A stretch of DNA of 64,000 nucleotides, from the NCBI GenBank assembly GCA_052035405.1, contig JBPOHQ010000007.1, positions 12,292-76,291 on the forward strand. The letters run 5' to 3'. Source of the stretch: Candidatus Nomurabacteria bacterium. Lineage in GTDB: Bacteria; Patescibacteriota; Minisyncoccia; Phycocordibacterales; UBA9973. Position numbers and translations under genes: made by a program. This document shows positions 1 to 64,000 of the stretch, one piece after another (the first letter of the stretch is position 1; the number at the start of each line of letters is the position of its first letter). Under the pieces are notes generated by a model. That model made no database searches, was not told the origin of the DNA, and was given only the letters and a program-made list of their open reading frames with translations.

Positions 1-212
1 ACAAGTATGATCATTATGGGTTAACTGATTTTGCAGGAATGAACCTTGTTCCGTTTTTAATGTCAGTCCATTATGTTCCTGAATACCAAGAATTATTAAA
101 AGAGAAAATATCCCAAACAAATTATCCTGTGAAGATATTAACTGATGAGCAAGCAATCCTTGTGAAAGGAGACAGTTTTGAATTACTTGGAGGTGAAGAA
201 GTAAAGTTATAA
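1..212 (+). CDS. 3' end of an upstream gene (partial); function unknown
   Basis: Frame stays open from the window edge to TAA at 210-212; translation ends ...TDEQAILVKGDSFELLGGEEVKL. Confidence 0.4.
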   Translation, partial: KYDHYGLTDFAGMNLVPFLMSVHYVPEYQELLKEKISQTNYPVKILTDEQAILVKGDSFELLGGEEVKL

Positions 213-230
213 AGGAATAAATCTAGCTAT

Positions 231-276
231 TTTCTTGCAATATAGCTACTCGAATATCATCCCAAGTTCGGAGCAA
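231..276 (+). repeat. Copy A of a ~46-bp direct repeat (tttcttgcaatatagctactcgaatatcatcccaagttcggagcaa); second copy at 10997-11043
   Basis: About 80 % identical to 10997-11043 with an identical 18-nt core atcccaagttcggagcaa; contains a short stem cgaaY/gttcg; followed by a T6 run. Confidence 0.7.
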
Positions 277-370
277 TTTTTTGAGCCATATTTTGTAATG
301 GTTATTTTTCATACCCTTGTAGGGATTAGAACTATTTTGTGACAGAACTTTTCTATGGTATATTTTTAGT

Positions 371-700
371 ATGCAAATTAATTTAAATGTACAGCCTAAA
401 TATTTTACAGATATTCGTGAAGGTTTGAAAATATTTGAGGGACGTCTCGCTAAAGAGAAATATAGATTACTTAATATAGGAGACACAATATTGTTTGATA
501 ATGGGGATGATACCATTGTAAAAAAGATAGACGGTATTCACATTTTTGACTCTTTTTCTAGTGGAGCAGATTTTCTAGGGGTTAAAAATATTATCCCAGG
601 GATAGAATCAGTTTCAGAGCTTGTGTCCATTTACCGTCAATTTTATTCAGAGGAAGATGAAAAAAAGTACGGTGTGGTGTTTTTAAAACTGATTGATTGA
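371..700 (+). CDS. Small cytoplasmic protein, ASCH/PUA-like domain (tentative)
   Basis: 109-aa ORF; size and sequence reminiscent of ASCH-domain proteins; followed by a terminator. Confidence 0.4.
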   Translation: MQINLNVQPKYFTDIREGLKIFEGRLAKEKYRLLNIGDTILFDNGDDTIVKKIDGIHIFDSFSSGADFLGVKNIIPGIESVSELVSIYRQFYSEEDEKKYGVVFLKLID

Positions 701-735
701 CAAAACACTAAAAACATAGTACTTTACAGAAAGAT

Positions 736-757
736 GGCCCAATGGTGGGTCTTTTTT
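736..757 (+). terminator. Rho-independent terminator (ggccca-atgg-tgggtc + T6)
   Basis: 6-bp stem, 4-nt loop, T6 tail directly after the 371-700 gene. Confidence 0.55.
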
Positions 758-782
758 CTTTCACAATTTAAATCGCATTAAA

Positions 783-1278
783 ATGGAAAATGTACATTTT
801 CGTCCATATCGAAGCGATGATTATCAAATTATCGAACCTTGGTTTGAAGCCTTGGTCAGATTTTATGATGGTCACAATGGTCAAAACAAGTTAATTGACC
901 AATTGGTAGCTGGGCTTGGAGGATGGTGACAAAAATGGTTTCTTTACCACTCGTAAAGAGCTATGGGTTGCCGAACTAAAAGGACAGGTTGCAGGTTTTT
1001 ATTGCCTCAATTACAAAAGAGGCGGTTCTGTAAAACTTGGACCCATGATTACAAATCCTAGCCTTACAGGCAAAGGTATTGGTAAAGCAATGATGTCCCA
1101 CTTACTCGAACAAGTTTCAGGCGAGAGAAAACTTTATGCAACTACCAACGAAAACAATCATGCTATTAATAGCATTTTTGACAAATTTGGTTTACAGATC
1201 TTGAATCTATGGGAAGATACTGTATTGATGTTATGTGTTTCTCAGTCTACGGACTGTAATTTTCAAGTCTTTCGCTAG
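783..1278 (+). pseudogene. GNAT-family N-acetyltransferase interrupted by a frameshift (783-929 in one frame, 916-1278 in the +1 frame)
   Basis: N-terminal MENVHFRPYRSDDYQIIEPWFE... ends at TGA 927-929; acetyl-CoA-binding part ...GKGIGKAMMSHLLEQ... continues in the next frame; the +1 frame only opens after TAG 907-909, so the shift lies in 910-929. Confidence 0.55.
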
Positions 1279-1675
1279 AGGCATCTTACGAGAAAGTTGG
1301 CCACAATACTTCGTTAGGTTCTTTCAAGCGCCACCTGTCGAAGGGATTAATTTACTACTCTTTGGTGTGTAATAAACTAATTCCCTCGAACTTCGATTGC
1401 TGTCGAAATCGCATCAAGGGGCATCCACTTTAATAGCGTCCAAGGGTGGAGGGGATGCCGCGTTTCCGCAAATGCTCTCCACTGATCCTCAGGATTCCAC
1501 AAATAAACGAGAAATTAGCTGGAAGCTAACCTTTTCCATATCATATGGCTATATTATATCAAAGTCCCAATTTCTGATTGCAAGTCTTGCACAAAGTTTA
1601 AATTTATCCAAATTCAACTAGATTTATCACCAATTTTCCTCTATAATTACCCAGTAAATTTAAACAAATTAGGAA

Positions 1676-2104
1676 ATGAGTATATTATCTGGTTTAAACA
1701 AAATAAAGAGCTACACATTCCTTTTGGGCTTGTTCAACTTGCTTTTCTTTTTCATCCCCGGAGCAAGTTATTTATTCCTTTTCCAAAACGAGCTATTTGT
1801 TAGCTTAGATTTTAACAAAATACTACTTCTTTCTCTGGCAATTAACTTTCCAGCCATACTACTGTTTACGTCAGCTCTTATATTTAATCGAAAGAAAAAA
1901 CCGAAACCAACTGAAAACCAATTCTTTAGCATTATTACTGTCTCTAATATATTGGCTGGTTTAATAATGTATATATCTATTATTTCTTCCTATTCTTTAA
2001 ACCTATCTCCTAGACATCAGTTTTACTTTTATTTCGTAATTCTTCTGACGATTTTTATCTATATCTACTGGGATCTAAGAAAGAACGGTGCATTGTTTGA
2101 ATAA
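1676..2104 (+). CDS. Polytopic membrane protein, unknown function
   Basis: 142 aa with 4-5 hydrophobic helices. Confidence 0.45.
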   Translation: MSILSGLNKIKSYTFLLGLFNLLFFFIPGASYLFLFQNELFVSLDFNKILLLSLAINFPAILLFTSALIFNRKKKPKPTENQFFSIITVSNILAGLIMYISIISSYSLNLSPRHQFYFYFVILLTIFIYIYWDLRKNGALFE

Positions 2105-2192
2105 AAAATAGTTTTTGTAGATTACCTATTGAGCAATTTTACTTAGGATTTAAGGGTATTTTTTATCCCAATCTATCATTTTCTGTGCTTTG

Positions 2193-2221
2193 TTGGCACT
2201 AAAACTTATCTAATGTATAAT
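2193..2221 (+). promoter_or_regulatory. Sigma70-like promoter: TTGGCA-17 nt-TATAAT, ~50 nt upstream of the RHS gene
   Basis: Exact -10 TATAAT at 2216-2221 and -35 TTGGCA at 2193-2198 with a 17-nt spacer. Confidence 0.45.
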
Positions 2222-2270
2222 TTATTTAGCAGTTCTTCTATCGGCAATTATTATTAATAACATACATATT

Positions 2271-5200
2271 ATGAAATCACATTTCGTCTCGGGATATATA
2301 TTAAAAAAGTTTCTCTCAGTTTTTCTTATAGTTTCCTTCTTTATGGCGCCACTAGCGCCTATTTTTGCGCAAGAGGCAACCTTGGATAATTCTGCACCTG
2401 TTAGTACAGAGTCATCATCTCCAGTGGTACTAGATATCCTTCCAAGTGTAGATACTTTGACTGTTACATCAAATGAAACAACGATAGATGCATCGCCACA
2501 GATTGATACCACACCTGTAGATACGCCTACGGATGTAATAACTGACCCAAAAGACGAAAAACCTATTGAAGAAGTACCTGTAGATGAAGTTCCAGTTGAA
2601 GAAGAACCTGAGATGATGATGTCGATGATGGGTGGCACTGGAGGATTCCTTGGAGATACTCGTGATTTACCCAATATCGGATTTCCATCAGTAGATAAAG
2701 CTTCTGGTGGATTGTCATATAGCTATCCTTTAACATTGCCTCCTGGAAGAAATGGACTAGACCCAAAGCTTGCTCTTGAATACTCTAGTCAAGAAAATGA
2801 CCAAGGTAATTTGTTTGGTTATGGTTGGAATATCAATATCCCATATATAAAAAGAATCAATAAAACAGGTATAGAAAAGCTATATACTGACAATTACTTC
2901 TACTCCTCACTCTCTGGTGAACTTGTGTTAGTCTCTGGTACTACCTATGCACCAAAAGTAGAAGACGGAAGATTTTTAACTTATACATTTGATGGTACAT
3001 ATTGGACAGTAAAGTCAAAGGATGGATCGGTATATAAGTTTGGATACAATGCTGGTGCAAGACAAAATAATTCCGGAGACACAAAGACTTTTAAATGGAT
3101 GTTAGAGGAAGAGCGCGATACGAATAATAACTATATTAAGTATGAATACTATAAAAATGGAGGCCAAATATATCCTGATACCATAAGCTACACAGGCAAT
3201 GCATCGACCGACGGTATTTTTACTGTTGTGTTCTCTAGAGCTAGTAGAAACGATGCTGTAACTCAAGATTTTGGAGTTTTTGATGTAACGACAAGCTATA
3301 GAATCAGTGAAATACAGGCAAATATTAACGGCACCTGGGCTAGAAAATATACTCTAGGATATTCAAATGGTGACAATAGCCAGAGATCGTTGTTAACTAA
3401 CATTACTGAAGCAGGACAAGATGAAAGTTCAAATACCACCACCCTTTCACCAGTAGAATTTACCTATCAAGTTGCTACAACATCGAGTGCTGACTTCGTT
3501 ACAGATTCAGCTTGGTCCACAGCTGCTTCATCGACAATAAATACAAACCCATCTTATGGAACAATTGTTGCTGATTTAAACGATGATGGTTTGCCTGATG
3601 TTATGGAATCTTGGAGAGGGGCCAATGATGTATGGTATAAAGGAACATATTTAAATGATGGTGATGGTACTTGGACCCAGGATACAAACCTAACTCCACC
3701 AATTGAATTTGCTGGTAACAGTCCATTGAATGAGTTTGGAATTAGATCAGTTGATTTAAATGCAGATGGTTTGACTGACCTTGTACAAAGTTACAGTAAT
3801 GGTCCAGGTCAAAGCAACACAATACAAAGAGTATATATTAATACTGGAACTTCCTGGTCTCTTGATACGAGTTGGCAGCCATCTTGTTTTTTTCTTGGTT
3901 GGCCGCAAGGGGATAGTGGTTGTAGGTTAATAGATATAAACGGAGATGATTTACCAGATTTCGTCAATGCTGTTGGTGATAACAATGGTAATTCACCAAT
4001 CACAACCTCAGTTTATTTAAACACTGGTAGTGGTTGGAGTAGTAGTTCTGGTTGGAGTATTCCAGTTGATTTGCGTTTCGGTGTAATGCTTGTTGATTAC
4101 AATGGAGACGGGTTGGTTGATATTTTGAAAGGATACAAAAATCCAGACGCTAATCCAGCTATTTATATACAAGAGGCGTATAAAAATAATGGGGATAAAA
4201 CTTGGTCTTCTGACAGTGCGTATACACCACCTGTATACTTTGCAGTTCAAACAAATGGTTCTTCCTTGCCAGTTGGTACAGGAATACAACTAGCCGACAT
4301 TAACGGAGATGGAATGATAGATATTTTACGAGGCAGTGAGACTACTGATGGCGCATATTTAAATAAAGGGAATGGTTGGCACTTAACTACTAACTGGGAT
4401 TTTGGACATGGATCAGTGCCAGTTACTAGTGCTTCGCCTGTTAGGTTTGGAGATTTCGATGGTGATGGAATGATAGACAGATACGAAACAAGTGGTAGTG
4501 GTGGTGCAACAATGCAGAAAAATCAAAATGTTAAAGCTGACTTGATGTCTACAGTTAAGAATCAGTACGGCGGTGTAACAACAGTTACATACAAAGGTTC
4601 ACCTAAATACACTAGTGGCGGTTCAATCTTAAATCCTGATTTACCATTTATATTAATGACGGTATATCAGACTTCTACTGATTCTGGTTTTGGAAATTCA
4701 AATATCGTAAACACATACTCCTATGAAGGGGGTGATTATTATTACAACACCATTACAGACAGAAGGTTCTCTGGGTTTAATAAAATATCGGTAAGTGATG
4801 GTACGACTAAAACCACTACTTTTTATCATCAGGGTAATGCTACAGATTCATCAAACGGAGAATACAGTGACCACTCTTCAAAAATTGGTAAAGTGTACCG
4901 AGTAGAAACAAGTGATACTTCTGGGAATGTATATAAAAAGGTTGTGAACAAATGGGATAAATATAATCAAGGCACAGGCCGAGATTTTGTTAAACCAGTT
5001 CGTTCCACAGTATTAACCTATGACGGTGATAGTGATCACAAAGATATAGCAGAGGAATATACCTATGACAATACTTACGGAAATCTAACAGACAAAATAA
5101 TGTGGGGTGAGGTTACTGGTTCCAATGATGGTTCATTCACCGATACTGGATCTGATAAATACACTGAGAGTATTTCATATACCGCTAATACCACAGACTA

Positions 5201-8200
5201 CATTGTGGGCTTACCATATCAAGATACAGTTGTTGACCAAAGTTCAAATAAAGTTCGCGAGTCAAAGACATACTATGATACTCAATCATTAGGCACAGTC
5301 ACTGATGGGAATATAACAAAAGTAGAAAGATGGAAGACGGGCAGTACCTATGTAAACACTCAAAAGGCATATAACACTACCTACGGCATCCCAACTTCTT
5401 CTACTGACGAACGAGGTAAAACTACCACTTATAGCTATGATTTATACAACCTGTATCCAGCTACAGTCACAAATCCACTGTCTCAGGCAGTAAGTTATAC
5501 TTATGACTACTCACTGGGTAAACCAAAGCAATTCACTGACCAAAACAGCTTTGTATATCAGACTGTTTACGACGGACTAGATAGAGTAAAAGAAGAAAAG
5601 GTTCCAGACTTGTCTTCACCATATTCTCCAATAACTAAAACTGCATATACCTACACCGATACTTCTGGATCTATAGCTGTACAGAAAACAGCATACCTTG
5701 ATGGTTCAAACACAGCTCTTTCATATACATACTTTGATAAACTAAATCGACCAATCCAAACTCGAGTAGAAAATGAGAGTGATTATAACGTTAAAGATTT
5801 CTTGTACAATGCAGCTGGATTACTACAAAAGGAATCCTTACCATATTCTTCTTCAGGTACTGCTATTACCACGGCTAACAGCACTGCATCACTCTATCAT
5901 AATTTCACCTATGATCCATTACAGAGAATTTCTACACAAGTAAACAATGTCGGAACAACTTCATATGCCTATGACGACTGGAAGACATCTATAACTGATC
6001 CAAATACTAAGTTAAAACACTATTACAAAGACGCATACGACAATCTAATTCGTGTTGATGAAACAAATAGTGGAAGTACATATAGTACCTATTATGAATG
6101 GAATGGTAATAAACTATTGACTAAGATTACTGATGCATTAAGCAATATAAGAAGCTTTACTTATAATGGACTTGGTCGCAGACTAACAGCGGAAGACATT
6201 CATGCTTCTGCTGATGGTACCTATGGTACTTGGACATATACTTATGATGATGCTGGTAACCTAACTCAAAGTGTGAACCCGAATAGTCAAACTGTTAACT
6301 ACACTTATAATGATATTAATCAAGTATTAACAGAGAATTATACAGGCGATACCGGAACTGAAATTACATACACATATGGAGGGTGCACCAACGGTACAGG
6401 TAAACTTTGTAGTATAAACATGCTAAATGGTGCAGATACTGATTATACATACAATTCAAACGGTGGTATTGCATCAGAGGTTAAGACAATAAGCAGCACA
6501 GGATATACCACTTCATACACCTATGATAGACAAAGTAACATTCTAGAAATTACCAATCCAGACAGCTCTAAGGTTAAATACAATTTCAATACCGCTGGAA
6601 CGATGGAAACTATCCAAAGAAAAGAGAGCGGTGATGCCAGTTATACCAATGTGATTACTGACATGGACTATGGCCCACACGGAAAGAATACTTACAGAGA
6701 ATTTCTAAATGGCATAAATACAACCAATACCTTTGATGCCACCAAGTTATACAGACTAACTAGAATAAATACAATAAACCCAAATGATACTTCCTCTGGT
6801 TCACCGACAACCACCACATTCTACGCTAATTCTTCCGGTGACGGTCATATCGAGGCTTACAATTCAAACTGGGACACTGTGCACGACAATACAGCTGGTT
6901 CTTATATATCTCGTACCGCTACAACGAACGAGGTTCAAGTACGCAGACATTCAGGTAATTATTATATTTTTAGAGAATTCTTACCATTTGATACTTCTTC
7001 TTTGCCAGACAATGCTTCTATTAGTGCTACAGATCTAAGTATATATATTACTGATAAATCTAATGTAGATAACGATGGTGATGACTTTGTTACTGTGGTT
7101 CAAACATCTCAAGCAAGCACTAGTGAATTAGATTACGAAGATTTTGACCAAGCTGGTGCAGTAAATAATCCTACCGAAGGTGTTGCTACTTCCGATAGAA
7201 AAGATATTACTTCTATCAGTAATGGCTGGCTTGCATTCCCATTAAACAGCACAGGAAGGTCTTGGATTTCAACTACTGGTTACACAAAATTAGGTCTTAG
7301 GGAGGGTCATGATGTATTAGACAATACTATAACCAACTTTGACGACGATAATGATGTAAATAGTATCAAGTTTAGATCTGCTAATTATAGCGGTACATCC
7401 TCTGACCCTAAATTAGATGTGACCTATACTATTCCTGTTGCTACCGACTTTCAAGACATTAATTACACTTATGATGCTAACGGAAATATCACCCAAATAG
7501 TTGATAGCTCAGATACTAATGCTTCTAAAACCGTTGTCTACACTTACGATGATTTAAATCGAATGCTAACCGCTACCGCTACAGGCGTGGCGGGTGGTCA
7601 AAGTACTTACACTCATACCTATACATATAACGCAACAGGTAACATAACATCGAGTCCTTTTGGAACTTATGACTATAGCAGTAGTGGTTTTGCAAATCCA
7701 CATGCAGTAACATCAATTGTAAATGCTTTGAATAATAATCCGGTGATTACCTTAACTGGTTCTGACTTGATTTATCTGAATCTGGGCGATTCGTGGACTG
7801 AACCAGGCTACAGTGCCACAGATGCAGAAGACGGTAATTTAACTTCTAGTGTCACTGTGACTGGTTCGGTGGATACAAATACATTAGGAGTCTATAAACT
7901 TATATATAATGTCACAGACTCAAGCGGTCTACCTGCAGCAGGTGTGGCAAGAACTATATCTGTTAGACAGCCTTATAACCCAAAAGTAAAAACATTGGTT
8001 GTGGCTGGTGGTGGTGCAGGAGGAGCTGGAGATGGTTATAGCGGTGGCGGTGGAGGAGGTGCTGGTGGAGTAATTGAAGATAATGCTTTTGGAGTAACAG
8101 CTCAGAATTATAGTATTACTGTTGGTGATGGCGGTAGAGTGACCTATGCAGAGAGTGGAAGTAATTCAGTCTTCTCTACATTAACTGCTGTGGGTGGTGG

Positions 8201-10232
8201 AGTAGGCGCAAGAAGTTTCTTTAATGGTACTAGTGGAGGTTCTGGCGGGGGAGGGTCCGCTACAAACAATGGAGGTACTGGTACATCTGGACAAGGTAAT
8301 AGTGGTGGAAACGGTGCTACTGGAAGTTATAAAGCTGGTGGTGGAGGAGGGGGTGCTACTGCTACCGGATCAAATGCTGGAGCATCCGATAATGGTGCAA
8401 ATGGCGGAGCGGGCATATCTAGCTCAATTACAGGAATATCTACTACTTATGCTGGTGGTGGTGCAGGAGGAGCTAAGAACAGTAACTATAACGGCGGTAC
8501 TGGTGGAACTGGCGGAGGGGGAAATGGTAGCGGAGTAAATGGATGTACCGCCGGAGCAGCAAATAAGGGCGGAGGCGGAGGCGGTGCAAGGGGCGGATCT
8601 GACCCTTGTGATGGGGGTAAGGGTGTAGTAATTATTGCTTACAAATCCGATGGCACTGATGGAGTATCATCTTCATCAACTGGTGGAACCATTACAACAT
8701 CAGGAGGATATCAAATACATCAATTCAATAGCAATGGTACTTTTGGTTCTGTTCTAAGTAATTACAATTCTCCAAGTAATAATAATCCAGTCATTACTTT
8801 GACCGGGCAGAGCGTGCTTAATGTCGCCGTCAACAGTACTTGGACCGAACCAGGCTATAGTGCCAGTGATACAGAAGACGGGAACTTGACTTCAAATGTT
8901 GTGGTGACTGGTTCGGTGGATACAGCAACCCCAGGTGTATACAACCTAGTGTACAGTGTTGTTGATTCAGGCAATGCTTCTGCTATAACAAAAGTTAGAA
9001 CTGTGTTAGTAAGTAATTCAGTTAGCACTACTAATTACTCTTACGATAACAATGGCAATATGCTTACCCAAACCAACGGTCTATCAAATACTTGGAATTA
9101 CAAAAACCAACTTACTCAGGCAGTAAAAGGAGGAGTTACTAGTACATACACCTACGATTACACAGGACAGAGAGTAAAGCTTGGAAATGGTACTACTACT
9201 ACCGTATATCCAAGTATGTATTACAGTACTGATGGAACTACAAAAACAAAGAGTGTTTATATTGGTGGAACACAAGTTGCTACTATAGAAACTGTTGGCT
9301 CTACCACAACTCCATACTATATACACACAGATCACTTAAATTCTATAAATGTAGTATCTGATAACACTGGAGCTAAGGTTGAATTACTAGATTACTATCC
9401 TTATGGAAGCACACGCATATCTTCTGGTTCATACACAAATCAAAAGCAATACATTGGGCAATACTACGATACAAACACCTCGTTAAATTATCTAAATGCA
9501 AGGTATTATCACAATACAAATGGACAATTTATATCTCAAGATCTAATGTTTTGGACATTACCCCAAGAATTACTTTTTGATCCACAACTACAAAATTCTT
9601 ACAGCTATGCAAGTAACAACCCTATAATCAATAGCGACCCGAGTGGACTTATAAGTAAGTCAGACTTTTCTCCGGGCAACATTGCAAATAGGATTAACAA
9701 CATCCTTAACTCTTATTTTGGAAAGAGTCAAAATCAAAATAGTCAAATTGTTAGCCCAATACAGACAAAACAAAATACAAATGTAAGTCAATTAACTGAT
9801 AATAAAATGGGTTCAGTTGATTATGGACAATATAATGTAACATCAACTAATCTACGCAACCGCCTGGATAAATTTGCCAATGATACCAATCAGAATATAA
9901 TTGTAACTTCAGGAGATCGCTCTTCTGAAAGAAACAAATTAGTTGGTGGCGCAAATGCAAGTAGGCACTTGAATGGTGACGCTGCAGATATTAAGGTGAA
10001 TGGTGTTCAAAATGAACAATTGTCATATATGGCAAATGCATCTGGATTATTTAATACAACTATTTATTATCCTGTAGTAGATTTACCGAAAGCACTTGCT
10101 CCTCACGTTCATGTCGACTTAAACCCCGCAAACAATAACATTTTAAGGATATATGTTCCTTATATGAAAGGTGATTCTATCGTGAATGATTATAAGCCCC
10201 TAATTAACCCCTTAATAAGGGGTAAGCAATAA
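2271..10232 (+). CDS. Sec-secreted giant polymorphic toxin (WapA-like / fused TcB-TcC-like architecture): signal peptide, acidic S/T/P-rich linker, SpvB-like domain, FG-GAP/VCBS beta-propeller repeats, RHS/YD-repeat shell, Ig-like and Gly-rich insertions, RHS core with DPxGL, C-terminal peptidase-M15 (MepK/YcbK-like) toxin domain
   Basis: 2653-aa ORF. N-terminal MKSHF...FAQE signal. SpvB-like LPNIGFPSVDKASGGLSYSYPLTLPPGRNGLDP. Repeated DxNxDGxxD motifs (DLNDDGLPDV, VDLNADGLTDL, IDINGDDLPDF, VDYNGDGLVDI, ADINGDGMIDI, GDFDGDGMIDR). More than 15 YD repeats (YTYDxxGNL...). RHS core YYIHTDHLNS...DYYPYG...ARYYHNTNGQFISQD...DPSGL. Confidence 0.9.
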   Translation: MKSHFVSGYILKKFLSVFLIVSFFMAPLAPIFAQEATLDNSAPVSTESSSPVVLDILPSVDTLTVTSNETTIDASPQIDTTPVDTPTDVITDPKDEKPIEEVPVDEVPVEEEPEMMMSMMGGTGGFLGDTRDLPNIGFPSVDKASGGLSYSYPLTLPPGRNGLDPKLALEYSSQENDQGNLFGYGWNINIPYIKRINKTGIEKLYTDNYFYSSLSGELVLVSGTTYAPKVEDGRFLTYTFDGTYWTVKSKDGSVYKFGYNAGARQNNSGDTKTFKWMLEEERDTNNNYIKYEYYKNGGQIYPDTISYTGNASTDGIFTVVFSRASRNDAVTQDFGVFDVTTSYRISEIQANINGTWARKYTLGYSNGDNSQRSLLTNITEAGQDESSNTTTLSPVEFTYQVATTSSADFVTDSAWSTAASSTINTNPSYGTIVADLNDDGLPDVMESWRGANDVWYKGTYLNDGDGTWTQDTNLTPPIEFAGNSPLNEFGIRSVDLNADGLTDLVQSYSNGPGQSNTIQRVYINTGTSWSLDTSWQPSCFFLGWPQGDSGCRLIDINGDDLPDFVNAVGDNNGNSPITTSVYLNTGSGWSSSSGWSIPVDLRFGVMLVDYNGDGLVDILKGYKNPDANPAIYIQEAYKNNGDKTWSSDSAYTPPVYFAVQTNGSSLPVGTGIQLADINGDGMIDILRGSETTDGAYLNKGNGWHLTTNWDFGHGSVPVTSASPVRFGDFDGDGMIDRYETSGSGGATMQKNQNVKADLMSTVKNQYGGVTTVTYKGSPKYTSGGSILNPDLPFILMTVYQTSTDSGFGNSNIVNTYSYEGGDYYYNTITDRRFSGFNKISVSDGTTKTTTFYHQGNATDSSNGEYSDHSSKIGKVYRVETSDTSGNVYKKVVNKWDKYNQGTGRDFVKPVRSTVLTYDGDSDHKDIAEEYTYDNTYGNLTDKIMWGEVTGSNDGSFTDTGSDKYTESISYTANTTDYIVGLPYQDTVVDQSSNKVRESKTYYDTQSLGTVTDGNITKVERWKTGSTYVNTQKAYNTTYGIPTSSTDERGKTTTYSYDLYNLYPATVTNPLSQAVSYTYDYSLGKPKQFTDQNSFVYQTVYDGLDRVKEEKVPDLSSPYSPITKTAYTYTDTSGSIAVQKTAYLDGSNTALSYTYFDKLNRPIQTRVENESDYNVKDFLYNAAGLLQKESLPYSSSGTAITTANSTASLYHNFTYDPLQRISTQVNNVGTTSYAYDDWKTSITDPNTKLKHYYKDAYDNLIRVDETNSGSTYSTYYEWNGNKLLTKITDALSNIRSFTYNGLGRRLTAEDIHASADGTYGTWTYTYDDAGNLTQSVNPNSQTVNYTYNDINQVLTENYTGDTGTEITYTYGGCTNGTGKLCSINMLNGADTDYTYNSNGGIASEVKTISSTGYTTSYTYDRQSNILEITNPDSSKVKYNFNTAGTMETIQRKESGDASYTNVITDMDYGPHGKNTYREFLNGINTTNTFDATKLYRLTRINTINPNDTSSGSPTTTTFYANSSGDGHIEAYNSNWDTVHDNTAGSYISRTATTNEVQVRRHSGNYYIFREFLPFDTSSLPDNASISATDLSIYITDKSNVDNDGDDFVTVVQTSQASTSELDYEDFDQAGAVNNPTEGVATSDRKDITSISNGWLAFPLNSTGRSWISTTGYTKLGLREGHDVLDNTITNFDDDNDVNSIKFRSANYSGTSSDPKLDVTYTIPVATDFQDINYTYDANGNITQIVDSSDTNASKTVVYTYDDLNRMLTATATGVAGGQSTYTHTYTYNATGNITSSPFGTYDYSSSGFANPHAVTSIVNALNNNPVITLTGSDLIYLNLGDSWTEPGYSATDAEDGNLTSSVTVTGSVDTNTLGVYKLIYNVTDSSGLPAAGVARTISVRQPYNPKVKTLVVAGGGAGGAGDGYSGGGGGGAGGVIEDNAFGVTAQNYSITVGDGGRVTYAESGSNSVFSTLTAVGGGVGARSFFNGTSGGSGGGGSATNNGGTGTSGQGNSGGNGATGSYKAGGGGGGATATGSNAGASDNGANGGAGISSSITGISTTYAGGGAGGAKNSNYNGGTGGTGGGGNGSGVNGCTAGAANKGGGGGGARGGSDPCDGGKGVVIIAYKSDGTDGVSSSSTGGTITTSGGYQIHQFNSNGTFGSVLSNYNSPSNNNPVITLTGQSVLNVAVNSTWTEPGYSASDTEDGNLTSNVVVTGSVDTATPGVYNLVYSVVDSGNASAITKVRTVLVSNSVSTTNYSYDNNGNMLTQTNGLSNTWNYKNQLTQAVKGGVTSTYTYDYTGQRVKLGNGTTTTVYPSMYYSTDGTTKTKSVYIGGTQVATIETVGSTTTPYYIHTDHLNSINVVSDNTGAKVELLDYYPYGSTRISSGSYTNQKQYIGQYYDTNTSLNYLNARYYHNTNGQFISQDLMFWTLPQELLFDPQLQNSYSYASNNPIINSDPSGLISKSDFSPGNIANRINNILNSYFGKSQNQNSQIVSPIQTKQNTNVSQLTDNKMGSVDYGQYNVTSTNLRNRLDKFANDTNQNIIVTSGDRSSERNKLVGGANASRHLNGDAADIKVNGVQNEQLSYMANASGLFNTTIYYPVVDLPKALAPHVHVDLNPANNNILRIYVPYMKGDSIVNDYKPLINPLIRGKQ
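2650..3130 (+). other. SpvB/TcB N-terminal-like domain of the RHS protein
   Basis: Motifs SYSYPLTLPPGRNGLDPKLALEYSS...GYGWNINIPYI. Confidence 0.6.
3540..4500 (+). other. FG-GAP/VCBS-type beta-propeller repeat region (six or more DxNxDGxxD blades)
   Basis: Calcium-binding-like loops recur every ~50-60 aa. Confidence 0.6.
5040..6560 (+). other. RHS/YD-repeat shell, main block (further YD repeats at 7450-7640 and 9030-9200)
   Basis: YxYDxxGNL/TxxxD repeats throughout. Confidence 0.8.
7731..7970 (+). other. Ig-like (DUF5011/HYR-like) domain, copy 1
   Basis: NNNPVITLTGSDLIYLNLGDSWTEPGYSATDAEDGNLTSSVTVTGSVDT...; paralogous to 8779-9012. Confidence 0.5.
7995..8650 (+). other. Gly-rich low-complexity insertion (GGxGG/GGGGGG blocks, ~215 aa) inside the RHS protein
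   Basis: Runs of GGT/GGA/GGC codons; ends ...CDGGKGVVIIAYKSDG. Confidence 0.7.
8779..9012 (+). other. Ig-like (DUF5011/HYR-like) domain, copy 2
   Basis: NNNPVITLTGQSVLNVAVNSTWTEPGYSASDTEDGNLTSNVVVTGSVDT...; about 70 % nt identity to copy 1 by eye. Confidence 0.5.
9030..9650 (+). other. RHS repeat-associated core domain ending in the DPxGL aspartyl-autoprotease motif (DPSGL at 9636-9650)
   Basis: YYIHTDHLNS, DYYPYG, LNARYYHNTNGQFISQD, DPSGL. Confidence 0.8.
9651..10229 (+). other. C-terminal toxin domain: peptidase M15A / DUF882 (MepK/YcbK-like murein peptidase) fold
   Basis: TSGDRSSERNKLVGGANASRHLNGDAADI (9909-9992) matches the SGYRSxxxNxxVGGAxxSxHxxGxAxDI signature; HVHVD (10104-10118) supplies the HxH zinc ligands. 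Confidence 0.7.
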
Positions 10233-10233
10233 T

Positions 10234-10830
10234 ATGAAAACCAAACACATAATAATTGTAATTTTATTCGTGATTATAACTTCATACTTATTACTTAATA
10301 ATAAATTTGGAAAAGTTGCGAATAGCTGGAAATTTCAAAAGGTTATTGGGCAAACAATATTCTTTTCGAATAATCAACAATTTAATATTAACTTGTATGA
10401 CCTAAAATACGTCGGGCAACTATCTTCAGGCAAAGATAATCCGTTTTTTATAGTTTCAGGTAGAACTTGTCATAATTGTGACGAGAATCTAGCTATATAT
10501 ATATATTCTCCTAAAATAGGACTTATTAAAGAAAATAACGAACCTATAAGGTATTCATACCCAGGGAAAGAATATGATTACTCAAACAATAAACTTATTT
10601 TCGAATCCAGAATGTTCTATGGCCAGTGCTTAGATAAAAACAGTAGTTCAATTATTTGGTTTCAAAAGGAACTTGGCTCAAATGAAGTTTACAAAGAAAG
10701 TGCATTTGCTTTAGAGGTTATAGGAGAAAATATAAAAGAATCAATCAAAAAAGATACTGATTTGAGTATAGAACAAATCATAAAAAATTGTAACGAATTA
10801 CCAGGTGTTGACGTTACTACTCAACCTTAA
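10234..10830 (+). CDS. Candidate cognate immunity protein (N-terminal membrane anchor, extracytoplasmic Cys-containing domain)
   Basis: Starts 2 nt after the RHS stop codon; MKTKHIIIVILFVIITSYLLL anchor; no recognisable family. Confidence 0.5.
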   Translation: MKTKHIIIVILFVIITSYLLLNNKFGKVANSWKFQKVIGQTIFFSNNQQFNINLYDLKYVGQLSSGKDNPFFIVSGRTCHNCDENLAIYIYSPKIGLIKENNEPIRYSYPGKEYDYSNNKLIFESRMFYGQCLDKNSSSIIWFQKELGSNEVYKESAFALEVIGENIKESIKKDTDLSIEQIIKNCNELPGVDVTTQP

Positions 10831-10996
10831 AGCATAAAGGCATCAGGAGCCTTTTCTGAAATAGAATTAAAAATTTTATGAAAAACTTACTTTCAAAAAT
10901 CCTAATCCTGCTCTTCCTACTTGCCCCACTTCAACCCCTCTTCGCCTCTGAATCTCAACCAGAGACCCTTGTCACATATATTTGATTTACCGTTTG

Positions 10997-11043
10997 TTTT
11001 CTTCTAATATAGTTCTTCGAACGTTATCCCAAGTTCGGAGCAA
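10997..11043 (+). repeat. Copy B of the ~46-bp direct repeat (see 231-276)
   Basis: ttttcttctaatatagttcttcgaacgttatcccaagttcggagcaa; perfect 5-bp stem cgaac/gttcg around the loop gttatcccaa. Confidence 0.7.
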
Positions 11044-11120
11044 AGAAGTTATTATTGTATTATAATAAGATTTTATATTGTGCGTGTTATATTTTTCATT
11101 GAATCACTAAAAAATAATTT

Positions 11121-11651
11121 ATGAACTACATCTATCATTGGGTTCCAAAAGATATGCAAGGAGATGTGCTTTTCCCTTTGAATGCACTTAAAAAGACGCA
11201 TCCTGATTTGTATAAGAAACAAGCAAGTAAATATGTCGGACGAGAACAAATAATGCAATACAGGCTTCCTGTGTTGAATTGTTTATGGAACGACGTATTG
11301 CATTTTTCTCCTGTTCATCCATCAGAAGTGAAACAGGCCTTGATTGAGGCGGGTAGAAAAAAGCCTTTTGATGTTGAATTTTTTGAAATAGATCCACATC
11401 TTTTAAATCCTGAAAACACAATTGTTTATTTATACAAAGACAGCAGTATAATCGATAAGACAGAGGAAAATAATTTTGTAAAGTATAATCCTGAAGATAT
11501 AGCTCAATATTCTGTATTGCCAAAGGAAACTAAGGATTATTATAAAGAAATGCTTTCTCAAGGTAAAAACCCTCTATTATTTCATCGAGTACCACACATC
11601 CTTTTCAAGGGTTCACTTAATACGTTAAAAATTAAAAGAATGAAATTCTAA
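11121..11651 (+). CDS. Hypothetical cytoplasmic protein
   Basis: 176-aa ORF, no family recognised. Confidence 0.45.
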   Translation: MNYIYHWVPKDMQGDVLFPLNALKKTHPDLYKKQASKYVGREQIMQYRLPVLNCLWNDVLHFSPVHPSEVKQALIEAGRKKPFDVEFFEIDPHLLNPENTIVYLYKDSSIIDKTEENNFVKYNPEDIAQYSVLPKETKDYYKEMLSQGKNPLLFHRVPHILFKGSLNTLKIKRMKF

Positions 11652-11791
11652 ACCGTCGCAATCGTCGTATTTAAAACTAACACGCTAATGACCGGGGAAT
11701 GAGAGTCCTTTAGATACTGTAATTATCTTCCCTAGATTATTTATCTGATTTACTGTAGAATAGTATTATCTTACTAATTTAATAAAAATAT

Positions 11792-11923
11792 ATGGCAAAA
11801 AGAAATACAACATTAAGTCCAAAGAAGCCTTCTCGAAGATCTCATAAGACCAAGAAAAGACTTGCAATCAAACACACCATGCTTGCAAAAAAAGCAGCTC
11901 GACCAAAGAATAAGAAGAAATAA
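11792..11923 (+). CDS. Small highly basic protein (43 aa, K/R-rich; ribosomal-protein-like or nucleic-acid-binding)
   Basis: MAKRNTTLSPKKPSRRSHKTKKRLAIKHTMLAKKAARPKNKKK; a clean terminator follows; absent from the ORF track because of its size. Confidence 0.35.
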   Translation: MAKRNTTLSPKKPSRRSHKTKKRLAIKHTMLAKKAARPKNKKK

Positions 11924-11933
11924 TTTCCAAAAA

Positions 11934-11955
11934 ACACCCCGATGAGGGTGTTTTT
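11934..11955 (+). terminator. Rho-independent terminator (acaccc-cgatga-gggtgt + T5)
   Basis: Perfect 6-bp stem followed by a T-run. Confidence 0.6.
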
Positions 11956-11974
11956 GTTTATGGTATAATCACGC

Positions 11975-12793
11975 TTGTTTATGACTCATAAAAATTTTCA
12001 AAAAACAGTCTGGGATTTTTATAAAGAAAATAAAAGGGATTTACCTTGGCGACCAAAGAAGGGGAGAAAAGTAACCTCGTATGAAATATTAGTCTCTGAG
12101 TACATGCTTCAACAAACACAAGTAGATAGAGTAGTTCCAAAATTTATTGAATTTACAAAACATTTCCCAAACTTTCAAACTTTAGCAAAAGCAAAAGATA
12201 AAGATGTTCTCCGTTTTTGGTCTGGACTTGGATACAATCGTCGTGCTTTATACTTAAAAAGTACAGTAAAAAATATACATGAAAAGTATGCTGATATTGT
12301 GCCTAGAGAGAAAGAAACTTTAAAAACATTTCCTGGAGTGGGTGACTATATGGCTGCTGTATTGCCGGTATTTTTATATAACCAAAAAGAAGTACTTATT
12401 GAAACAAATGTTCGTACAGTCTACCTATACCATTTCTTTAAAGATGCTGTAGGTGTGTCAGATAAAGATATAGGTCTTATGATTCAAAAGACGTTACCAG
12501 AGAAAGATTTTCGAGAATGGTATTATGCGTTAATGGATTATGGTTCGTATCTAAAAAAAGAGAAGAAAGTAAATAATAAAAATCATCAAGCGTATACAAA
12601 ACAAAAACCATTTAAAGGTTCTCTCAGGTATGTACGAGGGCGACTGGTAAAAATTCTACTTACACAAAAGATATGGAGAGAAGAAGTGTATGCACTATTT
12701 CCGAATTACACAAAAGAACAGATAGATAAAGTAGTTGTGCAACTTTTATCTGAAAAATTTATAAAAGAAAATAAAAAGTATTTTTATCTTTGA
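11975..12793 (+). CDS. HhH-GPD base-excision DNA glycosylase (MutY/Nth family); likely true start is ATG at 11981
   Basis: [16 protein letters not shown]...[11 protein letters not shown]...[11 protein letters not shown] helix-hairpin-helix motifs; no C-terminal 4-Cys cluster seen. Confidence 0.7.
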
Positions 12794-13299
12794 TTATATA
12801 CTATACTATATGTATGTTAAAAAAAGCAGTGTTTGCAGGAGGATGTTTCTGGGGTCTCGAGGATCTTATTAGAAAACAACCTGGGGTAGTACATACAGAA
12901 GTCGGATATACTGGTGGTTCTGTAAAAAATCCTACGTATGATAATCATACAGGTCACGCTGAAGCCGTCGAGATAGAATACGATGATACTCTCACCTCAT
13001 ATAAACAACTTTTAAATTTCTTTTTTCAAATACATAATCCAACGACGTTTAATAGACAGGGAAATGACATAGGAGATTCGTATCGTTCAGCTATTTTTTA
13101 TGCAAATGAAACAGAAAAGAAAGAAGCAGAGGACTTTATAAAAATTGTGAACGACTCAAAAAGATGGAAAGATCCAGTTGTGACAACATTAGAACCACTA
13201 GGTATTTTTTACAAAGCAGAGGAGTATCATCAGGACTATCTAGTTAAAAATCCAGGAGGATATACGTGTCACGCTATTTATTTTGATAGTTATATTTAA
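12790..13299 (+). CDS. msrA: Peptide methionine sulfoxide reductase MsrA
   Basis: [10 protein letters not shown] active-site motif. Confidence 0.85.
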
Positions 13300-13381
13300 T
13301 TGTTGATGGGTATTATATTTCTGTAAATTGTTTAAACATGATATTATTTTAATAATATTATTATTAATTTTTGTAAAAAAT

Positions 13382-13783
13382 ATGTTAAAAGGATTTAAGC
13401 AATTTATATTAAGAGGGAATGTGGTGGACTTAGCCGTTGGTGTTGTTATCGGAGCATCTTTTAGTGCTGTTGTTGCAGCATTGGTTGAAAACATTCTTAC
13501 TCCATTGTTAGGTGCACTTATTAAAGTACCGGATTTTTCTGGATTGTTTTTTACCATAAATAACAGCAAATTCATGTATGGTAATTTTTTAAATGCATTC
13601 TTTTCTTTCGTATTAGTAGCTGCTGCAATCTATTTCTTTGTTATAACTCCTTTGAATACACTTATTTCAAAGTCCAAGAAAGAAGCACCGCTCGATCCTA
13701 CAACTAAAAAATGTCCTCGATGTATGAGTGAGATATCAATACAAGCGACCAAGTGTGCTTTTTGTACTGCTGATATTAACTAA
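13382..13783 (+). CDS. mscL: Large-conductance mechanosensitive channel MscL with a C-terminal CxxC...CxxC zinc-ribbon extension
   Basis: MLKGFKQFILRGNVVDLAVGVVIGASF...; C-terminal KKCPRCMSEISIQATKCAFCTADIN. Confidence 0.8.
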   Translation: MLKGFKQFILRGNVVDLAVGVVIGASFSAVVAALVENILTPLLGALIKVPDFSGLFFTINNSKFMYGNFLNAFFSFVLVAAAIYFFVITPLNTLISKSKKEAPLDPTTKKCPRCMSEISIQATKCAFCTADIN

Positions 13784-14655
13784 CCTTTCTTTTTTAATGG
13801 CAACTCAACAAAAAAAGTAGTTCCTCTGTTTACACCTTTGGATTTAGCGTAAATACGTCCCTTATGTCTTGCAATGACTTGTTTTGATAAGTATAGTTTC
13901 AACCCCATTCCGTCAGGATTCATAAGTACGGCTCTTTTGTTTCTATAAAATTTTGAGAAAATACGCATCTTATCTACTAAACCAAGTCCCATACCTGTAT
14001 CACCCACAAACAAAGTGATTGTATTTCCTTTCAGGATTGAATCAACTCCTACTTCACCATTTTTTGGTGTATAAAATATAGCATTTTCAACTAAGGCGTC
14101 TATAACAAATGTTATCTTTTTTATATCCAAAGTTAAGAGTGGAATATCTTTAAATGTAGATACTTGAAATTTAAGATTCTTTTTATTTATTTCCTCTCTG
14201 TATTTAACTATTGATTTTTCAACTACATCTCTTATCGAGATAGCTTCAAAGAAATAACTAGAGGTATTATTCAGATTTTTTATTCCAGCCACTAAATCTA
14301 CTATTTCAAGCACTTTGTTTGTTGCATTTGTTGTATTTTGGAGGTAAAGCATTTTCTCGCTCTGGGGCATATCTCTCTCGAGTTCTTTTAAGAGCCACAT
14401 TATTCTGGTCAAGGGGGTTCTGAATGTGTGGTTTACTATAGAAGTAAATTCATATTCTATATTTTTCACCTTAAGGTTTAGATAGATAAAGCTTATGCCT
14501 ATAACTATGACACTGATGAGGCATATGAGTGGTATTAAATAGATAGGTAGTCCATAAATTATGGAAAACGATTCATACTTATATAATAAATAAAATATAC
14601 CCAAAAGGTATGCAAAGAAAAATAAACCCTTGAGTAATTGACCAATTTTTTTCAT
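13780..14655 (-). CDS. Membrane sensor histidine kinase (HisKA + HATPase_c), orphan
   Basis: H-box HTFRTPLTRIMWLLKEL; G-box GDTGMGLG; N-terminal transmembrane helices. Confidence 0.75.
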   Translation of the reverse strand: MKKIGQLLKGLFFFAYLLGIFYLLYKYESFSIIYGLPIYLIPLICLISVIVIGISFIYLNLKVKNIEYEFTSIVNHTFRTPLTRIMWLLKELERDMPQSEKMLYLQNTTNATNKVLEIVDLVAGIKNLNNTSSYFFEAISIRDVVEKSIVKYREEINKKNLKFQVSTFKDIPLLTLDIKKITFVIDALVENAIFYTPKNGEVGVDSILKGNTITLFVGDTGMGLGLVDKMRIFSKFYRNKRAVLMNPDGMGLKLYLSKQVIARHKGRIYAKSKGVNRGTTFFVELPLKKKG

Positions 14656-14727
14656 GTTTGTATTATACTCTTTTTTGAAAAACTGAGAAAGTGTTTAAGT
14701 TATTATTTTGATATAATTAAGTTGTAT

Positions 14728-15819
14728 ATGAAATACATGAATAAACATACGTATATACTTATTATGGCTGGGGGAGCTGGGACAAGGCTGTATCCTAGGT
14801 CTACGGAAGCTTTACCGAAACAATTTCAAAAGATTGTAGGAGAGAAGACCCTCATAGAACAAACTTATGATAGAGCTGTAAAAATAGTAGATAAGAACCA
14901 TATCTATGTATCTTCAAATCATATCTATCATCATTTAATTAAAAAATACTTACCAGACATTCCTGAAAACAATTATATTACTGAACCTGTAAAGAAAAAC
15001 ACCGGACCAGCTATAGCATTAGCCACGGCTATTATTTACAAAAAAGATTCCAAGGCTATTATTATCTCTTTACACTCAGATCATTTAGTAGTAAAAGATG
15101 AAGAGTTTAAAAATAGCATCATTGCTGGTGTTACTGTTGTTGAAAAAAATCCTGAGAATATTTTATGTATTGGTATAACTCCTACGTCTCCGCATACTGG
15201 TTTTGGATATATTGAAAATAGTAAAAAATTTACAAGAGAAGAATCATATACTGTTTACAACGCGAAACGTTTTGTTGAAAAACCAAACTTAGAAACAGCA
15301 AAAAAATATTTAGCATCAGGTAAATTTTTTTGGAATGCAGGATATTTCATTTGGCAGGCAAAGCATTTTTTAAATGAGTTAAAACAGTTTGGTCCCGAAA
15401 TTTCAAAGGGTGTGAATAAAATTATCAATACGAGAGACAGAGCATCTTTTAAAAAAGTGCTAGATAAGGAGTTTGTCAATTTTAAAGAAATATCCATAGA
15501 TAACTTGATAATGGAAAAGACAAAAAATTTACTTGTCTTGCCTGTGGATATGGGTTGGTCTGATGTCGGTAGTTGGGATGTGGTGGTAAATATGGTAGAT
15601 AATCAATTAAAGGATATGTATGGTAATTACACGGAAGGGACAGCTATTCATATAGATACCCATAATACAACCATCTTATCTCATGATCATACCAAGATTA
15701 TTGCAACAGTAGGGTTAGATAATTTTATAGTTATAACTACCGAGGAGGCTATTGTAATAATTCCTAAAGGAAGAAGTGAGGATGTTAAAAAGGTAGTAGA
15801 GAAGATGAAAAAGACTTAA
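14728..15819 (+). CDS. manC: Mannose-1-phosphate guanylyltransferase (ManC/GMP); the track ORF starts at 14638, but 14728 avoids overlap with the kinase
   Basis: ILIMAGGAGTRLYPRS...LPKQF nucleotidyltransferase motif. Confidence 0.75.
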   Translation: MKYMNKHTYILIMAGGAGTRLYPRSTEALPKQFQKIVGEKTLIEQTYDRAVKIVDKNHIYVSSNHIYHHLIKKYLPDIPENNYITEPVKKNTGPAIALATAIIYKKDSKAIIISLHSDHLVVKDEEFKNSIIAGVTVVEKNPENILCIGITPTSPHTGFGYIENSKKFTREESYTVYNAKRFVEKPNLETAKKYLASGKFFWNAGYFIWQAKHFLNELKQFGPEISKGVNKIINTRDRASFKKVLDKEFVNFKEISIDNLIMEKTKNLLVLPVDMGWSDVGSWDVVVNMVDNQLKDMYGNYTEGTAIHIDTHNTTILSHDHTKIIATVGLDNFIVITTEEAIVIIPKGRSEDVKKVVEKMKKT

Positions 15820-15877
15820 AGAAGGTTCTTGTGTAGAATCTTCTTAAGAGTATAATATGAGTAACTATTATATATAG

Positions 15878-17230
15878 GTGCTTTTAACTTTATATAGAGA
15901 AATGCCCAAAAAACAAAAGATACAGGGAAAAATAAAAAAAGTTTCAGTCTTAAACAAGAAATCCACAAAGACCCTAAAAAAGCCTCAAATGAAAACACCT
16001 GTAAAAAATAAAAAAACTATTTCATTAAAAAAAACAACTAAAAAAAACACAGGCAAGTTCCTTAAAAAGAAAACCGTAGTCAAAGTTAAAAAAGTAGTGG
16101 CTAAAATTATAAAAAAAATTTCTGCACAGAAGGGTTCTAAGAAGATACTAAAAAAGAAGATAGTTAAAATTTCAAAGAAAAAAGTTGAAGATGTTTTACC
16201 AAAAGAAGGAATCAAATTAAGTAGGGCATATGCGAATCCTATTATCGAACCACGACTGTACTCTTGGGAATCAAAAGCTACGTTTAATCCAACTGCTTTT
16301 TTTTCAAATGGAAAAATACACCTCATCTACCGTGCTGTAGGCTGGGATGATATTTCCGTTTTAGGATATGCCTCTAGTTTTAATGGGTATAAGATTGAAG
16401 AACGTCCCCCATATCACATATATAGAAGATTCTCAAAAACAGAACCAATAGGACCAAAATTAGATTATGGATCTGGTGGTGGGTGGTCTGGAGGTTGTGA
16501 AGATCCTCGAATCACCCTTGTCGGAGATAGATTGTATATGTTATACACTGCCTTTGATGGTTGGAGTTCAGTACGTATTGCTTTGACCTCAATATCTTTA
16601 GAAGATTTTAGAAAACATCGCTGGGATAAATGGGAACACCCTGTCCTCATTTCTCCTCCAGGGGAAATAAATAAAAATTGGGTTATTTTTCCAGAGAAAA
16701 TAAATGGAAAGTTTGCCATTATGCACAGTTTTTACCCTAATATTTTAATTGACTATTTTGACACCTTGGATCATTTTGATGGCAAAACAAAATTTATCAA
16801 GAGTAATAATACCCGACCAGTAGATAAGACTCGAGGTTGGGATAGTTGGTTTCGTGGTGTCGGTCCGGCTCCCATGAGAATAAAAGAAGGTTGGCTCGTC
16901 TTGTATCATGCTATGGATCATAAAAATCCTGATAGATATAAAATGGGTGCACTCATACTCGACGGCAAGGATCCAACAAAAATTTTATATAGATCATCGC
17001 ACCCTATCTTGGAACCCGAAGCTCATTATGAGAATGAAGGGCATAAGTGGGGAGTGGTATATTCTTGCGGTGCAATTATAAAAGACGGAAGACTTTTTGT
17101 ATACTATGGAGGAGCTGATACGGTAGTTTGTGTTGCTTCGATTCCAGTAGCTGAATTAGTAGACCACCTGAAGAAAAATAAAGTAATAAAATTACAAAAC
17201 GATAAAATAGTAAAAACAAAAACAAAATAA
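15878..17230 (+). CDS. GH130 glycoside phosphorylase (beta-mannoside phosphorylase family) with an ~100-aa N-terminal Lys-rich tail
   Basis: GCEDPRITLVGDRLYMLYTAFDG GH130 signature; N-terminal KKxK repeats. Confidence 0.7.
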   Translation: MLLTLYREMPKKQKIQGKIKKVSVLNKKSTKTLKKPQMKTPVKNKKTISLKKTTKKNTGKFLKKKTVVKVKKVVAKIIKKISAQKGSKKILKKKIVKISKKKVEDVLPKEGIKLSRAYANPIIEPRLYSWESKATFNPTAFFSNGKIHLIYRAVGWDDISVLGYASSFNGYKIEERPPYHIYRRFSKTEPIGPKLDYGSGGGWSGGCEDPRITLVGDRLYMLYTAFDGWSSVRIALTSISLEDFRKHRWDKWEHPVLISPPGEINKNWVIFPEKINGKFAIMHSFYPNILIDYFDTLDHFDGKTKFIKSNNTRPVDKTRGWDSWFRGVGPAPMRIKEGWLVLYHAMDHKNPDRYKMGALILDGKDPTKILYRSSHPILEPEAHYENEGHKWGVVYSCGAIIKDGRLFVYYGGADTVVCVASIPVAELVDHLKKNKVIKLQNDKIVKTKTK

Positions 17231-17235
17231 AAAAT

Positions 17236-19167
17236 ATGTACGTAGCAAAAAGATCACAAAAAAATCCACTGATTGTTCCAAACAAAAATCATTACTGGGA
17301 AGAGTTTGCAACATTTAATGTGTGTCCAATAAAGAAAGGTGCTACTGTGTATGGTTTGTATCGAGCAATATCCGCATCAGATCAAATGCGTACCCCACAC
17401 CAAGTTTCTGTGATTGGTATTACAAAGAGTAAAGATGGGGAAAATTTTGGTGAGACAGATACTTTTATTATTCCAGAAAAAGAATGGGAACAATATGGTT
17501 GTGAAGATCCACGTGTCACGTATTTTGAGGGTAAATTTTATATTTTTTATACTGCATTATCCAAATATCCTCTTGGACCGGAAGGTATTAAGGTGGCTGT
17601 TGCTATCTCGAAAGATCTCAAAAAAGTAGAAAGTAGGCACTTTGTTACACCATTCAACGCAAAAGCAATGACCCTTTTCCCAGAGAGAATAAACGGGAAA
17701 ATTGTGGTTATGTTTTCAGCTCACACAGACATGCCTCCAGCAAAGATGGTTTTTGCTTATTTAGATAAAATCGAAGAATTATGGTCACCAATTTTTTGGG
17801 AAAAATGGAGTGAGAACATAAATAGTCACATTATCGATCCTCGACGGAATCCCTATGATCATGTCGAGGTTGGTGCTCCACCATTAAAGACAAGATATGG
17901 TTGGCTGCTTGTTTATTCTCATATACAGAACTATTTTCCAAATCCGGACAAACTAGCTCCAATCTTCGGTATCGAAGCAATTCTATTGGATTTAAAAGAC
18001 CCGACTAAAATAATAGGTCATACTCGAGGACCTATATTAGTACCGGAAGAACAATACGAGTTGTCTGGTTATATTGCTAATGTTATTTTTCCAAGTGGAG
18101 CACTTATTGAAAAAGATACGTTAAAGATTTATTACGGAGCGGCAGATACAACTTCTTGTATGGCAAGAGTAAACCTTACAGATCTTATTTACAGCATGCA
18201 TTATAGATATGCAGATACTTATCGTTTTAAAAGATTTTTAGGTAACCCTATAATTGCTCCAAAACCAGAAAACCCTTTTGAGTCAAAGGCCACATTTAAT
18301 CCAGCATCAGTAACCATAGGTGATAAGATTTATATTCTTTATCGAACTTTATCTGAAGACAACACTTCTACTATCGGTCTTGCTGTCACAAAGAACGGTT
18401 ACGATATCATAGAAAGACTCGATAAACCTATTTATGTACCAAGAGAGGATTTTGAAATAAAAAAGATTCCTAATGCAAATTCTGGTTGTGAAGATCCACG
18501 ATTAACGAAGATAGGCAATAAAATTTATATGTGCTATACAGCTTTTGATTCATATGGACCACCAAGAGTTGCTATCACTTCAATTTTAGAAAAAGATTTA
18601 GTTGCAAGGAATTTTAATTGGGCTAAGCCATTTTTAATTACTCCTGGAGATTTAGATGATAAAGATACGTGTATTTTGCCGGAAAAATTTAAAGATGGAT
18701 ATTTTGTTTTACATAGAATAAATAGCATGATTTGTGGTGATTATCTTAGTTCTCTTGAGTTTAACTCTGAACCTGTTAAAAAATGTTTGAGAATTTTAGG
18801 CCCCCGAATAAATACTTGGGATAGTCTCAAGGTGGGTATCGCATGTCCTCCTATAAAGACCAAAAAAGGCTGGTTGCTCTTATATCATGGCGTTTCAAAG
18901 AGTCATAGTACATACAGAGTAGGTGCAGTACTTCTCGATCTAAAAGATCCTGCAATAGTTCTTGCTCGAGGTAGTGAGCCAATCTTTGAACCAGAAGAAC
19001 AATATGAAAAGATTGGTATAGTAAATAATGTAGTTTTCCCTTGTGGTATGGAGGTTAAAAAAGATTTACTATTCATCTATTATGGTGGAGCAGATAGGGT
19101 TGTCGGTGTTGCCACGATGAAACTCGACATTATCCTTAAGACTCTCACAAACAGTATAAAATACTAG
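17236..19167 (+). CDS. Tandem double GH130 domain protein
   Basis: Two copies of the GCEDPR(V/L)T...Y(I/M)xYTA motif. Confidence 0.7.
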   Translation: MYVAKRSQKNPLIVPNKNHYWEEFATFNVCPIKKGATVYGLYRAISASDQMRTPHQVSVIGITKSKDGENFGETDTFIIPEKEWEQYGCEDPRVTYFEGKFYIFYTALSKYPLGPEGIKVAVAISKDLKKVESRHFVTPFNAKAMTLFPERINGKIVVMFSAHTDMPPAKMVFAYLDKIEELWSPIFWEKWSENINSHIIDPRRNPYDHVEVGAPPLKTRYGWLLVYSHIQNYFPNPDKLAPIFGIEAILLDLKDPTKIIGHTRGPILVPEEQYELSGYIANVIFPSGALIEKDTLKIYYGAADTTSCMARVNLTDLIYSMHYRYADTYRFKRFLGNPIIAPKPENPFESKATFNPASVTIGDKIYILYRTLSEDNTSTIGLAVTKNGYDIIERLDKPIYVPREDFEIKKIPNANSGCEDPRLTKIGNKIYMCYTAFDSYGPPRVAITSILEKDLVARNFNWAKPFLITPGDLDDKDTCILPEKFKDGYFVLHRINSMICGDYLSSLEFNSEPVKKCLRILGPRINTWDSLKVGIACPPIKTKKGWLLLYHGVSKSHSTYRVGAVLLDLKDPAIVLARGSEPIFEPEEQYEKIGIVNNVVFPCGMEVKKDLLFIYYGGADRVVGVATMKLDIILKTLTNSIKY

Positions 19168-19196
19168 GCACTGCTCTAATATGGTATAATGGATAC

Positions 19197-19607
19197 ATGC
19201 AAATAAAACTTGTATCTAAAAATTTAGAGTTAACGCAAGCGATAAAAGATTATGCAGAAAAGCGAGTTACCAACTTAGGTAAATTATTAACTAAGATAGA
19301 AGAAAAAGGAGGAGAAGTAAAAGTAAATTTCGAATTATCAAAAAGCACTAAACACCACAAGCAAGGAGAGGTATTTCATTCTGATTGTACGGTTAATGTT
19401 GATGGAAAGAATTTTTATTTGAGTGTAGACAAGGGAGATATCTATGAAGCGATAGATGCGGTAAAAGACGGTTTATTTAAAGAAATAAATAAAGAAAAAG
19501 ACAAGAAACAAACATTGTATAAAAGGGGAGCGAAGAGTGTTAAAAAAATGATGAAAGGTCTCTCGAAGAGAAATCCTCAAACAGGAACATATAACAAAAA
19601 GAAATAA
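19197..19607 (+). CDS. hpf: Ribosome hibernation-promoting factor (HPF/RaiA, sigma54-modulation protein family)
   Basis: MQIKLVSKNLELTQAIKDYAEKRV... Confidence 0.8.
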   Translation: MQIKLVSKNLELTQAIKDYAEKRVTNLGKLLTKIEEKGGEVKVNFELSKSTKHHKQGEVFHSDCTVNVDGKNFYLSVDKGDIYEAIDAVKDGLFKEINKEKDKKQTLYKRGAKSVKKMMKGLSKRNPQTGTYNKKK

Positions 19608-19610
19608 ATA

Positions 19611-19640
19611 AAATCCCCTCAACGAGGGGATTTTATTTTG
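19611..19640. terminator. Bidirectional terminator between hpf and fmt (aaaatcccctc-aacg-gaggggatttt, A/T flanks)
   Basis: 9-bp GC-rich stem with an A-run upstream and a T-run downstream. Confidence 0.65.
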
Positions 19641-20475
19641 AGTTAAATTCTTGCCATGTTATTTCCTTTTTTCCTTCGGGGATAACTTTTTTTATTACAA
19701 ATTTTTCATCTTCTAAACTAGCGTCACTGATGATAATTCGTTTTCCTTCTTTGAAATAAAATATACGAGGCCAGTGAGCATAGGCACGGAATTTATTATA
19801 AAGGACTTCAGGATCTTCTTTTAGTATATCCACCAAACCATCTTCTTTTTTTATCTTTTTACAGTAAGTAGCCCCCTCTTCTTCTTGCATTGTTGGTTGT
19901 AGTTTGCCGTCTAAAAAATCAGGCAGCATTTTTACTAGTAAACTACCTCCAATTTTTATTAATCTTTTTCTAAGCTCTTGAGCTTTTTCGTCTTTACCTA
20001 TTTCTACTTTTTCGAGTGCTATTACTGGACCAGTGTCCATTTTATATTCCATTTGTTGTATGGTGATACCAGTTACTTTGTCTCCGTTGAGCACTGCAGA
20101 TTCGACAGGGGACGCTCCACGCCATCTAGGGAGTATAGAATAATGTATATTAATAGATCCTAGACGAGGCATTTTTATGATTTCTTCGGACATGATTTTC
20201 CCATAAGCTACTACAATAAAAAGGTCAGAGTTTAGAGACTTTAGTTTTTCTGTTATTTCCGTGTTTAATTTTTCTGGTTGAATATATGGAATATTATTTT
20301 CTTCTGCCCACACTTTAACCAAAGGTGGTGTAAGAATCATTTTCCTTCCTTGTGGTCGGTCTGGAGATGTAACAATAAAAGAAGGGGTGTATCCATTTTC
20401 TTTTAAAATATCTAAAGTTTCTTTTGATACATCACCGGTACCAAAAAATACAAATTGTAAATTGTTTGTCTGCAT
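19633..20475 (-). CDS. fmt: Methionyl-tRNA formyltransferase
   Basis: Formyl-transferase N-terminal domain ...INIHYSILPRWRGASPV... Confidence 0.85.
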   Translation of the reverse strand: MQTNNLQFVFFGTGDVSKETLDILKENGYTPSFIVTSPDRPQGRKMILTPPLVKVWAEENNIPYIQPEKLNTEITEKLKSLNSDLFIVVAYGKIMSEEIIKMPRLGSINIHYSILPRWRGASPVESAVLNGDKVTGITIQQMEYKMDTGPVIALEKVEIGKDEKAQELRKRLIKIGGSLLVKMLPDFLDGKLQPTMQEEEGATYCKKIKKEDGLVDILKEDPEVLYNKFRAYAHWPRIFYFKEGKRIIISDASLEDEKFVIKKVIPEGKKEITWQEFNSK

Positions 20476-20478
20476 GAA

Positions 20479-21051
20479 TTATTCTTTTTCGTAGCCTGGG
20501 ATCTCTTCTTCACGTAAATCTTTTGCGTGATCAATGAAAAGAATACCATTTAAATGATCTGTCTCATGTTGAAATATTTGAGCAAGGAGACCACTTCCTC
20601 CACGAATAAATTTCTTACCAGTTTCGTCGTACGCTTCTACTGTAGCTTTCTTAGATCGATAGGTTTTTCCATAAATAGGACGAACTGAGAGACACCCTTC
20701 AGGCATCCACTCTTTATCACGGGACAGTTTTGAAATTTTCGGATTGATAAACACTATATCTTTAGTTTTGTTTTTAACTTTCACCACTTCTCCCATTTCT
20801 GTTTCTTTGCTCATCCTTTCTTTTCTGTTCTCTAGAAAATCCTCTTCAAATATTTTTCCAGACACTACAAAAATACGGAGAGAATATCCAATCTGAGGAG
20901 CGGCAATAGCTACGCCATCGTCTTGACTTTTTAAAGAACCAGACATTTCCTTTAATATCTTTTGAATTTTTGGAGTTTTGATCTCGTCGACAGGTATTTC
21001 TTTTGCGACTTGATGCAAAACTGCTTCCTCCTTTTGAAGAATTTTCTTCAT
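20479..21051 (-). CDS. def: Peptide deformylase
   Basis: GVAIAAPQIG, EGCLS, QHETDHLNG motifs. Confidence 0.85.
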   Translation of the reverse strand: MKKILQKEEAVLHQVAKEIPVDEIKTPKIQKILKEMSGSLKSQDDGVAIAAPQIGYSLRIFVVSGKIFEEDFLENRKERMSKETEMGEVVKVKNKTKDIVFINPKISKLSRDKEWMPEGCLSVRPIYGKTYRSKKATVEAYDETGKKFIRGGSGLLAQIFQHETDHLNGILFIDHAKDLREEEIPGYEKE

Positions 21052-21060
21052 TGTTTTTAT

Positions 21061-22368
21061 TTATTTTAACTCTTTTAAGTGTTCGAGGAGTTTGCTTAGT
21101 TTAACTGTGTTTTGGGACCTATTAGACATATCTCTTACTATGACAGTGTTGTCTATTGCTTCTTTTGCACCAAAGATGAGTGCATAAGGAACTGCTAATT
21201 TTTCAGCTATAGCGAGTTGAGCACCAAGAGAATCTTTTGAGAGGGATTGAGCTATTGGTATGTGTGCTTTACGGAGAATCTCTATCACATTGAGACTTTT
21301 AAGTTTGGCTTCACTTCCTAATTGGATAAAGTATATCTTTGGTTTTTTCATGATTCGTGGAGCAAGTTTTTTGTACCAAGGAGAAGCGACAATACGGTCT
21401 ACGCCGATTGCCATCCCTACTGCTGGAACATCTTTCTTTCCACCGACTTGTTTTGCGAGATAGTCATAGCGTCCACCTCCGGCAATTGATAGAGGTGTAC
21501 CATCTTCACCACCTTTTTCTTCTATAACTTCAAATACTGTACGAGTATAGTAAGCGAGTCCTCGAACGAGATTTTTATTAATATTGTACTGGATACCCAT
21601 TTCTTCTAAGTATTCCAACACCTCCTTAAAGTGTTTCTTGCAAGATGGGCATAGGAAACTAATAGAGTCTGGTGCTCCTTCGTTGATTTCTTTTGTTTTC
21701 TCTTCTTTTGAATCAAGAATTCTAAGAGGATTTGTCTTTAATCTTTCTTTGTCTATCGCGGGGAGGGCAGAGAGATTCTTTTTATAGTAGTTTGTTAGTT
21801 CTTTGAGGTATCCGTTACGGCATTCTTTGTCCCCAATTGAATTTATATCAATAGAAAGATTCTCTGCACCAGCTTCTTCGAGAATACTCATACCTGCCTT
21901 TATTACAAGTGCGTCCATGATACTTTTATCACTACCTAATGCATCTAGGTCAAATTGATAAAATTGTCGGTAACGTCCGCGTTGAGGTTTATCATGTCTA
22001 AAAGATGGGCCGTATTGATAGAACAACACTGGTTGAGGGAGAGATTGCATCCCGTGTTCTATGTATGCACGCATTAAAGATCCAGTGTGTTCAGGTCGGA
22101 GTGCAAGCACATCGCCACCTTTTGTCTTTAGAATATACATTTCTTTATCTACTATATCTGTACCATCTCCTACACCACGAGAAAAAACTTCTTCGTGTTC
22201 CATCATTGGGGTCTCGATAGGTTTAAATCCGTAGTACACAGCGACTTCTTGAGCTTTCTCAAAGAAACCTTGGAAACTGTAGTATTCTTCATTTTTTATA
22301 TCACGCATTCCTTTTGGAGATGCGACTTCTCTCGCTTTATTTTCTTTTTTAGGTGTTGTTTTACTCAT
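21061..22368 (-). CDS. hisS: Histidyl-tRNA synthetase (native copy)
   Basis: Class II motif 2 FRHDKPQRGRYRQFYQ; C-terminal anticodon-binding domain. Confidence 0.9.
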   Translation of the reverse strand: MSKTTPKKENKAREVASPKGMRDIKNEEYYSFQGFFEKAQEVAVYYGFKPIETPMMEHEEVFSRGVGDGTDIVDKEMYILKTKGGDVLALRPEHTGSLMRAYIEHGMQSLPQPVLFYQYGPSFRHDKPQRGRYRQFYQFDLDALGSDKSIMDALVIKAGMSILEEAGAENLSIDINSIGDKECRNGYLKELTNYYKKNLSALPAIDKERLKTNPLRILDSKEEKTKEINEGAPDSISFLCPSCKKHFKEVLEYLEEMGIQYNINKNLVRGLAYYTRTVFEVIEEKGGEDGTPLSIAGGGRYDYLAKQVGGKKDVPAVGMAIGVDRIVASPWYKKLAPRIMKKPKIYFIQLGSEAKLKSLNVIEILRKAHIPIAQSLSKDSLGAQLAIAEKLAVPYALIFGAKEAIDNTVIVRDMSNRSQNTVKLSKLLEHLKELK

Positions 22369-22372
22369 ATAT

Positions 22373-22957
22373 TTAGTTCACTTGTTTATAATCTCCTGGA
22401 GCATAGCTTAATGTATTTATTGGTAATAGTCTCAAGAAAGTCTTTCCTATAAATAAATTTCGATGCACTGGACCCCAATATCGTGAATCTGAGCTTGCTG
22501 ATCTATTGTCTCCCATTACGAAGTATTCATCGTCTTTAAGTTCAGAAGTTAAACTATTGTTAGAAATGTTTTTTACATACGGTTCTTCTAAGATAAATCC
22601 ATCAGGATGGGCCGCATTGATAATCTTGATAGTGCTTCCTTCGATGACTACTTTTTCATGAGGTAGACCAATGACTCTTTTAATAAAGAATTTTTTAGTA
22701 TCATTTGGGTATCTGAAAACAACCACATCACCTCTTTGTGGATCACCTAATCTGTAAGAAAGTTCGTTTATTATCAAATATTCTCCATTTTCAAAAGTGG
22801 GTACCATAGATGAACCGGACACAACGAAAGGCTGAGCAATAAAAACTCGAATAGGTACAACTATAATTATAGCTAAGGCTGCAAACTTTACGAGCTCCCA
22901 AAAAGACTGGGAGTTTGATTGTTTTTGTTCTATTTCCATCCAAATACTATACCACAA
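22373..22957 (-). CDS. lepB: Signal peptidase I
   Basis: SGSSMVPTF...GDNRSASSDSRYWG boxes. Confidence 0.85.
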   Translation of the reverse strand: MWYSIWMEIEQKQSNSQSFWELVKFAALAIIIVVPIRVFIAQPFVVSGSSMVPTFENGEYLIINELSYRLGDPQRGDVVVFRYPNDTKKFFIKRVIGLPHEKVVIEGSTIKIINAAHPDGFILEEPYVKNISNNSLTSELKDDEYFVMGDNRSASSDSRYWGPVHRNLFIGKTFLRLLPINTLSYAPGDYKQVN

Positions 22958-23039
22958 AAAACCCTTGACGTAACTATATTTATCATTGTCTAATCATATT
23001 TTGTCAGATGTGTCTATTTAATTTTGTTATCATTAAAAC

Positions 23040-23576
23040 ATGAAACTAATAATAGGGCTTGGGAATCCAGGAACAGAATATGAAAAGACGCGACACAATG
23101 CTGGACGTATTATTGTCGGTCTTATAGAAAAAAAATTAGAAGAAAAAAATATTAAAGCTCTTAAATTTTTAACACCAGATACGTTCATGAATAACTCGGG
23201 GAAGGCTGTCGCTCCATTTATAAAATCTAAAAAAGATTTGAGTGAGCTCATTGTCATATACGATGATATAGATTTACCTATGGGTAAAATGAAGATTTCT
23301 TTTAATCGCTCCAGTGGGGGACATAATGGAGTAGAGTCTATAATAAAACACGTGAAGAGTCAGGAATTTTTGAGGATTAGAATAGGCATCTGTCCTACAA
23401 CTCCAACAGGTAAAAACAAAAAACCAAAAGGGGAGGAAAAGGTCCTTAAGTTTTTGCTTGGTGAATTTAAGAAAGATGAGCTTGATGAACTTAAAAAATT
23501 ATCTAAAAAGATAGTAGAAGCTGTAGTCACTATTTATACTGAAAGCAAAGAAAAAGCTATGAGTTTGTATAATTAA
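23040..23576 (+). CDS. pth: Peptidyl-tRNA hydrolase
   Basis: MKLIIGLGNPGTEYEKTRHNAGRII. Confidence 0.85.
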   Translation: MKLIIGLGNPGTEYEKTRHNAGRIIVGLIEKKLEEKNIKALKFLTPDTFMNNSGKAVAPFIKSKKDLSELIVIYDDIDLPMGKMKISFNRSSGGHNGVESIIKHVKSQEFLRIRIGICPTTPTGKNKKPKGEEKVLKFLLGEFKKDELDELKKLSKKIVEAVVTIYTESKEKAMSLYN

Positions 23577-23853
23577 GCAGGATAATCTACTGCTATTTTG
23601 TTTTTACCTCGCATGTGTTAATCTAATTTCAAATTCTTTTTATGGATAAATTCTTTAAAGAGCTCCTGTTTATGTGGGAGACAATTGGAGATTTTTTTTC
23701 TGGAAACCTTGTCTGGGTTTCTGGGGGTGCATTTTTTAGGAGCATTATCCTAAATTTTGCATTATTTACCCTAATAAAATATTTATTAGGTTGAACGGAT
23801 TGCCTGCATTCTGAAAAAAGCAGGTGAGCTCGGCGTCTCTAACGTCTACAAAC

Positions 23854-23877
23854 AACCCATCTCAAAAGATGGGTTTT
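23854..23877. terminator. Hairpin aacccatct-caaa-agatgggtt overlapping the dnaE stop codon; possible bidirectional terminator
   Basis: 9-bp perfect stem; T-run on the + side, UUUGU on the - side. Confidence 0.4.
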
Positions 23878-26800
23878 ATACTTCTTTTACCGCGTCCATA
23901 ACAATAGTTTTCTCTTCGTTACGGATCGAGATTTTACCTGTGAAAGCGATGCACTTTTCTGCTTTTAAAATTTGTTCCGATGTTTTATAAATACTAGGAA
24001 AAGCGACGACTTCGATACTACCTCCAAGATCGGAGACTTTCAGGAATGCCATGCGTTCATTTTTCTTTGTGATAACTTCTCGGACACTTTCTATAATACC
24101 TGCGATGGTTACAGTCACACCGTTGGTGCCTTTTTCTTTTATCTTTTTTATATCAATATCTCTTTTTTCTAATTTCTTTTTTATTCTGTCGAGTGGATGT
24201 CCAGAGATGTACAATCCGAGTAATTCTTTCTCCCAGATGAGTTTTTCATTTTTTGTTGCTTCTGTTGCGGGTTTTAGTTTGTATTCTGGAGCTTGTACAT
24301 CGGTGAGTCCGCCAAACAGAGATATCTGGTTTGCATTTTGTTTACTGGATTCTTTGTTGTAGTTCAACATGTCTTCGAGATTACCTAGAAGTACACCTCT
24401 GTCACCAAAGTCATCCATACTTCCGGACTTTATAAGTGCTTCCATGGATTTCTTATTTAGATTTTTGTGTTTAATTCTGTCTAAGAAGTTAGAGATAGAA
24501 AGAAACTTTCCGTTTTTATTTCTCTCTTCGATAATTGCGGAACCAATATCAGCACCAAAGTTTTTGATAGTATACAGTCCAAAACGAATGGTTTTATCAT
24601 CTATATACGTGAAGTCTTGCACACTTTCATTTATATGAGGAGGTAAGACTTTGATACCCATGTTTTCTGATTCATGTACTATTTCAGCGACTTTTTCTAC
24701 ATCACCGGATTCAGCAGTGAGCACTGCACACATATATTCAGCAGGGTAATTCGCTTTCATATATGCAGTCTGATAAGCGACACGTCCATAGCTCGCAGAG
24801 TGAGCTTTGTTGAATCCATACGCAGCAAAAGGTTCGATCTGACTCCAGAGTTCTTGTGCTTTTTTAAGTGGCCATTTACTGTGTTCTACACATCCAGTTA
24901 TGAAATGCTCTTTTTGTTTTTCCATTTCTTCTGGAATTTTTTTACCGACAGCCTTACGGAATTTATCTGCTTCTCCCCAAGAGTATCCTGCTATATGAAT
25001 AGAGATGAGAAGCAAGTCGTCTTGATATACAAGCACTCCGTATGTTTGCTTGAGTATAGGTTCGAGCATTGGGTCCATGTATTTTACAAGACTAGGATTG
25101 TGTTTACGTTCGATATAAAGTGGAATGAACTGAATAGGGCCTGGACGATACAAGGCCACCATAGCATTTATGTCGTGGATAGTTGTCGGCTTAAGTTGTT
25201 TTAAGTACATAGTCATACCACTTCCATTTAATTGGAAAAGTCCCATAGTCTCACCGCGAGCAAGAAGTTCGAAAGTCTTTTTATCTTCGACGTCTACGTT
25301 TTCTATATCCACCTCAATATTTTTTGTTTGTTTCACTATGCGTACCGCGTCCGCGAGAATAGATAAGTTTCTAATTCCCAAGAAGTCGAATTTTGGAAGT
25401 CCGACATCTTCGATCTGATACATGTCATATTGAGTGATGACGTCTCCACCTTTTGGATCGTATTGTACTGGTGTAAATTCATAAAGTGGTTTTGGAGCGA
25501 TAACTATTCCTGCTGCATGCACAGACATATGCCTGACGCAGCCTTCCATTTTTTTAGCTAAGTCTATAATTTCTTTTGTGATGGCTTCTTTTTCATACGC
25601 TTCTTTGAGTTCGGGGACGAGTTCAAAAGCATGTTCTATGGTCATAGGCATTCCTTGAGAACCAACAGGTATCATGCTTGAGATTCTGTCTCCGACTGCG
25701 TATTCATAACCAAGCGCACGAGCAACATCACGCACAGAACCCTTGGCCATCATTGTTCCAAATGTTCCTATCTGAGCGACGCGATCTTTGCCATATTTTT
25801 GTTTTGCATATTCGATCATCTCTGCTCGTCTGTTGTCGGCATAGTCCATATCGATATCTGGAAGGGATGGACGCTCAGGGTTCAAGAATCTTTCGAAAGG
25901 AAGTTTATAAGTAAGTGGATCAACATTGGTAATACCTAACAGATACGTAGTGAGTGATCCTGCGACCGATCCTCGGATATTTGTAAGGATCCTATTTGCA
26001 CGAGCAAATTTTAATAAGTCTCCCACTACAAGGAAATATGTAGGGTATCCTTTTTGCTTAATAATAGCCAGTTCGTATTCAAGACGATCTACATAATCTT
26101 TTGTTTGTTCTAAATTTCTGAAAGGGAAGCCTTTGTAAGCAAGTTCTTTTAATACTTCGTTTGGATCACGATTACCTTCAATAGGAAAATCAGGGAAGTA
26201 TGGGACTCCAAGTTCTATTTCATAATCTTCACAAAGGTTCGCTACAATTGAAGTATTGTCTACTGATTCTTCAGAGTCTGAGAAATATTTTCTTGCTGTT
26301 TCTTCATTTATAAAAGAAAAATCATCATCAGAGAATTCAAATTTACCTTTGTCTTTATTTTCAGCACCAGTGTTTACTTGAAGGAGGGTGTTGTGTGCTT
26401 TGTGATCGTCATGGCAAGGATAGTGAGAGTCGGCAGTTGCGACGGTCTTGATATCGAATTTTTTACCGAGTCTTATCAGTTCGTCTCGAAGTTCCTTATC
26501 TTTCTCTATATGTGGATGAGATTGAATTTCTAAAAAATAATTTCCATGACCAAATATTTCATCATGTTCTTTAATTATACTTTCAGCTTTTTCTGTATTA
26601 CCTGCGAGTATTGCGCGCGAGAGTTTGCCTCCCATGCAACCAGATAGGCAGATGATGCCTTCACTGAATTCGCGAAGTAAATCTTCGTCTACGCGAGGTT
26701 TGTAATAGTATCCATCGAGATTGGCTGTGGTGACTATTCGCATGAGGTTTTTGTAACCTTTTAAATTTTTGGCGAGGAGTATGAGGTGGTAGCGTTTGTT

Positions 26801-27076
26801 GTCTATACCCGGTTCTTTGTTGGTGAGTTTTCTTTCTGCAACATAGACTTCACAACCGATGATAGGTTTGATACCCGCTTTCTTGCATTCTTTATAGAAC
26901 TCAATCGCACCGTACATGTTCCCATGGTCAGTGAGTGCTACTGCCGGCATATTAAAGCTCTTTGCTATTTTTACCAAGTCTTCTACTTTGGAAAGTCCAT
27001 CGAGCAGAGAGTAGTGTGAGTGAGTATGCAGGTGTATAAATTTGCTTTCCATAATTTTATATAAGGCATTATACAT
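23876..27076 (-). CDS. dnaE: DNA polymerase III alpha subunit
   Basis: PHP domain [13 protein letters not shown]; pol III alpha palm and OB regions. Confidence 0.9.
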
Positions 27077-27140
27077 ATTTTTTAGAAATTTTGGTATAAT
27101 GCAGGTATTAAAATTTAGCAGTAATTATTTTTGAAAATAT

Positions 27141-28169
27141 ATGGCAGATACAAAAATTAGAGTAGCGATAAATGGTTTTGGACGTATTGGAAGAGCATTC
27201 TTAAAGATTGCATGGGAGAGAGAAGATATTGAAATAGTTGCATTGAATGACTTGGGAACTCTCGAGAGTATGGCATATCTATTGAAGTACGATACTGTAT
27301 ACAGAACTTGGAATAAAAATATTGAAGTTAAAGATGGAAATATTGTAATAGATGGGAAGGTAGTTAAAGTAATTTCAGAAAAAGATACTACAAAGCTTCC
27401 TTGGAAAGAATTAAATATCGACGTAGTTGTTGAGTCTACTGGACTCTTTGTGGCTTATGAGAAAGCAAAATTCCATCTCGATCAGGGGGCAAAAAAAGTA
27501 GTAATTACTGCACCCTCTAAAGGTGACGGTTCTTTCCCAGGAGAGACAATACTGATGTCTGTAAACGAAGATAAATTCGGAACTTGCGACGTAACTTCAA
27601 ATGCATCTTGTACTACAAATGCTGCGAGCCCTTTAATTGGAATTTTAAGTGAAGCACTTGGGATAGAGAAAGCAATTTTAAATACTGTGCATGGATACAC
27701 GGCGACTCAAGCACTTGTAGATGGACCAAGTAAAAAAGATTTAAGAGAAGGTCGTGCCGCAGCTCAGAACATAGTACCGTCTTCTACGGGAGCCGCTATT
27801 GCTGTGACCAAAGCATACCCAGCACTTGAAAATCTTTTTGATGGTATTTCTATCCGTGTACCTGTGCCCGCTGGAAGTATTGTGGACGTGACCTTTATCG
27901 CAAAAAGAAATACCACAGCAGAGGAAGTAAATGAAATATTAAAGAAAGCCTCACAAGACTCAAAGTGGAGTCGAGTGTTCGCTGTGACCGAAGAGCCATG
28001 GGTATCTTCTGACATCCTCGGTAATCCTCATGCGTCTATCGCAGACTTGCCACTGACTCGAGTAGTGGGAGGAAATCTTGTAAAAGTTATGGCTTGGTAT
28101 GATAACGAGATGGGATATACACATACATTAGTAGACCATGTTGTTGCGACAGGAAAGAGTATTAAATAA
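27141..28169 (+). CDS. gap: Glyceraldehyde-3-phosphate dehydrogenase
   Basis: INGFGRIGR Rossmann motif; ASCTTN active site. Confidence 0.9.
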   Translation: MADTKIRVAINGFGRIGRAFLKIAWEREDIEIVALNDLGTLESMAYLLKYDTVYRTWNKNIEVKDGNIVIDGKVVKVISEKDTTKLPWKELNIDVVVESTGLFVAYEKAKFHLDQGAKKVVITAPSKGDGSFPGETILMSVNEDKFGTCDVTSNASCTTNAASPLIGILSEALGIEKAILNTVHGYTATQALVDGPSKKDLREGRAAAQNIVPSSTGAAIAVTKAYPALENLFDGISIRVPVPAGSIVDVTFIAKRNTTAEEVNEILKKASQDSKWSRVFAVTEEPWVSSDILGNPHASIADLPLTRVVGGNLVKVMAWYDNEMGYTHTLVDHVVATGKSIK

Positions 28170-28173
28170 AATT

Positions 28174-28662
28174 ATGAAAATCTATATTGGGACGGATCAT
28201 GCAGGGTTTGAATTAAAAGAAAAATTACTGAATTATTTACCAGAGTTAGGACTGGGTTATGAAGTCATTGATAAGGGTGCTTTTATACTTGATCCAAATG
28301 ACGACTATCCTGACTTTGTGACTGACGTAGCTATAAGCGTTGCAGAAGACGAAGGAAGTATGGGTATAGTAATCGGTGGTTCAGGACAAGGTGAAGCGAT
28401 GTGTGCAAACAAAGTGGCAGGAATAAGAGCAGTAGTATTTTATGGAGAGAAGTTACCGCTAGATAAAATAGACGTCCAAGGAGATGAAAGTAATGATACT
28501 TTCGAAATAGTAAAACTAGCTCGAGAACACAACAATGCAAACATTATCTCTGTTGGTACAAGGTTTGTTACAGAAGATGAAGCAAAGTTCGCTATTGAGT
28601 TATTTTTGCGTACAAAATTTTCCGGAGAGGAGAGACATGTAAGAAGGATAAATAAATTCTAA
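28174..28662 (+). CDS. rpiB: Ribose-5-phosphate isomerase B
   Basis: MKIYIGTDHAGFELKE...GIVIGGSGQGEAMCANK. Confidence 0.85.
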   Translation: MKIYIGTDHAGFELKEKLLNYLPELGLGYEVIDKGAFILDPNDDYPDFVTDVAISVAEDEGSMGIVIGGSGQGEAMCANKVAGIRAVVFYGEKLPLDKIDVQGDESNDTFEIVKLAREHNNANIISVGTRFVTEDEAKFAIELFLRTKFSGEERHVRRINKF

Positions 28663-28663
28663 T

Positions 28664-29380
28664 ATGGAAATAATACCTGCAGTTTTAGTAAAAAATTACG
28701 ATGAATTAAAAAACAAAATTGCACTTGTGCGGGGTGTTGTCTCGGTTGTGCAAATAGATATCTGTGACGGTATTTTTGTACCAAGTGTCACCTGGCCATT
28801 TTTTGCTCGTTCAACTAAAGGAGTAGGGGAAGATAATGCACTGGACCAGCATTTTCTAAATATTTTAAACGAAAGAGAAGGGATGCCTTTCTGGGAGGAT
28901 ATTGATTTTGAGCTTGATTTAATGGTATCTGATGCAGTAGAGAACTTTGACATTTACACAAAGCTTGGACCCAAGAGAATAATATTTCATCTAGAGGCTG
29001 TAAAAGATAGAGAAAATTTCCGAGAATTTTTGGAAGGGATAGATTCATATACTCGTGATGCTATGGAGATAGGTGTCGCTATAGGTCCTGACACCAATGT
29101 AGAAGAAGTTTTTCCATTAGTCTCTTGTACTGATTTTATCCAGATAATGGGAATATCACATATAGGTATGCAAGGGGAAGAGTTCAATGAAGAAGTTTTA
29201 GAGAACATAAAAATTTTAAAAGAAAAATTTTCAGAAATTATTATCTCAGTAGACGGAGGAGTAAATTTGACTTCAGGAGAAAAGTTAAAAGAAGTTGGCG
29301 TAGATAGGCTCGTTTCAGGTTCTGCAATTTTTAGTGCGAGTGATATAATAGGAAAGATAGAAGAGTTTCGAGAATTATAA
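28664..29380 (+). CDS. Ribulose-phosphate 3-epimerase-like TIM-barrel protein (divergent)
   Basis: IDICDGIFVPSVTWP...LDLMVSD...SVDGGVN resemble Rpe. Confidence 0.55.
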   Translation: MEIIPAVLVKNYDELKNKIALVRGVVSVVQIDICDGIFVPSVTWPFFARSTKGVGEDNALDQHFLNILNEREGMPFWEDIDFELDLMVSDAVENFDIYTKLGPKRIIFHLEAVKDRENFREFLEGIDSYTRDAMEIGVAIGPDTNVEEVFPLVSCTDFIQIMGISHIGMQGEEFNEEVLENIKILKEKFSEIIISVDGGVNLTSGEKLKEVGVDRLVSGSAIFSASDIIGKIEEFREL

Positions 29381-29388
29381 TTTTTATA

Positions 29389-30249
29389 ATGCTTACTCAA
29401 GAAAAAACTTTAGAGCTAGAAATGAAAGCGAATGATATTCGTGAGTCTATTATTACTATGCTTGTAGAAGCGGGGAGTGGACACACTGCAGGACCGCTTG
29501 GGATGGCAGATATTTTTGCATACTTTTATTTTTATGGTTTGAAACATGATCCTAAAAATACTACCTGGGAAGAGAGAGATCGCCTCGTTCTTTCAAATGG
29601 ACATATCTGCCCGGTATTGTATGCTTCCATGGCTCATGCTGGATATTTTCCCTTAGAAGAGCTCAGGACTTTAAGAAAATTTGGAAGTAGACTTCAGGGT
29701 CACCCCCATAGAGAATTTATGCCATGGCTTGAAAATAGTTCTGGGCCACTTGGTTCTGGTCTCTCACAGGCTTGTGGTATGGCACTTGCTGATAGAATAG
29801 ACAATAAAGACAATTCTAGATTTATTTATTGTTTTACTGGTGACGGAGAACTAAATGAAGGAAACAACTGGGAGGCAGTTATGTTTGCAGGGAAGCATAA
29901 ATTAAATAATTTAATAGCTATAGTAGATAGAAACAATATTCAGATCGATGGTAATACAGAGGATGTAATGCCACTCGAGTCTTTAAAGAATAAATGGAGA
30001 AGTTTTAACTGGCATGTTCTTGAAATATCTGGACATGATTTTTTTGCTATAGATTCCGCTATTAATCAAGCTCATTCAATAAGTGAAAAACCTACAGTCA
30101 TTATTGCTCACACTATTCCAGGAAAAGGAGTAAAAGAATTTGAAAGAGATTACAAGTGGCATGGTAAGGCTCCAAGCAAAGAAGAAGCGGATATGGCTTT
30201 AAAAGAACTTCGTACACTTGGAGGTAAAATAAAATCAGAACATCAATAG
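29389..30249 (+). CDS. Transketolase, N-terminal (TPP-binding) subunit
   Basis: GSGHTAGPLGMADI; split-tkt arrangement. Confidence 0.85.
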   Translation: MLTQEKTLELEMKANDIRESIITMLVEAGSGHTAGPLGMADIFAYFYFYGLKHDPKNTTWEERDRLVLSNGHICPVLYASMAHAGYFPLEELRTLRKFGSRLQGHPHREFMPWLENSSGPLGSGLSQACGMALADRIDNKDNSRFIYCFTGDGELNEGNNWEAVMFAGKHKLNNLIAIVDRNNIQIDGNTEDVMPLESLKNKWRSFNWHVLEISGHDFFAIDSAINQAHSISEKPTVIIAHTIPGKGVKEFERDYKWHGKAPSKEEADMALKELRTLGGKIKSEHQ

Positions 30250-30276
30250 TTTGTAAACTAGCTATAAATAAAAATT

Positions 30277-31275
30277 ATGCTTAATCCAGAATTAAAATTA
30301 AATACGAAACTTTTTAATGAAGATTGTGAACAGCAACCTATTAGAAAAGGTTTTGGACAAGGACTTTTAAAAGCGGGAGAAGAAGATAAAAATGTCGTCG
30401 CTCTTTGTGCTGATCTGACCGAGTCCACACAGATGCATCTTTTCAAAGAAAAATTTCCAGAGAGATTTGTAGAGATCGGTGTAGCAGAACAAAACCTTGT
30501 AACAGTTGCTTCAGGCATGGCGGCAATGGGTAAAATTCCTTTTTGTTCATCTTATGCTATGTTTTCTCCAGGCAGGAATTGGGAACAAATAAGAACAACT
30601 ATTGCGTATAATGACAGGAAAGTAATAGTAGTTGGAAGCCATGCAGGAATATCAGTTGGACCAGACGGAGGGACTCACCAAGCACTCGAAGATCTTGCTC
30701 TAATGCGAATATTGCCTAATATGGATGTAATTTCTCCATGTGATGCAATAGAAGCAAAAAAAGCAACGCTGCAATTAGCACAATCAAAACGACCAGCATA
30801 CCTGAGACTTGCTCGAGAGAAAACTCCAATCATCACAACAGATGAAACTCCATTTAATTTAGAAAAAGCACAAATATTTTGGATACCTGATTCAGGTTTA
30901 GCTTCTGTTGGCATCATCGTTACTGGAGGACTTACATACAATGTATTACTCGCAGCAAAAGAATTGGAGAATGAGGGTATAAAAACAAAAGTTTTAAATC
31001 TAGCAACCATCAAACCTATCGACGTAGAAGCAATTTTGAATTTAGTAAAAGAAACTAAATGTATAGTCACCGTAGAAGAACATCAGATTGCTGGAGGAAT
31101 GGGTTCCGCTGTTGCTGAAGTATTAGCTCAAAACTATCCTACACCAATTGAATTCGTAGGAGTAAAAGATCTTTTCGGACAATCCGGTACACCAAATGAA
31201 CTCATAAAACATTATGGTATGGATAAAGATTCTATAAAAGAATCGATAAGAAAAGTTTTAAAAAGAAAAAATTAA
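30277..31275 (+). CDS. Transketolase, C-terminal (pyrimidine-binding) subunit
   Basis: Follows the N-terminal subunit; typical Pyr and C-terminal domains. Confidence 0.85.
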   Translation: MLNPELKLNTKLFNEDCEQQPIRKGFGQGLLKAGEEDKNVVALCADLTESTQMHLFKEKFPERFVEIGVAEQNLVTVASGMAAMGKIPFCSSYAMFSPGRNWEQIRTTIAYNDRKVIVVGSHAGISVGPDGGTHQALEDLALMRILPNMDVISPCDAIEAKKATLQLAQSKRPAYLRLAREKTPIITTDETPFNLEKAQIFWIPDSGLASVGIIVTGGLTYNVLLAAKELENEGIKTKVLNLATIKPIDVEAILNLVKETKCIVTVEEHQIAGGMGSAVAEVLAQNYPTPIEFVGVKDLFGQSGTPNELIKHYGMDKDSIKESIRKVLKRKN

Positions 31276-31292
31276 AATTTATTTAAAATAAT

Positions 31293-31523
31293 ATGCCCGA
31301 AGATTTTTTTAAACGTGCAAATAATCCAGAAACACCTGATAGAAAAATTAAAAGAGTTAAAACGGTAACATTAGATGATATTACGTTCGATCAACAAGTG
31401 TCTGGTACCGAACCAGAAGACAGGGCAATGTTACCAGACGAATGGATTTGTCCCGTGTGTAAAAATTTAAATATAGGTAGTAAACACTGTAGAACTTGTA
31501 GTAATTCTGATTATGTAATTTAA
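31293..31523 (+). CDS. Small zinc-ribbon protein
   Basis: CPVCKNLNIGSKHCRTC. Confidence 0.4.
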   Translation: MPEDFFKRANNPETPDRKIKRVKTVTLDDITFDQQVSGTEPEDRAMLPDEWICPVCKNLNIGSKHCRTCSNSDYVI

Positions 31524-32527
31524 TCCAATATTTTTACCTTGTATTTTTCTGGTGCATTTTTAAGTAGTTCTTCTAATTTTTCCCTTGAGAGTAGTCCTTT
31601 TTGTGCACCTACGTATTGAACTACAGACATAGAATTAATAGGTCCCCAAGCTAGTGCTTCAGGTATAGATTTACCGAGTCCGAGTGCTGCTGTAAAAGTA
31701 GAAGCGAAAGCGTCCCCTGCACCAGTACGGTCCACAGCAGGAGCTGTATCAGGATAGATTGGTGTATACCAAATATTTGTTCCGTCTGAAGCATAAGCAC
31801 CATTTGGTCCGTCAGAAATAGCGACGATTTTTGGACCTAAGTTATGTAATCCTTTTGCTAATTCTTTGATATCTTTAGTTTCTACATTTAATATTTTTTG
31901 TGCTTCCTCTAGGTTACAGAAAAATACATGGGTATGAGCATAGATATCTTTTAGTTTTTCAGTACCCAGTGATATCTGGAATGTTCCAGGCTGGAAAGCG
32001 AGTTTTGTTTCTGGGTGTTTTTTTAAATATTCTGCAATTTCCATGTGGTAGGGAAGAGAATTTGAAGCAAGAGAACTTAGGTACATCCAAGAAACTTCCA
32101 CATCTTCTAAGTTTGGAAATTTAAAGTTAAATTCTGCATGTTTTACTAAAATTGTCCGCTCCACTCCAAACCACAACACGTAATGGTAATTTGTTTTCTG
32201 TCCTGCCTCGGTCGTTACATAGTCGGTTATGATATTATCTTTCTTTAAAGACTCTAAGCAGTCTTTACCATTTTGATCATCTCCAATATTTGTTATCAAA
32301 GCGGAAGTAAGTCCAAGGCGGCTAGCTGATACTGCGGCATTTGGACTATTGCCGACAGCGTTTAGTACATCTACAGATTCATAAGGAATTTTATCTCCAA
32401 AAGTAACACAGAGTTCAGCCCCAGGTGTATCTATGCCTGAGTGTACATGAGCTCCTTGTAATTTGATAAATGCATCGATAACTATGTCTCCGATTGCTAA
32501 AAAATCTATTTTTCTGTTTTTATTCAT
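31520..32527 (-). CDS. PfkB-family carbohydrate kinase
   Basis: DFLAIGDIVIDAF and DRTGAGDAFASTF motifs. Confidence 0.8.
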   Translation of the reverse strand: MNKNRKIDFLAIGDIVIDAFIKLQGAHVHSGIDTPGAELCVTFGDKIPYESVDVLNAVGNSPNAAVSASRLGLTSALITNIGDDQNGKDCLESLKKDNIITDYVTTEAGQKTNYHYVLWFGVERTILVKHAEFNFKFPNLEDVEVSWMYLSSLASNSLPYHMEIAEYLKKHPETKLAFQPGTFQISLGTEKLKDIYAHTHVFFCNLEEAQKILNVETKDIKELAKGLHNLGPKIVAISDGPNGAYASDGTNIWYTPIYPDTAPAVDRTGAGDAFASTFTAALGLGKSIPEALAWGPINSMSVVQYVGAQKGLLSREKLEELLKNAPEKYKVKILD

Positions 32528-32579
32528 GTGTTATGATTATAACATATTATAAAAGATTCAAAAATAACCATACAAATCT

Positions 32580-34031
32580 ATGTTGAAAAGATATTTTGTA
32601 TTTGTGTTTAGTTTTGCCTCCTTATTATCTTTTAATTTTGTTGGTGCGAGTGTGGTTATAAATGAAGTTCAAATATCTCCGACAGGAGATAGATTTATTG
32701 AACTCTTTAATCAAGACGATACAGAGGTAAATCTAACTGATTGGTATATTCAAAGGAAGACGCAAACAGGCACGAGTTTTAGCTCGCTTGTATCCAGTAC
32801 AAATTTTGAAAACAAAAAAATCAAAGGGCATGAATACTTTTTAATTTCTAGAAGCTTACTCAATAATTCAGATATCGTAGTGAGCACCATGACACTCACT
32901 GATTCCAATGTGATTCAGCTTAAAAATCAAAGCGGTGATATCGTTGACAAGCTCTGTTGGGGAGATGTGACTGATTGTGGAACGGTTGTCGCAAACCCTA
33001 CTGAAGGGAAAAGTGTCGCTCGAGGTACAGGTGGAGTGGTTATAGGAACACCGACACCTAAAGCAGCGAATAGTACTTCAGTCGGTGCTTCGGAACAGCA
33101 ACCAAATGAAGGAGCTCAGACCGATACATCTACTGGAACTACTACATCAGGATCAGGTTCTTCTATAAGTAAAACTGTAGAAGGAAAAATAATTACAAAA
33201 GTTGCAGTTAAAAGTATCGCGTTTGCGGGACTGCAAACGTCATTTCAGGCAAGTACCTTAGGCAAGGATGGATTACCGCTTTTTTATGGTAGATACTACT
33301 GGAATTTTGGTGATGGTACCTCACAAGAGACAAAAGTAAGTGATGGCGGGATGGTATCGCATACGTATTTTTATCCTGGTGAATACACGGTAATTCTAGA
33401 ATATTACATAAATAGTTATGGAGAAATTCCAGATGCAACAGACACAGTAAATCTAAAAGTAACAAGCGTAGAAGTTTTTATTTCAAGTATAGGGGACCAG
33501 AAAGATTTTTATATTGAACTTTCAAACAACACTGGGAACGACATTGATATTTCAAAATGGATCCTCGTCTCGGGAGAAAAAAGATTCTCATTTCCAAAAA
33601 ATACTTATATAGGAGCAAAAAAGAAAACCACATTTTCTCCCGCAGTAACTGGTTTTACTTTCTCTGACAAAAATAATCTAAAGTTAGTAAATCAAGATTG
33701 GAAAACTATTTTTGATTACGGCTCTACTGTGAGACCTATTCAAGTTGTATTACCGATAACTTATTCTTCAAGTAAAAAAGTAGCTCAAAAAGAAAATAGT
33801 TCTTCGTATACAATCACATTAGGAGAAAAAGAAGAAGACATAGAAAAAGATACGTTGTTGAATGCTCTTGTTGCACGTGGTGTTCAAAATAATACACCAA
33901 AGACTGGTACGTACCTGTATATTATTTTCTTTATTATTTTAATTTCTCTTGCGGGTTTTCTGGTATATATTCTTCGTAGAAGAAAATTTGGGACCAAAGA
34001 AGGTGACGACTTTGACATTTTAGATGAATAA
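32580..34031 (+). CDS. Surface protein with two lamin-tail domains (LTD) and a PKD domain, C-terminal transmembrane anchor
   Basis: VVINEVQISPTGDRFIELFN (LTD); YYWNFGDGTSQE...HTYFYPGEYTV (PKD, ~33290-33410); C-terminal LYIIFFIILISLAGFLVYILRRRK. Confidence 0.65.
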   Translation: MLKRYFVFVFSFASLLSFNFVGASVVINEVQISPTGDRFIELFNQDDTEVNLTDWYIQRKTQTGTSFSSLVSSTNFENKKIKGHEYFLISRSLLNNSDIVVSTMTLTDSNVIQLKNQSGDIVDKLCWGDVTDCGTVVANPTEGKSVARGTGGVVIGTPTPKAANSTSVGASEQQPNEGAQTDTSTGTTTSGSGSSISKTVEGKIITKVAVKSIAFAGLQTSFQASTLGKDGLPLFYGRYYWNFGDGTSQETKVSDGGMVSHTYFYPGEYTVILEYYINSYGEIPDATDTVNLKVTSVEVFISSIGDQKDFYIELSNNTGNDIDISKWILVSGEKRFSFPKNTYIGAKKKTTFSPAVTGFTFSDKNNLKLVNQDWKTIFDYGSTVRPIQVVLPITYSSSKKVAQKENSSSYTITLGEKEEDIEKDTLLNALVARGVQNNTPKTGTYLYIIFFIILISLAGFLVYILRRRKFGTKEGDDFDILDE

Positions 34032-34047
34032 CTATATCCTATAAACC

Positions 34048-34263
34048 ATGTTTAAAAATTTTTTACTTAAAAAGATGCTTCGATTAAAAGGCGTACCTGA
34101 AGCTCAAATAGATATGTTCGTAAATATGATGGAAAAAGACCCGGAGCTTTTCCAGAAAATTGCACTTGAAATACAAGAAAAAGTTAAAGGTGGGATGAGC
34201 GAGATGGATGCAGGTATGGTAGTGATGAAAAAGTATGAAGCAGAACTCAAAAAGTTAGTGTAA
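34048..34263 (+). CDS. Small hypothetical protein (71 aa)
   Basis: ORF with a terminator downstream. Confidence 0.35.
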   Translation: MFKNFLLKKMLRLKGVPEAQIDMFVNMMEKDPELFQKIALEIQEKVKGGMSEMDAGMVVMKKYEAELKKLV

Positions 34264-34320
34264 ATATCCTTAAATATAGATAAATTTTAATTATATATTT
34301 TATAGAGAGTTATACACATA

Positions 34321-34347
34321 AAAAAATGGCTTAAAGCCATTTTTTTC
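34321..34347. terminator. Bidirectional terminator A7-atggc-ttaa-gccat-T7
   Basis: Perfect hairpin flanked by A and T runs. Confidence 0.6.
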
Positions 34348-34382
34348 TTCATCAAGTTAAGATATAATATCTATATCCAGTA

Positions 34383-37300
34383 ATGGTAATAAATAAAAAA
34401 CAAAAAGGAAAAAGTAAATCCGTAAGGGCAATTTTGTTGATTGCTCTTTTCTCCTTTGTGTTTGTTTTAAACTCTATTTTCTATACTTTGTCTTTTGCAG
34501 CAGCAGGGGTTCCTCTTATAATAAATTTTCAAGGAAGACTCTTGAACTCTAGTGGTAACCTTTTGGGTGGAGCGTCCGGTACAAACTACTGTTATAAATT
34601 TTCTATTTACGATGCTGCGTCCGGTGGGTCTAAAATATGGCCAGCGGGTAGTCCTTCGACTATGACAATACTCACTCGTGAAGGAGTGTTCGATGCACCA
34701 GTCGGAGACGTTAGTGCAGGAGGGGATGCACTAACTTTAGCTTTCACTGATGACCAAGCTTTTATGAATGTCGAAGTATCTGCTATTGGAGCTGGAAGCT
34801 GTACTTCAGGAGATGAAAGTTTTGAGACTCTTACTCCACGTCAACAAATTGTTTCTTCTGCTTTTGCTATAAATTCAAAAACTGTTGGGGGATTCACTCC
34901 AGCACAATCTGCAACCGGTAGTCAGATACCAGTTCTCACTTCTGGGTCGCTCGTACTCGGAGATACAAATCCAGGGATTAAAGTTATAGGATCTAATACT
35001 CTCACTTTACAAAGTGGTGTTACTGGAGACATTCAGTTTTATAGTTCATCAAATAAAATTACTTCATCTGGTGATTTAACGATAGCAGGACTTGCAACTA
35101 CTGTCGGACTTACTTCTACTGGTAATGTTTCTATTACTTCTTCCAACACAACTCAAAATACCACATCATCTGCTCTTGCTGTGAACTTAAATTCACTTAC
35201 TTCCGGTACCGGAATATACGCAGCTTCTTCCTCTTTGACTTCCGGTTCACTGATGAATTTATCAATTACAGGTACAGGAGCACAAACAGGACAAAAGGGT
35301 TTAAATATTTCTCTGCAGGGTGCCAATGCTGTAGCAGGTCGAACCACTTATGGAGCGTATATTTCAAATGCTCATACAGGAACTTCGGTAAATATTAGTA
35401 CGTACTCTACGGCTAGTGGTGGTGCATTCAATGTGGGAGGGTATTTTGATTCTGCCGGTTCTGGAGCAACTAATACAGGTATTTATGCTTCAGCTTCAGG
35501 TGGTACAAATAATTACGCAGCTATTTTTGAAAATGGGAACGTGGGTATTGGAACTACTGCACCAACAAAAGCTCTGAGCATAGAAGGTGCGATGAATTTC
35601 TTAACATCCGGTGTTTCTCGTGGAATTGTTGGTCCGCCTACGTGGGACACTTCTTATGTAGCTATTCAAAATGGAACCTTAGCAGAAAGTACCTCTAATA
35701 CGGCTTTAGCTCAAAATGTATCTGGTGATACTATACTAAATGCCGCTACTGGTAGAACGCTTTACTTAAGGATAGGTAATGCTTCTTCTATGACATTGCT
35801 ATCTGGTGGTAATGTTGGTGTAGGGACAACAGCTCCAGATAAAGCTTTAGAAATCAATTCATCCACGGGTGCGAATTTACGTTTGACTTACAATGACTCA
35901 AATGGTTCTGCTACGAACTATGCAGATTTGCAAACTACAAGTGCTGGATATCTCACCGTAATTCCAAGTGGTGGACAGACAGATATAGGCACTAGAGCTG
36001 GAAGTGACGTGACGTACGGAACCTTAAATGTTTTTACCCCAGATGGAGCAACTAGGGGAATAAAGATAACTACAGGTGCAACATCTATTACTCAATCTCC
36101 GTTTAGCATCTATGATTCAGCCGGTTCTCTAAAAGCATCTATTGATACTTCATGGCGATGGAATTCTGTTGCAGGATTCGTTGCTCCAACTTTCTATACA
36201 GATACATGGCAGCCTTATACGGGTTCTGTTGACTTTAATATTAACCCACCTTCCACAAAAAATGTTAATTTAAATGTTGCAGGTGGAGGTCAGGTAGTAG
36301 TAACAGGTGGTATGAAAATTGGAACAACAACAGCTGCCTCTACCATTGTTGCAGCAAACACCACAGGTGGATCAAGTAATCCAGGAATTATTTTTGATAC
36401 AGCAGGGAATTACTGGGCAAACAGTCAACAGATATATTCTTTCCGAGAAAATGGAACAGAATTTTTCTCTATTGATGGTATCGGAAATATAAAAGCTCCA
36501 GCAGGAAATTTTACAACTTCAAGCACTACCCCAGAATCCGGAACCGACTCTTTCATTGGTCATGGTATGCGTCGTGCAAATACTGCTGCTGGATTTAATT
36601 TCGCATGGGGCGAATCAATAGTGTCGACCACTGAGCCAGGAATAGACTTATTCCCGATAGGTAGTAGTCATATAACAAATGGAATTCTTTTTAGATTATC
36701 TAAAGACAGTGCACGCACTGACGTGGCTTTACAAATAAATGGAGATGGAGGCATAGGGGTAAACACTACTCCGACTTCAGATTATTTATTTAATATAAAT
36801 GGTAATACTACAAATGATAACAGTAGAATATTAAATATAACTCAAGCAAACAATTCAGATGAAGACAGTAGTTCTATATATATAACAGCCACCCCAACAT
36901 TAGGATCAATAGCAGCTGAGCGCACTGTGAGAGGATCTTATCTGAGTTTGACTCCAAGCTTAACCATTGCTGGGGGTGGTATTTCTGGTAATGTTTTTGG
37001 TGCAGAAACTGCTATAGATTTATCTTCTGTTACTTTAGGAAATACAACGGGTGGTATAAATTCTGTGAATTATGGTAGCAGTGTGAACATTACAGGTACT
37101 CCAGTACTTAATGACACTCTTGCTGGTGATGACACTTTTCTAAGTGTATACGGTGCCTCTACAAATGTTCAAGTTTCTCCTACGTTAACAAATATTGGAA
37201 ATGCTGAGTTTCTAAGTTATGGAGCTTCTTTTAATAATGCTTCTAGTTCGCTTGGGAATGCAAATTTGTTAAGTCAAGCAACCGGTATTTATGTTTCTTC

Positions 37301-40300
37301 TGCCGGAGCCTTAACAACAACTGGAACGACATCACATTATGGTGCACAAATTACTGCAGGGGGTACTGCAGATACAAATTATGGATTATATGTTAGTAGT
37401 TCTGGAGCCACTACAAATTATGCTGCGATATTTGCATTAGGCAATGTAGGTATAGGTGATGTGGACCCGGCATCACTCTTTACAGTAGGTGCAGGGGATT
37501 TATTCCAAGTAAATAGTAGTGGTGCCATAGCTGCAGCGACAGGAGTTACTTCATCTGGTACCATTACATTCTCTGGACTTGGAGGAGGTGGATCACAGTG
37601 TGTTCTTACAGACAACTCAGGAATACTTTCTGCTGGTAGTTGTGGAGGTGGAGGAGCAACTTTGGACAGTGCTTATACAGCAGGTAATACAATAGGTACA
37701 GACAGTGGTAATAATGTAATTATAAACTTAGCCGAGGTGGCAACTCCGACAGAGTTTGTGATAAATAATCTAGATACAGCTGGAGTCAATGCAGTGCAGA
37801 TAGACAATGGTATAGCTTCAGGAACACTGACAAATGGACTTTTGTTAGAGCAGTCTGGTGCAGGCACTATGACTTCCGCTATTCAGATAACTGAGACAAC
37901 AGGCACTATCACAAATGGTATTTCTGTTACTGGAACTCTTACAAATATTTTAAATACCCCTACTCTTGATATTACAGGAGCAGGAGCGATAACAGGAGTG
38001 ACTGGTATATCAGGAGGTGATGTAGTAATAGATTTTAATGATTTTGTTGTAGACGTAGAAGGTTTTACTGTTATTGCACCAGACGCTACGGGAGATGCAT
38101 TGAGTATTATCTTTGGTGCAGCTACTGATTTGCAAGCAATTGTGATAGATGCTGCAACAAATGCGTCTACTCAGACAGAAGGGTTAATACAAATAACTTC
38201 AGATACTTCTACTGACACAGCTATTGCTGGAGTAGGACTCACTTTAGTGGCTGTTGATGATGATGCTGCAGATATACTTTATGGTCACCGTACAGATATA
38301 ACAATCCAAGAAGATACTACAGACAAGGATACAGTATATGGAAACTACGTAGGATTTACTCAAAATGATCCAAACTCAACAGGGTATGGATTTGCTGTTA
38401 TAGCAGAAGATGCTGGTACTTCACCTCTTGCTGTAGGTCTGCTTATTCAAAATCTCCAAGCCACTGATATAGACATAACAGATGGTATTTTGATACAAGC
38501 TACTACAAATGATTCTATTTTAGATGCTATAGATGTATCAGATGCAGAGATCACGAACGCTATAAACATAGGCACGAATTTACTTGTAGCATCTGGAGAC
38601 TCTATCAATGACTTCACTGGCAATGGCTTAGTTGTATCTTCAAATGCTCTTACTGTAGACACCACTCTTGGAGCTGATGGGCTTTCTGCTACGACTTCAT
38701 CTGGTTCAGGACTTGAAACATTGGCGACAGGAGTAGCATTACTCCAAGGTTGTGCACATGATGAAGTTTTGAAATGGAACGAAACTTCAGACGTTTGGGC
38801 TTGTGGGAAAGACAATGATTTAATTACTTTGTCTTGGGCTGAAACAAATTTGACTGCTTCACAAACTGCTCTACAAATGGACAGACCAAACGCTACTAAC
38901 TTAAACACAACTACCTCTGAGGCATACATGCCTTATGCTGGAAGTATCGTTGGTATAGAAGTCGGAGGTAGTGCTGCTCGTACTGCTGGTACTGCTACTT
39001 TTGAAGTATATAAAAATGGTGCTGCTACAGGATTAACTGCTGTTATAAATGGAACAAATACTCAATACGTAAGAACTACTCAAGTTCCAGGGACTGATAC
39101 TTTTGCAGCAGGAGATTATATAGATGTGAGAGAGACTACTACAGGAACCTTTGCTCCTACTACTTCTGAATACGTAGCTACTGTGTGGCTAGAGATAAAC
39201 GAAGGAGCTGACTTAGCAGAGTTATACAATATAGAAGATGTCAGTATTGAGTCAGGTGATGTTGTTGCAATACACCCATTCCTTGAAAATGGCATAATGA
39301 AAAGTAATAAAGCGTATCAGAAAGAAATTTATGGAGTAATTGCAACCAGACCGGGGGTTATTTTAGGTCAAAAAGAAATAGGAGACATAAGCATGTCTCG
39401 TGCGGTTGCTCTAGCTGGACGTGTGCCAGTCAAGGTAACTAATTCAAATGGTGTTATTAAAAAAGGTGATTATCTTACAAGTTCAGACATACCAGGAGTT
39501 GCAATGAAATTGACTAAAAATGGTATGTCTATTGGTATTGCCATGGAAGATTTTTATGGAGATGATGTTGGTAAAATAAATATGTATGTTAAAAATGGAG
39601 TAGTAAATGGTGATACAGAAAGTGTATTAGAAAATTTAGAAGGTTTGTCAGGAATAGAAACAAATAAAATAACCCTAAAGGGGCTGAATAGTATAGAACT
39701 AACATCAGAAAGTATAAGTGCACTTTCTAGTGCGATAGATTCTCTCAAATTTGAGAATTCAAAACAAGCAGATGATGTAATTATGCTTAATAACAAGAAC
39801 GAATCATTTGAAAATAAAATAATAAATATAGAGTCTGCTATGAGTTTAGGCATGTTTGAAAATAAAAATAATCTTAATTTAGAAACGTTAGTGGTGGGAG
39901 GGGAGGTACAGTTTAATGGACTAACATTCTTTAACTCAAGTACGGTGTTTAATCGAAATGTTACATTTGGTAATGTTGTAGAATTTACAACTCCACCACT
40001 TTTCAACAAAGACACAGCCGGTTTTGCGGTAATAAAAGCAGGAAGTAAAAAAGTGGAAGTAGTTTTCGAAAATCCGTATATAGCTCAGCCTGTAGTGAAT
40101 GCGTCTATTTCTTTAGAGGATTCAGTTAATCCCGCTACAGAGACTACCCCAGAAGTAGTGAATACTATGACAGACGAACAAGTTGAAGAATTTTTTAGCC
40201 AAAATATAGAGTACTTGATTACAAATAAAACTGAGAAAGGTTTTGTAATTAGAATAAATAAAGTAATTACAGAAGACGTACTATTCTCATGGTCAGCTTT

Positions 40301-40640
40301 TGCCGTAAAAGATCCAAAGATTTTTGAAAGTGTGTTGCCAGGACTTGTAATCGAGCAAGTTATTGAAGAAAATGAACCTACTCCTTCAAAGGTCATTCCA
40401 ACTCAAAACTCAACACCAGATGAAGCAATAATAGAAGAAACATCAGTATCCGAAGAAACAAATGAGACTATCGGTGCTCCAGAAGTTTTTGATACAGCAG
40501 AAACACCAGAACCTTCAACAGTTACAGATACACAAGAAAATCTAAATGCACAGGTGACAGAAGTTCCTGCAGTGTCTACTTTCAAAGAGACAAGAGCAGT
40601 AGAAATGAGTAATGCACCAGAGACTTTGATTGCGGAGTAG
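34383..40640 (+). CDS. Giant (2085-aa) membrane-anchored tail-fibre-like surface protein with an internal peptidase-S74 intramolecular-chaperone (IMC) domain
   Basis: N-terminal transmembrane helix; recurring [14 protein letters not shown](S/E)I motifs (fibre-type repeats); IMC domain [23 protein letters not shown]...[12 protein letters not shown] at 39201-39600; a further ~340 aa follow. Confidence 0.8.
39201..39600 (+). other. Peptidase S74 / 'chaperone of endosialidase' intramolecular-chaperone domain (internal)
   Basis: DLAELY...GDVVAIH...[13 protein letters not shown]...GRVPVKV pattern. Confidence 0.65.
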
Positions 40641-40682
40641 TATCCTTTGAGATATAATTCTAAACGTAGTTAAATCACATTT

Positions 40683-41096
40683 ATGTTAAGAAAAAAATCA
40701 TTTAGAATTCTGTTGTTATTAGTTACTTTAGGAGCGATAGGCCTTGCAGGGTATTTTTATTATGAACTCAATAATCTTAAAAATAATCCTCAATCAATAA
40801 CTAAGAAAGAGGTTTCAGACCTTGTGGATAAAGTTTCTCGATTAGTTTTGTTACCCGAGAAAGAGATACCCACAGTAGCCACTGTGTCAGATTTAGAAAA
40901 ACTCAAAGATCAAAAGTTTTTTGCTAAAGCTCAAAAAGGAGACAAGGTACTCATCTATGCAGAAGCAAAGAAAGCATATTTATATTCTGTAACAAAAGAC
41001 AGAGTTATAGATATTGCACCCCTCAATTTAGGAAACAAAAAAGAATCAAATACAGAAATACAAAATAGTAATGACAGTAGTCTTATTATAGAGTAG
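40683..41096 (+). CDS. Small membrane-anchored protein, paralogue 1
   Basis: N-terminal transmembrane helix; PTVATVSDLEKLKDQKFFAKAQKGDKVLIY closely matches the next ORF. Confidence 0.5.
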   Translation: MLRKKSFRILLLLVTLGAIGLAGYFYYELNNLKNNPQSITKKEVSDLVDKVSRLVLLPEKEIPTVATVSDLEKLKDQKFFAKAQKGDKVLIYAEAKKAYLYSVTKDRVIDIAPLNLGNKKESNTEIQNSNDSSLIIE

Positions 41097-41130
41097 TTTT
41101 ATTTGGTTAATATTCTAGTCTCTTGCTATA

Positions 41131-41547
41131 ATGGGCTACATGGCATACTTAAATTTTTATCTAAAAAAGAGAAATATTCATATGTTTGTTTTTTTGATAC
41201 TTTTAGTATTGGGTATTTTCTTTTTCAAAAATAAATTAAGTCTCGTTGGTCAGAGCACAGATAACAAGACAGTAAGTGAAAGTAAAATGTTAGCAAGAAA
41301 GGTGGGCAAGATAATGTTTGTGCCGAAGGATGAAGACCCTACCATAGCTACAGTTACAAATCCAGAAAACTTAAGAGGACAATCTTTTTTTGTGGATGCA
41401 AAAGTGGGTGATAAAGTTTTAATCTATAAAAATGCGAAAAAAGCTATTTTATATGATCCAATAGCTGATAAGATTATCACTATTGCACCACTTATCCTAG
41501 GTGAGCAAGATTCTACCGGATTAAATACTCCTGTATTTAAGTATTAA
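41131..41547 (+). CDS. Small membrane-anchored protein, paralogue 2
   Basis: PTIATVTNPENLRGQSFFVDAKVGDKVLIY; same architecture as 40683-41096. Confidence 0.5.
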   Translation: MGYMAYLNFYLKKRNIHMFVFLILLVLGIFFFKNKLSLVGQSTDNKTVSESKMLARKVGKIMFVPKDEDPTIATVTNPENLRGQSFFVDAKVGDKVLIYKNAKKAILYDPIADKIITIAPLILGEQDSTGLNTPVFKY

Positions 41548-41563
41548 TTTCTAAAATGGTCAG

Positions 41564-42586
41564 ATGAGAAATATTTTTAAAATTAAAAAATTAAACATTT
41601 TAAAGACGACCCTATATTTCTTTTATATTTCTTTTATATTTCTTTATTTTTTTTCTAATGGTCATGCTGTTGATTTAACTAGTACTAATTTTATCGTTCG
41701 AGATCCAATTATAGGTACTGGTGGAGACTATGGTACTTCTAGTAGCTTTAAATTATATTCAGCAGGTAACACCCTTCTCTCTGGTGTAGGTTCTTCCGCT
41801 ACCTATATAGGACATTATGGTTTTTTATACTATCCTTTTATAACTTTAGGTACTTTGTCTGCTGTAGCTTCTGGGGCTGATGCAAACCTTTCTTGGCCAG
41901 TATCTGCTGCAGGTCAAGGCTGGACAGTATCCGGATATAATACTGGTAAAGCTGCAGTTTCTGGCGGGCCATATACATATACTTCAGTAGGTAACGTAAC
42001 AAGCTATTCATATACTGGACTGACTCCAGGAAATTATTGTTTTGTTTTGCAGACATTGGATGGTCTCGGAAATGTAATTGGTACTTCAAATGAGTCTTGT
42101 ATAACCATACGTCCTACCCTTACTTTTTCGATACCTACTACAAGTGTAAATTTTGGTACCCTTTCATCTACTGGTCCAAGATATGCAAATGCAACGACGG
42201 GTAGTGCTACTGATGTGGTTGCTCACACTATGCAGGCTAGTAGTAATGCTTCTTCAGGATACGTCATTACCTACAAAGGTCCTACATTAACTTTCGGTAC
42301 ACATACGATAAATGTTGCTTCTAGTGTTTCTGGAGATGGTTCGGCGGGCACAGAACAATTTGGTATGTCTTTGTCTACCACCGGGTCAGCTACCATACCA
42401 GCAGCATATCAACAATCAGGACCAACTAGAACTTTCGTAGACAACACTACTACGAGCATAGCTAGCACCTCAGGGATTACTTCGACAGAGACATTTAGCA
42501 ATCATTACTTAGCAAACATTTCACCTGTTACAGAAGCAGGACCCTACTCTACCACAATAACTTTCATTGCCACAGGAACTTATTAG
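41564..42586 (+). CDS. Secreted Thr/Ser/Gly-rich beta-rich protein (adhesin/fibre-subunit-like), C-terminus ...TITFIATGTY
   Basis: Signal peptide; shared C-terminal motif with the next ORF. Confidence 0.45.
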   Translation: MRNIFKIKKLNILKTTLYFFYISFIFLYFFSNGHAVDLTSTNFIVRDPIIGTGGDYGTSSSFKLYSAGNTLLSGVGSSATYIGHYGFLYYPFITLGTLSAVASGADANLSWPVSAAGQGWTVSGYNTGKAAVSGGPYTYTSVGNVTSYSYTGLTPGNYCFVLQTLDGLGNVIGTSNESCITIRPTLTFSIPTTSVNFGTLSSTGPRYANATTGSATDVVAHTMQASSNASSGYVITYKGPTLTFGTHTINVASSVSGDGSAGTEQFGMSLSTTGSATIPAAYQQSGPTRTFVDNTTTSIASTSGITSTETFSNHYLANISPVTEAGPYSTTITFIATGTY

Positions 42587-42647
42587 TTATCCACATTAAA
42601 AATAATGGTGCAGTTAGTTATTTATTGGTATAATCTAATTAATTTTT

Positions 42648-43892
42648 GTGCAAGTCGCACAATTTTATTGTTTAATAAAATTATTATCAGTTAGTATTAA
42701 AAATATGAAAATTTTAAAAAAAATTACCAGTTTATCACTTATTATGATGTTAATGGTACTAACATCAGGTGTTGTTAATGTTAATAAAGCTTTAGCCGCT
42801 TCTATGACGGCTTCCAAAGATACAGCTACAAGACTAAAAATAAGTACCACAGCTGATCATACTATAGTGACTACTCTCCCTACTGGTGTTGATTTTGATT
42901 CTACGGGTAATACTGATATGTTGCGTTTTGATTTTGCTTCTACCTTCAGTACTTCAGGTACATGGGTCACAGGAGACTTCACATTTAACGATGGTACAGC
43001 TAGAACGGTTCAAGCTGTTGCACAAGGTGCGGGTACCGTAGATTGTACAGTGTCAGCTGGTGTGAACAATGTCTGTGTGGCTATAGACACTACCGGTTTT
43101 GCTTTTTATGTAAAACCTTCTGCTACGTACACAGCATCAGCAACTGCTGCAACTATAACATTTACTATTGATGGAACTACTACTGATGGAACTTTAACAA
43201 ACCCTGCTTCAGCAGGTTCAGCAGCTCTTGATCTTGCAGCTTGCGATGAAGTAGCTTCATGTACAACTTCATTTACTTCTTCTCATACAGCAGCCACCGC
43301 TCTTGGAATTGCAGATGATGATCAGGTTACCGTGACTGCCACAGTGAATTCTTCCCTTACTTTTGACTTAGATGCTAACACTTCTGGAACTGGAGACACG
43401 GTAGCCCCATATACTGTGGCTTTAGGTACTATTACTACTGTAGATACTCGTGTGTCTGGTGCAACAGATTCAGTAAACAGAATAATGATGGATCTAGATA
43501 CTAACGCTGCTTCTGGTGTGGTTGTAACTGTAAAAGATGCAAACGGCACAAACGGTCTTGTCTCTACTTCTGTACCGGCTGATAATATAAACAGTGCTGA
43601 CGGTACTATGGCTGATGGAACAGAAAATTATGGACTTTGCGTTATTTCCGTAACTCAAACCCTTGGTACACTTTCAAAAGCATCTCCATATAACTCAGGA
43701 ACATGTGCTGCTGATTCAGAAACAAATGATATACAGGCTTTAACGACTTCAGGAGAGAACATCGTAAGTTCAGCTGCTCCTATATCAGGTGGACGAGCAC
43801 AAATAGCGGTAAATGCTGCTATAAGTGGTATTACACCTGCTCACTCTGACTATACAGATACCCTAACCTTTATTGCAACTAGTACTTTTTAA
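42648..43892 (+). CDS. Secreted Thr/Ser/Ala-rich protein, paralogous C-terminus ...TLTFIATSTF (probable start at ATG 42706)
   Basis: Signal peptide MKILKKITSLSLIMMLMVL; composition and C-terminal motif like 41564-42586. Confidence 0.45.
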   Translation: MQVAQFYCLIKLLSVSIKNMKILKKITSLSLIMMLMVLTSGVVNVNKALAASMTASKDTATRLKISTTADHTIVTTLPTGVDFDSTGNTDMLRFDFASTFSTSGTWVTGDFTFNDGTARTVQAVAQGAGTVDCTVSAGVNNVCVAIDTTGFAFYVKPSATYTASATAATITFTIDGTTTDGTLTNPASAGSAALDLAACDEVASCTTSFTSSHTAATALGIADDDQVTVTATVNSSLTFDLDANTSGTGDTVAPYTVALGTITTVDTRVSGATDSVNRIMMDLDTNAASGVVVTVKDANGTNGLVSTSVPADNINSADGTMADGTENYGLCVISVTQTLGTLSKASPYNSGTCAADSETNDIQALTTSGENIVSSAAPISGGRAQIAVNAAISGITPAHSDYTDTLTFIATSTF

Positions 43893-43905
43893 ATTTTAAT
43901 CGACT

Positions 43906-44931
43906 TTGATTATAATGAAAAATTATTTAAGTGACAGAAAAATTTCGCTAATAACTTCTCTATTTTTTGCACTATTTATTTTATTCAGTGCTAACCAGGT
44001 GTTTGCTCTTAGCTTATCTCCTGTTAGATTTGAGTTACAAGGTGATCCCGGACAATCTGTATCAGGAGAAATAATCTTAACTAACGAAACTGACTACCCT
44101 CAGACTTTCTATTCTTCTTTCTCAAACTTTGAAGCTCAAGGTGAGTCAGGTAACCCTGCTTTTGTTGTTCCTAAAAATGATTTAGGTACATGGATATCTA
44201 CTTCAGATATTGTTAATCTAGAACCACATGTTACTAAAAATGTTCCGTTCACTATAGATATACCAAAAGATGCTGAGCCAGGAGGTCATTTTGCTGTTAT
44301 CTTTTTTGGAGATACACCCGTAAATAATACTGGTGGTGGTGCAGTATCAGTTGGATCACAAACCGGTGCACTTGTCTTACTTTCTGTTAGTGGAGATGTA
44401 AAACAAGCAGGAGGAATGACAGCTTTCAACTTAAAGAACAATAAGCATTTTTATAATACTTTACCAGTAGATTTTGAATACAAATTTAAAAACGATGGAG
44501 GTGACCGCATTAAACCAGATGGTTTAATTACAGTTAGAAATATAATTTTTTATCCAAAAGTTAAGTTAGATGCTAACCCAAGTGAAGGGAATATACTTCC
44601 TGGAAGTACTCGAAAGTTTGAGATTAGTTGGATAAATTATTCTAGACCAAAAGACTTTACTCCTTCTTCAAATGTTTTTACTAGATATATAGAAATGGTT
44701 AAATATCAATGGCAAAATTTTGCTTTTGGTCCTTACTTTGCAAAAATACATCTTTCTTATGCTGGTTTAAATTTTGGTGACGGTAGTACCTTGTTTTTCT
44801 TTGTATTCCCTTGGCAACTTCTTATATTGATAGCTTTTGTATTAGGTGGATTGTATGTAATTGGAAAGAAAGTTCTCATACGTTACAATGCCCACATTAT
44901 AGAAAAAGCTAAACAAAATATGAAGTTGTAA
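43906..44931 (+). CDS. Cell-surface protein with C-terminal transmembrane anchor, DUF916/DUF3324 (CscA-like) architecture (tentative)
   Basis: Signal peptide; LSLSPVRFEL...PKDAEPGGHFAVIFF; C-terminal helix LLILIAFVLGGLYVIG + KK. Confidence 0.4.
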   Translation: MIIMKNYLSDRKISLITSLFFALFILFSANQVFALSLSPVRFELQGDPGQSVSGEIILTNETDYPQTFYSSFSNFEAQGESGNPAFVVPKNDLGTWISTSDIVNLEPHVTKNVPFTIDIPKDAEPGGHFAVIFFGDTPVNNTGGGAVSVGSQTGALVLLSVSGDVKQAGGMTAFNLKNNKHFYNTLPVDFEYKFKNDGGDRIKPDGLITVRNIIFYPKVKLDANPSEGNILPGSTRKFEISWINYSRPKDFTPSSNVFTRYIEMVKYQWQNFAFGPYFAKIHLSYAGLNFGDGSTLFFFVFPWQLLILIAFVLGGLYVIGKKVLIRYNAHIIEKAKQNMKL

Positions 44932-44942
44932 ACTTTTCTTTA

Positions 44943-45851
44943 ATGAAACATATAATATTCAAAAAGACAATTATTGGTGTTTCGCTATTTTTCTTTTTAA
45001 TTTTTTCTATTTATTCGTATACTTTTGCTTTTGATATAACTTTTAGCGAAGATGTGAGTGTAACAGCACAAGTAGGTTCTATCATTACTTCTCCTAGTGG
45101 AGGGTCTGGATCCGGTTCGGATAATCCTATAATGTTGCCAGAGACAAGTGTGCTCTTTTCTGGTATAGCTTACCCAAATGCCATAGTTACTTTACTTAAA
45201 GATGGAGTAGAAAAAACTAAAGTAACGGCAAACAAAGATGCTTATTTTTCAATAACATTGTTCGAAGAGTATGAGAATAATGCTCTATATACTCTTTTTG
45301 CAAAAGATATAGAAGGCGGGCGTTCATTACTGTTAAATTATCCAATTGTAATTCATACTGGGTACACAACTTATGTTAATGGTATATTGTTTCCCCCTAC
45401 TATAAGTACAGACAAATTAGAAGTTGCATTAGGTGATTATCTGTCCGTGTTCGGATATGCTGCACCAGAAGAAGATATGAAGATTTTTTTTGAAGGACCT
45501 CAAAAAAAATCTTTTGCTTTAAAATCAAATAAATTAGGAAAGTATGCACTTACACTACCTTTATCTGGTTTAGTAAAAGGAGATTATGTTGTTTATGTAA
45601 AATATGAAGCACACACTAGAGTTAGTAAATTGATTAGATTCGTAATTGGAGAAAAGAATGTTCTAAATACAAAAGAAATTACTGATATACCAGGGGATTG
45701 TAACGCAGATAGAGCCATAAATCTTACAGATCTTTCTATCTTATCTTTTTGGTATAAAAGATTAAATCCACCTAAGTGTGTAGACGTAAACGCAGATAAA
45801 TTGATAGATTTAGTAGACTTCTCTATAGTAGCTTTTTATTGGACAGGATAA
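44943..45851 (+). CDS. Dockerin-containing surface protein (N-terminal anchor/signal, C-terminal type-I dockerin pair)
   Basis: DCNADRAINLTDLSIL and DVNADKLIDLVDFSIV give two D-x-N-x-D-x-x-I-(N/D)-x-x-D calcium-binding repeats (45685-45848). Confidence 0.6.
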   Translation: MKHIIFKKTIIGVSLFFFLIFSIYSYTFAFDITFSEDVSVTAQVGSIITSPSGGSGSGSDNPIMLPETSVLFSGIAYPNAIVTLLKDGVEKTKVTANKDAYFSITLFEEYENNALYTLFAKDIEGGRSLLLNYPIVIHTGYTTYVNGILFPPTISTDKLEVALGDYLSVFGYAAPEEDMKIFFEGPQKKSFALKSNKLGKYALTLPLSGLVKGDYVVYVKYEAHTRVSKLIRFVIGEKNVLNTKEITDIPGDCNADRAINLTDLSILSFWYKRLNPPKCVDVNADKLIDLVDFSIVAFYWTG

Positions 45852-45857
45852 TTACAT

Positions 45858-46727
45858 ATGATCAAAAAAATTATTTTATTTTTAGTTATACTGTTTTCTT
45901 TTTCTACAAATGCACATGCTGCATCTCTTTTTTTGGATTCACCAACAGATATTAAAAAAGACCAAATTTTTGAAGCTAATATAAAGTTAGACTCTATGGG
46001 AGAAGTGGTAAACTCTTTTTCTATTAGTTTAGCGTACCCAGTAGAATTGCTTACCTTCAATGGATATAAGGAGGATTCTACTGTGATAAAGATGTTTATA
46101 GAGAAGCCAAAGGTTGTTAATGGTAAAATTTCTTTTAGTGGTATTATTCCCGGTGGTATTTCTGGATTTTACGATCCCAATAAAAAAGATGTAAACACAC
46201 TACCAGTTATAACATTACTTTTTAAACCAAGGAATGCTGGTGAAGGAGTCTTCTCTTTTACAGACATACAAATACTTAAAAATGATGGTTTGGGTACTAG
46301 CTTGTCTACCCAAAGTTCTGATAAAAATATAAAGGTAAATTCTGTAGAAGAATCTATAAAAGAAGAAAAGGACAGCATAAAGCCTCTTCCTTTTAATATA
46401 CAGTTAATAGAAGCATCTAGCCTGTCAAATACTCCACTCATGCTGTATTTTAATACAAGGGATTTAGATTCTGGAATAAAAAATTATCAAATAAAAATTA
46501 ATAATACTGTTTGGATGAACGCAGAGAGTCCTTATGTCATCTCAAGAGGATTTTTTGCAAAAAACTTCACAGTTAGGGCTTTTGATCATGCTGGTAACTA
46601 CGAAGACGCTCATCTTCGTTTGGAGGGTAAATCGTTTGATTTTATTACCCTAATTATATTAGTATTAATCGTGTTTGTCTTATGTCTCTCTTATCTGTTA
46701 ATATGGAGAAATGGTAAATTCGATTAG
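45858..46727 (+). CDS. Cohesin-like domain protein, C-terminal transmembrane anchor
   Basis: Signal peptide; ~140-aa domain FSISLAYPVELLTF...LLFKPRNAGEGVFSFTDIQILKNDG fits the cohesin consensus; C-terminal transmembrane helix. Confidence 0.5.
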   Translation: MIKKIILFLVILFSFSTNAHAASLFLDSPTDIKKDQIFEANIKLDSMGEVVNSFSISLAYPVELLTFNGYKEDSTVIKMFIEKPKVVNGKISFSGIIPGGISGFYDPNKKDVNTLPVITLLFKPRNAGEGVFSFTDIQILKNDGLGTSLSTQSSDKNIKVNSVEESIKEEKDSIKPLPFNIQLIEASSLSNTPLMLYFNTRDLDSGIKNYQIKINNTVWMNAESPYVISRGFFAKNFTVRAFDHAGNYEDAHLRLEGKSFDFITLIILVLIVFVLCLSYLLIWRNGKFD

Positions 46728-47853
46728 AAATCTTAATATATTTATATTTATCGGAGTACTTTTGTTAAGTCCAAGTATTTCTTCTGCAGATAATTCTAGG
46801 TTGTTTTTTAGCAATCCTCCAAAACAAATAGAAGAAGGAGAGAGGGTTACTTTTGATATAAATATTGAATCCAAAACTCAATCCATAAATGCTATATCTG
46901 GTGTTGTATATTTTCCTTCTGAATTATTGCAAGTTGTATCTGTTTCTAAAGAAAAGAGTTTAATCAATTTTTGGACACATGAGCCAAAAGTTTTTAGAGA
47001 CAAAATATCTTTTGAAGGAGTCATTTTAAATCCTGGGTTTCAAGGGTCTAAGAGTAAAATTTTTAGTATTACCTTTGAAGCTAAAAATAAAGGTACAGCA
47101 AATCTAGGCTTTACTGAGGGTTCAGTCCTTGCAAATGATGGTATGGGTAGCAATGTTCTTACCTATCTAGATAGGGTGATTTTTAAAATAATAGGTGTAA
47201 CGTTAAAGCCTGATACCACTGTACCTCAGCTACCTAAAAAAGATTTAGCTGAAATACCTAAAATAAAAAAAATTGCAAAATTACCCATAATCACAGACTA
47301 TCCATCTTTTGTGAACTCAAAAGAAAAATTACATTTAGAAGGTGAAGGTGAACCAAATGCACTGACAAAAATCGTCTTTGAAGATGTGTCTGTAAAATCT
47401 ATTGGAGAGAGGTTTATGGAATTTGTGCAGACAGAAAAGAAAAAGTTAGACAGCGTATTGGTTAAAAATAATGAAGTTGGTAAATTTGATTACGTTAGTC
47501 CCTCTGATCTATTAGCTGGTGTTTATAACGCTACTCCCTTTTTAATAGAAGAAGAAACAAACACTGAAAAACCAGGTTTTGGTGTTCAACTTTTTGTGAA
47601 GGACAGTAAAATAGTTAATTACCTCATTGTAGCCATAAATGTACTTGGGTTACTTATTCCTATTGTTACATTATGTGTGATAGTATATTTCATACCATGG
47701 TATTCATGGAGAAAAATGAGGGTTCTGAAAAGGAAATTAGGATTAGAAGAAGAAAAAATAGAGCTTATAGGTATTGACTTAGAAAGACAGAGTAATCAAA
47801 GGGTGGACAGGAGTGTCTCTTTTAAAGAAGAAAATATATTAAAAAAAGAATAG
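46711..47853 (+). CDS. Cohesin-like domain protein 2, C-terminal transmembrane anchor (paralogue of 45858-46727)
   Basis: NAISGVVYFPSELLQV...ITFEAKNKGTANLGFTEGSVLANDG aligns with the preceding protein. Confidence 0.5.
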   Translation: MVNSIRNLNIFIFIGVLLLSPSISSADNSRLFFSNPPKQIEEGERVTFDINIESKTQSINAISGVVYFPSELLQVVSVSKEKSLINFWTHEPKVFRDKISFEGVILNPGFQGSKSKIFSITFEAKNKGTANLGFTEGSVLANDGMGSNVLTYLDRVIFKIIGVTLKPDTTVPQLPKKDLAEIPKIKKIAKLPIITDYPSFVNSKEKLHLEGEGEPNALTKIVFEDVSVKSIGERFMEFVQTEKKKLDSVLVKNNEVGKFDYVSPSDLLAGVYNATPFLIEEETNTEKPGFGVQLFVKDSKIVNYLIVAINVLGLLIPIVTLCVIVYFIPWYSWRKMRVLKRKLGLEEEKIELIGIDLERQSNQRVDRSVSFKEENILKKE

Positions 47854-47863
47854 TTGCATCTAA

Positions 47864-48715
47864 ATGAAAGATAAAATAATTTTAAAAATTATATATGTTT
47901 TTGCTTGTATCGGTTTTATTTTCGTATTGGTTTTTCTATTAATGCAATTTGGGTTACTTAATGTTCGTGGTTCTATTAAAGAGAGAAATCAATTTTTTGG
48001 ACAAGTAAAGAAAACAGACAATACAAACGGATGCTTGCATGCCCCAGAGACGCAAGATGAAGAAGTGCTGTGTGCTTGGGTTGATACCGCAGAATGGGAA
48101 GTGGTTCGCGAAGGTTTAAAAAAAGATGCATCTATAATACAAGACGTCTCGCAGAAAACTGGTGTGTCGGCTCGGATGATTGCCGCATCTGTTGTCCCTG
48201 AGCAGATAAGGTTCTTTACTTCTAATAGGGAAAGTTTTAAAAGATATTTTGAGCCTATGAAACTTTTAGGTTCAATGTCTCAGTTTTCTCTTGGTGTGTC
48301 TGGTATCAAACAAGAGACTGCGAATGATATAGAAAAATATGCAAATGACTCAACTTCACCGTTTTATCCTGGAGGAGGATTCGCAGAACTGCTTGTCTAT
48401 CCAAATGGTGTAAACCACGACACGGAACTTTACAATAGGCTTACTGATTCAAAAAACCACTATTATTCTTATCTTTATACTGCCATTTATTTAAAAGAGA
48501 TAGAAACACAATGGAAGAATGCTGGGTTTGAAGTAGGTGATAGGCCAGATGTTTTGGTTACACTCTTTAATCTTGGTTTTAAAGCATCCAATCCTAAACC
48601 AAATCCACAAGTTGCTGGGTCTCTAATCTATGTCGGAGGTAAAAATTATACTTTTGGAGTACTAGGTAGTTCATTCTATAATTTAAATGAACTTATAGAT
48701 ATATTTCCAAATTAA
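47864..48715 (+). CDS. Membrane-anchored hypothetical protein
   Basis: N-terminal transmembrane helix; no family recognised. Confidence 0.4.
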   Translation: MKDKIILKIIYVFACIGFIFVLVFLLMQFGLLNVRGSIKERNQFFGQVKKTDNTNGCLHAPETQDEEVLCAWVDTAEWEVVREGLKKDASIIQDVSQKTGVSARMIAASVVPEQIRFFTSNRESFKRYFEPMKLLGSMSQFSLGVSGIKQETANDIEKYANDSTSPFYPGGGFAELLVYPNGVNHDTELYNRLTDSKNHYYSYLYTAIYLKEIETQWKNAGFEVGDRPDVLVTLFNLGFKASNPKPNPQVAGSLIYVGGKNYTFGVLGSSFYNLNELIDIFPN

Positions 48716-48778
48716 TGACTTTTAATTTTAATTTTGTTATATTCTATCAATGTCATTATCTATAGGCATTGTATGAAC

Positions 48779-48869
48779 GCAACACGACATATACCCGATA
48801 AGGTTATTCCTTTCTATTTCACTATTAAATTACCACCGCCTTTAGTTAGAGGGGTGGACTATGGATTCA
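48779..48869 (+). repeat. Copy 1 of a ~91-bp direct repeat (caacacgacatatacccgat...ttcactattaaattaccac...tttagttagagg...tatggattca)
   Basis: About 90 % identical to 57851-57943 by eye, same orientation. Confidence 0.8.
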
Positions 48870-48893
48870 ATTCAGTTGCAAAATAAGGGTGTT

Positions 48894-49838
48894 CTAAAAT
48901 TTTAATTTATAATTAAATATAAATTTATTACTAGAATATTTTATCTCACCACCTATAGGTATAATATTTATCGGGTGAGTGTGTCCAAAATCTACATTTG
49001 CCACAATAGGAATATTTTTTAATGCCATTTTATTTGCAATAATACTCTCCAGATCTTCTTTATTTATATTTGAATCTGTATCAAATCGGCCAATGACCAA
49101 AGCTTTGATCTTGTTAAAGTTGGGTTGTAAGGTTAATGTCTCTAACTGTCTATCAAACTCTCCCTTATCATCCAATGAATAGTGATCCCACTCAATAAAT
49201 AAAACTTTATCAGTTAAGTTTGGAAAAAATTCCGTACCGAACAAAAGACTAAAGCTAGGTAAATTTCCACCCACAGCAATTCCTGAAAAGTCACCTGGAT
49301 TAATGCTCCATAAACCTGAATTATCAATAATTTCTCTTTTTTCTCCAAACAATGCGCCGTAATACTTATCACTTACCTTAGCTTCATAAGATTCTTCTTG
49401 TTTTAAGGCAGCAGATAGACTGTCGGTGGTATTTGGTAAAAGAAGTGATGAACACAACCATCTGTAATTTATTCCCAGATATGATGTTAAACCGGTTTTA
49501 GTAAATATAGCATTACAAAGAACTGTAACATCTGAAGCGCCAAAAAAAGGCTTAGGATTGTTTTTAACTAGATCCCAATTTATATTAGAAAGTATTTGAT
49601 TTGAATTCGTCCCCCCATGATAGGCCATTATTAAATTCACCTCCTTATCTGACCATGCATCATTCCAGTCAGAGATTCGTTTTTCTATTGTTGTAGACAC
49701 CCCTTCTATTCCTTCTACATTTTTCCCGTACAAAACATTAAAACCCTCATTGTTAAGGAGACCTTCTGCAATATTTAATGTATTTTTGTGTCTCTCAAGC
49801 AAGGGGCTACTTGGAGCAATAATTTTTATGTTTTTCAT
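48894..49838 (-). CDS. LD-carboxypeptidase (peptidase S66, MccF/LdcA family)
   Basis: IIAPSSP, IMAYHGGTNSNQIL and PKPFFGASDVTVL motifs. Confidence 0.65.
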   Translation of the reverse strand: MKNIKIIAPSSPLLERHKNTLNIAEGLLNNEGFNVLYGKNVEGIEGVSTTIEKRISDWNDAWSDKEVNLIMAYHGGTNSNQILSNINWDLVKNNPKPFFGASDVTVLCNAIFTKTGLTSYLGINYRWLCSSLLLPNTTDSLSAALKQEESYEAKVSDKYYGALFGEKREIIDNSGLWSINPGDFSGIAVGGNLPSFSLLFGTEFFPNLTDKVLFIEWDHYSLDDKGEFDRQLETLTLQPNFNKIKALVIGRFDTDSNINKEDLESIIANKMALKNIPIVANVDFGHTHPINIIPIGGEIKYSSNKFIFNYKLKF

Positions 49839-49933
49839 TGTCTTATATAGCCATAGAATACCACTTTACACCATTTTTACAAGGCATGAATTTGAGTTGA
49901 CAACCTTAGTAATAAGGGTAACATGAGGTTTAT

Positions 49934-50953
49934 ATGAATAAAAACTCAAAATGGGCAGTAATAATATTATCATTAATTGCATTAATAGCTGTGTCAGGAT
50001 TCTTGTTCTCTGGTATAAAAACAAAAGAAAATACTCAGGTAGAGTCTCCTGAAATAAGAATAGGATGGCAAACACCCTGGGCCACCCAAGGACAATTGGT
50101 TCAAGTCTTGAAACACACCCAAATTTTAGAGAAACATAATGTAAGAGCTGATTTTAAAGGATTTACTTATGGTGGGCCACTAAACGAAGCCGCACTTGCA
50201 GGAGAAGTCGACATGATTCTAACCGCTGATCAACCAGCTGCAACATTACTATCAAAGAATGAAAATTGGACTATCATTGGAAGACTTATGTACAACAGGG
50301 TTTCTTTGTATGTGCCCCCAATGTCTCCAATACAAAATGTTTCAGATTTGAAAAATAAAACTGTAGCCATGCCTTTCGGAGCTGCCGCACAAAGAATGGC
50401 ATTAAAAGCAGAGGAAGATGCGGGTCTTAACCCAAACACAGATGTGAAGAATATTAATTTGGGTATCTATGAACAGTCTGATCTTATTCGTGATCCCAAT
50501 GCAAAGAAATGGGGCGATATAGATGCCATGGCAGGATTTGATCCACTTCCAGCGATTTTTGAAGAAAAGGGGTTAACCAGGAATTTAGGTGTTGGCAAGA
50601 TTGTATCTGTGATCCTAGTAAACAATTCAGTTTTGGAGAACAATCCTGAAGTCGTAACAAATTTCCTGAGTGCTTTTACTGATGCATATGATTATTATAG
50701 AACTAATGTTCAAGAAGCAGATGCTTGGTTTGTAGAAGAATCAGGTTTAGATATTACCCCTAAGGCGCTGGAAATCTCAGCAAGCCTTGAGCCAAATCTA
50801 AAAGTTAACAGTAAAGATGAAATAAGGATTGATTTTAATGATGAAGATTTTGCCATCATGCAGGAAGCAGCTGATTTTATCTTTAACCAAGGTCTAGTTG
50901 ATAAAAAGGTAGAGATGAAAAATTTTGTTAACACGACATATATCAAAAAATAA
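49934..50953 (+). CDS. ABC transporter substrate-binding protein (NMT1/SsuA/TauA family)
   Basis: N-terminal anchor; IRIGWQTPWATQGQL...LTADQPAA. Confidence 0.65.
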   Translation: MNKNSKWAVIILSLIALIAVSGFLFSGIKTKENTQVESPEIRIGWQTPWATQGQLVQVLKHTQILEKHNVRADFKGFTYGGPLNEAALAGEVDMILTADQPAATLLSKNENWTIIGRLMYNRVSLYVPPMSPIQNVSDLKNKTVAMPFGAAAQRMALKAEEDAGLNPNTDVKNINLGIYEQSDLIRDPNAKKWGDIDAMAGFDPLPAIFEEKGLTRNLGVGKIVSVILVNNSVLENNPEVVTNFLSAFTDAYDYYRTNVQEADAWFVEESGLDITPKALEISASLEPNLKVNSKDEIRIDFNDEDFAIMQEAADFIFNQGLVDKKVEMKNFVNTTYIKK

Positions 50954-50959
50954 AACTCT

Positions 50960-52096
50960 ATGAAAAAAAATCTTATATTAATATCACTTGATACTTTAAG
51001 AGCAGATGTCGGATATAGTGGCAGATTCCCAACAATAGAGAATCTTCGGAAAAAATCAGTTTCTTTTCTGAATACAATCTCATCTGCCCCAATCACACCC
51101 ATCAGTCACGCTAGTGTGTTTACTGGATTACAGCCTTACAATCATGGAGTAAGACATTTGTTTAAGGAAAAACTAAACCTTAAACACAAAACTCTTGCTG
51201 AGTTATTAAAGAAGCAAGGTTACGACACCGCAGCCATTGTATCCTGCCCTGGGATGAATAAATGGTATGGATTATCAAAAGGTTTTGATTATTACAACGA
51301 TGAAATTCCGAGACTTCCAGATGGCACAGACCCACTAAAGACCGTAGATGTTAAAAAGAGAGGTTCTGCTTTAAAAAGAGCTGACGTCGTAGTCGACAAG
51401 GCCAAAGAATGGTTTTCTAAAAGGAAGTCAAAAAAACCTTTCTTCCTGTTTCTTCACTTTTTCGACACACATTGGCCATATGAAGCACCTGAAATATACG
51501 GTGGAAATAATATTTACGAACAAGAAGTAGCTTATGCTGATTATCACCTAGGAAAGTTTCTTGAGTATGTAAAGAGTGTGGTGAATCTAGACGACACAAC
51601 AATTGTATGTTTTTCTGATCACGGTGAAGATTTAGAAGGATTGTATCCAAACGACAAAGGAGGTAAAAAACTTGGACATCCTGAAGAATCTGGTCATGGT
51701 TGTTTGCTCTATGACCAAACTCAAAAAGTGATGCTAACTTTTAGTGATAAAAGTTTACCTAAAAATAAAGCTTTAAATAATCAAGTTCGACTGATTGACC
51801 TCACGCCAACTGTCTTGGATTTATTAGGAGTAAAAACTAGTTCAATTAAATTTGATGGTGTTTCTTTGCTTCCGGTCATCAAAGACAAGAAAAATATTAC
51901 ACCTGTGGCATATTCAGAAACCTTTTACCCAGAGGAGCAAAATCAATCTACAAATAATAAGTATCCAAATGCAAAGAATAAAAAATCTATTAGGATAGAC
52001 AACAAATATAAAGTCATCTTTAATCTAGAGAGTGACTTAATAGAGGTCTATGATCTAGAAAAGGATCCGAACGAGCAAAATAATCTTTTTCTGTAA
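50960..52096 (+). CDS. Alkaline-phosphatase-superfamily enzyme, NPP/type-I phosphodiesterase-like
   Basis: ILISLDTLRADV...SAPITPISHASVFTGLQPYNHGV resembles NPP (Thr-nucleophile region TFPNHYSIVTGLYPESHGI). Confidence 0.55.
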   Translation: MKKNLILISLDTLRADVGYSGRFPTIENLRKKSVSFLNTISSAPITPISHASVFTGLQPYNHGVRHLFKEKLNLKHKTLAELLKKQGYDTAAIVSCPGMNKWYGLSKGFDYYNDEIPRLPDGTDPLKTVDVKKRGSALKRADVVVDKAKEWFSKRKSKKPFFLFLHFFDTHWPYEAPEIYGGNNIYEQEVAYADYHLGKFLEYVKSVVNLDDTTIVCFSDHGEDLEGLYPNDKGGKKLGHPEESGHGCLLYDQTQKVMLTFSDKSLPKNKALNNQVRLIDLTPTVLDLLGVKTSSIKFDGVSLLPVIKDKKNITPVAYSETFYPEEQNQSTNNKYPNAKNKKSIRIDNKYKVIFNLESDLIEVYDLEKDPNEQNNLFL

Positions 52097-52108
52097 TTAT
52101 TTAAAGTA

Positions 52109-53452
52109 ATGTTGGATCAGAATAAATTTTGCAATACTGAAGATCTGGTTAAAGCTGTTCAGGAGATGAGCGGGCGCGCAAAGGCGGCGAATTGCGAAAT
52201 TATTTATTTCATAGAGTCCGGTGGCCTCATGCTTAAAGACATATTCATGTCGCTTAAAGACAGGAGTGGTTTCAATGCTTCTGGTGTTGTATCTAGCAAG
52301 GTTACAGCACTAACTAAAATTCCATTGAGTTATCAAATAAAAGGTCTGTTAACTGAAGAAGAAATTAACTCAAAAATTAGCATCAATCAGATAGAAAAAA
52401 TAAGAGAAGTTATTCAGGTAAGTAAGTTTAATAACAAGGAAGATATTGTTAAATTATTCACCAGTGACCATGTCCCAGAAAAATCCCTAGGCGTTATTAT
52501 AGACACATTAACCATGTTAGGCGAAGTGTCCCCAGTAATAGAAAACAATAATAATACATTTTTTAAAGACGACACAAAGTTTATCCAGACAAAGGAAAAA
52601 TTGCTGAGTGAACGTATTAAAGCGCTTCCAAATATAAGACATGATATTCGCCCTATACTGAATATTCTTTTAGAAAATACATCTTTTGCTAAAAAGATTA
52701 GTGGGAAGAAAATTTATGTAATAGACGAAGCAACTAGCAGAGGTCGGGCTCTGTGGTCCATTGAAATAATACTAAAGGCTTTTTGCTCTAGCGCGGTCTG
52801 GAAGATTGGGGTTATTTACAGCACAGCACCAGTCAAATCAAGTGAATACATTGACTATATTTTCAGTAGCACTAAACCACCACTACTAACAAACCGTCCA
52901 GATGTATTGGGTGTTATAGTGGCAAAAGATGAACAAGTTGGATTCAAAAGGAATGAAATTAATGGTCTACTAAACCATCTGGCTTATGCGGAGTTTGATC
53001 ATTTGTCATATGATACAAATCTACAAATCATTCACAAAAAAATTGAATCCATATCGACTAAATTTCAAATATCCTCTTCTTTGTCGACAGATCAAAAACT
53101 AAAACTAATAAACTTTTGGATAAATTGTAATGTTAAAGAGCACTTTGAAGAATGTTTGAATCTGAACCTAGTAAGTTGTACTGGAATAATTGAACAAACA
53201 TCATTTTATTTATGCGCACCGAATCCTTTTGCAGACATTAAAGAAAGAGAATCCTTTAAGAAGGAGTCGCACAACTTCCTAGATAAACTACTAGAAATTT
53301 ATAATGATCCAGAATATTCAGATGAATTTAATAGCATTAAGGAAAAACTAATTCAGGCCAAAAAGTCGATAAATTTAAAAGAGTTAACAGATTGGCAAAA
53401 CAATAGGAACAATTTCCTGAAAGAAATCAATCAATTTATTAGCGTGATATAA
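52109..53452 (+). CDS. Hypothetical protein (447 aa)
   Basis: ORF; GC-rich 5' patch; weak PRTase-like IYVIDEATSRGRAL. Confidence 0.35.
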   Translation: MLDQNKFCNTEDLVKAVQEMSGRAKAANCEIIYFIESGGLMLKDIFMSLKDRSGFNASGVVSSKVTALTKIPLSYQIKGLLTEEEINSKISINQIEKIREVIQVSKFNNKEDIVKLFTSDHVPEKSLGVIIDTLTMLGEVSPVIENNNNTFFKDDTKFIQTKEKLLSERIKALPNIRHDIRPILNILLENTSFAKKISGKKIYVIDEATSRGRALWSIEIILKAFCSSAVWKIGVIYSTAPVKSSEYIDYIFSSTKPPLLTNRPDVLGVIVAKDEQVGFKRNEINGLLNHLAYAEFDHLSYDTNLQIIHKKIESISTKFQISSSLSTDQKLKLINFWINCNVKEHFEECLNLNLVSCTGIIEQTSFYLCAPNPFADIKERESFKKESHNFLDKLLEIYNDPEYSDEFNSIKEKLIQAKKSINLKELTDWQNNRNNFLKEINQFISVI

Positions 53453-53454
53453 TA

Positions 53455-54867
53455 ATGATTATGAAAAAAGAAAACAAGTATGACCATATAATCCTCGTTT
53501 CATTAGACACACTTAGAAACGACTGTATTACAGCAAACAAAGAAAATTTTGTTAAAAAGATGTTGGGTAAAAAAGCCTTTAAGACGGAAAAAATAGACCA
53601 ACTCATTAAAAAAGGAGTTTACTTTAGAAACTGCATTTCGGCAGCTCCGTATACTTCTGCTTCTCATACCGCTTACTTCACCGGCGTGTGGCCAAACCAA
53701 AATGGTGTATATGAATTTTTTAATAGAAAAATCGCTCGACCAACTATTTTTAAACTGGCAAAAGAAAGCGGTTTCCACACCATATTTCAGACAGACTTTC
53801 CTATCATTCTAGGAGAAAGTCTAGGGTTTACTGATGGTGTAGATGATTATTTTATTGAAGACGAAAAAAGTGCTTTTAAAAAACTACAGACAGCATCAAA
53901 AAACAAAAAAACAGTATCATTCTTTCATTTTGGGGGGATACACTATCCATATGGTTTCCATAAGATAAAATTTGCTAAAAAGGATTTCCCAAACAAGGTT
54001 AAGGCGTTAGAAAAAAAATATGGACTAAAACCAAACACTGATGCACCAGACATGCTGGATGAAAGTTTTCGTGACGATAGAGATAAAGAATATTTACTCA
54101 GATATAAATCTATTGTTGACTATCTGCACTCCGAATCTAAATATGAAGATTTGCTACAGCTCTATCTTGAGGGATTGGATTATTTTTTGAAAAATAGATT
54201 CAATTCTTTTTTTGATAAATTAATTAACTTTGTTGATAAAAATAACGCCCTACTTGTTGTATTTGCGGATCACGGTGAGAACTGGAACGAAAATTCACGA
54301 GGACATTCTAATTCGGTGGATGATGAGGTGTTAAGAGTTCCATTAATATTCTATGGTAAAAATATTCCAAAAAATAAAAAGATAGCTGAACTTGTCAGAA
54401 CGATAGATGTTATACCTACGGTATGTGAATATACAGACATAAAGAAGGTTGGATTTAGTGGTAAACCAATAGATCTGCAAAACATTAAATCTTTTAAATC
54501 GAAGCGAGATGCTTATTCACAAGTATGGAGAGTTGGAGACAAGCGCAAAATATATGAATTTCAACAGAAGATTTTAAAAAATAAAAAAATGTATAGTCCA
54601 TTAAAAACTAAACTAGAGAAAGAGTCAGTGTATGCTAATGAATACTCCTTAAAACGTAAATATCTTGAAAATGGCAAAATAGAGGAAGTCTTGTTTAAAA
54701 ATACAGGAGAAAAAATTGAACCAATGAAAGCGAACGAAAAAATCTCTTCAAAATTAAGAAAGCTTCTGTCGGAATACAATAAAAAAAATAAATTTGTTGG
54801 TGAAAAAATAGATGAGATTCCTACAGAGATTGCCAATGGATTAAAATCTATGGGTTATAATGTCTAG
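53455..54867 (+). CDS. Second alkaline-phosphatase-superfamily / NPP-like phosphodiesterase
   Basis: IILVSLDTLRNDC...SAAPYTSASHTAYFTGVWPNQNGV. Confidence 0.55.
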   Translation: MIMKKENKYDHIILVSLDTLRNDCITANKENFVKKMLGKKAFKTEKIDQLIKKGVYFRNCISAAPYTSASHTAYFTGVWPNQNGVYEFFNRKIARPTIFKLAKESGFHTIFQTDFPIILGESLGFTDGVDDYFIEDEKSAFKKLQTASKNKKTVSFFHFGGIHYPYGFHKIKFAKKDFPNKVKALEKKYGLKPNTDAPDMLDESFRDDRDKEYLLRYKSIVDYLHSESKYEDLLQLYLEGLDYFLKNRFNSFFDKLINFVDKNNALLVVFADHGENWNENSRGHSNSVDDEVLRVPLIFYGKNIPKNKKIAELVRTIDVIPTVCEYTDIKKVGFSGKPIDLQNIKSFKSKRDAYSQVWRVGDKRKIYEFQQKILKNKKMYSPLKTKLEKESVYANEYSLKRKYLENGKIEEVLFKNTGEKIEPMKANEKISSKLRKLLSEYNKKNKFVGEKIDEIPTEIANGLKSMGYNV

Positions 54868-54946
54868 CTAGACTTTTTTGACATAGCTCACTTTTAGTTA
54901 TATAACTAGTAAAAATAACTAGTTCACTCAAAATTAAATAAATAAG

Positions 54947-56239
54947 ATGGGCAAACAGAAAGTACCCTCGGTTAAAGGCATGAATGACATTCTGCCTGAG
55001 AGGCTACGCAAAATGCAGTTTGTAGAGAATCTGCTACTGCAACTTAGCTACAACTATGGGTACTTGCAAGTTAAGACCCCATCAGTTGAGCATGCGGAGC
55101 TGTATACACGTACATCGGAATTTTCGGAAGAGAAGAGCTATCCGGTCATTGATCCGAAGGATCGTGGCCTAGTGCTCAAAAACGACCCGTGTGCACCTTT
55201 GGTTCGCTTGGCGATAGAAAACCTTGTAAACAGGCAACCAGCCCCTTATAAGCTGGTGGCTTGCGATAGTATCTTTCGCTCGACGAACCGCAGGCGTCGA
55301 GAGTTCCGGATGTTCAATTTGGCCTGCTTTGGCGTTCCTGGGTCTATGGCTGACGCCGAGATGCTACGACTTCTGGTCGATTTCTTTGAGGCTCGAGGGC
55401 TTGTGGGTTGCAAAATTACTTTCAACAACCTGCAGCTTTATACCTCCTTGCTTTCCAAAGAAGTTGATGATCCTGAAAAGGTTGGTTCCATATTGCATCA
55501 GATAAGATTTGCAACGGATTTGAAAGCTGTGAGAGAAATACTTACAACTTCACAAGTTTCTGAGCCAATTGGTTCGGTTATATTGCAACTCTGGTCTGGA
55601 ATACAAGGTACCGCTGAACTCATGAGGATCGCTGATTCTTTAGAATGCAATCCATTTACTGAGGCAGTTGTACATCTTGAAGCATTTGAAACAATGTTAC
55701 AAAGCCATGAATTGAATCTTGCGATATTGAATACTGCAAATCTTCACGGCACCGGCTTTTACTCGGGTCTTACGTACAAACTGATTGCACCTGGTGAAAA
55801 AGGTCGTGAAATTGCCGACGGTGGCAGATATGACGACATGTTCACTCAGCTTGGTGGAGTTGGTATGGGTGCTTGCGGAATTGGGTTAGGCATTGAGCGA
55901 CTGGTTGAAATACTAGAAAGCTATGGTTGCCAAACTCAGGAATCAACCACTTGCAAGAGTGTGTTTGTGATTAATGAATTGGACCGTGAATCTTTTGCAA
56001 AATGGTCCAAGACGATCCGCAAACTTCGACTTGAGGGTTTCAAGATTGAGGAAGATCTTTCCCAAAAGAAATTCCAAAAATCTTTTGCCAGAGCAAAGTT
56101 ACTTGGCTACGACCTTGTTTTGGTCATGAGACCTGCCGGTGACAGCATTACAGTACAAATTATCGATGCTAGCACTCTTTTAGTTAGAGAGTTAACAATT
56201 GATAACGAAGCTGAGCTTTATTCTCTTCTTCAAGGGTAA
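54947..56239 (+). CDS. Histidyl-tRNA-synthetase paralogue (HisRS-like, degenerate motif 2; HisZ-like or auxiliary aaRS), conspicuously GC-rich
   Basis: GMNDILPE...; motif 3 GGRYDDM...GIGLGIERL; C-terminal HGTP-anticodon-like domain; local GC (~45-50 % by eye) well above surroundings. Confidence 0.65.
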   Translation: MGKQKVPSVKGMNDILPERLRKMQFVENLLLQLSYNYGYLQVKTPSVEHAELYTRTSEFSEEKSYPVIDPKDRGLVLKNDPCAPLVRLAIENLVNRQPAPYKLVACDSIFRSTNRRRREFRMFNLACFGVPGSMADAEMLRLLVDFFEARGLVGCKITFNNLQLYTSLLSKEVDDPEKVGSILHQIRFATDLKAVREILTTSQVSEPIGSVILQLWSGIQGTAELMRIADSLECNPFTEAVVHLEAFETMLQSHELNLAILNTANLHGTGFYSGLTYKLIAPGEKGREIADGGRYDDMFTQLGGVGMGACGIGLGIERLVEILESYGCQTQESTTCKSVFVINELDRESFAKWSKTIRKLRLEGFKIEEDLSQKKFQKSFARAKLLGYDLVLVMRPAGDSITVQIIDASTLLVRELTIDNEAELYSLLQG

Positions 56240-56261
56240 ATAAAGACGAATGATTGATAAC

Positions 56262-56297
56262 ATCAGGGTTGTAGCATACAATAGCTACAACCCTGAT
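56262..56297. terminator. Perfect 14-bp inverted repeat atcagggttgtagc-N8-gctacaaccctgat (terminator or recombination hairpin)
   Basis: Seen directly; lies between the HisRS paralogue and the ABC permease gene. Confidence 0.5.
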
Positions 56298-56302
56298 TTA
56301 GT

Positions 56303-57070
56303 ATGAAAATACCATTTAATATTAAATTAATAATAGTACTGCTATCCATAACGCTTCTTATACAAGTGGTTTTTTTGCTTTTTCCTGAATGGTCTACGGT
56401 TTTACCTCAACCTCTTGAGGTAATTAAGGTAGGCGTAAATGAATTCTCGTCCGGAAATATTTTTATTGATATTTTAGTTAGTCTTAAAAGAGTGACAGTT
56501 GGTTTTCTTTTGGCGACAATTATCGCAATACCACTGGCGATATTTAGCGCCCATCATAAGATTGGTAGATATTTAGTTAATATAAACGAATTGTTACGAC
56601 ATATACCGCCAATAGCCTGGATACCTGTGGCCATAGTTTTTTTTGGCCTTGGAGATGCTTCCGCATTTTTTATTGTTTTCTTGGGTTCCTTTTTCCCAAT
56701 TTTTTTAAATACTTTTTTTGGAGCTAATAGTCTGCCCTTGGTGTATATCAGAGTTTGTCAGTCATTTGAGTTACCGAAAATGGTTTATATGAAAGATATA
56801 CTATTCAAATTCTCATTGCCATATATTTTTACAGGCTTAAGGATAGGTATAGGCATGGCATGGATGAGTGTTATTGCTGCAGAGTTAGTTGGTGCTCAAT
56901 CTGGGCTTGGCTATTATATACAATTCAATAGGCTACTTTTGCATATGGATAAGGTGGTTTTTGGAATGCTTTTGATTGGTTTAATAGGTTTATCTTTAAA
57001 TAAATTAATAAAGTTACTAGAGAAAAAGGTGCTGGTATGGGTGCCTTCAAATCACCATGATAGAAATTAA
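56303..57070 (+). CDS. ABC transporter permease (SsuC/TauC-like)
   Basis: Six transmembrane segments; EAA-like loop. Confidence 0.75.
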   Translation: MKIPFNIKLIIVLLSITLLIQVVFLLFPEWSTVLPQPLEVIKVGVNEFSSGNIFIDILVSLKRVTVGFLLATIIAIPLAIFSAHHKIGRYLVNINELLRHIPPIAWIPVAIVFFGLGDASAFFIVFLGSFFPIFLNTFFGANSLPLVYIRVCQSFELPKMVYMKDILFKFSLPYIFTGLRIGIGMAWMSVIAAELVGAQSGLGYYIQFNRLLLHMDKVVFGMLLIGLIGLSLNKLIKLLEKKVLVWVPSNHHDRN

Positions 57071-57773
57071 AAACATATCTCATAAATACAAAAGACAAAA
57101 TCAAAATATATTAAATGATATAAATTTTAATATTTCTGATGGAGAATTTGTTACTATTGTCGGAAAATCTGGATGTGGTAAATCAACACTCTTAAACATT
57201 ATTGCCGGATATATAAAACCAACTAACGGAAAGATATTTATTGAAGAAAAAGAAGTAAATAAGCCCGGCAAAGATAGGATTGTAATTCATCAAGGATATG
57301 ACCATTTTGATTGGATGAGCGTCGAAGATAATTTGTTATTAGTAAACAAAGATAAGTCTGTAGTTTATGGATTATTATCAAAAGTAGGACTTGAGGATAT
57401 GCACGATGCATTTCCGCACGAACTTTCTGGCGGAATGAAGAAAAGACTATCTATAGCCAGAGCCTTGGCAGCTGATCCTAAATTCTTGATTATGGACGAG
57501 CCATTTAGTTCACTGGATCATAAAATCAGAAGCCAGATCTATAAAGAAGTTTCGGCCTTAACCAAAGAACTAAATAAAACTGTTTTGTTAGTGACGCACG
57601 ACTTAGATGAAGCAATTGAATTGTCGAATAAGATTATTATTTTGTCTGGTGGCTCAACCACAGTTCATGAAGTAATCTATTTAGATAGACACAATCAATA
57701 TAATGACCATTCAAAGTTTTTGGATCAAATATTTAATTTAAAAAATCAAATAAAAAAATTGATTGAAGATTAA
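57057..57773 (+). CDS. ABC transporter ATP-binding protein
   Basis: Walker A GKSGCGKST; signature LSGGMKKRLSIARAL; Walker B LIMDEP. Confidence 0.85.
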   Translation: MIEIKNISHKYKRQNQNILNDINFNISDGEFVTIVGKSGCGKSTLLNIIAGYIKPTNGKIFIEEKEVNKPGKDRIVIHQGYDHFDWMSVEDNLLLVNKDKSVVYGLLSKVGLEDMHDAFPHELSGGMKKRLSIARALAADPKFLIMDEPFSSLDHKIRSQIYKEVSALTKELNKTVLLVTHDLDEAIELSNKIIILSGGSTTVHEVIYLDRHNQYNDHSKFLDQIFNLKNQIKKLIED

Positions 57774-57850
57774 TAAATTATTTTCTACTTGAATTTTCTT
57801 AAGAAATAAGTAATAGTAAGGGGATGAGTTTAAGTATCGGAATGGCGTGA

Positions 57851-57943
57851 GCACAACACGACATATACCCGATCAAGTTATTCCTTTCTATTTCACTATT
57901 AAATTACCACCTCCTTTAGTTAGAGGGATGGATTATGGATTCA
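57851..57943 (+). repeat. Copy 2 of the ~91-bp direct repeat (see 48779-48869)
   Basis: Seen directly. Confidence 0.8.
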
Positions 57944-58032
57944 GTAATTATAATAAAGAGCACAAATAGGCTACTTAGGTTTTTGTAAAAATTTGATAAA
58001 ATCTGTGTAAGATGATTTAATCATTAATATCT

Positions 58033-59088
58033 ATGAGAACAATTCTTATTACTGGTGGCTGTGGCTTTATTGGAGCAAACACGGCAGAGTACTATCTAAC
58101 TAAAAAAGGCTATAAAGTTGTTGTGCTAGATAATCTTTCAAGAGTTGGTTCTAAGTATAATTTACAATGGCTAAAAAAAATTAACGGTAACTTTGTTTTT
58201 CGAAAAATTGACATAAGGGATTACAAATCTTTACTTGTAATATTTGAAGAAGTTAAGCCTGACTTAATTCTACATTTAGCAGGACAAACCACGGTAACTG
58301 GTTCCATGGTAAATCCAAGAGAAGATTTTGAAATTAATGCTGTTGGTACTTTTAATGTTTTAGAAGCCCTTAGAAATGGCGCACCTAAGGCTACCTTGAT
58401 TTACTCTAGTACAAACAAAGTAATGGGCGAACTAGCAGACATGCCTATTCGAGAAGAAAAAAATAAATATTCTTTCAAGAACATAAAAGGTATTTCTGAA
58501 AAACAGCCATTAGATTTTTGTAGCCCATATGGTTGCTCAAAAGGTTGTGGTGATCAATATGTTTTAGATTATGCAAGAATTTATAAATTAAACACTGTCG
58601 TTTTTAGGCAATCATGTATTTATGGTTCAAGACAATTCGGCATAGAAGGACAAGGGTGGCTTGCCTGGCTCATGAGTTCTTTGATTTTTGATCAGGCTGT
58701 ATCTTTATATGGTACGGGCAAACAAGTTAGAGACATTCTGCATGTTAGAGATTTAATAAGTGCTTTTGATTTAGCTTTTAAAAATATTAAAATAACTAAG
58801 GGCAAAGCTTATACTATTGGAGGAGGTCCAAATTTTTCTGTCTCTATTTTAGAATTCTTTGAAATCCTAGAAAATATTTCTGGTAAGAAGTTTAACTACA
58901 AGATGAAACCTTGGAGATTGGTAGATCAAAAAGTCTATATTTCCGATGTGTCTTCGGCAAGTAAAGATTTTAATTGGATACCAAAAGTGAGTCCAAAAGA
59001 AGGTATAAAAGATATGTATGATTGGGTTTTGCAAAATAAACAACTTATAGATAAATCTGGTATTTTAAATAATAAAACAAAAAAATAA
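58033..59088 (+). CDS. NAD-dependent sugar epimerase/dehydratase (SDR family)
   Basis: ILITGGCGFIGAN; YGCSK (YxxxK). Confidence 0.8.
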   Translation: MRTILITGGCGFIGANTAEYYLTKKGYKVVVLDNLSRVGSKYNLQWLKKINGNFVFRKIDIRDYKSLLVIFEEVKPDLILHLAGQTTVTGSMVNPREDFEINAVGTFNVLEALRNGAPKATLIYSSTNKVMGELADMPIREEKNKYSFKNIKGISEKQPLDFCSPYGCSKGCGDQYVLDYARIYKLNTVVFRQSCIYGSRQFGIEGQGWLAWLMSSLIFDQAVSLYGTGKQVRDILHVRDLISAFDLAFKNIKITKGKAYTIGGGPNFSVSILEFFEILENISGKKFNYKMKPWRLVDQKVYISDVSSASKDFNWIPKVSPKEGIKDMYDWVLQNKQLIDKSGILNNKTKK

Positions 59089-60009
59089 TTGCTACTGATC
59101 ATGGAAAAAGGACCCGAAAGAATAATAAATATCGATATAAAATGTCTACAAATTGACAGAGAAAATTTAGAATCCCAGCTTAAAAAAATTTCAGAGGTTC
59201 TATTAAAAATATCAGAAGACGATCGTTTCGATACCTTCTCTCACTTTGCAACACTTGCCGACATTTCAGACAGTCAAAGTGTTGATCCAGTAAATAGTGT
59301 GGAATTGTTAGAAAACTGGGACTATGAAAGTATGGATTTTATTAAAAAAGAGAAAGCAGGAAACTGTGTTGATTTTGCAGTCTTGTGTCAAAAAATGTTA
59401 GCAGATGTTGGAGTGCCCACAACAATAATTGGAAGACTGGCAGAAGAAAAAGATTATACACCAAGACAAGCCAGCTTTTTAAAATATAGACACGTTGCTC
59501 CTATGTATGCAAATGAATCAAACGGGTTAAAATTATTTGTATTGGAACCAAGTTGGAAGTTTTCTGAACCAGTACCAATTGCATTAGGTGTACCTTCTAT
59601 TTATAAAGACTGGGTATCTGAGGTAACTAATATCAAAGGTGTAAATTTTTCCCAAAAAGCATTTAATCCAGTAAAGAATAAACGCAGAGAAAGATTGTAT
59701 GATATTCATCCACTTGATATAGACTACTGCTGTCAACTAACTAAGCGTTTTATCCGAGTGCCTAGAGAATTAAAAATATTGAATACAAAAAACGAAGAAA
59801 TTATTCAATTCGTTAAATTTGACGCTAAGAAGCAGATATTTGTCACAAATATAGAGGGTGTGGGTTCTGAGTTTTTACCTGACACAATTAGTGGGGAGCA
59901 ATCAAGAGTGTTAGAAGAAGTTTTGGGAAAGCCTGAATTAACCACTTATCTATCTAAAGTTTTTAATTTCATACAATCATTACCGAATGATTTTTGGATA
60001 AAAGATTAA
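59089..60009 (+). CDS. Transglutaminase-like (Cys-His-Asp) domain protein (tentative)
   Basis: GNCVDFAVLCQKMLADVGVPTTIIG...RHVAP. Confidence 0.4.
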   Translation: MLLIMEKGPERIINIDIKCLQIDRENLESQLKKISEVLLKISEDDRFDTFSHFATLADISDSQSVDPVNSVELLENWDYESMDFIKKEKAGNCVDFAVLCQKMLADVGVPTTIIGRLAEEKDYTPRQASFLKYRHVAPMYANESNGLKLFVLEPSWKFSEPVPIALGVPSIYKDWVSEVTNIKGVNFSQKAFNPVKNKRRERLYDIHPLDIDYCCQLTKRFIRVPRELKILNTKNEEIIQFVKFDAKKQIFVTNIEGVGSEFLPDTISGEQSRVLEEVLGKPELTTYLSKVFNFIQSLPNDFWIKD

Positions 60010-60027
60010 TAATTAATTTAACAATAT

Positions 60028-61224
60028 ATGAAAATATGTATTTACGCTCATAGTTTTCCGCCTATTATTGGTGGTGCCCAGACTTACCAATATAATTTAG
60101 CTATCGGTTTAGGTAAGCTGGGTCACGAGGTGTTAGTTTTAACAGGTGAGATTCCCAATTCTTTAAAACCGAAGATTAAAGATTATAAATCGCCTTATTT
60201 TAAAGTTGTTAGAGTTCCTGGTTTTCGTGAATCCATTAAAATGAAAGCACCTTTTAGAGATTTACTAATTGATTCGTTTAATATTTTAAAAAAGTTTGAC
60301 CCAGACATCATATATTCAAATGGATTTATCCCTTGTTTACTTATTTCTATGATAAAAGATGGTTTGCGTGCTAAACATATTTTTAGTTATCATTCTACTC
60401 CAGAGTTGGATGTAAATAAGCTTGTCGGTATTTGGCCTGGAAATTTAGAGTTTGAGTTATCAATTGCTAGATATATTTTTAAGCAAAGGTCTTTTGATGC
60501 TTATTTAGCATGTAGCAATAACTATCTTAATACTGTAAAAAGTAGCGTTGATGCAAAAATAAAAAACGCACACCGTATTTATTACGGCGTAGACATGAAA
60601 AAGTTTTCTTTTGAGTTAAAAGTTAACAGAGAAAAACATGGCTTCAGTAACAGAGATTTTATTGTTCTTTGTCCGGTCAGACTTATTGAAAGAAAAGGCA
60701 TTCTGGATATTTTAAAAGCATTTAGCATATTAAAAAAAGAGATTCCAAATATTAAACTTTTAATTCCTACGAGCAAGCTTTCTACAAATGATAAATTTGC
60801 TCAATCAATTTTAATATTGATTAAAAAGTTAAAAATACAAAATTATGTTTCAATAAGACCAGATGAGTTTACTATAGAAGACATGCCTAAGGTTTACGCT
60901 CTTTCAGATATAATGGTTTTTCCTTCATATTCAGAAGGGTTGGGCATAATATCTCTAGAAGCAATGTCTATGAAAAAACCAGTAGTTGCTACAAACATTC
61001 CTGGAATTAACGAGGTCGTTATACATAACAAAACAGGATTATTAGTAGACATAAAAAATCCTAAACAGATTGCTGAATCAATAAAGTTGCTATATAAAGA
61101 CAACGATTTACGAGACCGTCTAACTAAAAATGCGTACTCTATGATTCAAAAAGAGTTTGAATTAAATAATCAAGTTAAAAAAGCTGAAAAGCTTTTTGTT
61201 GCAGTATATGGAAAAAATAAATAA
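60028..61224 (+). CDS. GT4-family glycosyltransferase
   Basis: FPSYSEGLGIISLEAMSMKKPVVATNIPG (EX7E region). Confidence 0.8.
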   Translation: MKICIYAHSFPPIIGGAQTYQYNLAIGLGKLGHEVLVLTGEIPNSLKPKIKDYKSPYFKVVRVPGFRESIKMKAPFRDLLIDSFNILKKFDPDIIYSNGFIPCLLISMIKDGLRAKHIFSYHSTPELDVNKLVGIWPGNLEFELSIARYIFKQRSFDAYLACSNNYLNTVKSSVDAKIKNAHRIYYGVDMKKFSFELKVNREKHGFSNRDFIVLCPVRLIERKGILDILKAFSILKKEIPNIKLLIPTSKLSTNDKFAQSILILIKKLKIQNYVSIRPDEFTIEDMPKVYALSDIMVFPSYSEGLGIISLEAMSMKKPVVATNIPGINEVVIHNKTGLLVDIKNPKQIAESIKLLYKDNDLRDRLTKNAYSMIQKEFELNNQVKKAEKLFVAVYGKNK

Positions 61225-61831
61225 AACTCTAGCAAATAAAATTAAAAAGTACATAAAAAGCACTAGACATCCATTAATTGTTTTAATCTCTGGTATCAAT
61301 GGAGTGGGTAAAACAACAGTGGCTTTTAATTTGTCGAATCTTTTGGATATAAAGCAAAGAGTTGGGCTAGGTTCAATAGTAAAGACTCTTATCTCAATCG
61401 ATCCAAAGAATAAAGATTTTTATAAGATGGATAATTATTTCACATCTTCTATTAAGATGAATGAATTAAAAAAACAGTCTTTAGTTATAAGTAAGTCAGT
61501 AAATCTAATGATAGAAAAATATAGCGTTGGGGGAGTTTCTTGTATTATTGAAGGTGTCCAGTTGATACCGAGATATTTGGTTGGTAATACAATTCAATTT
61601 TATATACAAATCACTGATTCAAAAAAGTACAAACAACGGTTAGAAATTTGTGACACTAGAACTCCTCGCATTGTTTCTGAAAAAGAATTTAGTAATTTAC
61701 TAAAACTGAATCAGCTTCTAGAGAAAGAAATGAGTAAGAGTAAAGTGTGTGTTTTGGATGGTTCAAAGTCTTTGGTTGCAATTATCAACGAAATGTTGGA
61801 AAATATAGCTATTAATCTTAATTTAAAGTAA
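61196..61831 (+). CDS. P-loop NTPase/kinase-like protein
   Basis: Walker A GINGVGKTT. Confidence 0.45.
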   Translation: MLQYMEKINKTLANKIKKYIKSTRHPLIVLISGINGVGKTTVAFNLSNLLDIKQRVGLGSIVKTLISIDPKNKDFYKMDNYFTSSIKMNELKKQSLVISKSVNLMIEKYSVGGVSCIIEGVQLIPRYLVGNTIQFYIQITDSKKYKQRLEICDTRTPRIVSEKEFSNLLKLNQLLEKEMSKSKVCVLDGSKSLVAIINEMLENIAINLNLK

Positions 61832-61839
61832 TAAAATTT

Positions 61840-62823
61840 ATGTCTATTGAATTCTCTGAGTTAAAACAACTATCAAAAGAAGCAAGAGATGCCTCGAATA
61901 TACTTAGAAAAGAGCTTGGAGAAATGCCACATAAAATCAAAGGCAATTTCATTGCTTTCTTTGGTCGTCAATTTAATCCTGATTACAAATGGAATAGTGC
62001 CTTAAAACCATTATGGTCTGGTTTTTATATTAAATATAATGATTTGGAAATGATGGTAGATCCCGGGATAAATATTTTGGAAAGGGCAGAAAGAATAGGT
62101 GTTAATTTGGCACTCACAAATACTTTGTTTATCTCTCACGGACACATAGATCATGGTCATGATGCAAATGTGATTGCTGAAATGGCTGCTTATAGGGAGA
62201 ATTCCAAACTGCGAATATTAATGTCTGAGTGCACACAAGAAGAGAAAATAATGAGCCATTATCATTCTCAGTCTCAAGATGGAACTGAACTTATTTTAAT
62301 TGATAAATCGAAGGGAATTGATTTAGGAAATAATATTAAATTAAAGCCAGTAGAAGTATTGCATACAATCGGAGGATCCTTTGGCTTTGTCCTTGATTTA
62401 CACGGATTAACAATTGGATATACAGGCGATACTGGTTTTAACGCAACATATAAAACCACTGACGGTAGAGAACTCCCTGCTTTTGGTAAAATTCCAGACA
62501 AAAAAGAAATTGAAGAACCGGGAGCTTTTAACGAGGAATTGAAGAAAGTTTTTAGTGACCTGGATATGTTGGTTTTCAATTTGCATGATGTTGAATTCAG
62601 AAAACACACTAAACATAATTTGTATCATTCTACTGTATCTGATGCCGTGGAAGTTCTACAGGGATCCAAAGTCAAGCATTGTTTTTTTGAACATTTTAAT
62701 CCTCATGGATGTCTAGGCGTAGAGTATCCACAAAAAGTGAATCAGTATATAAAAGAAGTTAGTGGCAAAGAAACAACACTTGTTGCCTTAAATGGACATA
62801 TTGTTAACCTAGATAATATTTAA
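61840..62823 (+). CDS. MBL-fold metallo-hydrolase
   Basis: SHGHIDHGHD (HxHxDH). Confidence 0.7.
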   Translation: MSIEFSELKQLSKEARDASNILRKELGEMPHKIKGNFIAFFGRQFNPDYKWNSALKPLWSGFYIKYNDLEMMVDPGINILERAERIGVNLALTNTLFISHGHIDHGHDANVIAEMAAYRENSKLRILMSECTQEEKIMSHYHSQSQDGTELILIDKSKGIDLGNNIKLKPVEVLHTIGGSFGFVLDLHGLTIGYTGDTGFNATYKTTDGRELPAFGKIPDKKEIEEPGAFNEELKKVFSDLDMLVFNLHDVEFRKHTKHNLYHSTVSDAVEVLQGSKVKHCFFEHFNPHGCLGVEYPQKVNQYIKEVSGKETTLVALNGHIVNLDNI

Positions 62824-62825
62824 TT

Positions 62826-63885
62826 ATGCCTAGCGAAACACCTAAATTTTTTGTTGATAAGGTTAGAGAACAAAAAGAAGGTGACCCTCATCCTTATGAT
62901 GCTTTAATTCATGTCGAAAAAGATACAGAACGAATGGGTTTCGTGCAAGATAATTTTGTTTGTGAGGTGGTTAACGAAAAAGGCCAAGAATCAACGATAA
63001 GATTTCCTACCGCAATAACTTATTTTAAAAATGAAGGTTCTAAAAATTGGTCAAAAAAATTATATGGCTATAAAGAATCAGTTCAAGAGGCCTTAAGTTC
63101 AGAAGAAATGAATTATTATGTTGTTTATGACCCAACCTCTGAGTTAAGTTTTTTAGCGATGCCTTTTGATAACAATACTCAAATAGCACGATGTAGAGAT
63201 AATTTAAACTTGTTTTTAAAAAATGGAAAACTTGAAGACAAAGAATCCTTATTAAAATTAATATCTGAATTTAAAGGTGTAGATTTCGGGTTATTTGGTT
63301 CTAGATTTATAAAAAATTATGATCAACCAACAAAAATATCAGATATAGATTTGATAATTTATGGACCAGAAGATTTGCAAAAAGTTGTTGATTCTCTTGA
63401 AATGGATGAATCATTAAGAAAAAAAGTTGGTGTTAGTTTTAAAGATTCAAGTAGATTTGAGCAATATGTGCAATATTATATGAAAAAATTTAACCTGACT
63501 GAGGCCGAGGCAAAAATTATGTTTACAAGACGAAGACGTTATATGCTTAACCCAGGTATTAAGTTTTCAATTAATTGCGCATTACCACATAACGATACAA
63601 ACAGAAAAATACCTATAACCGTGGGCTCAAAAAAAAATACACGATATTTCAATAGAAGGTACAGCCTTAGATACTTCTCTGTCTTCAAATTTACCAAGAG
63701 TTTTTTCTGTGGAAAGTGAGGGACAAAAAATTGATATAGTAACTGGTATTTGGTCATTAAAGGATTTTATTAGGACTGGCGATAAGGTAAAAGTAACTGG
63801 AGCATTGAGAGAATCAGATGGTGTGACTTTTATCTCTTTAGAAAAACCAGGAGATATTATTATACCAATAGCCAATGAGAAATAA
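62826..63885 (+). pseudogene. Pol-beta-superfamily/LicD-like nucleotidyltransferase-fold protein interrupted by a frameshift at an A9 tract (63629-63637); 62826-63719 plus the +1 frame to TAA 63883-63885
   Basis: GLFGSRFIKNYDQPTKISDIDLII (GS...DxD); the +1 frame is closed upstream of the A-run and open for 82 codons downstream with protein-like sequence. Confidence 0.5.
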
Positions 63886-64000
63886 TCAGAAGTTAGCTGA
63901 GCAAATATTCCAAGATGGAAAGTTAATAAAAAAACTGAGCCCTAGTCGCAATGCTTTTAATAGTGAGGCGTGTATTTATAGATGGCTAGATAATGATTAT

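Follow-up and report, generated by a model that had tools for sequence, protein, structure and literature searches.

Direct repeats around an RHS toxin gene are likely att-type junctions of a tandem gene-cassette array at the tRNA-Asn(GTT) 3' end in probable Patescibacteria (CPR)

In the SCC islands of staphylococci, Ccr large serine recombinases integrate at the 3' end of rlmH; direct repeats of the integration site bound the tandem elements of composite islands, and many units lack a recombinase and are presumably moved in trans. The att half-sites of large serine recombinases (LSRs) span about 20-25 bp around a central dinucleotide, and the canonical enzymes recombine attP with attB only; attR-like sites are not recombined without a directionality factor. 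In the tycheposons of Prochlorococcus and the Islander tDNA islands, newcomers push older elements outward, and a minority of elements use LSRs (10.1101/2020.12.28.424599; PMC4383910). Several of their features recur at the locus analysed here: an island next to the 3' end of tRNA genes, repeated att motifs that part successive elements, many units without an integrase, and differences between close strains (10.1101/2020.12.28.424599; PMC4383910).

Herein, we analysed a pair of direct repeats in a 64-kb stretch of DNA (the window), which a first-pass annotation had taken to be either att-like scars of an integrated toxin island or a shared structured regulatory or terminator motif. The repeats are likely att-type junctions in an array of tandem gene cassettes integrated at the tRNA-Asn(GTT) 3' end, in a genome that is probably of Patescibacteria (CPR), judged by sequence identity. 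We regard such arrays as a variant of the tRNA-anchored integrative islands, integron-like in density. They differ from tycheposons and Islander islands in that the repeats do not appear to copy part of the host tRNA, with which they have just GGAGC in common; in a dedicated arm of 45-110 nt that is nearly unchanged across CPR phyla; in units that are mostly single genes of ~1 kb with their own terminator and promoter; and in that no replication or packaging modules were seen here. Compared with SCC, the target is tRNA-Asn instead of rlmH, the units are far smaller, the phylum is another, and the link to a recombinase is an inferred one.

The ~46-bp direct repeats annotated at 231-276 and 10997-11043 are real. 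They extend over 47 nt (Table 1), are 83% identical over this length, and lie 10,767 nt from each other on the same strand. The identical 18-nt core in the same orientation was likewise recovered as an exact 18-mer, ATCCCAAGTTCGGAGCAA, in both copies on one strand; with up to 3 mismatches allowed it still matches the window at just these two places, against 0 matches in 100 shuffles. A search of the window with a profile of this site, termed T1, retrieved copies 1 and 2 only (E<10). The distance of ~90 nt to a downstream + strand gene was found to be 95 nt for copy 1 (ATG 371) and 78 nt for copy 2 (ATG 11121), and the enclosed genes are those that had been claimed, namely ASCH, a GNAT fragment, an RHS/SpvB protein and a 198-aa ORF downstream of it.

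Table 1. Features of the two junctions and of the cargo between them (window coordinates).
Feature	Position	Strand	Details	Basis
T1 junction site, copy 1	230-276	+	TTTTCTTGCAATATAGCTACTCGAATATCATCCCAAGTTCGGAGCAA	direct reading, repeat search, profile search
Copy 1 left arm	230-269	+	goes with the upstream NUDIX/peptidase-S51 cassette	
Copy 1 core GGAGC	270-274	+	inferred crossover GG/AG at 271/272	
B module	284-309	+	weak AT-rich hairpin 284-289/298-303, then T-run 305-309	fold
C module	310-332	+	degenerate here (CATACCCTTGTAGGGATTAGAAC)	alignment, site listing
ASCH-cassette promoter, sigma-70-like	337-364	+	TTGTGA, 16 nt, TG-TATATT	consensus scan only
Cargo between the junctions	277-10996	+		ORF and domain analysis, relatives' alignments
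ASCH	371-700	+	in cargo	
GNAT	783/916-1278	+	in cargo; frameshifted and truncated	
Non-coding patch	1279-1675	+	in cargo	
Hydrophobic ORF	1676-2104	+	in cargo; 142 aa	
RHS/SpvB toxin	2271-10232	+	in cargo; 2653 aa, peptidase M15 end	
Putative immunity ORF	10234-10830	+	in cargo; 198 aa	
Signal-peptide-like sORF	10878-10985	+	in cargo; 35 aa	
T1 junction site, copy 2	10997-11043	+	TTTTCTTCTAATATAGTTCTTCGAACGTTATCCCAAGTTCGGAGCAA	direct reading, repeat search, profile search
Copy 2 left arm and core GGAGC	10997-11036 (arm), 11037-11041 (core)	+	array's last junction	

A hairpin had also been proposed for the repeat. A stem, TTCGAAC/GTTCGGA, can be drawn, with -6.2 kcal/mol (z -0.95) in copy 1 and -9.1 kcal/mol (z -2.7) in copy 2, but across 206 family members no compensatory change was found and pairing was not above that of shuffles. 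Rfam gave no match in the whole window at the gathering threshold, nor, at an E-value threshold, in both copies, a site of the second type (T2, described below) and the non-coding patch (1150-1700). No terminator was called within 150-420 and 10830-11160, and a T-run is absent after copy 2. With no covariation of the stem, no Rfam match and no such T-run, the proposal of a structured regulatory or terminator motif is not supported. ARAGORN detected no tRNA in the window; the repeats are therefore no tRNA genes themselves. By eye, the hexamer spacing in T1 does not suit a sigma-70 promoter on either strand, so this reading was rejected, and the sigma-70 scan near copy 2 gave only a weak 9/12 match (10986-11013). 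Resemblances of T1 to a sigma-54/ECF promoter, a DnaA box and a dif/Xer site are only weak and partial, and these readings were set aside.

Relatives that are 98.5-100% identical to the window have different genes between the sites, and GGAGC is the exact point at which homology is lost in five independent comparisons. The pairs compared were T2-ASCH with T1-ASCH, T2-176-aa gene with T1-176-aa gene, tRNA-GATase with T2-GATase, locus L104 with L163, and L024 with L168. Homology with L043, L045, L046, L047 and L048 begins at window 270. In L043, which has the ASCH-GNAT segment flanked by two T2 sites and without the RHS toxin, it begins again at window 11037 (98.9% over 8 kb), where L043 carries a T2 left arm. 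Two more cassettes, present or absent among relatives, lie upstream of the window's copies. The left ~40 nt stays with the upstream cassette, and the terminator-like hairpin and promoter on the right stay with the downstream gene. Near-identical strains have gained, lost and re-ordered cassettes, and these breaks fall exactly at the core; neither an excision product nor a circularised cassette was seen.

These cassette comparisons imply that the window holds the array's last two junctions. Copy 1 is the junction of the NUDIX/S51 cassette with the ASCH-to-RHS cargo, and copy 2 ends the array against the core chromosome: conserved chromosomal genes begin at 11121, no B or C module follows copy 2, and the profile search found no T1 or T2 match downstream of it in the window. 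A tRNA-Asn gene lies ~2.5 kb upstream of the window, in L044. With continuity to L044 judged by identity, the order of the array would be tRNA-Asn, GATase, Ham1, NUDIX-S51, ASCH to RHS-immunity, core genes. The homology with L043 stops at window 1198, outside any site; part of the variation here is hence not site-specific. This stop lies in the GNAT gene, where a deletion has probably joined at least two cassettes into the present cargo. The suggestion of att-like island scars thus survives in the exact placement of the breaks, but the repeats are not private to the toxin island, and the proposed comparison with empty sites in relatives revealed an exchange of cassettes, not one island leaving a single scar.

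On the right of copy 1, the B module is terminator-like and part of the 5' end of the ASCH cassette. A hairpin with a T-run follows 145 of the 206 family sites, against 66±6 in shuffles; the B-module stems are not the same between copies, and a B-type module also follows the tRNA-Asn gene itself. The family consensus of the C module, ...TAGTAGAAGTTCGAACC, lies just upstream of the -10 box of the cassette gene, and a GTTCGAAC box (<=1 mismatch) was found within 75 nt at 46/206 sites. The ASCH ATG is placed 7 nt past the -10 box, so the ASCH mRNA may have little or no leader. Across the family, such 'leaderless' spacing (-10, 5-8 nt, ATG) within 75 nt of sites is weakly enriched (49 vs 40±4).

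The exact 18-mer occurs in intergenic DNA of 15 CPR bins (Paceibacterota, Nomurabacteria, Saccharibacteria and Minisyncoccia) and in one contig binned as Cytophagales. About 20 Poseidoniales archaeal matches and other scattered ones were set aside as chance sharing because they are without the upstream TTCGAAC block and have coding-like flanks; the archaeal ones are near-identical to each other. Metagenome loci were gathered with a degenerate T1 pattern, which has a match in at least 120 metagenome contigs, and the array counts that follow cover the matches listed. Among these matches, the profile search gave 167 sites in 115 metagenome loci, with the sites on one strand in all 38 of the 38 multi-site loci and spaced at a median of 1032 bp, once per intergenic gap. 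Again among the matches listed, tRNA-Asn(GTT) was upstream of and co-oriented with every site (23/23), its 3' end read GGAGC or CGAGC (23/23), and other tRNAs in the loci numbered only 9. A site is usually found past the terminator of the upstream gene and ahead of the next promoter, and the array cargo consists of typical accessory genes, among them NUDIX, Fic, GNAT, NYN, zeta-like kinase, GrpB, PLD and restriction-modification genes. The degenerate pattern had 0 matches in IMG/VR viral contigs, and blastn of copy 1 with the B and C modules returned no match in phage and plasmid collections.

A short repeat in AT-rich intergenic DNA could suggest a REP/MITE-type dispersed repeat or chance similarity, and copies scattered over unrelated sites had been named as the observation that would speak against an island. 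Copies were found only in one-strand arrays. With both copies of the 64 kb inside the array, none in the shuffles, a single orientation in every multi-site locus among the matches listed, neither terminal inverted repeats nor target duplications, and a site conserved across CPR phyla, this explanation is scarcely credible.

Conservation was found to be 80-99% from TTCGAAC through GGAGC and at background level 2-3 nt beyond, a profile that is partly inflated, the pattern used to gather the loci itself lying in the site; the same conserved block is present in the 57 copies that do not match this pattern. The invariant T1 block, TTCGAACATCnTCCCAAGTTCGG, is 23 nt long. There are two types of left arm, T1 with ~45 nt and T2 with ~110 nt conserved. 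T2 contains two direct GAGTTCTGAA repeats ~80 nt apart, and T1 together with B and C contains two TTCGAAC boxes ~90 nt apart. The core GGAGC matches the last bases of tRNA-Asn (G70, G71, A72, discriminator G73 and C74), GGAGC(C/A)(A) equals the tRNA end, and one family copy carries ATCCCTACCCCGGAGC. Beyond TTCGA and CGGAGC, the likeness of T1 to the tRNA 3' half is not significant (local alignment, p ~0.14), and the idea of T1 as a degenerate tRNA-Asn 3' half was dropped on this alignment. Also discarded was a long attC-like hairpin with A and C as its ends, in which only TTCGAAC/GTTCGAA is complementary and the crossover is not at C.

We also weighed the reuse of a cis element (promoter or UP element, terminator-insulator or small RNA), with homologous recombination between its copies. 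Genes do follow the site at a distance of ~80-95 nt, many copies have a -10-like AATA/TATAAT stretch ahead of TTCGAAC, a hairpin with a T-run follows 70% of sites, and copy 2 folds better than shuffles. However, the exchanging left arms of T1, T2 and the tRNA share only the ~5 nt of GGAGC, which argues against homologous recombination, being too short for the RecA type. The abrupt end of conservation at the AGC that completes the tRNA, the strict tRNA-Asn anchoring among the matches listed, the usual place between upstream terminator and next promoter, and the want of an Rfam match and of covariation further weaken this explanation, which we regard as very unlikely.

The arrays bring to mind a classical integron, in which attC sites fold as single strands and are recombined by the IntI tyrosine integrase. 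Shared with integron cassette arrays are co-oriented one-gene cassettes with one conserved, cassette-associated site 3' of each ORF, shuffling between strains, and small accessory genes of like content (GNAT, Fic, NUDIX, ASCH, GrpB). Unlike in integrons, the array head is a tRNA-Asn gene with housekeeping genes on its other side, in place of IntI with attI and Pc; insertion is at a tRNA 3' end, with crossover at GGAGC and not in a GTTRRRY box that closes a palindrome on its 3' side. There is no attC palindrome: the R''/L''...L'/R' architecture and the L boxes are missing, and the sole inverted repeat is one of 7 nt (TTCGAAC/GTTCGGA) with a 10-nt loop and 0 compensatory changes in 206 copies. 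The cassettes have their own promoter and terminator, and tyrosine recombinases are not recurrent near the arrays. An integron in the classical sense is a highly improbable explanation, by now largely refuted.

The commonest recurrent protein family among 904 ORFs was an LSR (Resolvase + Recombinase + Zn_ribbon_recom), found in about 6-7 loci and abutting the GGAGC core in 3. In L129 the LSR adjoins tRNA-Asn, and a T1 site closes a 9.7-kb element carrying a type III restriction-modification system; in L096 it adjoins a T1 site that is quasi-palindromic about GG/AG; and in L057 it adjoins a partial tRNA-Asn. The array LSRs are 21-45% identical to one another. A recombinase of any kind was not found in the window, where tblastn with six array-associated LSRs gave no match, and one beside the tRNA is absent in most loci; most cassettes likewise have no LSR.

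The geometry of the site also resembles that of serine-integrase attP/attB pairs. The conserved half-site measures ~23-24 nt, the invariant 23-nt block corresponding to about one LSR half-site, and the inferred central dinucleotide GA is non-palindromic. In serine integrases, the zinc-ribbon-domain motif of attB sits 5 bp further inward than that of attP (PMC3783163). TTCGA occupies half-site positions 19-23 in T1 and 14-18 in tRNA-Asn, a shift of 5 bp inward from the element site to the tRNA site that agrees with this rule as a geometric match only (PMC3783163). Unlike serine-integrase sites, the arrays conserve only the left half-site, the right halves are heterogeneous, and the junctions are hybrid and attR-like; the ~110 nt conserved in T2 go far beyond the length of an LSR half-site. 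The attP x attB rule alone leaves arrays whose internal junctions all resemble P-core-B' unexplained.

A tyrosine recombinase acting in trans, either a tRNA-targeting integrase of the lambda/P4 type with arm sites or the host Xer (IMEX-like), is the other candidate. Tyrosine integrases classically insert at tRNA 3' ends (PMC4383910), and the arrays begin at such an end. The common core of 5-7 nt has the size of an overlap region, the GAGTTCTGAA repeats of T2 and the TTCGAAC boxes of T1+B+C resemble arm-type sites, and one Phage_integrase gene was identified, in L096. On the other side, sets of 115 and 144 ORFs from near the arrays each contained <2 tyrosine recombinase matches, one doubtful match came from a crude regex screen that covered tyrosine and small serine recombinases, and tyrosine recombinases are not recurrent in ~0.7 Mb of array-flanking DNA, whereas LSRs are. 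Since conservation is lacking to the right of the core, a two-armed core site is absent; the 5-bp shift fits the LSR rule. A tyrosine recombinase thus appears unlikely; we infer that a site-specific recombinase carries out the exchange in trans, with an LSR as the most likely candidate.

In the favoured reading as att-type junctions, each junction would consist of the conserved T1 or T2 left arm at the 3' end of the upstream cassette, the common core GGAGC as the place of strand exchange, and the start of the next cassette, usually with a terminator-like hairpin and T-run, a GTTCGAAC box and a -10 promoter. T1 and T2 would be attP-type half-sites and the tRNA-Asn 3' end the attB-type half-site, and the conserved AGC on the right of the crossover would restore the tRNA end next to any incoming cassette.

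More tentatively, these arrays might represent a CPR-wide, integron-like platform at tRNA-Asn, in which self-contained single-gene cassettes dock at the 3' end of this gene and are moved in trans by LSRs, via a GG/AG crossover that restores the tRNA end each time. The cassette unit of this possible platform would comprise a terminator, a promoter, an ORF and a recombination arm of 45-110 nt. The literature searched on CPR integrons, cassettes and tRNA islands gave no account of such arrays.

The ultra-small CPR/Patescibacteria have genomes of ~1 Mb; most have not been cultured, and little is known of how they exchange genes. The conserved site (TTCGAACATCnTCCCAAGTTCGGAGC, plus the T2 type) can easily be searched for and marks a flexible gene pool beside tRNA-Asn in many lineages, a pool that takes in toxins, Fic, GNAT, NUDIX and restriction-modification genes. 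With it, the CPR mobilome could be approached directly and cassettes could be bounded in fragmented metagenomes, and candidate pairs of att site and integrase would become available for genetic tools, of which CPR organisms have almost none at present. The RHS toxin-immunity pair in the window would be exchangeable cargo at an array's end rather than a fixed part of the chromosome. If the proposal of a CPR-wide platform is true, the platform would be one of the main channels of gene flow in these reduced genomes.

The two repeat copies in the window are probably junction sites of a cassette array anchored at tRNA-Asn. The direct repeat that the first-pass annotation saw on either side of the toxin island was present as 47 nt (83% identity by direct reading of the sequence and repeat search); both copies contain the exact 18-mer ATCCCAAGTTCGGAGCAA and, as annotated, lie just upstream of + strand ORFs, at a distance of 78-95 nt. 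With up to 3 mismatches, the 18-mer matched the 64 kb at these two copies only, and no match was obtained in 100 dinucleotide-preserving shuffles. The ASCH gene, a GNAT fragment, a 2653-aa RHS/SpvB protein with a peptidase M15 end and a downstream 198-aa ORF were indeed found between the copies. ARAGORN detected no tRNA genes in the window, no Rfam families were found in it, and scanning the two copies against Rfam at permissive thresholds gave noise only.

Positions of sites, genes and rearrangements in the window and in related loci (L numbers)
Feature	Locus	Positions	Strand	Remark
Copy 1	window	230-276	+	T1+B+C, C degenerate; then TTGTGA-16-TG-TATATT, ATG at 371
Copy 2	window	10997-11043	+	T1 alone, without B or C
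Homology breakpoints	window	270; 11037		at GGAGC
Box and gene start	window	359-373
Box and gene start	L044	~850-865; ~1545-1560
T2 sites	L044	674-784
T2 sites	L016	1450-1560; 2211-2320
T2 sites	L043	684-737; 2770-2823
Alternative cassette start	L051, L061, L118, L150, L160	first ~95 nt past tRNA-Asn
Alternative cassette start	L024	~1700-1800
Alternative cassette start	L104	729-820
Gene order	L044			tRNA 3' end (GGTTCGATCCCTACCTCCCGAGCC), GATase, T2, Ham1, T1, NUDIX + peptidase S51, T1 (= copy 1), ASCH...
Gene order	L043			GATase, T2, ASCH + intact 447-aa GNAT fusion, T2, 176-aa gene, HhH-GPD, MsrA, MscL...
Gene order	L046			histidine-phosphatase-like gene, T2, GATase, T2, ASCH
ASCH	window	371-700
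GNAT	window	783-1278
GNAT (447-aa ORF)	L043	1245-2588
Non-coding patch	window	1199-1675		GC-richer
IS30-like element	L047	754-1835		inserted at window 799-801
7.3-kb deletion	window	947-8214		seen at L045 805-813, L046 1849-1857
9-bp direct repeats	window	938-946; 8215-8223		GTTTCTTTA
Glycine-rich coding repeats	window	8005-8477; 37633-37658; 44330-44355		first in RHS gene
35-aa ORF	window	10878-10985		MKNLLSKILILLFLLAPLQPLFASESQPETLVTYI
LSR-headed element	L129	2143-11479		9.7 kb

When the 18-mer was searched for beyond the window, as had been proposed, it matched 42 loci in a scan of one genome per species: about 20 in marine Poseidoniales archaea, 6 scattered others, 15 in Patescibacteria (CPR) bins (Paceibacterota, Nomurabacteria, Saccharibacteria and Minisyncoccia) and 1 on a contig binned as Cytophagales. 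The CPR and Cytophagales-binned matches were all intergenic (16/16), each with TTCGAACATC directly before it. The Poseidoniales and scattered matches were rejected as family members and attributed to chance sharing, because no TTCGAAC block precedes them and the sequence around them resembles coding DNA. In the Poseidoniales (L003, L007-L009, L011-L014 and others), the 18-mer sits within a near-identical, coding-like block of about 20 genomes and appears to be there by coincidence, with no relation to the CPR site. From the 16 intergenic copies a 50-nt profile was made and used to search their loci, where sites recurred one per intergenic gap on a single strand, with 7 in 5 kb at each of two loci (L002 and L034). 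A degenerate site pattern gave at least 120 matches in metagenomes; among the matches listed, 167 sites fell in 115 loci with a median spacing of 1032 bp, and all 38 multi-site loci carried their sites on one strand. The collections of viral (IMG/VR), phage and plasmid sequences gave no match to the site.

Across 206 distinct copies, conservation was 80-99% from TTCGAAC to GGAGC and dropped to background 2-3 bases beyond, and 57 copies not fitting the collecting pattern had the same conserved block. This conserved stretch of ~47 nt is here called T1; the preceding gene's terminator hairpin is usually found upstream of it. To the right of the GGAGC core the downstream cassette begins, with a hairpin and T-run (module B) within 60 nt of GGAGC(A/C)A in 145 of the 206 copies, compared with 66±6 in shuffles, the stem sequence varying between copies; about a fifth of copies also carry a box (module C, ...TAGTAGAAGTTCGAACC) a few bases upstream of the -10 box and the next ORF. 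Cassette genes often begin 6-7 nt past a (TG-)TATAAT-like box, in the window, in L044 and in many other loci; the sequence suggests that cassette mRNAs are leaderless or near-leaderless. The -10-box-to-start spacing was weakly enriched within 75 nt of sites (49 versus 40±4 in shuffles). In an alternative cassette start, a terminator hairpin precedes a pseudo-tRNA-Asn 3' end that is inverted and interrupted by a hairpin (GCTCCGTG-hairpin-GGTAGGGAGCGAA). Another type of site, T2 (...GAGTTCTGAACTCGTCCACnAGnGGGAGC), is conserved over about 110 nt (82% identity over this length between unrelated Paceibacteria genomes) and contains two direct GAGTTCTGAA repeats ~80 nt apart; at many other loci it shares both array and strand with T1.

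A structured regulatory RNA or terminator had been offered as the other explanation of the repeat. The stem proposed for it can pair, TTCGAAC with GTTCGGA (-6.2 kcal/mol, z -0.95 in copy 1; -9.1 kcal/mol, z -2.7 in copy 2), but not one compensatory double change was seen in 206 copies, and the paired cells across them numbered 1356 against a shuffle mean of 1357±1.4. T1 is conserved as sequence, not as structure, and an RNA or terminator reading of it is unsupported.

Among the loci of the matches listed, ARAGORN identified tRNA-Asn(GTT) in 23, in every case (23/23) on the same strand as, and upstream of, all sites; other tRNAs numbered only 9. All of these tRNA-Asn genes terminate in ...GGAGC, one subgroup having CGAGC instead, and the core therefore spans the three final bases of the acceptor stem, the discriminator G and the opening C of CCA. 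Modules B and C also follow the tRNA-Asn itself in several loci. On its far side lie the housekeeping genes ABC-F, fmt, def and HisRS.

A look-up of the ASCH protein retrieved six contigs, 98.5-100% identical to the window. One of them, L044, matches window 1-2344 at 100% identity and reaches further upstream, and we infer that it is continuous with the window; another, L043, lacks the Ham1, NUDIX, S51 and RHS genes. Homology between the arrangements of L043, L044, L046 and the window starts or stops exactly at GGAGC. The overlap at the breakpoint was GGAGC alone between L043 and L044, and GAGCC between the tRNA-GATase and T2-GATase junctions; two unrelated pairs of loci (L104/L163 and L024/L168) showed the same breakpoint behaviour. 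The left arm therefore moves with the upstream cassette, and B, C and the promoter with the downstream gene. Since the core common to T1, T2 and the tRNA is 5 nt, too short for homologous recombination, the exchange is site-specific. Past 11043, the sequence is common to L043 (98.9% over 8 kb) and the profile search of the window found neither T1 nor T2, so copy 2 is the junction at which the array ends and the core chromosome begins. The comparison with relatives proposed on first pass thus did reveal differing gene content with breaks at GGAGC, but the arrangements are those of cassettes exchanged between sites. The repeats are att-like in kind, but the suggestion that they are private scars of one toxin island is unsupported.

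Homology to L043 breaks off in mid-GNAT, at window 1198 and away from any site, which suggests a deletion fusing ASCH-GNAT to an RHS-bearing unit. Compared with L043, the GNAT gene is damaged twice, by a one-base indel near 930 and by the loss of homology past 1198. The 10.7-kb interval between the copies therefore probably represents two or more cassettes fused by a deletion rather than a single one. For the non-coding patch after the truncated GNAT, Rfam gave nothing at E≤1, and L043 has no homolog. Two independent assemblies (L045 and L046) share the 7.3-kb deletion, which is flanked by 9-bp direct repeats and joins the GNAT 5' part to the RHS C-terminal third as a 723-aa ORF, the 198-aa downstream ORF being kept. 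In L047 and L048, the ASCH-GNAT spacer is interrupted by an IS30-like element, whose 337-aa transposase has HTH_38 and rve domains and whose insertion apparently duplicated a 3-bp target (TTC); related transposases occur in other arrays (L083 and L064). A signal-peptide-like 35-aa ORF lies between the putative immunity gene and copy 2, and glycine-rich coding repeats (CTGGTGGTGGTGCAGGAGGAGCTGGA-like) occur in the RHS gene and two other large ORFs.

No recombinase genes were found in the 64-kb window by tblastn with array-associated large serine recombinases (LSRs). The most recurrent family in 904 clustered ORFs from all loci was an LSR with Resolvase, Recombinase and Zn_ribbon_recom domains. 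In L129, an LSR immediately 3' of tRNA-Asn heads an element whose cargo includes a type III restriction-modification pair (ResIII helicase, N6_N4 methylase) and whose end is formed by T2 and T1 sites, then B+C; it is a defence island at the same tRNA-Asn docking site. An LSR adjoins a T1 site in L096, where TCCCA lies at positions 8-12 on either side of the centre between GG and AG, and a partial tRNA-Asn in L057, and an LSR relative adjoins tRNA-Ala in L016. With the centre so placed, the T1 invariant block is 23 nt, and TTCGA lies at half-site positions 19-23 in T1 and 14-18 in tRNA-Asn, T2 having TTC at 21-23. This geometry matches the rule for serine integrases, whose zinc-ribbon-domain motif lies at 16-24 in attP and 5 bp further inward in attB (PMC3783163). 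We tentatively propose, with slightly less than even confidence, that an LSR would act in trans between GG and AG; the conserved AGC right of the centre comprises exactly the bases needed to rebuild tRNA A72-G73-C74, whichever cassette adjoins. However, the enzymes found share only 21-45% identity, only three adjoin the core, and T2 far exceeds an LSR half-site in length; moreover, hybrid sites are not substrates of canonical LSRs, which therefore leave the internal junctions of the array unexplained. A tyrosine recombinase with arm-type sites is a possible alternative; such enzymes were not recurrent (fewer than 2 matches in each of two sets of 115 and 144 ORFs), one being identified, in L096.

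No description of such CPR arrays was found in the full-text literature searched. The array resembles SCC composite islands. Its density is integron-like, but it failed the tests for integron membership, since it has neither attC palindrome nor IntI, its crossover position differs and its cassettes carry promoters. A parallel is described in the tycheposon islands of Prochlorococcus, which are likewise tRNA-anchored and formed by serial integration; their elements are separated by partial island-tRNA copies, degenerate remnants are still present, and large serine recombinases occur in a minority of the elements (10.1101/2020.12.28.424599). Unlike these, the CPR array has one-gene units of ~1 kb, each bringing its own terminator and promoter, and its junction arm is a dedicated sequence of 45-110 nt that is shared by CPR phyla and does not copy a tRNA. 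Functionally, the array is a flexible island that is anchored at a tRNA and has grown by serial site-specific integration.

Follow-up and report, generated by a model that had tools for sequence, protein, structure and literature searches.

Little is known of how CPR/Patescibacteria attack other cells or hold on to them, and for most of their large surface proteins no function has been assigned. The locus described here lies in a stretch of 64 kb (the window, meaning throughout the whole of the DNA that was analysed) and encodes a giant secreted RHS protein with a small membrane-anchored protein directly behind it. It raises a simple question: how could an RHS cocoon release its cargo with neither a TcA subunit nor a T6SS spike? 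Judged from its sequence, the locus is a Sec-exported, TcA-less RHS polymorphic toxin of the TcB-TcC type, accompanied by a candidate immunity gene. The kind of system is already known, but the shell here has an insert that resembles phage tail-fibre tips and is missing in a close relative. A preliminary description of the locus had proposed a producer with a Gram-positive-like envelope, and this agrees with a CPR origin: a CPR-exclusive Pam pilin in the window scores above its cut-off, the taxonomy of the relatives points to the same group, and CPR bacteria are described as having no outer membrane.

Table 1. Positions of the toxin gene, its parts and the adjoining features within the window.
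Feature	Position (nt)	Strand	Basis
Promoter-like TTGGCA-17-TATAAT, 50 nt 5' of the toxin start codon	2193..2221	+	11/12 consensus match
RHS polymorphic toxin gene, 2653 aa	2271..10232 (incl. stop codon)	+	ATG start, ORF
Sec-type signal peptide, aa 1-33, predicted cleavage between IFA and QE	2271..2369	+	sequence and hydropathy
Acidic Thr/Pro/Val/Glu-rich low-complexity linker, aa 34-125	2370..2645	+	composition
SpvB / TcB N-terminal domain, aa 144-297	2700..3161	+	PF03534, 55.6 bits (cut-off 22)
Six-bladed FG-GAP beta-propeller, aa ~425-745	3543..4505	+	FG-GAP_3 and DxNxDGxxD motifs
YD/RHS shell, first part, aa ~780-1503	4608..6779	+	RHS_repeat and YD_repeat matches
Insert A, DNRLRE-like beta-sandwich module, aa 1504-1722	6780..7436	+	NF033679, below cut-off
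YD segment between inserts A and B, aa 1723-1816	7437..7718	+	RHS_repeat
Insert B, Ig-like / Gly_rich_2 / Ig-like cassette, aa 1817-2249	7719..9017	+	
Last YD repeats and RHS-associated core	9018..9650	+	TIGR03696
C-terminal toxin domain, linker and predicted Peptidase_M15_3 / LAS zinc peptidase, aa 2461-2653	9651..10229	+	PF08291
Candidate immunity protein, 198 aa, N-terminal membrane anchor and all-beta ectodomain, four conserved Cys	10234..10830	+	

The toxin has the domains of a predicted secreted cocoon

The N-terminus of the toxin has the make-up of a Sec signal, with a K-rich n-region, a hydrophobic core (aa 14-32) and the cleavage site of Table 1, as read from the sequence and its hydropathy profile; an equivalent signal peptide is kept, in position and in type, in every relative analysed. 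Searches with Pfam and NCBIfam found no PAAR or VgrG-binding domain in this place, the N-terminus being the signal peptide itself, and no N-terminal wall-binding family. Inserts A and B apart, the protein showed no domain for anchoring in the wall or for adhesion, and the linker behind the signal peptide gave no domain match. The cell-wall association and contact dependence suggested in the preliminary description are conjectural.

Further along, the parts of a cocoon follow one another, and the models for SpvB, FG-GAP_3, RHS_repeat, Peptidase_M15_3, Gly_rich_2, Bact_surface_Ig-like, Rhs_assc_core and YD_repeat all score above their curated cut-offs. Residues 145-221 match the N-terminus of YenB in a search of PDB sequences. 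FG-GAP_3 is matched in three stretches of the propeller region (47.3 bits), where the 'six or more' D-x-N-x-D-G-x-x-D blades described earlier come to a count of six, at aa 435, 495, 555, 609, 676 and 728, with a spacing of ~60 aa. The shell carries RHS_repeat (PF05593, 55.9 bits, four stretches) and the YD repeat (TIGR01643, 47.7 bits), and matches RhsP (8h8a) and Tse5 among PDB sequences. Its first part is collinear with every relative analysed, and all of them also keep the segment between the two inserts, where the top RHS_repeat stretch lies (aa 1734-1770). A 'long YD-repeat shell' had been reported; the YD repeats are real, but ~650 aa of that length are two inserted modules without YD character. 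The RHS core (TIGR03696, aa 2375-2460, nt 9393-9650, 55.6 bits, cut-off 32.5) closes with DPSGL at aa 2456-2460, exactly at the position first given for it (nt 9636-9650), and the autoprotease motif has its two aspartates in place: D2424 in ISQD and D2456 in DPSGL. The HMM searches proposed in the preliminary description (SpvB, FG-GAP, RHS_repeat, TIGR03696) accordingly gave matches above curated cut-offs, RHS and YD repeats as well as the DPxGL residues are present, and the whole architecture that it had read from the 2653-aa ORF, from signal peptide, SpvB and FG-GAP blades to YD repeats and RHS core, was recovered.

The upstream TTGGCA-17-TATAAT is the joint top match of the scanned region (11/12) and is plausible, though plausible only, as the promoter of the toxin gene. 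Sites of this kind number 38 against 42.6 +/- 6.4 in shuffled sequence; since there is no excess, the match by itself is no evidence of a promoter. The site claimed earlier therefore exists, whilst the autonomous expression deduced from it is a step we do not follow.

The cargo looks like a peptidoglycan peptidase

The tail behind DPSGL is 193 aa long, as expected of the variable C-terminal domain of ~190 aa that had been described, but its identity had been missed: the cargo looks like a peptidoglycan peptidase of the Peptidase_M15_3 (LAS zinc) type, with all catalytic motifs intact. PF08291 matches aa 2526-2599 with 52.3 bits (cut-off 23.2), and the motifs comprise GDR (2548-2550), SxHxxGxAxD (S2564-R-H-L-N-G-D-A-A-D2573, with H2566, G2569 and A2571) and HxH (H2612-V-H2614). 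The core catalytic residues, namely R, H, D and HxH, are invariant in 14 homologues of the C-terminal domain. Matches to MepK (22.7 bits, cut-off 185) and to 1LBU (E 0.13) are weak. A peptidase in this place changes the mechanism, since a cargo of this kind could act without being carried across any membrane.

Tails and downstream genes are exchanged together

Six relatives were analysed, from Saccharibacteria, Uhrbacteria and one Bacteroidales MAG; a Gracilibacteria relative was also found and lies outside the comparison. The shell is common to all six up to NNPI..SDP(S/T)G, and right after this point the C-terminal domains diverge into unrelated tails of 170-200 aa, one of them Peptidase_M15_4, one PT-TG and the others with no match. 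The small genes downstream are unrelated, too, and are swapped along with the tail. On a Nomurabacteria contig, moreover, orphan core-CT/immunity cassettes stand in tandem, and one of them is this very M15/immunity pair; the 64-kb window yielded no further RHS cores, M15 domains or immunity copies. The neighbourhood comparison that had been proposed shows exchange of C-terminal domains and orphan cassettes, in a layout of the toxin/candidate immunity kind.

Behind the stop codon of the toxin (TAA, 10230-10232) comes a single T and then the ATG of the 198-aa gene at 10234, with a Shine-Dalgarno-like AAGGGG ~10 nt 5' of it. An immunity-like, membrane-anchored gene had been noted here, and position, anchor and linkage to M15 domains are in keeping with that description. 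The protein belongs to an unannotated family of 661 clusters, for which neither Pfam nor NCBIfam has a model. Its closer members stand directly 3' of M15 toxin domains at 11 distinct loci whose N-terminal architectures differ: they follow full SpvB-RHS proteins (in the window and at L005), RHS proteins in which no SpvB was detected (L001 and the 5'-truncated L008), short core+CT proteins (L002, L044), 264-aa proteins (L032) and fragments (L010). The anchor is a TM here and a lipobox in Bacteroidetes-type homologues, and the four Cys are conserved, features that point to a place outside the cytoplasm. This conserved gene linkage makes the 198-aa protein a candidate extracytoplasmic inhibitor of the M15 cargo. 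Foldseek found no PDB match to its predicted fold at E <= 0.001, which leaves it unplaced among known immunity folds. The stronger notion that every member of the family is linked to a toxin had to be rejected: 11 distinct loci of distant members (<=35% identity), together with L006 (~50%), have no M15 neighbour, and six upstream and two downstream ORFs scanned with Pfam proved unrelated or without match. The family is consequently not exclusively toxin-linked.

Two inserts in the shell, one of them resembling phage tail domains

Insert A matches the DNRLRE model NF033679 at E 4e-7 over model positions 18-164 of 164, with 30.2 bits against a cut-off of 34, and has a weak match to TGFb_propeptide besides. 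It is present in L005 and L012, absent in L014, L015, L016 and L018, and mostly absent in L017; relatives of ~2000 aa do without it.

Insert B consists of a first Ig-like domain (aa 1826-1898), a glycine-rich part that begins with Gly_rich_2 (aa 1896-1925) and runs through aa 2125, and a second Ig-like domain that ends the cassette. The glycine-rich part agrees with Gly_rich_2 / PPII-bundle domains in family model and in fold, and the insert looks like the glycine-rich domains of phage tails and tail-fibre tips. Orthologues that are near-identical (87-88% identity) differ in its presence, the L005-type protein being one that lacks it, and no microhomology or repeats that might account for the indel were seen at its junctions. 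By analogy with the phage homologues, insert B may bind a receptor on the cell surface; a search of the literature on Gly_rich_2 found nothing. Two precedents are worth setting beside it. In phage Bxb1, gp31 joins gp33 to the gp30 on which it is mounted, and gp30 is a D-Ala-D-Ala carboxypeptidase (PMC12646305); in the solved structure of SGS1, receptor domains are inserted in the sequence of the Rhs/YD shell (PMC9935623).

A model for the two-gene module

Taken as a whole, we consider it probable that the two genes form a toxin / candidate immunity module of the CPR (Patescibacteria) that works as follows. The signal peptide suggests that Sec would export the 2653-aa protein, and outside the cell SpvB domain, six-bladed propeller and YD/RHS shell would form a cocoon of the TcB-TcC type, as in solved Tc and Rhs homologues. 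The aspartyl protease of the RHS core, whose two residues are in place, would then cut after DPSGL, and the C-terminal domain would stay loose within the shell. Going by its motifs, the M15/LAS cargo would cut the stem peptides or cross-links of peptidoglycan; this substrate being extracytoplasmic, the cargo would need just its release at the target wall. Inserts A and B would lie on the exterior of the cocoon and may bind the target surface and so stand in for the missing TcA receptor-binding subunit, a role to which fold similarity, the SGS1 precedent and the presence or absence of the cassette between near-identical orthologues all point. The 198-aa protein is probably made by coupled translation. 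Held in the membrane by its anchor, and with the Cys-containing beta-domain facing outwards, it would attach to the peptidase, inhibit it and spare the wall of the producer, as conserved gene linkage suggests. As target, both a competitor and the bacterium that hosts the episymbiont are conceivable.

A wider idea is offered tentatively, as one that we find possible and somewhat doubtful. Perhaps CPR episymbionts and some Bacteroidales share a self-sufficient, Sec-exported Tc-type cocoon in which the receptor role of TcA has moved to exchangeable shell cassettes, one of them phage-tail-related, with the 661-cluster family supplying the matching M15 inhibitors. If this were true, gain and loss of cassettes would retarget the peptidoglycan-cutting cargo to the walls of different hosts or competitors. 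In any case, the locus is a concrete candidate for a secreted cocoon that combines a wall peptidase with a putative targeting module of its own, and a natural system in which to study how RHS cocoons release cargo without TcA or a T6SS spike. Orthologues with and without the cassette offer a ready comparison for asking whether shell inserts set target specificity, and the 198-aa family may represent a widespread group of proteins that inhibit M15 peptidoglycan peptidases.

Alternative readings

Could the same molecule be a tool for attacking, or feeding on, a host? It would dock through its phage-like module, and the peptidase would open the host wall locally for attachment or nutrient uptake, with the 198-aa protein protecting the wall of the producer only. 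The CPR origin is in favour of this, CPR bacteria growing as epibionts on host bacteria; so are the likeness of the glycine-rich module to phage tail domains, which Bxb1 mounts together with a wall peptidase that it uses on its host, and the presence or absence of the cassette among close relatives, which fits a switch of target specificity. Polymorphic C-terminal domains, cognate immunity genes and orphan cassettes are, however, the classic mark of antagonism between related bacteria, and Bacteroidetes-type organisms that are probably free-living have M15/immunity pairs homologous to this one; we regard an attack on the host as a possibility, and an uncertain one. Far less likely is that the protein is no toxin at all, and instead a large adhesin or scaffold of the cell surface, with an M15 domain that serves to remodel the cell's own wall, an autolysin acting for example in division or pilus passage, with the 198-aa protein as its regulator. 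M15 peptidases often serve as housekeeping or phage wall enzymes (as the weak matches to MepK and 1LBU recall), and the wider 198-aa family is often solitary. Yet this peptidase follows an RHS core and an autoprotease motif that are intact, is replaced in orthologous shells by unrelated tails, a pre-toxin PT-TG tail among them, and recurs in an orphan core-CT/immunity cassette, and it is these three features, unexpected for a housekeeping autolysin, that disfavour the idea.

The 198-aa protein might also serve the export, folding or release of the cocoon instead of immunity: it matches no known immunity family or fold, and is anchored in the membrane beside the Sec exit site. Against this, it tracks the M15 domain and not the shell, following even short M15 proteins that have no shell (L002, L032), whilst unrelated genes take its place behind homologous shells with other C-terminal domains; an accessory role thus seems quite improbable to us. 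Of all the readings, we give least credence to a BC subunit of a classical ABC (Tc) toxin, with a TcA pentamer encoded elsewhere that would receive the cocoon and inject what it carries. SpvB, FG-GAP propeller and RHS together are indeed the architecture of TcB-TcC, the N-terminus matches YenB, and 64 kb is a limited view of a genome. But no TcA-type domain was detected in the scanned ORFs of the window, the one 2085-aa ORF in it (34383-40640) matches nothing in Pfam, NCBIfam or PDB sequences, and no TcA-like or giant gene adjoins the toxin at the six related loci, so that the missing TcA partner of the preliminary description is confirmed at this scale. A Sec signal peptide here and in all relatives analysed, and an immunity-type gene alongside, fit such a subunit poorly, and a cargo acting on peptidoglycan needs no injection through a membrane.

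Comparison with known systems

Fused TcB-TcC cocoons (YenB/YenC, TcdB2-TccC3) share with this protein the SpvB domain, the six-bladed FG-GAP-type propeller, the YD/RHS shell, the RHS core with its aspartyl autoprotease motif and a hypervariable C-terminal cargo of ~190 aa. They differ in that here a Sec signal is present, no TcA gene occurs in the window or at the related loci, the toxin is followed by a candidate immunity gene and the shell has ~650 aa of extra modules; the target, too, would be bacterial, since the predicted cargo is a peptidoglycan peptidase. The locus also resembles WapA/WapI of Bacillus subtilis, and the Sec-dependent RHS toxins of other monoderms, in signal peptide, RHS shell, polymorphic C-terminus, an immunity gene (here a candidate) directly 3' and a producer without an outer membrane. 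In contrast to these, our protein has no detected wall-binding N-terminal domain, and has a TcB-like head of SpvB and propeller instead; its predicted cargo is a wall peptidase and not a nuclease, and the immunity candidate is extracytoplasmic and not cytoplasmic.

Within the CPR, our search of the literature on RHS toxins of Saccharibacteria, Patescibacteria and CPR gave one mention in passing, in PMC6031116: a giant secreted RHS/YD toxin of the saccharibacterium 'T. rhizospherense', which has PA14 and galactose-binding domains and is accompanied by an immunity gene, in a passage that does not describe its cargo. As far as that mention goes, the two proteins are alike in CPR origin, secretion, RHS make-up at ~2500 aa, additional binding domains and an adjacent immunity gene, and unlike in those domains, which are DNRLRE-like and Ig/Gly_rich_2/Ig here.

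Peptidoglycan-peptidase effectors of the T6SS whose immunity proteins are periplasmic, such as the M15-like WHIX effectors (PMC12135965), likewise pair a peptidase toxin aimed at the wall with extracytoplasmic immunity, a candidate in our case, although PAAR, VgrG and WHIX are all missing here and the immunity family is an unrelated, unannotated one. Mosquito SGS1 and the teneurins have receptor- or carbohydrate-binding domains inserted in the Rhs/YD sequence and displayed on the shell (PMC9935623); they are, however, eukaryotic, differ in the folds inserted (CBM, lectin-CRD, NHL) and lack both a peptidase cargo and an immunity gene. Finally, compared with the glycine-rich PPII-bundle domains of phages (the 'wing brush' gp33 of Bxb1, gp24 of cyanophage Pam3, gp38 of S16), the module here sits not at a tail-fibre tip but inside a toxin shell, as an internal cassette flanked by Ig-like domains.

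Architecture of the toxin and its predicted peptidase tail

Both genes claimed in the preliminary description, a 2653-aa ORF and a 198-aa gene immediately after it, were confirmed by ORF listing and translation. The signal peptide, SpvB domain, FG-GAP/VCBS blades, YD shell and RHS core were likewise borne out by motifs and by Pfam and NCBIfam matches above curated cut-offs, the RHS core and YD models included. The N-terminus has an n-region with K, a hydrophobic core and IFA followed by QE, and an equivalent signal peptide, with an Ala end and then acidic residues, is present in all relatives analysed. Between aa 435 and 728, six DxNxDGxxD motifs recur at intervals of ~60 aa, as a six-bladed propeller would have. 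The aspartate of DPSGL (aa 2456-2460, nt 9636-9650) is present, and the other RHS autoprotease aspartate is D2424, within ISQD. In a PDB sequence search the toxin matched the Rhs shells 8h8a and Tse5, along with the N-terminal part of YenB, a TcB protein; Pfam and NCBIfam found no PAAR, VgrG or wall-binding domain in the toxin. Relatives come from Saccharibacteria, Gracilibacteria and Uhrbacteria, with one from Bacteroidales; six were analysed, and Gracilibacteria L013, whose gene splits into several ORFs under table 11, was left out.

Features of the locus, and genes found directly upstream of 198-aa homologues (L-numbers are related loci from genomes or metagenomic contigs)
Feature	Position or locus	Strand	Detail
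Toxin ORF	2271-10232	+	2653 aa
Candidate immunity ORF	10234-10830	+	198 aa
SpvB	aa 144-297		above cut-off
FG-GAP_3			above cut-off
RHS_repeat, YD_repeat			above cut-off
RHS-associated core TIGR03696	aa 2375-2460		above cut-off
Bact_surface_Ig-like			two copies, above cut-off
Gly_rich_2	aa 1896-2125		above cut-off
Peptidase_M15_3	aa 2526-2599		above cut-off
Upstream: full SpvB-RHS	window, L005
Upstream: RHS protein, SpvB not detected	L001; L008 and copies		L008 and copies 5'-truncated
Upstream: 377-aa and 264-aa M15 proteins	L002/L003, L032/L033
Upstream: M15 end on truncated contig	L019-L021, L025, L026
Upstream: fragmented M15 gene	L010

The C-terminal domain (CTD) after DPSGL, described earlier as variable, does differ among the relatives' shells, but here, judging by its motifs, it is an M15/LAS zinc peptidase: it carries a GDR motif together with S2564-x-H-x-x-G-x-A-x-D2573 and H2612-x-H2614, and 14 aligned homologous CTDs share the catalytic residues (Arg, His, Asp, HxH) without exception. 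Its closest named homologue is from Nomurabacteria, and its likeness to characterised enzymes is weak (MepK, 22.7 bits; Streptomyces DD-carboxypeptidase 1LBU, E 0.13). We infer a wall-cutting peptidoglycan enzyme, whose catalysis is predicted. This identification alters the mechanism: as the predicted substrate lies outside the cytoplasmic membrane, the cargo would need release at the cell wall instead of injection through a membrane. A Saccharibacteria relative (L016, 10768-12099) ends in a different LAS peptidase, Peptidase_M15_4, and the next gene encodes an unrelated membrane protein of 228 aa; by its domains, this is a second, independent wall-peptidase/immunity-like pair on the same shell family.

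A candidate immunity gene

The 198-aa protein matched no Pfam or NCBIfam family. A word-indexed search returned 15 relatives, and a profile searched against 1.84 billion representatives gave 661 clusters at E <= 0.001 (140 at E <= 1e-30), nearly all of single-domain proteins of ~180-250 aa. The alignment reveals an N-terminal membrane anchor in the 198-aa protein, where several homologues have signal sequences of lipoprotein type, and also an invariant CxxCDEN motif, more conserved Cys and a YPG motif; all this fits an extracytoplasmic protein. Its AF2 model is an all-beta domain (pLDDT 86), for which Foldseek gave no significant match among solved structures.

An M15-ending gene lies directly 5' of a homologue in 11 distinct loci (homologues at ~37% identity or more). 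A twelfth, in Candidatus Nomurabacteria RIFOXYD2_FULL_35_12 (L044 1743-4462, MFWK01000029.1), holds two tandem orphan cassettes, and an RHS-core remnant opens each. The first pairs a 264-aa gene with a 92-aa one; in the second, a 310-aa core+M15 gene (58% identical to aa 2336-2653) stands before a homologue of the 198-aa protein (198 aa, 56%). These cassettes have no shell gene in front, and a terminase-like gene adjoins. Behind homologous shells with other CTDs, the small downstream genes are unrelated to the 198-aa family. Considering this linkage to M15 in such varied loci, and the unrelated genes behind other CTDs, the 198-aa gene appears to go with the peptidase rather than with the shell, as an immunity gene would, which makes it a candidate for that role. 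The neighbourhood comparison proposed earlier thus recovered both swapped CTDs with their downstream genes and orphan CT/immunity cassettes. Homologues standing alone comprise one at ~50% identity (locus L006) and all examined at 35% or less.

Inserts in the shell

An orthologue on a Logan contig (L005) is 87-88% identical and collinear, and lacks exactly aa 1817-2249, the Ig-like/Gly_rich_2/Ig-like cassette (insert B), at a junction running from ...NPHAVTSI to STNYSYD. The ~2000-aa relatives (Saccharibacteria, Uhrbacteria, Bacteroidales MAG) also lack this cassette, and in them aa 1504-1722 (insert A) is wholly or mostly absent. A Saccharibacteria protein (L012; 62% identity, 2665 aa stop-to-stop) stays collinear up to aa 1979. 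It therefore contains insert A and the beginning of insert B, if not more, and its total length fits a complete cassette. Insert A gives a near full-length match to the DNRLRE domain (30.2 bits, just under the cut-off of 34); among RHS proteins Gly_rich_2 is rare, though many small secreted or pilin-like proteins carry it.

Both inserts would be surface decorations of the shell with a binding role, by analogy with phage glycine-rich homologues and with mosquito SGS1, in whose solved structure the shell displays receptor domains that are encoded as insertions among the Rhs/YD repeats (PMC9935623). The Pam3 glycine-rich lattice has been described as the fibre tip that recognises the host receptor (PMC9608196) and grouped structurally with gp33 and the S16 gp38 adhesin (PMC13243192). 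In Bxb1, gp31 mounts gp33 on gp30, which is a D-Ala-D-Ala carboxypeptidase (PMC12646305); this union of a glycine-rich module with an M15-type wall enzyme parallels the toxin's own pairing.

Expression signals and genomic surroundings

A single T separates the toxin's TAA (10230-10232) from the ATG of the 198-aa gene, and AAGGGG lies ~10 nt 5' of that ATG. With this spacing, this motif and no terminator-like site in a scan between the two genes, they are very probably co-transcribed; translational coupling is plausible. The TTGGCA-17-TATAAT proposed as a promoter (2193-2221) does exist and shares the top match score in the scanned region, but such sites are no commoner in this AT-rich DNA than in shuffled sequence (38 observed against 42.6 +/- 6.4), so a promoter there is no more than plausible. 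Within the toxin-domain coding sequence, ~330 nt 5' of the immunity ATG, TTGCCA-16-TATAAT (9874-9901, +; 11/12 matches) could, as a consensus match only, drive immunity expression independent of the toxin. Just 3' of the immunity candidate, a 35-aa ORF (10879-10986, +; MKNLLSKILILLFLLAPLQPLFASESQPETLVTYI) resembles the signal peptides of RHS-type proteins (cf. ...FMAPLAPIFAQE) and may be the relic of a lost downstream toxin gene. A 176-aa ORF (11121-11651, +), with no significant family match and no signal peptide, precedes the first terminator-like hairpin (11930-11955) and may share the transcript.

The window is chromosomal (it encodes DnaE, HisRS, GAPDH, MscL and MsrA), with a GC content of ~35%. 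ORF 41564-42583 (+) scores 70.1 bits with NCBIfam CPR_Pam_pilin_C, against a cut-off of 55, and gives a weak match to PamT. The Pam pilin domain is CPR-exclusive (bioRxiv 10.64898/2026.03.03.709456), and the match suggests that a Pam pilus locus of CPR type lies at 34383-48715 (+). The ORFs scanned near it between 40683 and 48715 had no Pfam match, and the 2085-aa ORF directly upstream of these (34383-40640) matched nothing in Pfam, NCBIfam or the PDB sequences. An LTD+PKD surface protein is encoded at 32580-34031. Together with the taxa of the toxin's relatives and the Nomurabacteria homologue of the CTD, the pilin match marks the producer as a CPR/Patescibacteria bacterium. The Gram-positive-like envelope envisaged earlier agrees with a CPR producer, the group being described as without an outer membrane (bioRxiv 10.64898/2026.03.03.709456). 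In two metagenomic lineages (L001 10001-20663; L008/L009), type IV pilus/T2SS genes including a secretin lie 3' of the RHS-M15/immunity pair, which would therefore also occur in outer-membrane organisms.

Elsewhere in the window are two histidyl-tRNA-synthetase-like genes (21061-22368, -; 54947-56239, +), the latter HisZ-like since it gave no anticodon-binding-domain match. At 15878-19167 (+), a mannose-1-phosphate guanylyltransferase-like gene precedes two adjoining GH130 genes of the mannoside phosphorylase type; together with sulfatase genes at 50960-54867, these suggest glycan scavenging.

Discussion

The model that we favour, and hold to be fairly probable, is that Sec exports a TcA-independent cocoon enclosing an M15 peptidoglycan peptidase; the cocoon would cleave itself at DPSGL and be targeted by its shell inserts to a competitor or to the episymbiont's host, whilst the membrane-anchored 198-aa protein would shield the producer. 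The model builds on observed domains and motifs, variation of the CTD, linkage of the genes and the cassette indel; export, encapsulation, cleavage, catalysis, binding and neutralisation are its predicted steps. Could the protein instead be the BC subunit of a Tc toxin whose TcA is encoded at a distance? Its TcB-TcC head is what such a subunit would carry; as claimed beforehand, no TcA-type protein was found in the window ORFs scanned, nor beside any of the six relatives, and we regard this reading as very improbable. A housekeeping autolysin or adhesin is improbable, given the exchange of CTDs among homologous shells. Similarly improbable is that the 198-aa protein, membrane-anchored as it is, acts as an export accessory; its gene also follows M15 genes in cassettes devoid of a shell.

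Compared with known systems, the locus has the YD/RHS repeats, core and variable CTD of RHS polymorphic toxins, with a candidate immunity gene downstream. It differs from Tc (ABC) toxins in its want of a TcA partner, from WapA in its want of a wall-binding domain, and from T6SS Rhs effectors in its N-terminus; from its domain content, we would class it as a stand-alone RHS toxin of BC type, exported by Sec. The toxin type is not new, since M15-like peptidases have already been predicted as toxin domains of T6SS effectors (PMC12135965). Nor is the class new for CPR, as a Saccharibacteria genome has been described with a giant secreted RHS/YD toxin bearing PA14 and galactose-binding domains and an adjacent immunity gene (PMC6031116). 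What is new, as far as our searches reach, is the unannotated candidate immunity family, the pairing of a glycine-rich cassette with M15 cargo, and an exchangeable cassette within a bacterial RHS shell, like the glycine-rich domains of phage tails.

Follow-up and report, generated by a model that had tools for sequence, protein, structure and literature searches.

Organization of the RHS locus

The window, by which is meant the entire 64,000-nucleotide stretch of DNA analyzed here, contains on its forward strand an intact ORF for a large RHS/YD polymorphic toxin, followed directly by a gene for a smaller protein (Table 1). The large protein opens with a hydrophobic segment resembling a signal peptide, continues through an SpvB domain and FG-GAP repeats into an RHS shell, and closes with an M15A toxin domain at the C-terminus. 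Pfam matches in the 2653-residue chain comprise SpvB (residues 144–297, E 6.4e-15), four copies of FG-GAP_3 (E 3.2e-12), seven stretches of RHS_repeat (E 5.1e-15) that mark the RHS/YD repeat shell, two Bact_surface_Ig-like domains, Gly_rich_2, and Peptidase_M15_3; orthologues also match TEN_YD-shell. An SpvB N-terminal domain, an FG-GAP propeller, and an RHS shell within a single chain form a cocoon of the Tc-toxin TcB-TcC type. Only in the N-terminal segment does the 19-residue Kyte-Doolittle mean rise above 1.6; the segment terminates in IFA-QE, consistent with export by Sec. An orthologue in a second assembly (locus L010) is 87–88% identical and lacks the 433-residue insertion in the RHS region, whereas a related insertion is present in a Saccharibacteria protein (locus L006).

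Table 1. Features of the RHS toxin locus, in coordinates of the window.
Feature	Position	Strand	Remarks
RHS/YD polymorphic toxin ORF	2271..10232	+	2653 aa
Predicted Sec signal peptide or anchor, MKSHFVSGYILKKFLSVFLIVSFFMAPLAPIFAQE	2271..2375	+	Predicted from hydrophobicity
433-aa insertion in RHS region, aa 1817-2249	7719..9017	+	Pfam: Ig-like surface domain (two copies), glycine-rich domain
RHS core end motif NPIINSDPSGL	9618..9650	+	Shell and payload presumably separated here by autoproteolysis
Tail linker, tail aa 1-49	9651..9797	+	Low-complexity, mostly disordered, one helix (AlphaFold)
M15A (LAS) zinc peptidase toxin domain, tail aa ~50-193	9798..10229	+	Includes family-specific C-terminal beta extension
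Arg2550 (tail R90), in SGDR	9918..9920	+	Counterpart of 1LBU R138 in HMMER alignments
SRHLNGDAAD (SxHxxGxAxD motif)	9960..9989	+	His2566 and Asp2573 predicted zinc ligands
HVHVD	10104..10118	+	His2612 likened to general base H195 and His2614 to third zinc ligand H197 of 1LBU; Asp2616 conserved acid
Predicted cognate immunity protein	10234..10830	+	198 aa; N-terminal membrane anchor, then all-beta domain, four conserved Cys

The sequence DPxGL occurs only once in the protein, within NPIINSDPSGL, a separator of core and tail of the PxxxxDPxGL type. Autoproteolytic cleavage is established for RHS/TcC proteins, and by analogy the RHS aspartyl autoprotease presumably releases the tail by cutting at DPSGL.

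Identity and catalytic residues of the tail

The tail following NPIINSDPSGL spans positions 9651–10229 (193 residues) and contains TSGDRSSERNKLVGGANASRHLNGDAADI and HVHVD, exactly as located and quoted in an earlier reading of the sequence only. That reading had assigned the RHS C-terminal domain to the M15 peptidases rather than to the nucleases or deaminases, and the assignment is borne out. The tail alone matches PF08291 (Peptidase_M15_3) with E 1.9e-15 and 57.3 bits, above the gathering cut-off of 23.2, and the whole protein does so with E 6.9e-14; this likeness is far above chance. The tail also matches the PHROG endolysin family phrog_894 (E 7.5e-14), and a profile of the tail family finds a single match among PDB sequences, the Streptomyces albus G Zn2+ D-Ala-D-Ala carboxypeptidase (1LBU, E 1.3e-8), which is the type enzyme of M15A/PF08291. 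AlphaFold modeling and fold comparison, as the same reading had proposed, place the domain in the Hedgehog/DD-peptidase (LAS) fold: pLDDT exceeds 90 across the peptidase domain and falls below 50 at tail residues 1–7 and 24–49, with a helix at 8–22, and 1LBU is the nearest solved structure by fold as well as by sequence, followed by Hedgehog N-domains in second to fourth place. The RHS C-terminal domain is a zinc peptidase of MEROPS subfamily M15A.

The His/Asp/His zinc site is intact in the tail. In HMMER alignments R90, H106, and D113 of the tail correspond to R138, H154, and D161 of 1LBU, of which R138 binds the substrate carboxylate (PMC13461873). R90, the ligands of the SxHxxGxAxD motif (as defined in PMC13461873), and HVHVD are invariant in an alignment of 10 close homologues, and almost all of the 53 best-scoring homologues retain HxHxD. 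Judging from motif and spacing, H152 and H154 of the tail are probably equivalent to H195 and H197 of 1LBU, whose roles are described in the same study (PMC13461873). Of the signature that the earlier reading had recognized, SxHxxGxAxD and HVHVD are present, whereas its SGYR is replaced by SGDR.

Although 1LBU is the closest known structure, its identity to the tail domain is 21%; it is a secreted, free-standing enzyme whose N-terminal domain is peptidoglycan-binding-like, whereas the M15A domain described here forms the end of an RHS protein, has its own N-terminal helix and a C-terminal beta extension, and is paired with a predicted immunity gene. The endolysins LysPM1, Spp64, and that of phage ST79 belong to the same Pfam family and are single-domain, Zn-dependent lytic peptidoglycan peptidases (PMC13461873), which provides a precedent for the activity. 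They have (W/F)xH where the tail has HxH, and they act from within at lysis, without an immunity partner or RHS carrier. The catalytic residues of the tail (Arg, the His/Asp/His zinc triad, and the HxH general base) resemble those of 1LBU more closely than those of the (W/F)xH endolysins.

The downstream gene and distribution of the module

The toxin stop codon (10230–10232) is separated by a single nucleotide from the ATG of the downstream gene. Homologues of this gene lie directly downstream of toxin homologues and on the same strand at 14 of 16 metagenome loci and at all four genome loci, all retrieved independently; an immunity homologue is missing at two divergent toxin-like loci (L030 and L032). 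The encoded protein is 56% and 36% identical to the corresponding downstream products at L001 and L002, respectively, and its four Cys are invariant in an alignment of the downstream genes of seven loci. Its structure model has a mean pLDDT of 86 with a transmembrane helix at residues 2–24. All 21 distinct immunity homologues have hydrophobic N-termini, about 10 of them with a lipobox Cys, and the anchor is a lipoprotein signal in loci of the Bacteroidota type (DUF6443 or diderm context). These N-termini place the immunity protein outside the cytoplasm, and the proposal in the sequence-only reading of a membrane-anchored, extracytoplasmic partner is upheld as a conserved feature. The protein has no family match in Pfam, NCBIfam, or PHROG and represents a previously undescribed, unannotated membrane-anchored family. 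On the basis of synteny it is predicted to be the cognate immunity protein. In Microbulbifer the immunity gene occurs as an orphan.

An exhaustive HMM search for the toxin domain returned 28 cluster representatives at E<1e-30; the whole domain is spanned in about 40 clusters at 50% identity. In every one of the latter the domain is C-terminal, in carrier proteins of up to 1882 residues, the long ones being DUF6443+RHS proteins, and many homologues have NNPxxxxDPxG about 100 residues upstream of the peptidase core. The host MAGs belong to Saccharibacteria, Nomurabacteria, and Bacteroidota, with the closest relatives in the first two. The carrier scaffolds are unrelated, namely SpvB/FG-GAP RHS proteins in Saccharibacteria and Nomurabacteria (the window, L006, and L010) and DUF6443 RHS proteins in Bacteroidota, and the domain is also found in orphan cassettes, either behind full-length RHS genes or alone (fragments on L001 and L002). 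The tail is a mobile module of the RHS/YD polymorphic toxin system. A second RHS payload of LAS type (VanY/M15_4) was seen in a similar small-genome array (L014).

Proposed action, alternatives, and precedents

The locus probably encodes an RHS polymorphic toxin that is exported by Sec and hydrolyzes peptidoglycan peptides in the extracytoplasmic space by means of its payload, with the downstream gene product protecting the producer. The carrier would be a TcB/TcC-like toxin of a bacterium of the candidate-phyla-radiation type, and the payload would comprise a flexible linker of about 50 residues and an M15A zinc peptidase of about 140. The affiliation with the candidate phyla radiation is suggested by the RHS orthologues and by the nearest named relatives, whose HisRS is about 40% identical. 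Once freed at DPSGL, the tail would arrive in the wall compartment of a neighboring cell and hydrolyze a peptide bond in the stem peptides or cross-links of peptidoglycan; transpeptidation donors would be removed or cross-links cut, and the wall would consequently be weakened. The downstream gene, translationally coupled to that of the toxin, would shield the producer through its product, an all-beta, outward-facing protein anchored in the membrane and binding the toxin there.

The label 'MepK/YcbK-type' in the sequence-only reading would make the payload specifically an L,D-endopeptidase cutting mDAP-mDAP (3-3) cross-links, which is quite unlikely. Escherichia coli MepK (YcbK; DUF882/PF05951), a periplasmic peptidoglycan L,D-endopeptidase, belongs to the same clan and has the SxHxxGxAxD and HxH motifs in common with the tail, and the corresponding profiles give weak matches, but these lie under the curated cut-offs: PF05951, with a cut-off of 27, scores 22.2 bits for the tail and 17.6 for the whole protein, and the NCBIfam MepK equivalog NF053624 scores 22.7 bits (E 7.3e-5) against 185, far less than the 57 bits of PF08291. 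Of the two Pfam families that reading had named for a profile search, PF08291 is recovered and DUF882 is not. The Tyr-to-Asp difference in SGDR also speaks against MepK, and since both the best family and the best structure are of M15A (PF08291 and the DD-carboxypeptidase 1LBU), the label is unsupported. MepK is, moreover, a stand-alone housekeeping enzyme and not a toxin module. The rank of Hedgehog N-domains in the fold searches might instead suggest a catalytically dead binding module or a decayed pseudo-toxin, but this is exceedingly improbable, as about 50 divergent homologues have retained the Arg, the His/Asp/His triad, and the HxH base together with the Asp behind it, and the ORF is intact and conserved in the second assembly.

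If the domain acted in the target cytoplasm on a soluble substrate such as D-Ala-D-Ala, starving wall synthesis in the manner of VanX, the immunity homologues would be in the wrong compartment, since the N-terminus of each is a signal, an anchor, or of lipoprotein type; the closest relatives of the domain, moreover, are exported enzymes and endolysins, and such an action is very unlikely. A role outside inter-bacterial competition is also unlikely, although somewhat less so: the protein might be a surface-displayed lysin with which an episymbiotic or predatory cell of the candidate phyla radiation opens the wall of its host for attachment or feeding, the downstream protein guarding only the producer's own wall. 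The affiliation of the nearest relatives with Saccharibacteria and Nomurabacteria MAGs, the surface Ig-like and FG-GAP modules, and the VanY/M15_4 payload on L014 are consistent with such a lysin, as is the occurrence of the toxin-immunity cassette in Bacteroidota too. However, the same pair is found with ordinary RHS proteins of Bacteroidota and also forms orphan cassettes of the kind usual at polymorphic toxin loci, and the Microbulbifer orphan fits a competitive arms race. A broader and rather doubtful proposal is that Saccharibacteria, Nomurabacteria, and their relatives use Sec-exported TcB/TcC-like RHS cocoons with LAS peptidases (M15A, or VanY/M15_4 on L014) as contact weapons that breach the walls of host bacteria, exchanging cassettes with Bacteroidota, and that the four-Cys all-beta immunity family is a new class of extracytoplasmic inhibitors of LAS zinc peptidases.

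As regards the route of the proposed Sec-exported toxin, Pfam finds no PAAR or VgrG domain in the 2653-residue protein, and no T6SS components are present among the scanned window ORFs of at least 100 residues; a T6SS-delivered Rhs effector was rejected on these grounds. No TcA-like translocator partner is recognizable adjoining the RHS gene. An ORF of 2085 residues without a Pfam match lies 24 kb away from it. Sec-exported RHS/WapA toxins of monoderms, some of whose tails are toxic in the periplasm only, offer a precedent (PMC12704120). Like the protein described here, the WapA-type toxins of Bacillus subtilis and Streptococcus suis have an N-terminal signal peptide (predicted at this locus), an RHS shell, a variable C-terminal toxin, downstream immunity, and truncated orphans (PMC12704120). 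WapA differs in having SecF-like/SrtB partners and N-terminal domains of LysM or wall-binding type; genes for such partners were not seen at this locus, where the N-terminal part of the toxin is TcB-like (SpvB and FG-GAP).

A peptidoglycan-directed payload on an RHS scaffold had been regarded as uncommon in the sequence-only reading, which is fair, yet precedents exist. M15-like domains are listed in T6SS effectors (PMC12135965; PMC10210955), where WHIX class II and Neisseria VgrG-linked LysM-M15 effectors have them as antibacterial modules according to bioinformatic annotation; the carriers in those cases are WHIX or VgrG in T6SS-bearing Proteobacteria, in contrast to the PAAR- and VgrG-free protein of the window. 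RHS-borne peptidoglycan L,D-peptidase toxins (Tox-LD-peptidase) were catalogued in 2012 by Zhang et al. (PMC3482391). The pair of RHS tail and putative protector is a genuine, if rather unremarkable, new entry among the known swappable toxins of bacteria. As with Tox-LD-peptidase toxins and the T6SS effectors Tlde1/Tae5, a payload presumably directed at peptidoglycan peptides is carried on an RHS or other polymorphic protein with linked periplasmic immunity, but those are thiol enzymes of the YkuD fold using T6SS, T2SS, or TcdB/TcaC-type carriers, whereas the tail described here is a zinc enzyme of the LAS fold and its predicted immunity protein comes from an unrelated family.

The RHS carrier and the family of its tail

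The sole DPxGL of the RHS protein ends at position 9650, so the flagged segment 9651-10229 is exactly the tail behind the RHS core. The protein comprises an N-terminal hydrophobic signal-like segment, a SpvB domain (aa 144-297), FG-GAP repeats and RHS repeats, with two Ig-like domains and one glycine-rich domain inserted internally, and it matches the TcB/TcC-like (TcdB/TcaC) design, a recognised carrier type of polymorphic toxins (PMC3482391). The domain scan finds no PAAR or VgrG domain in the protein. Within the RHS region, a 433-aa cassette (window 7719-9017, aa 1817-2249), in which Gly_rich_2 lies between two Bact_surface_Ig-like domains, is precisely missing from the 87-88% identical orthologue in a second assembly (L010), whose tail is the same. 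The Saccharibacteria orthologue (L006) has a related but larger insertion, which contains four Ig-like domains. Such a variable surface module within an RHS shell is unusual.

Features of the RHS gene, its tail and the adjacent predicted immunity gene (window positions)
Feature	Position	Strand	Basis or remark
RHS ORF, 2653 aa	2271..10232	+	ORF translation
NPIINSDPSGL, RHS end motif	9618-9650	+	sole DPxGL of protein
Tail, 193 aa, containing TSGDRSSERNKLVGGANASRHLNGDAADI and HVHVD	9651-10229	+	sequence
SRHLNGDAAD	9960-9989	+	class motif in tail
HVHVD	10104-10118	+	in tail
Predicted immunity ORF	10234..10830	+	start one base past toxin stop codon

The tail scores 57.3 bits against Pfam PF08291 (Peptidase_M15_3; gathering cut-off 23.2, E 1.9e-15), a match also recovered when the entire RHS protein is scanned, and it matches the PHROG endolysin family phrog_894 with E 7.5e-14. 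The sequence-only reading, which had placed an M15-type motif and HVHVD after DPSGL, is exact on this point. Among PDB sequences, a profile combining the tail with its nine closest homologues has one match, the Streptomyces albus G zinc DD-carboxypeptidase (1LBU, E 1.3e-8), to which the lone tail sequence is only marginally matched (E 0.13). At the level of sequence, the resemblance to the M15 family is not due to chance, and the domain is a member of M15A (PF08291). The narrower assignment to a MepK/YcbK type made by the same reading does not hold: the tail scores 22.2 bits against PF05951 (DUF882; cut-off 27) and 22.7 bits against the NCBIfam MepK equivalog (cut-off 185), and with both scores under their cut-offs it is not a MepK family member.

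The AlphaFold2 model of the tail, computed from a 10-sequence alignment, has a mean pLDDT of 81.7, with values of 88-98 for residues 50-190 and with residues 1-7 and 24-49 forming disordered linker. HMMER aligns R90, H106 and D113 of the tail with R138, H154 and D161 of 1LBU, in which the zinc ligands are H154, D161 and H197, R138 binds the substrate carboxylate and H195 acts as general base; the motif of the class is SxHxxGxAxD (PMC13461873). The tail has an H-to-D spacing of 7 and a D-to-H spacing of 41, the latter being 36 in 1LBU. Numbered along the whole protein, the predicted site consists of R2550, H2566, D2573, H2612, H2614 and D2616, and we infer the geometry of the zinc site. None of the six residues varies across the 10-sequence alignment, and almost every one of the top 53 homologues retains the motif pair, indicating that the tail domain is very probably an active zinc peptidase. 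The HxH of the tail is like that of 1LBU, whereas characterised M15A endolysins have (W/F)xH instead, and this shared feature leans toward a carboxypeptidase-like chemistry.

Distribution of the tail domain

A word-indexed search returns nine close tail homologues, the best of which (79% identical) is from Candidatus Nomurabacteria. An exhaustive HMM search with the tail domain, covering 1.84 billion representatives, gives 7727 matches at E<1e-3, which represent the general M15_3 family, and only 28 at E<1e-30. About 40 matches span the full domain with its C-terminal beta extension; all of these are C-terminal, in proteins of at most 1882 aa, and the long proteins among them are DUF6443+RHS. 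In many homologues, NNPxxxxDPxG precedes the peptidase core by about 100 aa. The species-representative genomes with the domain are one Saccharibacteria MAG, one Nomurabacteria MAG and two Bacteroidota MAGs, and the Saccharibacteria protein has the overall design of the RHS protein, including Ig-like and glycine-rich insertions. Orphan tail fragments are found standalone on a Nomurabacteria contig (L001) and, on a diderm contig (L002), in an array of cassettes that follows a full-length RHS gene. The tail is thus assigned, by sequence comparison, as a putative modular RHS toxin. No further toxin, immunity or RHS-end copies are present elsewhere within the window.

The orphan toxin-immunity cassette on the Nomurabacteria contig (L001:4634-6518) adjoins weak Terminase_6C and transposase-HTH matches, which hints that the region is mobile or prophage-like. 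On a small contig with the label Candidatus Pacearchaeota (L014:1-1188, 1433-2389), an archaeal assignment that may be a binning error, four elements lie in tandem: an RHS end (YSYARNNPVNMKDPSGN) with a different LAS peptidase tail (VanY/Peptidase_M15_4) behind it, and then, in order, a TM protein of 181 aa, an orphan copy from the immunity family and a YD-shell fragment. The VanY/Peptidase_M15_4 tail indicates that RHS payloads in such arrays come from at least two LAS subfamilies.

The predicted downstream immunity family

Homologues of the immunity protein are encoded directly downstream of toxin homologues at L001 (56% identity) and L002 (36%, E 1e-45), and likewise at the retrieved loci L005, L006, L008, L009, L010 and L016. 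When 16 metagenome loci were picked by the toxin profile alone and then scanned with the immunity HMM, the gene was found immediately downstream on the same strand at 14 of them, as it was at all four genome loci. The two exceptions, L030 (P0009-type) and L032, are the most divergent toxin matches and the usual downstream immunity gene is absent; the L030 homologue has an insertion of ~25 aa ahead of the HxH motif. The toxins at these two loci may use another immunity protein.

No model in Pfam, NCBIfam or PHROG matches the family, which has no clear structural relative and whose members are annotated as hypothetical in every source. In the model of the predicted immunity protein (pLDDT 86), a TM helix at the N-terminus leads into an all-beta domain. 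A CDEN motif and four Cys are invariant in an alignment of homologues from seven loci (A3). Each of the 21 distinct N-termini is hydrophobic; a lipobox Cys is present in about 10, at Bacteroidota-type loci (DUF6443 or diderm-context), and a plain anchor is found at loci resembling candidate-phyla-radiation genomes. These N-termini put the immunity protein in an extracytoplasmic position, which is where neutralisation of a peptidoglycan-directed toxin would have to occur, and together with the synteny they bear out the earlier proposal of a membrane-anchored, extracytoplasmic immunity candidate.

A distant homologue (32% identity) in Microbulbifer variabilis (L011:6001-6540), with no toxin nearby, is probably an orphan immunity gene; orphan copies without a toxin are typical for immunity genes. 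Just downstream of the immunity gene in the window, a 176-aa ORF without a Pfam match (11121-11651) also occurs in the second assembly of this organism (L013:8090-8620).

Proposed action and genomic setting

By analogy with established RHS/TcC biology, the RHS protein would be exported by Sec, with the tail enclosed by the RHS shell and cleaved at DPSGL. The released tail would reach the wall compartment of a neighbouring cell, where the M15A domain would hydrolyse a peptidoglycan peptide bond in a zinc-dependent manner, and the producer would be protected by the membrane-anchored downstream protein. L,D-peptidase toxins carried by RHS proteins (PMC3482391) set a precedent, as do T6SS L,D-carboxypeptidase effectors and Sec-exported WapA toxins, some tails of which are toxic in the periplasm only (PMC12704120); lytic PF08291 endolysins exemplify what the fold can do (PMC13461873). 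A wall target can be reached without cytoplasmic import, which would suit organisms without injection machines.

Other readings are rated lower than this secreted wall toxin. The tail might have MepK-like specificity, a reading to be set beside the sub-threshold MepK scores, or a cytoplasmic VanX-like target, to be set beside the hydrophobic N-termini of the immunity family. It might alternatively be a dead binding module, a view that has to be weighed with the invariance of the predicted site, or the host-breaching lysin of an episymbiont, to be set beside the occurrence of the toxin-immunity pair on Bacteroidota RHS proteins. The further reading, of wall-breaching weaponry of episymbionts combined with a new LAS-peptidase inhibitor class, is conceivable, with a low probability, though the evidence does not support it.

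Polymorphic toxins with peptidoglycan-targeting payloads are already known, and M15-like domains have been annotated among T6SS effectors. In the openly accessible literature, which excludes subscription journals and makes absence weak evidence, there is no report of an M15A or other M15-family RHS tail, of the present immunity family, or of Patescibacteria RHS proteins linked to wall hydrolases; the catalogues published there list nucleases, deaminases and a thiol L,D-peptidase, with M15A on RHS not found, and 'Peptidase_M15_3' is almost confined to endolysin papers. A LAS/M15A zinc peptidase would add a new payload class to RHS polymorphic toxins, with a newly defined, putative cognate immunity family that, if truly a protein inhibitor of M15 peptidases, would interest endolysin and wall-hydrolase researchers. 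Being common to candidate-phyla-radiation lineages and Bacteroidota, the pair could shed light on how ultra-small bacteria combat or exploit the cells around them.

The window is an ordinary stretch of chromosome (GC 30-41%); among the genes recognised in it are DnaE, GAPDH, a split transketolase, Fmt, Def, Pth, signal peptidase I, HisRS, MscL, MsrA and glycosyltransferases; the scanned ORFs include neither PAAR or VgrG nor any component of a T6SS or T7SS. An LdcA-type murein tetrapeptide L,D-carboxypeptidase (Peptidase_S66 and S66C; 48894-49838, minus strand) suggests recycling or trimming of peptidoglycan peptides by the organism, and hence a wall of its own that would need protection from the toxin. 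The closest named relatives of the HisRS, ~40% identical, are from Candidatus Pacebacteria and ADurb.Bin400, which, taken with the RHS orthologues, points to an organism of Patescibacteria (candidate phyla radiation) type. Of two HisRS-like genes, one (21061-22368, minus strand) has an anticodon-binding domain; the other (54947-56239, plus strand) matches tRNA-synt_His only and has named homologues that bear the annotation ATP phosphoribosyltransferase regulatory subunit (HisZ-like). A 2085-aa ORF (34383-40640), 24 kb from the RHS gene, and the eight successive ORFs of 137-414 aa after it (40683-48715) have no Pfam matches. A 483-aa ORF at 32580-34031, with two Lamin-tail plus PKD domains, probably encodes a surface protein.

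Follow-up and report, generated by a model that had tools for sequence, protein, structure and literature searches.

Does the small gene that directly follows a large RHS toxin gene encode the antidote to that toxin? We addressed this question for a locus in the window, a term that we use for the whole 64,000-nucleotide stretch of DNA analysed here. The features to which the text refers are as follows:

2271-10232, + strand: toxin gene, 2653 aa (open reading frame list, translation and Pfam domains above cutoffs)
9636-9650, + strand: DPSGL motif of the RHS core tip, toxin aa 2456-2460, at which a weak NCBIfam Rhs_assc_core match ends
9810-10229, + strand: M15 (LAS-fold) zinc peptidase domain, toxin aa 2514-2653 (Pfam Peptidase_M15_3)
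9960-9992, + strand: SRHLNGDAADI, containing the predicted zinc ligands H2566 and D2573
10104-10118, + strand: HVHVD, one His of which is a predicted zinc ligand
10217-10222, + strand: AAGGGG, a putative Shine-Dalgarno-like sequence within the end of the toxin gene, 11 nt 5' of the ATG of the immunity gene
10234-10830, + strand: candidate immunity gene (open reading frame, homologues and conserved adjacency to M15 C-terminal domains)
10234-10302, + strand: predicted N-terminal signal-anchor, aa 1-23 (AF2 helix 3-23; homologues have the same anchor or a lipobox here)
10468-10488, + strand: CHNCDEN (C79-x-x-C82-D83-E84-N85), in a loop between strands 71-77 and 87-92
10816-10827, + strand: C-terminal tail TTQP ([ST]-[ST]-E-P in the family), at which the protein ends exactly

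Results

The toxin gene and its C-terminal peptidase domain

Read from its N-terminus, the toxin comprises a signal peptide, an SpvB domain, an FG-GAP region, RHS repeats, an Ig-like/Gly-rich/Ig-like insert, the RHS core tip and a C-terminal M15 domain, and its Pfam matches above cutoffs are SpvB, FG-GAP_3, RHS_repeat, Bact_surface_Ig-like, Gly_rich_2 and Peptidase_M15_3. Residues 1-33 are predicted to form a Sec-type signal peptide. An SpvB N-terminal domain, an FG-GAP propeller, RHS/YD repeats and a DPxGL tip are all present, which places the carrier among proteins of the RHS / Tc-toxin BC type. We take DPSGL to be the core-tip motif of RHS proteins, which separates the shell from the toxin domain and is their self-cleavage site; from its position at residues 2456-2460, cleavage is predicted to release a tip of toxin aa 2461-2653.

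Within the RHS shell lies a block of ~433 aa (toxin aa ~1817-2249, window ~7719-9017) in which two Bact_surface_Ig-like domains flank Gly_rich_2. This block is missing from the toxin of a related locus, L005, which is elsewhere 87-88% identical to the window toxin.

A number of features place the tip among the M15/LAS peptidases: firstly, the profile match to Peptidase_M15_3 has an E value of 6.9e-14 and scores 52.3 bits against a Pfam cutoff of 23.2; secondly, the ligands expected of such enzymes, H-x6-D and H-x-H, are present, and the corresponding residues of the C-terminal domain (H53, D60, H99 and H101) do not vary among the nine C-terminal domains aligned; thirdly, the AF2 model of the domain (pLDDT 87.3) has the Hedgehog/DD-peptidase fold, its best Foldseek matches being 1LBU, the Hedgehog N-domain, endolysin LysECD7, ChiX and VanY, with 6rmg and 2wfx among the fold matches. 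A profile built from nine M15 tips had 1LBU, the Streptomyces Zn D-Ala-D-Ala carboxypeptidase, as its sole match in the PDB, aligned over SRH..AAD, and the domain falls in the PHROGs endolysin family phrog_894. On the strength of the 1LBU profile match, the invariant ligands and the fold and PHROGs matches, the tip is apparently a catalytically intact LAS/M15 peptidoglycan peptidase.

The downstream gene and its product, predicted to be membrane-anchored

The open reading frame at 10234-10830 (+) starts with ATG and encodes 198 aa plus a stop. Its homologues range from 90% to ~25% identity and have the same start position and conserved motifs, which shows that this is a real gene and no chance reading frame. 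The toxin reading frame (2271-10232) closes with TAA at 10230-10232 and the next ATG lies at 10234, leaving a gap of 1 nt; the two genes are probably transcribed together and translationally coupled. The G+C content of the immunity gene is 28.6%, as against 38.5% for the toxin gene (2271-10229), 34.2% for the toxin C-terminal domain and 35.3% for the whole window.

The product begins with MKTKHIIIVILFVIITSYLLL: three basic residues (K2, K4 and H5) and then a hydrophobic helix of 18 residues. AlphaFold places a helix over residues 3-23. Inspection of this anchor revealed no evident AxA-type cleavage site, and by the positive-inside rule the protein is predicted to adopt an N-in/C-out topology. 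Beyond the anchor lies a hydrophilic, all-beta domain that contains four cysteines: C79 and C82 (in TCHNCDEN), C132 and C186. The initial annotation had given the same stop and start positions, with which the sequence agrees, and had called an N-terminal membrane anchor, which the hydrophobic helix over residues 3-23 bears out; of the cysteines that it described, CHNCDEN is indeed present, and the "several further Cys" come down to just two, C132 and C186.

Sigma-70-like promoter matches occur at 9874-9901 (11/12; within the toxin gene towards its 3' end, 5' of both the M15 domain and the immunity gene) and, similarly, at 2193-2221, 5' of the toxin gene. A promoter and terminator scan of the window gave counts no higher than those in shuffled sequence, and an Rfam scan of the window gave no match. 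Just downstream of the immunity gene, a 35-codon open reading frame (10879-10986) encodes what seems to be a lone signal peptide (MKNLLSKILILLFLLAPLQPLFASE...) and may be the remnant of a gene for a secreted protein. Further along, at 15878-19167, a pair of neighbouring Glyco_hydro_130 (mannoside phosphorylase-like) genes is found beside a mannose-1-phosphate guanylyltransferase-like gene, and the remaining window resembles ordinary chromosome (DnaE, MsrA, MscL).

A new protein family and its predicted fold

The initial annotation had recognised no family for the 198-residue protein, and none was found: there was no match at E <= 0.1 in Pfam, with its Imm*, SUKH and DUF families, or in NCBIfam, and no match in PHROGs. 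When 67 family members were compared with Pfam, just scattered chance matches under the cutoffs were returned, and the names under which the source databases list the relatives all say little ('hypothetical protein', or labels as general as 'Secreted protein'). By exhaustive phmmer search, the family comprises 525 clusters (50% identity) at E <= 1e-3 and 262 at E <= 1e-10. Judged by these comparisons, this is a new protein family, lacking any Pfam, NCBIfam or PHROGs model, in what would be a known kind of job.

Conservation across the family is concentrated in G76-R-x-C79-x-x-C82-D83-(E)-N85, Y-x-Y-P110-G111, R-M-F-Y-G130-x-C132, W142, C186-x-E188-L-P-G191 and E197-P198. The most conserved of these motifs is CHNCDEN (C79 and C82 96%, D83 92%, N85 87%), the two cysteines of which are almost always jointly present or jointly absent. 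Between about a fifth and a quarter of members have another residue, mostly Val, in place of C132, and in these C186 is often retained. A zinc site made of all four cysteines was rejected, since C132 is often Val though C186 persists and C79 and C82 vary as a pair. At the C-terminus, EP is the exact end in 190 of the 239 members considered, and most of the others stop at the equivalent alignment column; the window protein has QP as its last two residues, with Q at a motif position where 95% of the family has E.

Export signals are near-universal in the family. A lipobox or hydrophobic N-terminus was found in at least 192 of the 239 members (at least 80%), and many of those outside this number have an apparently truncated N-terminus or, on inspection, a signal-like sequence; the Bacteroidota homologues are predicted to carry a lipid anchor. 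Some members bear extra N-terminal domains, namely SH3-like or multi-TM regions. A search of the long members P0034, P0058, P0025, P0146 and P0153 for fusions to an M15 domain found none, the extra regions being TM, SH3-like or unassignable.

With an alignment of 67 sequences, AlphaFold modelled the window protein with a pLDDT of 90.7 and a pTM of 0.79, as the helix over residues 3-23 followed by ~13 strands and one short helix. Searching the PDB and BFVD with this model by Foldseek gave no significant match (best E 0.11, TM <= 0.25), and a profile search of PDB chains with the family gave 0 matches at E <= 10. The fold, confidently predicted, thus matched no solved structure in the PDB and BFVD searches.

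Family members recur directly downstream of M15 toxin tips

Loci came from two sources, exact look-up of proteins and scans of genome and metagenome collections, and were then screened with HMMs of the family and of the M15 tip. With duplicates removed, an intact M15 C-terminal domain lies directly upstream of a family member in 16 independent loci (the window, L005, L012, L024, L026, L001, L002, L015, L010, L008, L030, L031, L037, L049, L050 and L051), which include MAGs labelled Saccharibacteria (L012), Bacteroidetes (L002) and Bacteroidales (L015). The gap between toxin and partner is 0-12 nt in L005, L001, L002, L008 and L010. The carriers are of several kinds: SpvB/RHS in the window and L005; RHS with the N-terminus cut by the contig end in L012 and L024; RHS with DUF6443 in L008; RHS in L001; and short proteins of 260-480 aa in L002, L015, L010, L031 and L037, of which L002 and L015 may be orphan cassettes, given their weak match to the RHS tip. 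The partner therefore accompanies one type of C-terminal domain across differing N-terminal carriers in these 16 loci.

The association also holds in reverse. When the toxin tip alone served as the query, a family gene lay directly downstream in all three of the matches looked up (L049-L051), and in three further loci (L011, L013 and L017) a frameshifted or truncated M15 remnant adjoins the family gene. Among the recovered loci, those whose partner is at least ~43% identical to the window protein are all toxin-linked except L006 and L045. Pairwise distances among the C-terminal domains correlate with those among their partners (Mantel r = 0.79, p = 2e-4, 12 pairs), a correlation of sequences that shows co-inheritance as a module, not binding.

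The initial annotation had argued from position and topology for immunity to an extracytoplasmic M15 toxin, an argument now supported by the 16 loci, the three remnants, the three-of-three reverse result and the export signals. It had suggested seeking homologues next to other M15-type toxin tips, and it is there, behind differing carriers, that the 16 independent loci have them; homologues consistently without toxins, which it thought would tell against immunity, are confined to the more distant branches, namely Microbulbifer and a number of metagenomic lipoproteins.

Genes for pilin (N_methyl), prepilin peptidase, T2SSE ATPase, secretin and PilN come directly after the pair in two unrelated loci. 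Pilin/T2SS-type genes lie at 11322-20663 in L001, 6312-9331 in L008 and 1965-8866 in L009, and the pilin, T2SSE and secretin genes may constitute the route of toxin export in those hosts. At 5148-6695 of the Saccharibacteria MAG locus L012, there is, downstream of the immunity gene, an open reading frame that has an RHS repeat and a core tip and resembles an orphan RHS-CT cassette.

Family members without a neighbouring toxin

No M15 toxin lies near the family gene in about 15 unique loci, six of which are from Microbulbifer species; elsewhere, no M15 tip was found in the available sequence of L006, L016, L033-L035, L039, L040, L043-L045 and L048, and many distant family members are solo lipoproteins. 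In the six Microbulbifer species (L018-L023), the family gene lies at ~5800-6480 in each, at a single syntenic position of the core genome next to rhodanese/UPF0176, ParA-like and MetG genes, and the 6 kb to each side contain no M15 toxin. Family paralogues of several size classes occur in the genus as well. These ~15 toxin-free loci, with the six syntenic ones among them, mean that the family may perform, or may have acquired, some function that is not tied to an adjacent toxin.

In L016, a Flavobacterium MAG locus, the stretch 3554-6630 holds an orphan RHS tip (YKYLFNGQE...DPSGL) with a C-terminal domain other than M15, unassigned, Gly-rich and hydrophobic; three small membrane open reading frames follow, and then, 1.4 kb downstream, a family member, which makes this an orphan-cassette array.

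How far do these solitary genes alter the interpretation? The syntenic, toxin-free core orthologue of six Microbulbifer species, the several paralogue size classes in that genus and the many distant solo lipoproteins, some with extra SH3-like or multi-TM N-terminal regions, are what would be expected if the family served primarily to regulate or inhibit M15/LAS peptidases in general outside the cytoplasm, or were some other wall lipoprotein, and toxin modules had merely recruited it. Even then the window gene would still be inhibitory, and 'immunity family' would simply be too narrow a label. We regard this explanation as improbable, for several reasons. Orphan immunity genes are already known as a feature of polymorphic toxin systems; the orphan of L016 sits in an RHS cassette array and three other loci lie beside decayed toxins; the Microbulbifer orthologues are 53-67% identical where their neighbours are 85-95% identical, a faster divergence that suits a conflict gene better than a housekeeping gene; and the partners at or above the ~43% identity level are toxin-linked save for L006 and L045. 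Orphan copies, copies beside decayed toxins (L011, L013 and L017) and a cassette array (L016) are all traits of the immunity type. By analogy, the orphan pattern fits orphan immunity genes, yet it leaves room for a broader role of the family.

The same loci bear on whether the 198-residue protein might be an accessory of the toxin (a chaperone, an adaptor for export or activation, or a second toxic component) and not its antidote. Tight coupling and co-inheritance would be expected of an obligate helper too, but helpers are not normally retained after their toxin has decayed, as in L011, L013 and L017, nor are they normally kept solo, yet many genomes have solo copies. Moreover, the protein is predicted to be membrane- or lipid-anchored on the producer, whereas the toxin has a signal peptide of its own, and the module operates with unrelated carriers. 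An accessory function is thus very improbable.

That the adjacency is fortuitous and the reading frame belongs to an unrelated small membrane protein, as its lack of domain annotation might suggest, has next to no probability and is effectively refuted by a recurrence (16 loci from varied sources, MAG labels and carriers, and three of three toxin-chosen loci) far beyond chance for a domain found in few genes per genome.

Discussion

Taken together, these data make it likely that the 198-residue product confers immunity, as cognate partner, to the M15 domain of the RHS toxin encoded upstream. This reading rests on what is shown here, namely the order of the genes, their co-inheritance, the signals for export and what kind of enzyme the toxin domain is, and, as far as sequence prediction goes, the compartment of the partner (TM helix or lipobox) is also the site of action of the toxin, a peptidoglycan peptidase. 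Set against it are the loci (about 15) with no M15 toxin nearby, the Q that the window protein has where 95% of the family has E and, should the producer be monoderm (Saccharibacteria-like, as L012 is labelled), the difficulty of squaring a tethered inhibitor with the outer layers of the wall.

If the immunity reading is right, the helix would insert the protein into the cytoplasmic membrane, as the lipid anchor would in the Bacteroidota homologues, and the beta-domain would sit in the peptidoglycan-containing compartment, where it would presumably bind toxin domain that reaches the wall of the producer itself or of a sibling, with one immunity protein blocking the zinc active site of one toxin. 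Two candidate contacts can be imagined: firstly, the free C-terminus, a candidate inhibitory element because its position is fixed across the family, might plug its -E/Q-P into the carboxylate-binding, carboxypeptidase-like pocket; secondly, a CxxC-stapled hairpin loop might present D83 to the zinc. Both have parallels that serve as mechanistic leads only. The metallocarboxypeptidase inhibitors PCI, LCI and TCI insert their tail in the zinc site, which recalls the positionally fixed free C-terminus of the family; a loop Asp of HHIP reaches the zinc of Sonic hedgehog, which recalls the Asp-bearing stapled hairpin, the toxin sharing the LAS fold with Hedgehog. Neither PCI, LCI and TCI nor HHIP has any sequence or fold relationship to the family.

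A bolder possibility, tentative and in our judgement rather unlikely, is that the family represents widespread, structurally new inhibitors of LAS/M15 peptidases. These would act by zinc-site mimicry of substrate or product, through -[ST]-E-P-COOH or through the CxxC-stapled Asp hairpin, and the Microbulbifer core gene would be a standing defence or a regulator of the cell's own wall endopeptidase.

Anchored immunity proteins that act outside the cytoplasm have precedents. TipC of Streptococcus intermedius has an N-terminal TM helix and a domain outside the monoderm membrane and guards against TelC, an externally acting lipid II phosphatase secreted by a T7SS. The likeness lies in a TM-helix-anchored immunity protein set against a toxin that hits the cell-wall pathway from outside; the toxin and the secretion route are unrelated, however, and no homology of the present family to solved chains was detected. 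The T6SS immunity proteins Tsi1, Tai3 and Tai4 are periplasmic, small, exported or lipid-anchored, encoded beside a wall-degrading effector and bind that effector directly. They resemble the window protein in being exported small proteins encoded beside a wall-cutting toxin, to which the window protein would bind by inference; unlike them, it has no PDB sequence match (0 at E <= 10) and no fold match, and its toxin combines an M15 zinc peptidase with a Sec-exported RHS carrier, where the T6SS counterpart is an amidase. Tai3 has been cited as the immunity protein of Tae3 (PMC11796386).

M15 domains have been predicted before in T6SS effectors, namely Tpe14AB of Acinetobacter baumannii, with a Peptidase_M15 domain (PMC6833914), and the WHIX effectors (PMC12135965). 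As here, an M15 antibacterial effector is accompanied by neighbouring signal-peptide proteins proposed as immunity proteins, but the carriers are those of the T6SS. Literature searches for an immunity protein of M15 effectors turned up such predicted effectors and no described partner family; several other 'M15' matches were lacZ-delta-M15 strain genotypes.

The closest likeness in layout is to the RHS/WapA systems (RhsA-RhsI, WapA-WapI; PMC3482391), which have the same succession of signal or trafficking domain, RHS shell, DPxGL tip, variable C-terminal domain and linked immunity gene, and which share orphan CT/immunity cassettes with the family studied here. The immunity protein of the window would be exported, not cytoplasmic as in RhsA-RhsI and WapA-WapI, because the C-terminal domain is predicted to be an extracytoplasmic peptidoglycan peptidase. 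By analogy with these systems, we have here a classical pair of RHS polymorphic toxin and immunity gene. One Saccharibacteria genome has also been noted to carry an RHS toxin with an immunity gene beside it (PMC6031116). In the sections consulted, the 2012 catalogue of such systems (Zhang et al., PMC3482391) describes Tox-LD-peptidase, of the YkuD fold, together with Imm16 and the mostly alpha Imm57; those sections contain neither an M15 domain nor an all-beta partner of the present kind. The loci described here document an M15 peptidoglycan peptidase, absent from those sections of the catalogue, as an exchangeable RHS toxin tip.

These analyses tie a sizeable unannotated family (525 clusters) to a concrete, testable function, the neutralisation of M15-type wall-cutting toxins, through a module that occurs under both Saccharibacteria and Bacteroidota MAG labels. 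Since new immunity families often turn up in toxin-immunity pairs, the finding is solid without being surprising. It goes beyond routine in the predicted fold without a match, the fixed -E-P C-terminus, the domesticated-looking Microbulbifer orthologues and the possible Patescibacterial host. A natural protein inhibitor of LAS peptidases could serve as a tool against M15 endolysins and VanY/VanX-type enzymes. If the organism of the window is an epibiotic Patescibacterium, the toxin could target the walls of its host or of rivals, and the partner would explain how the producer protects itself.
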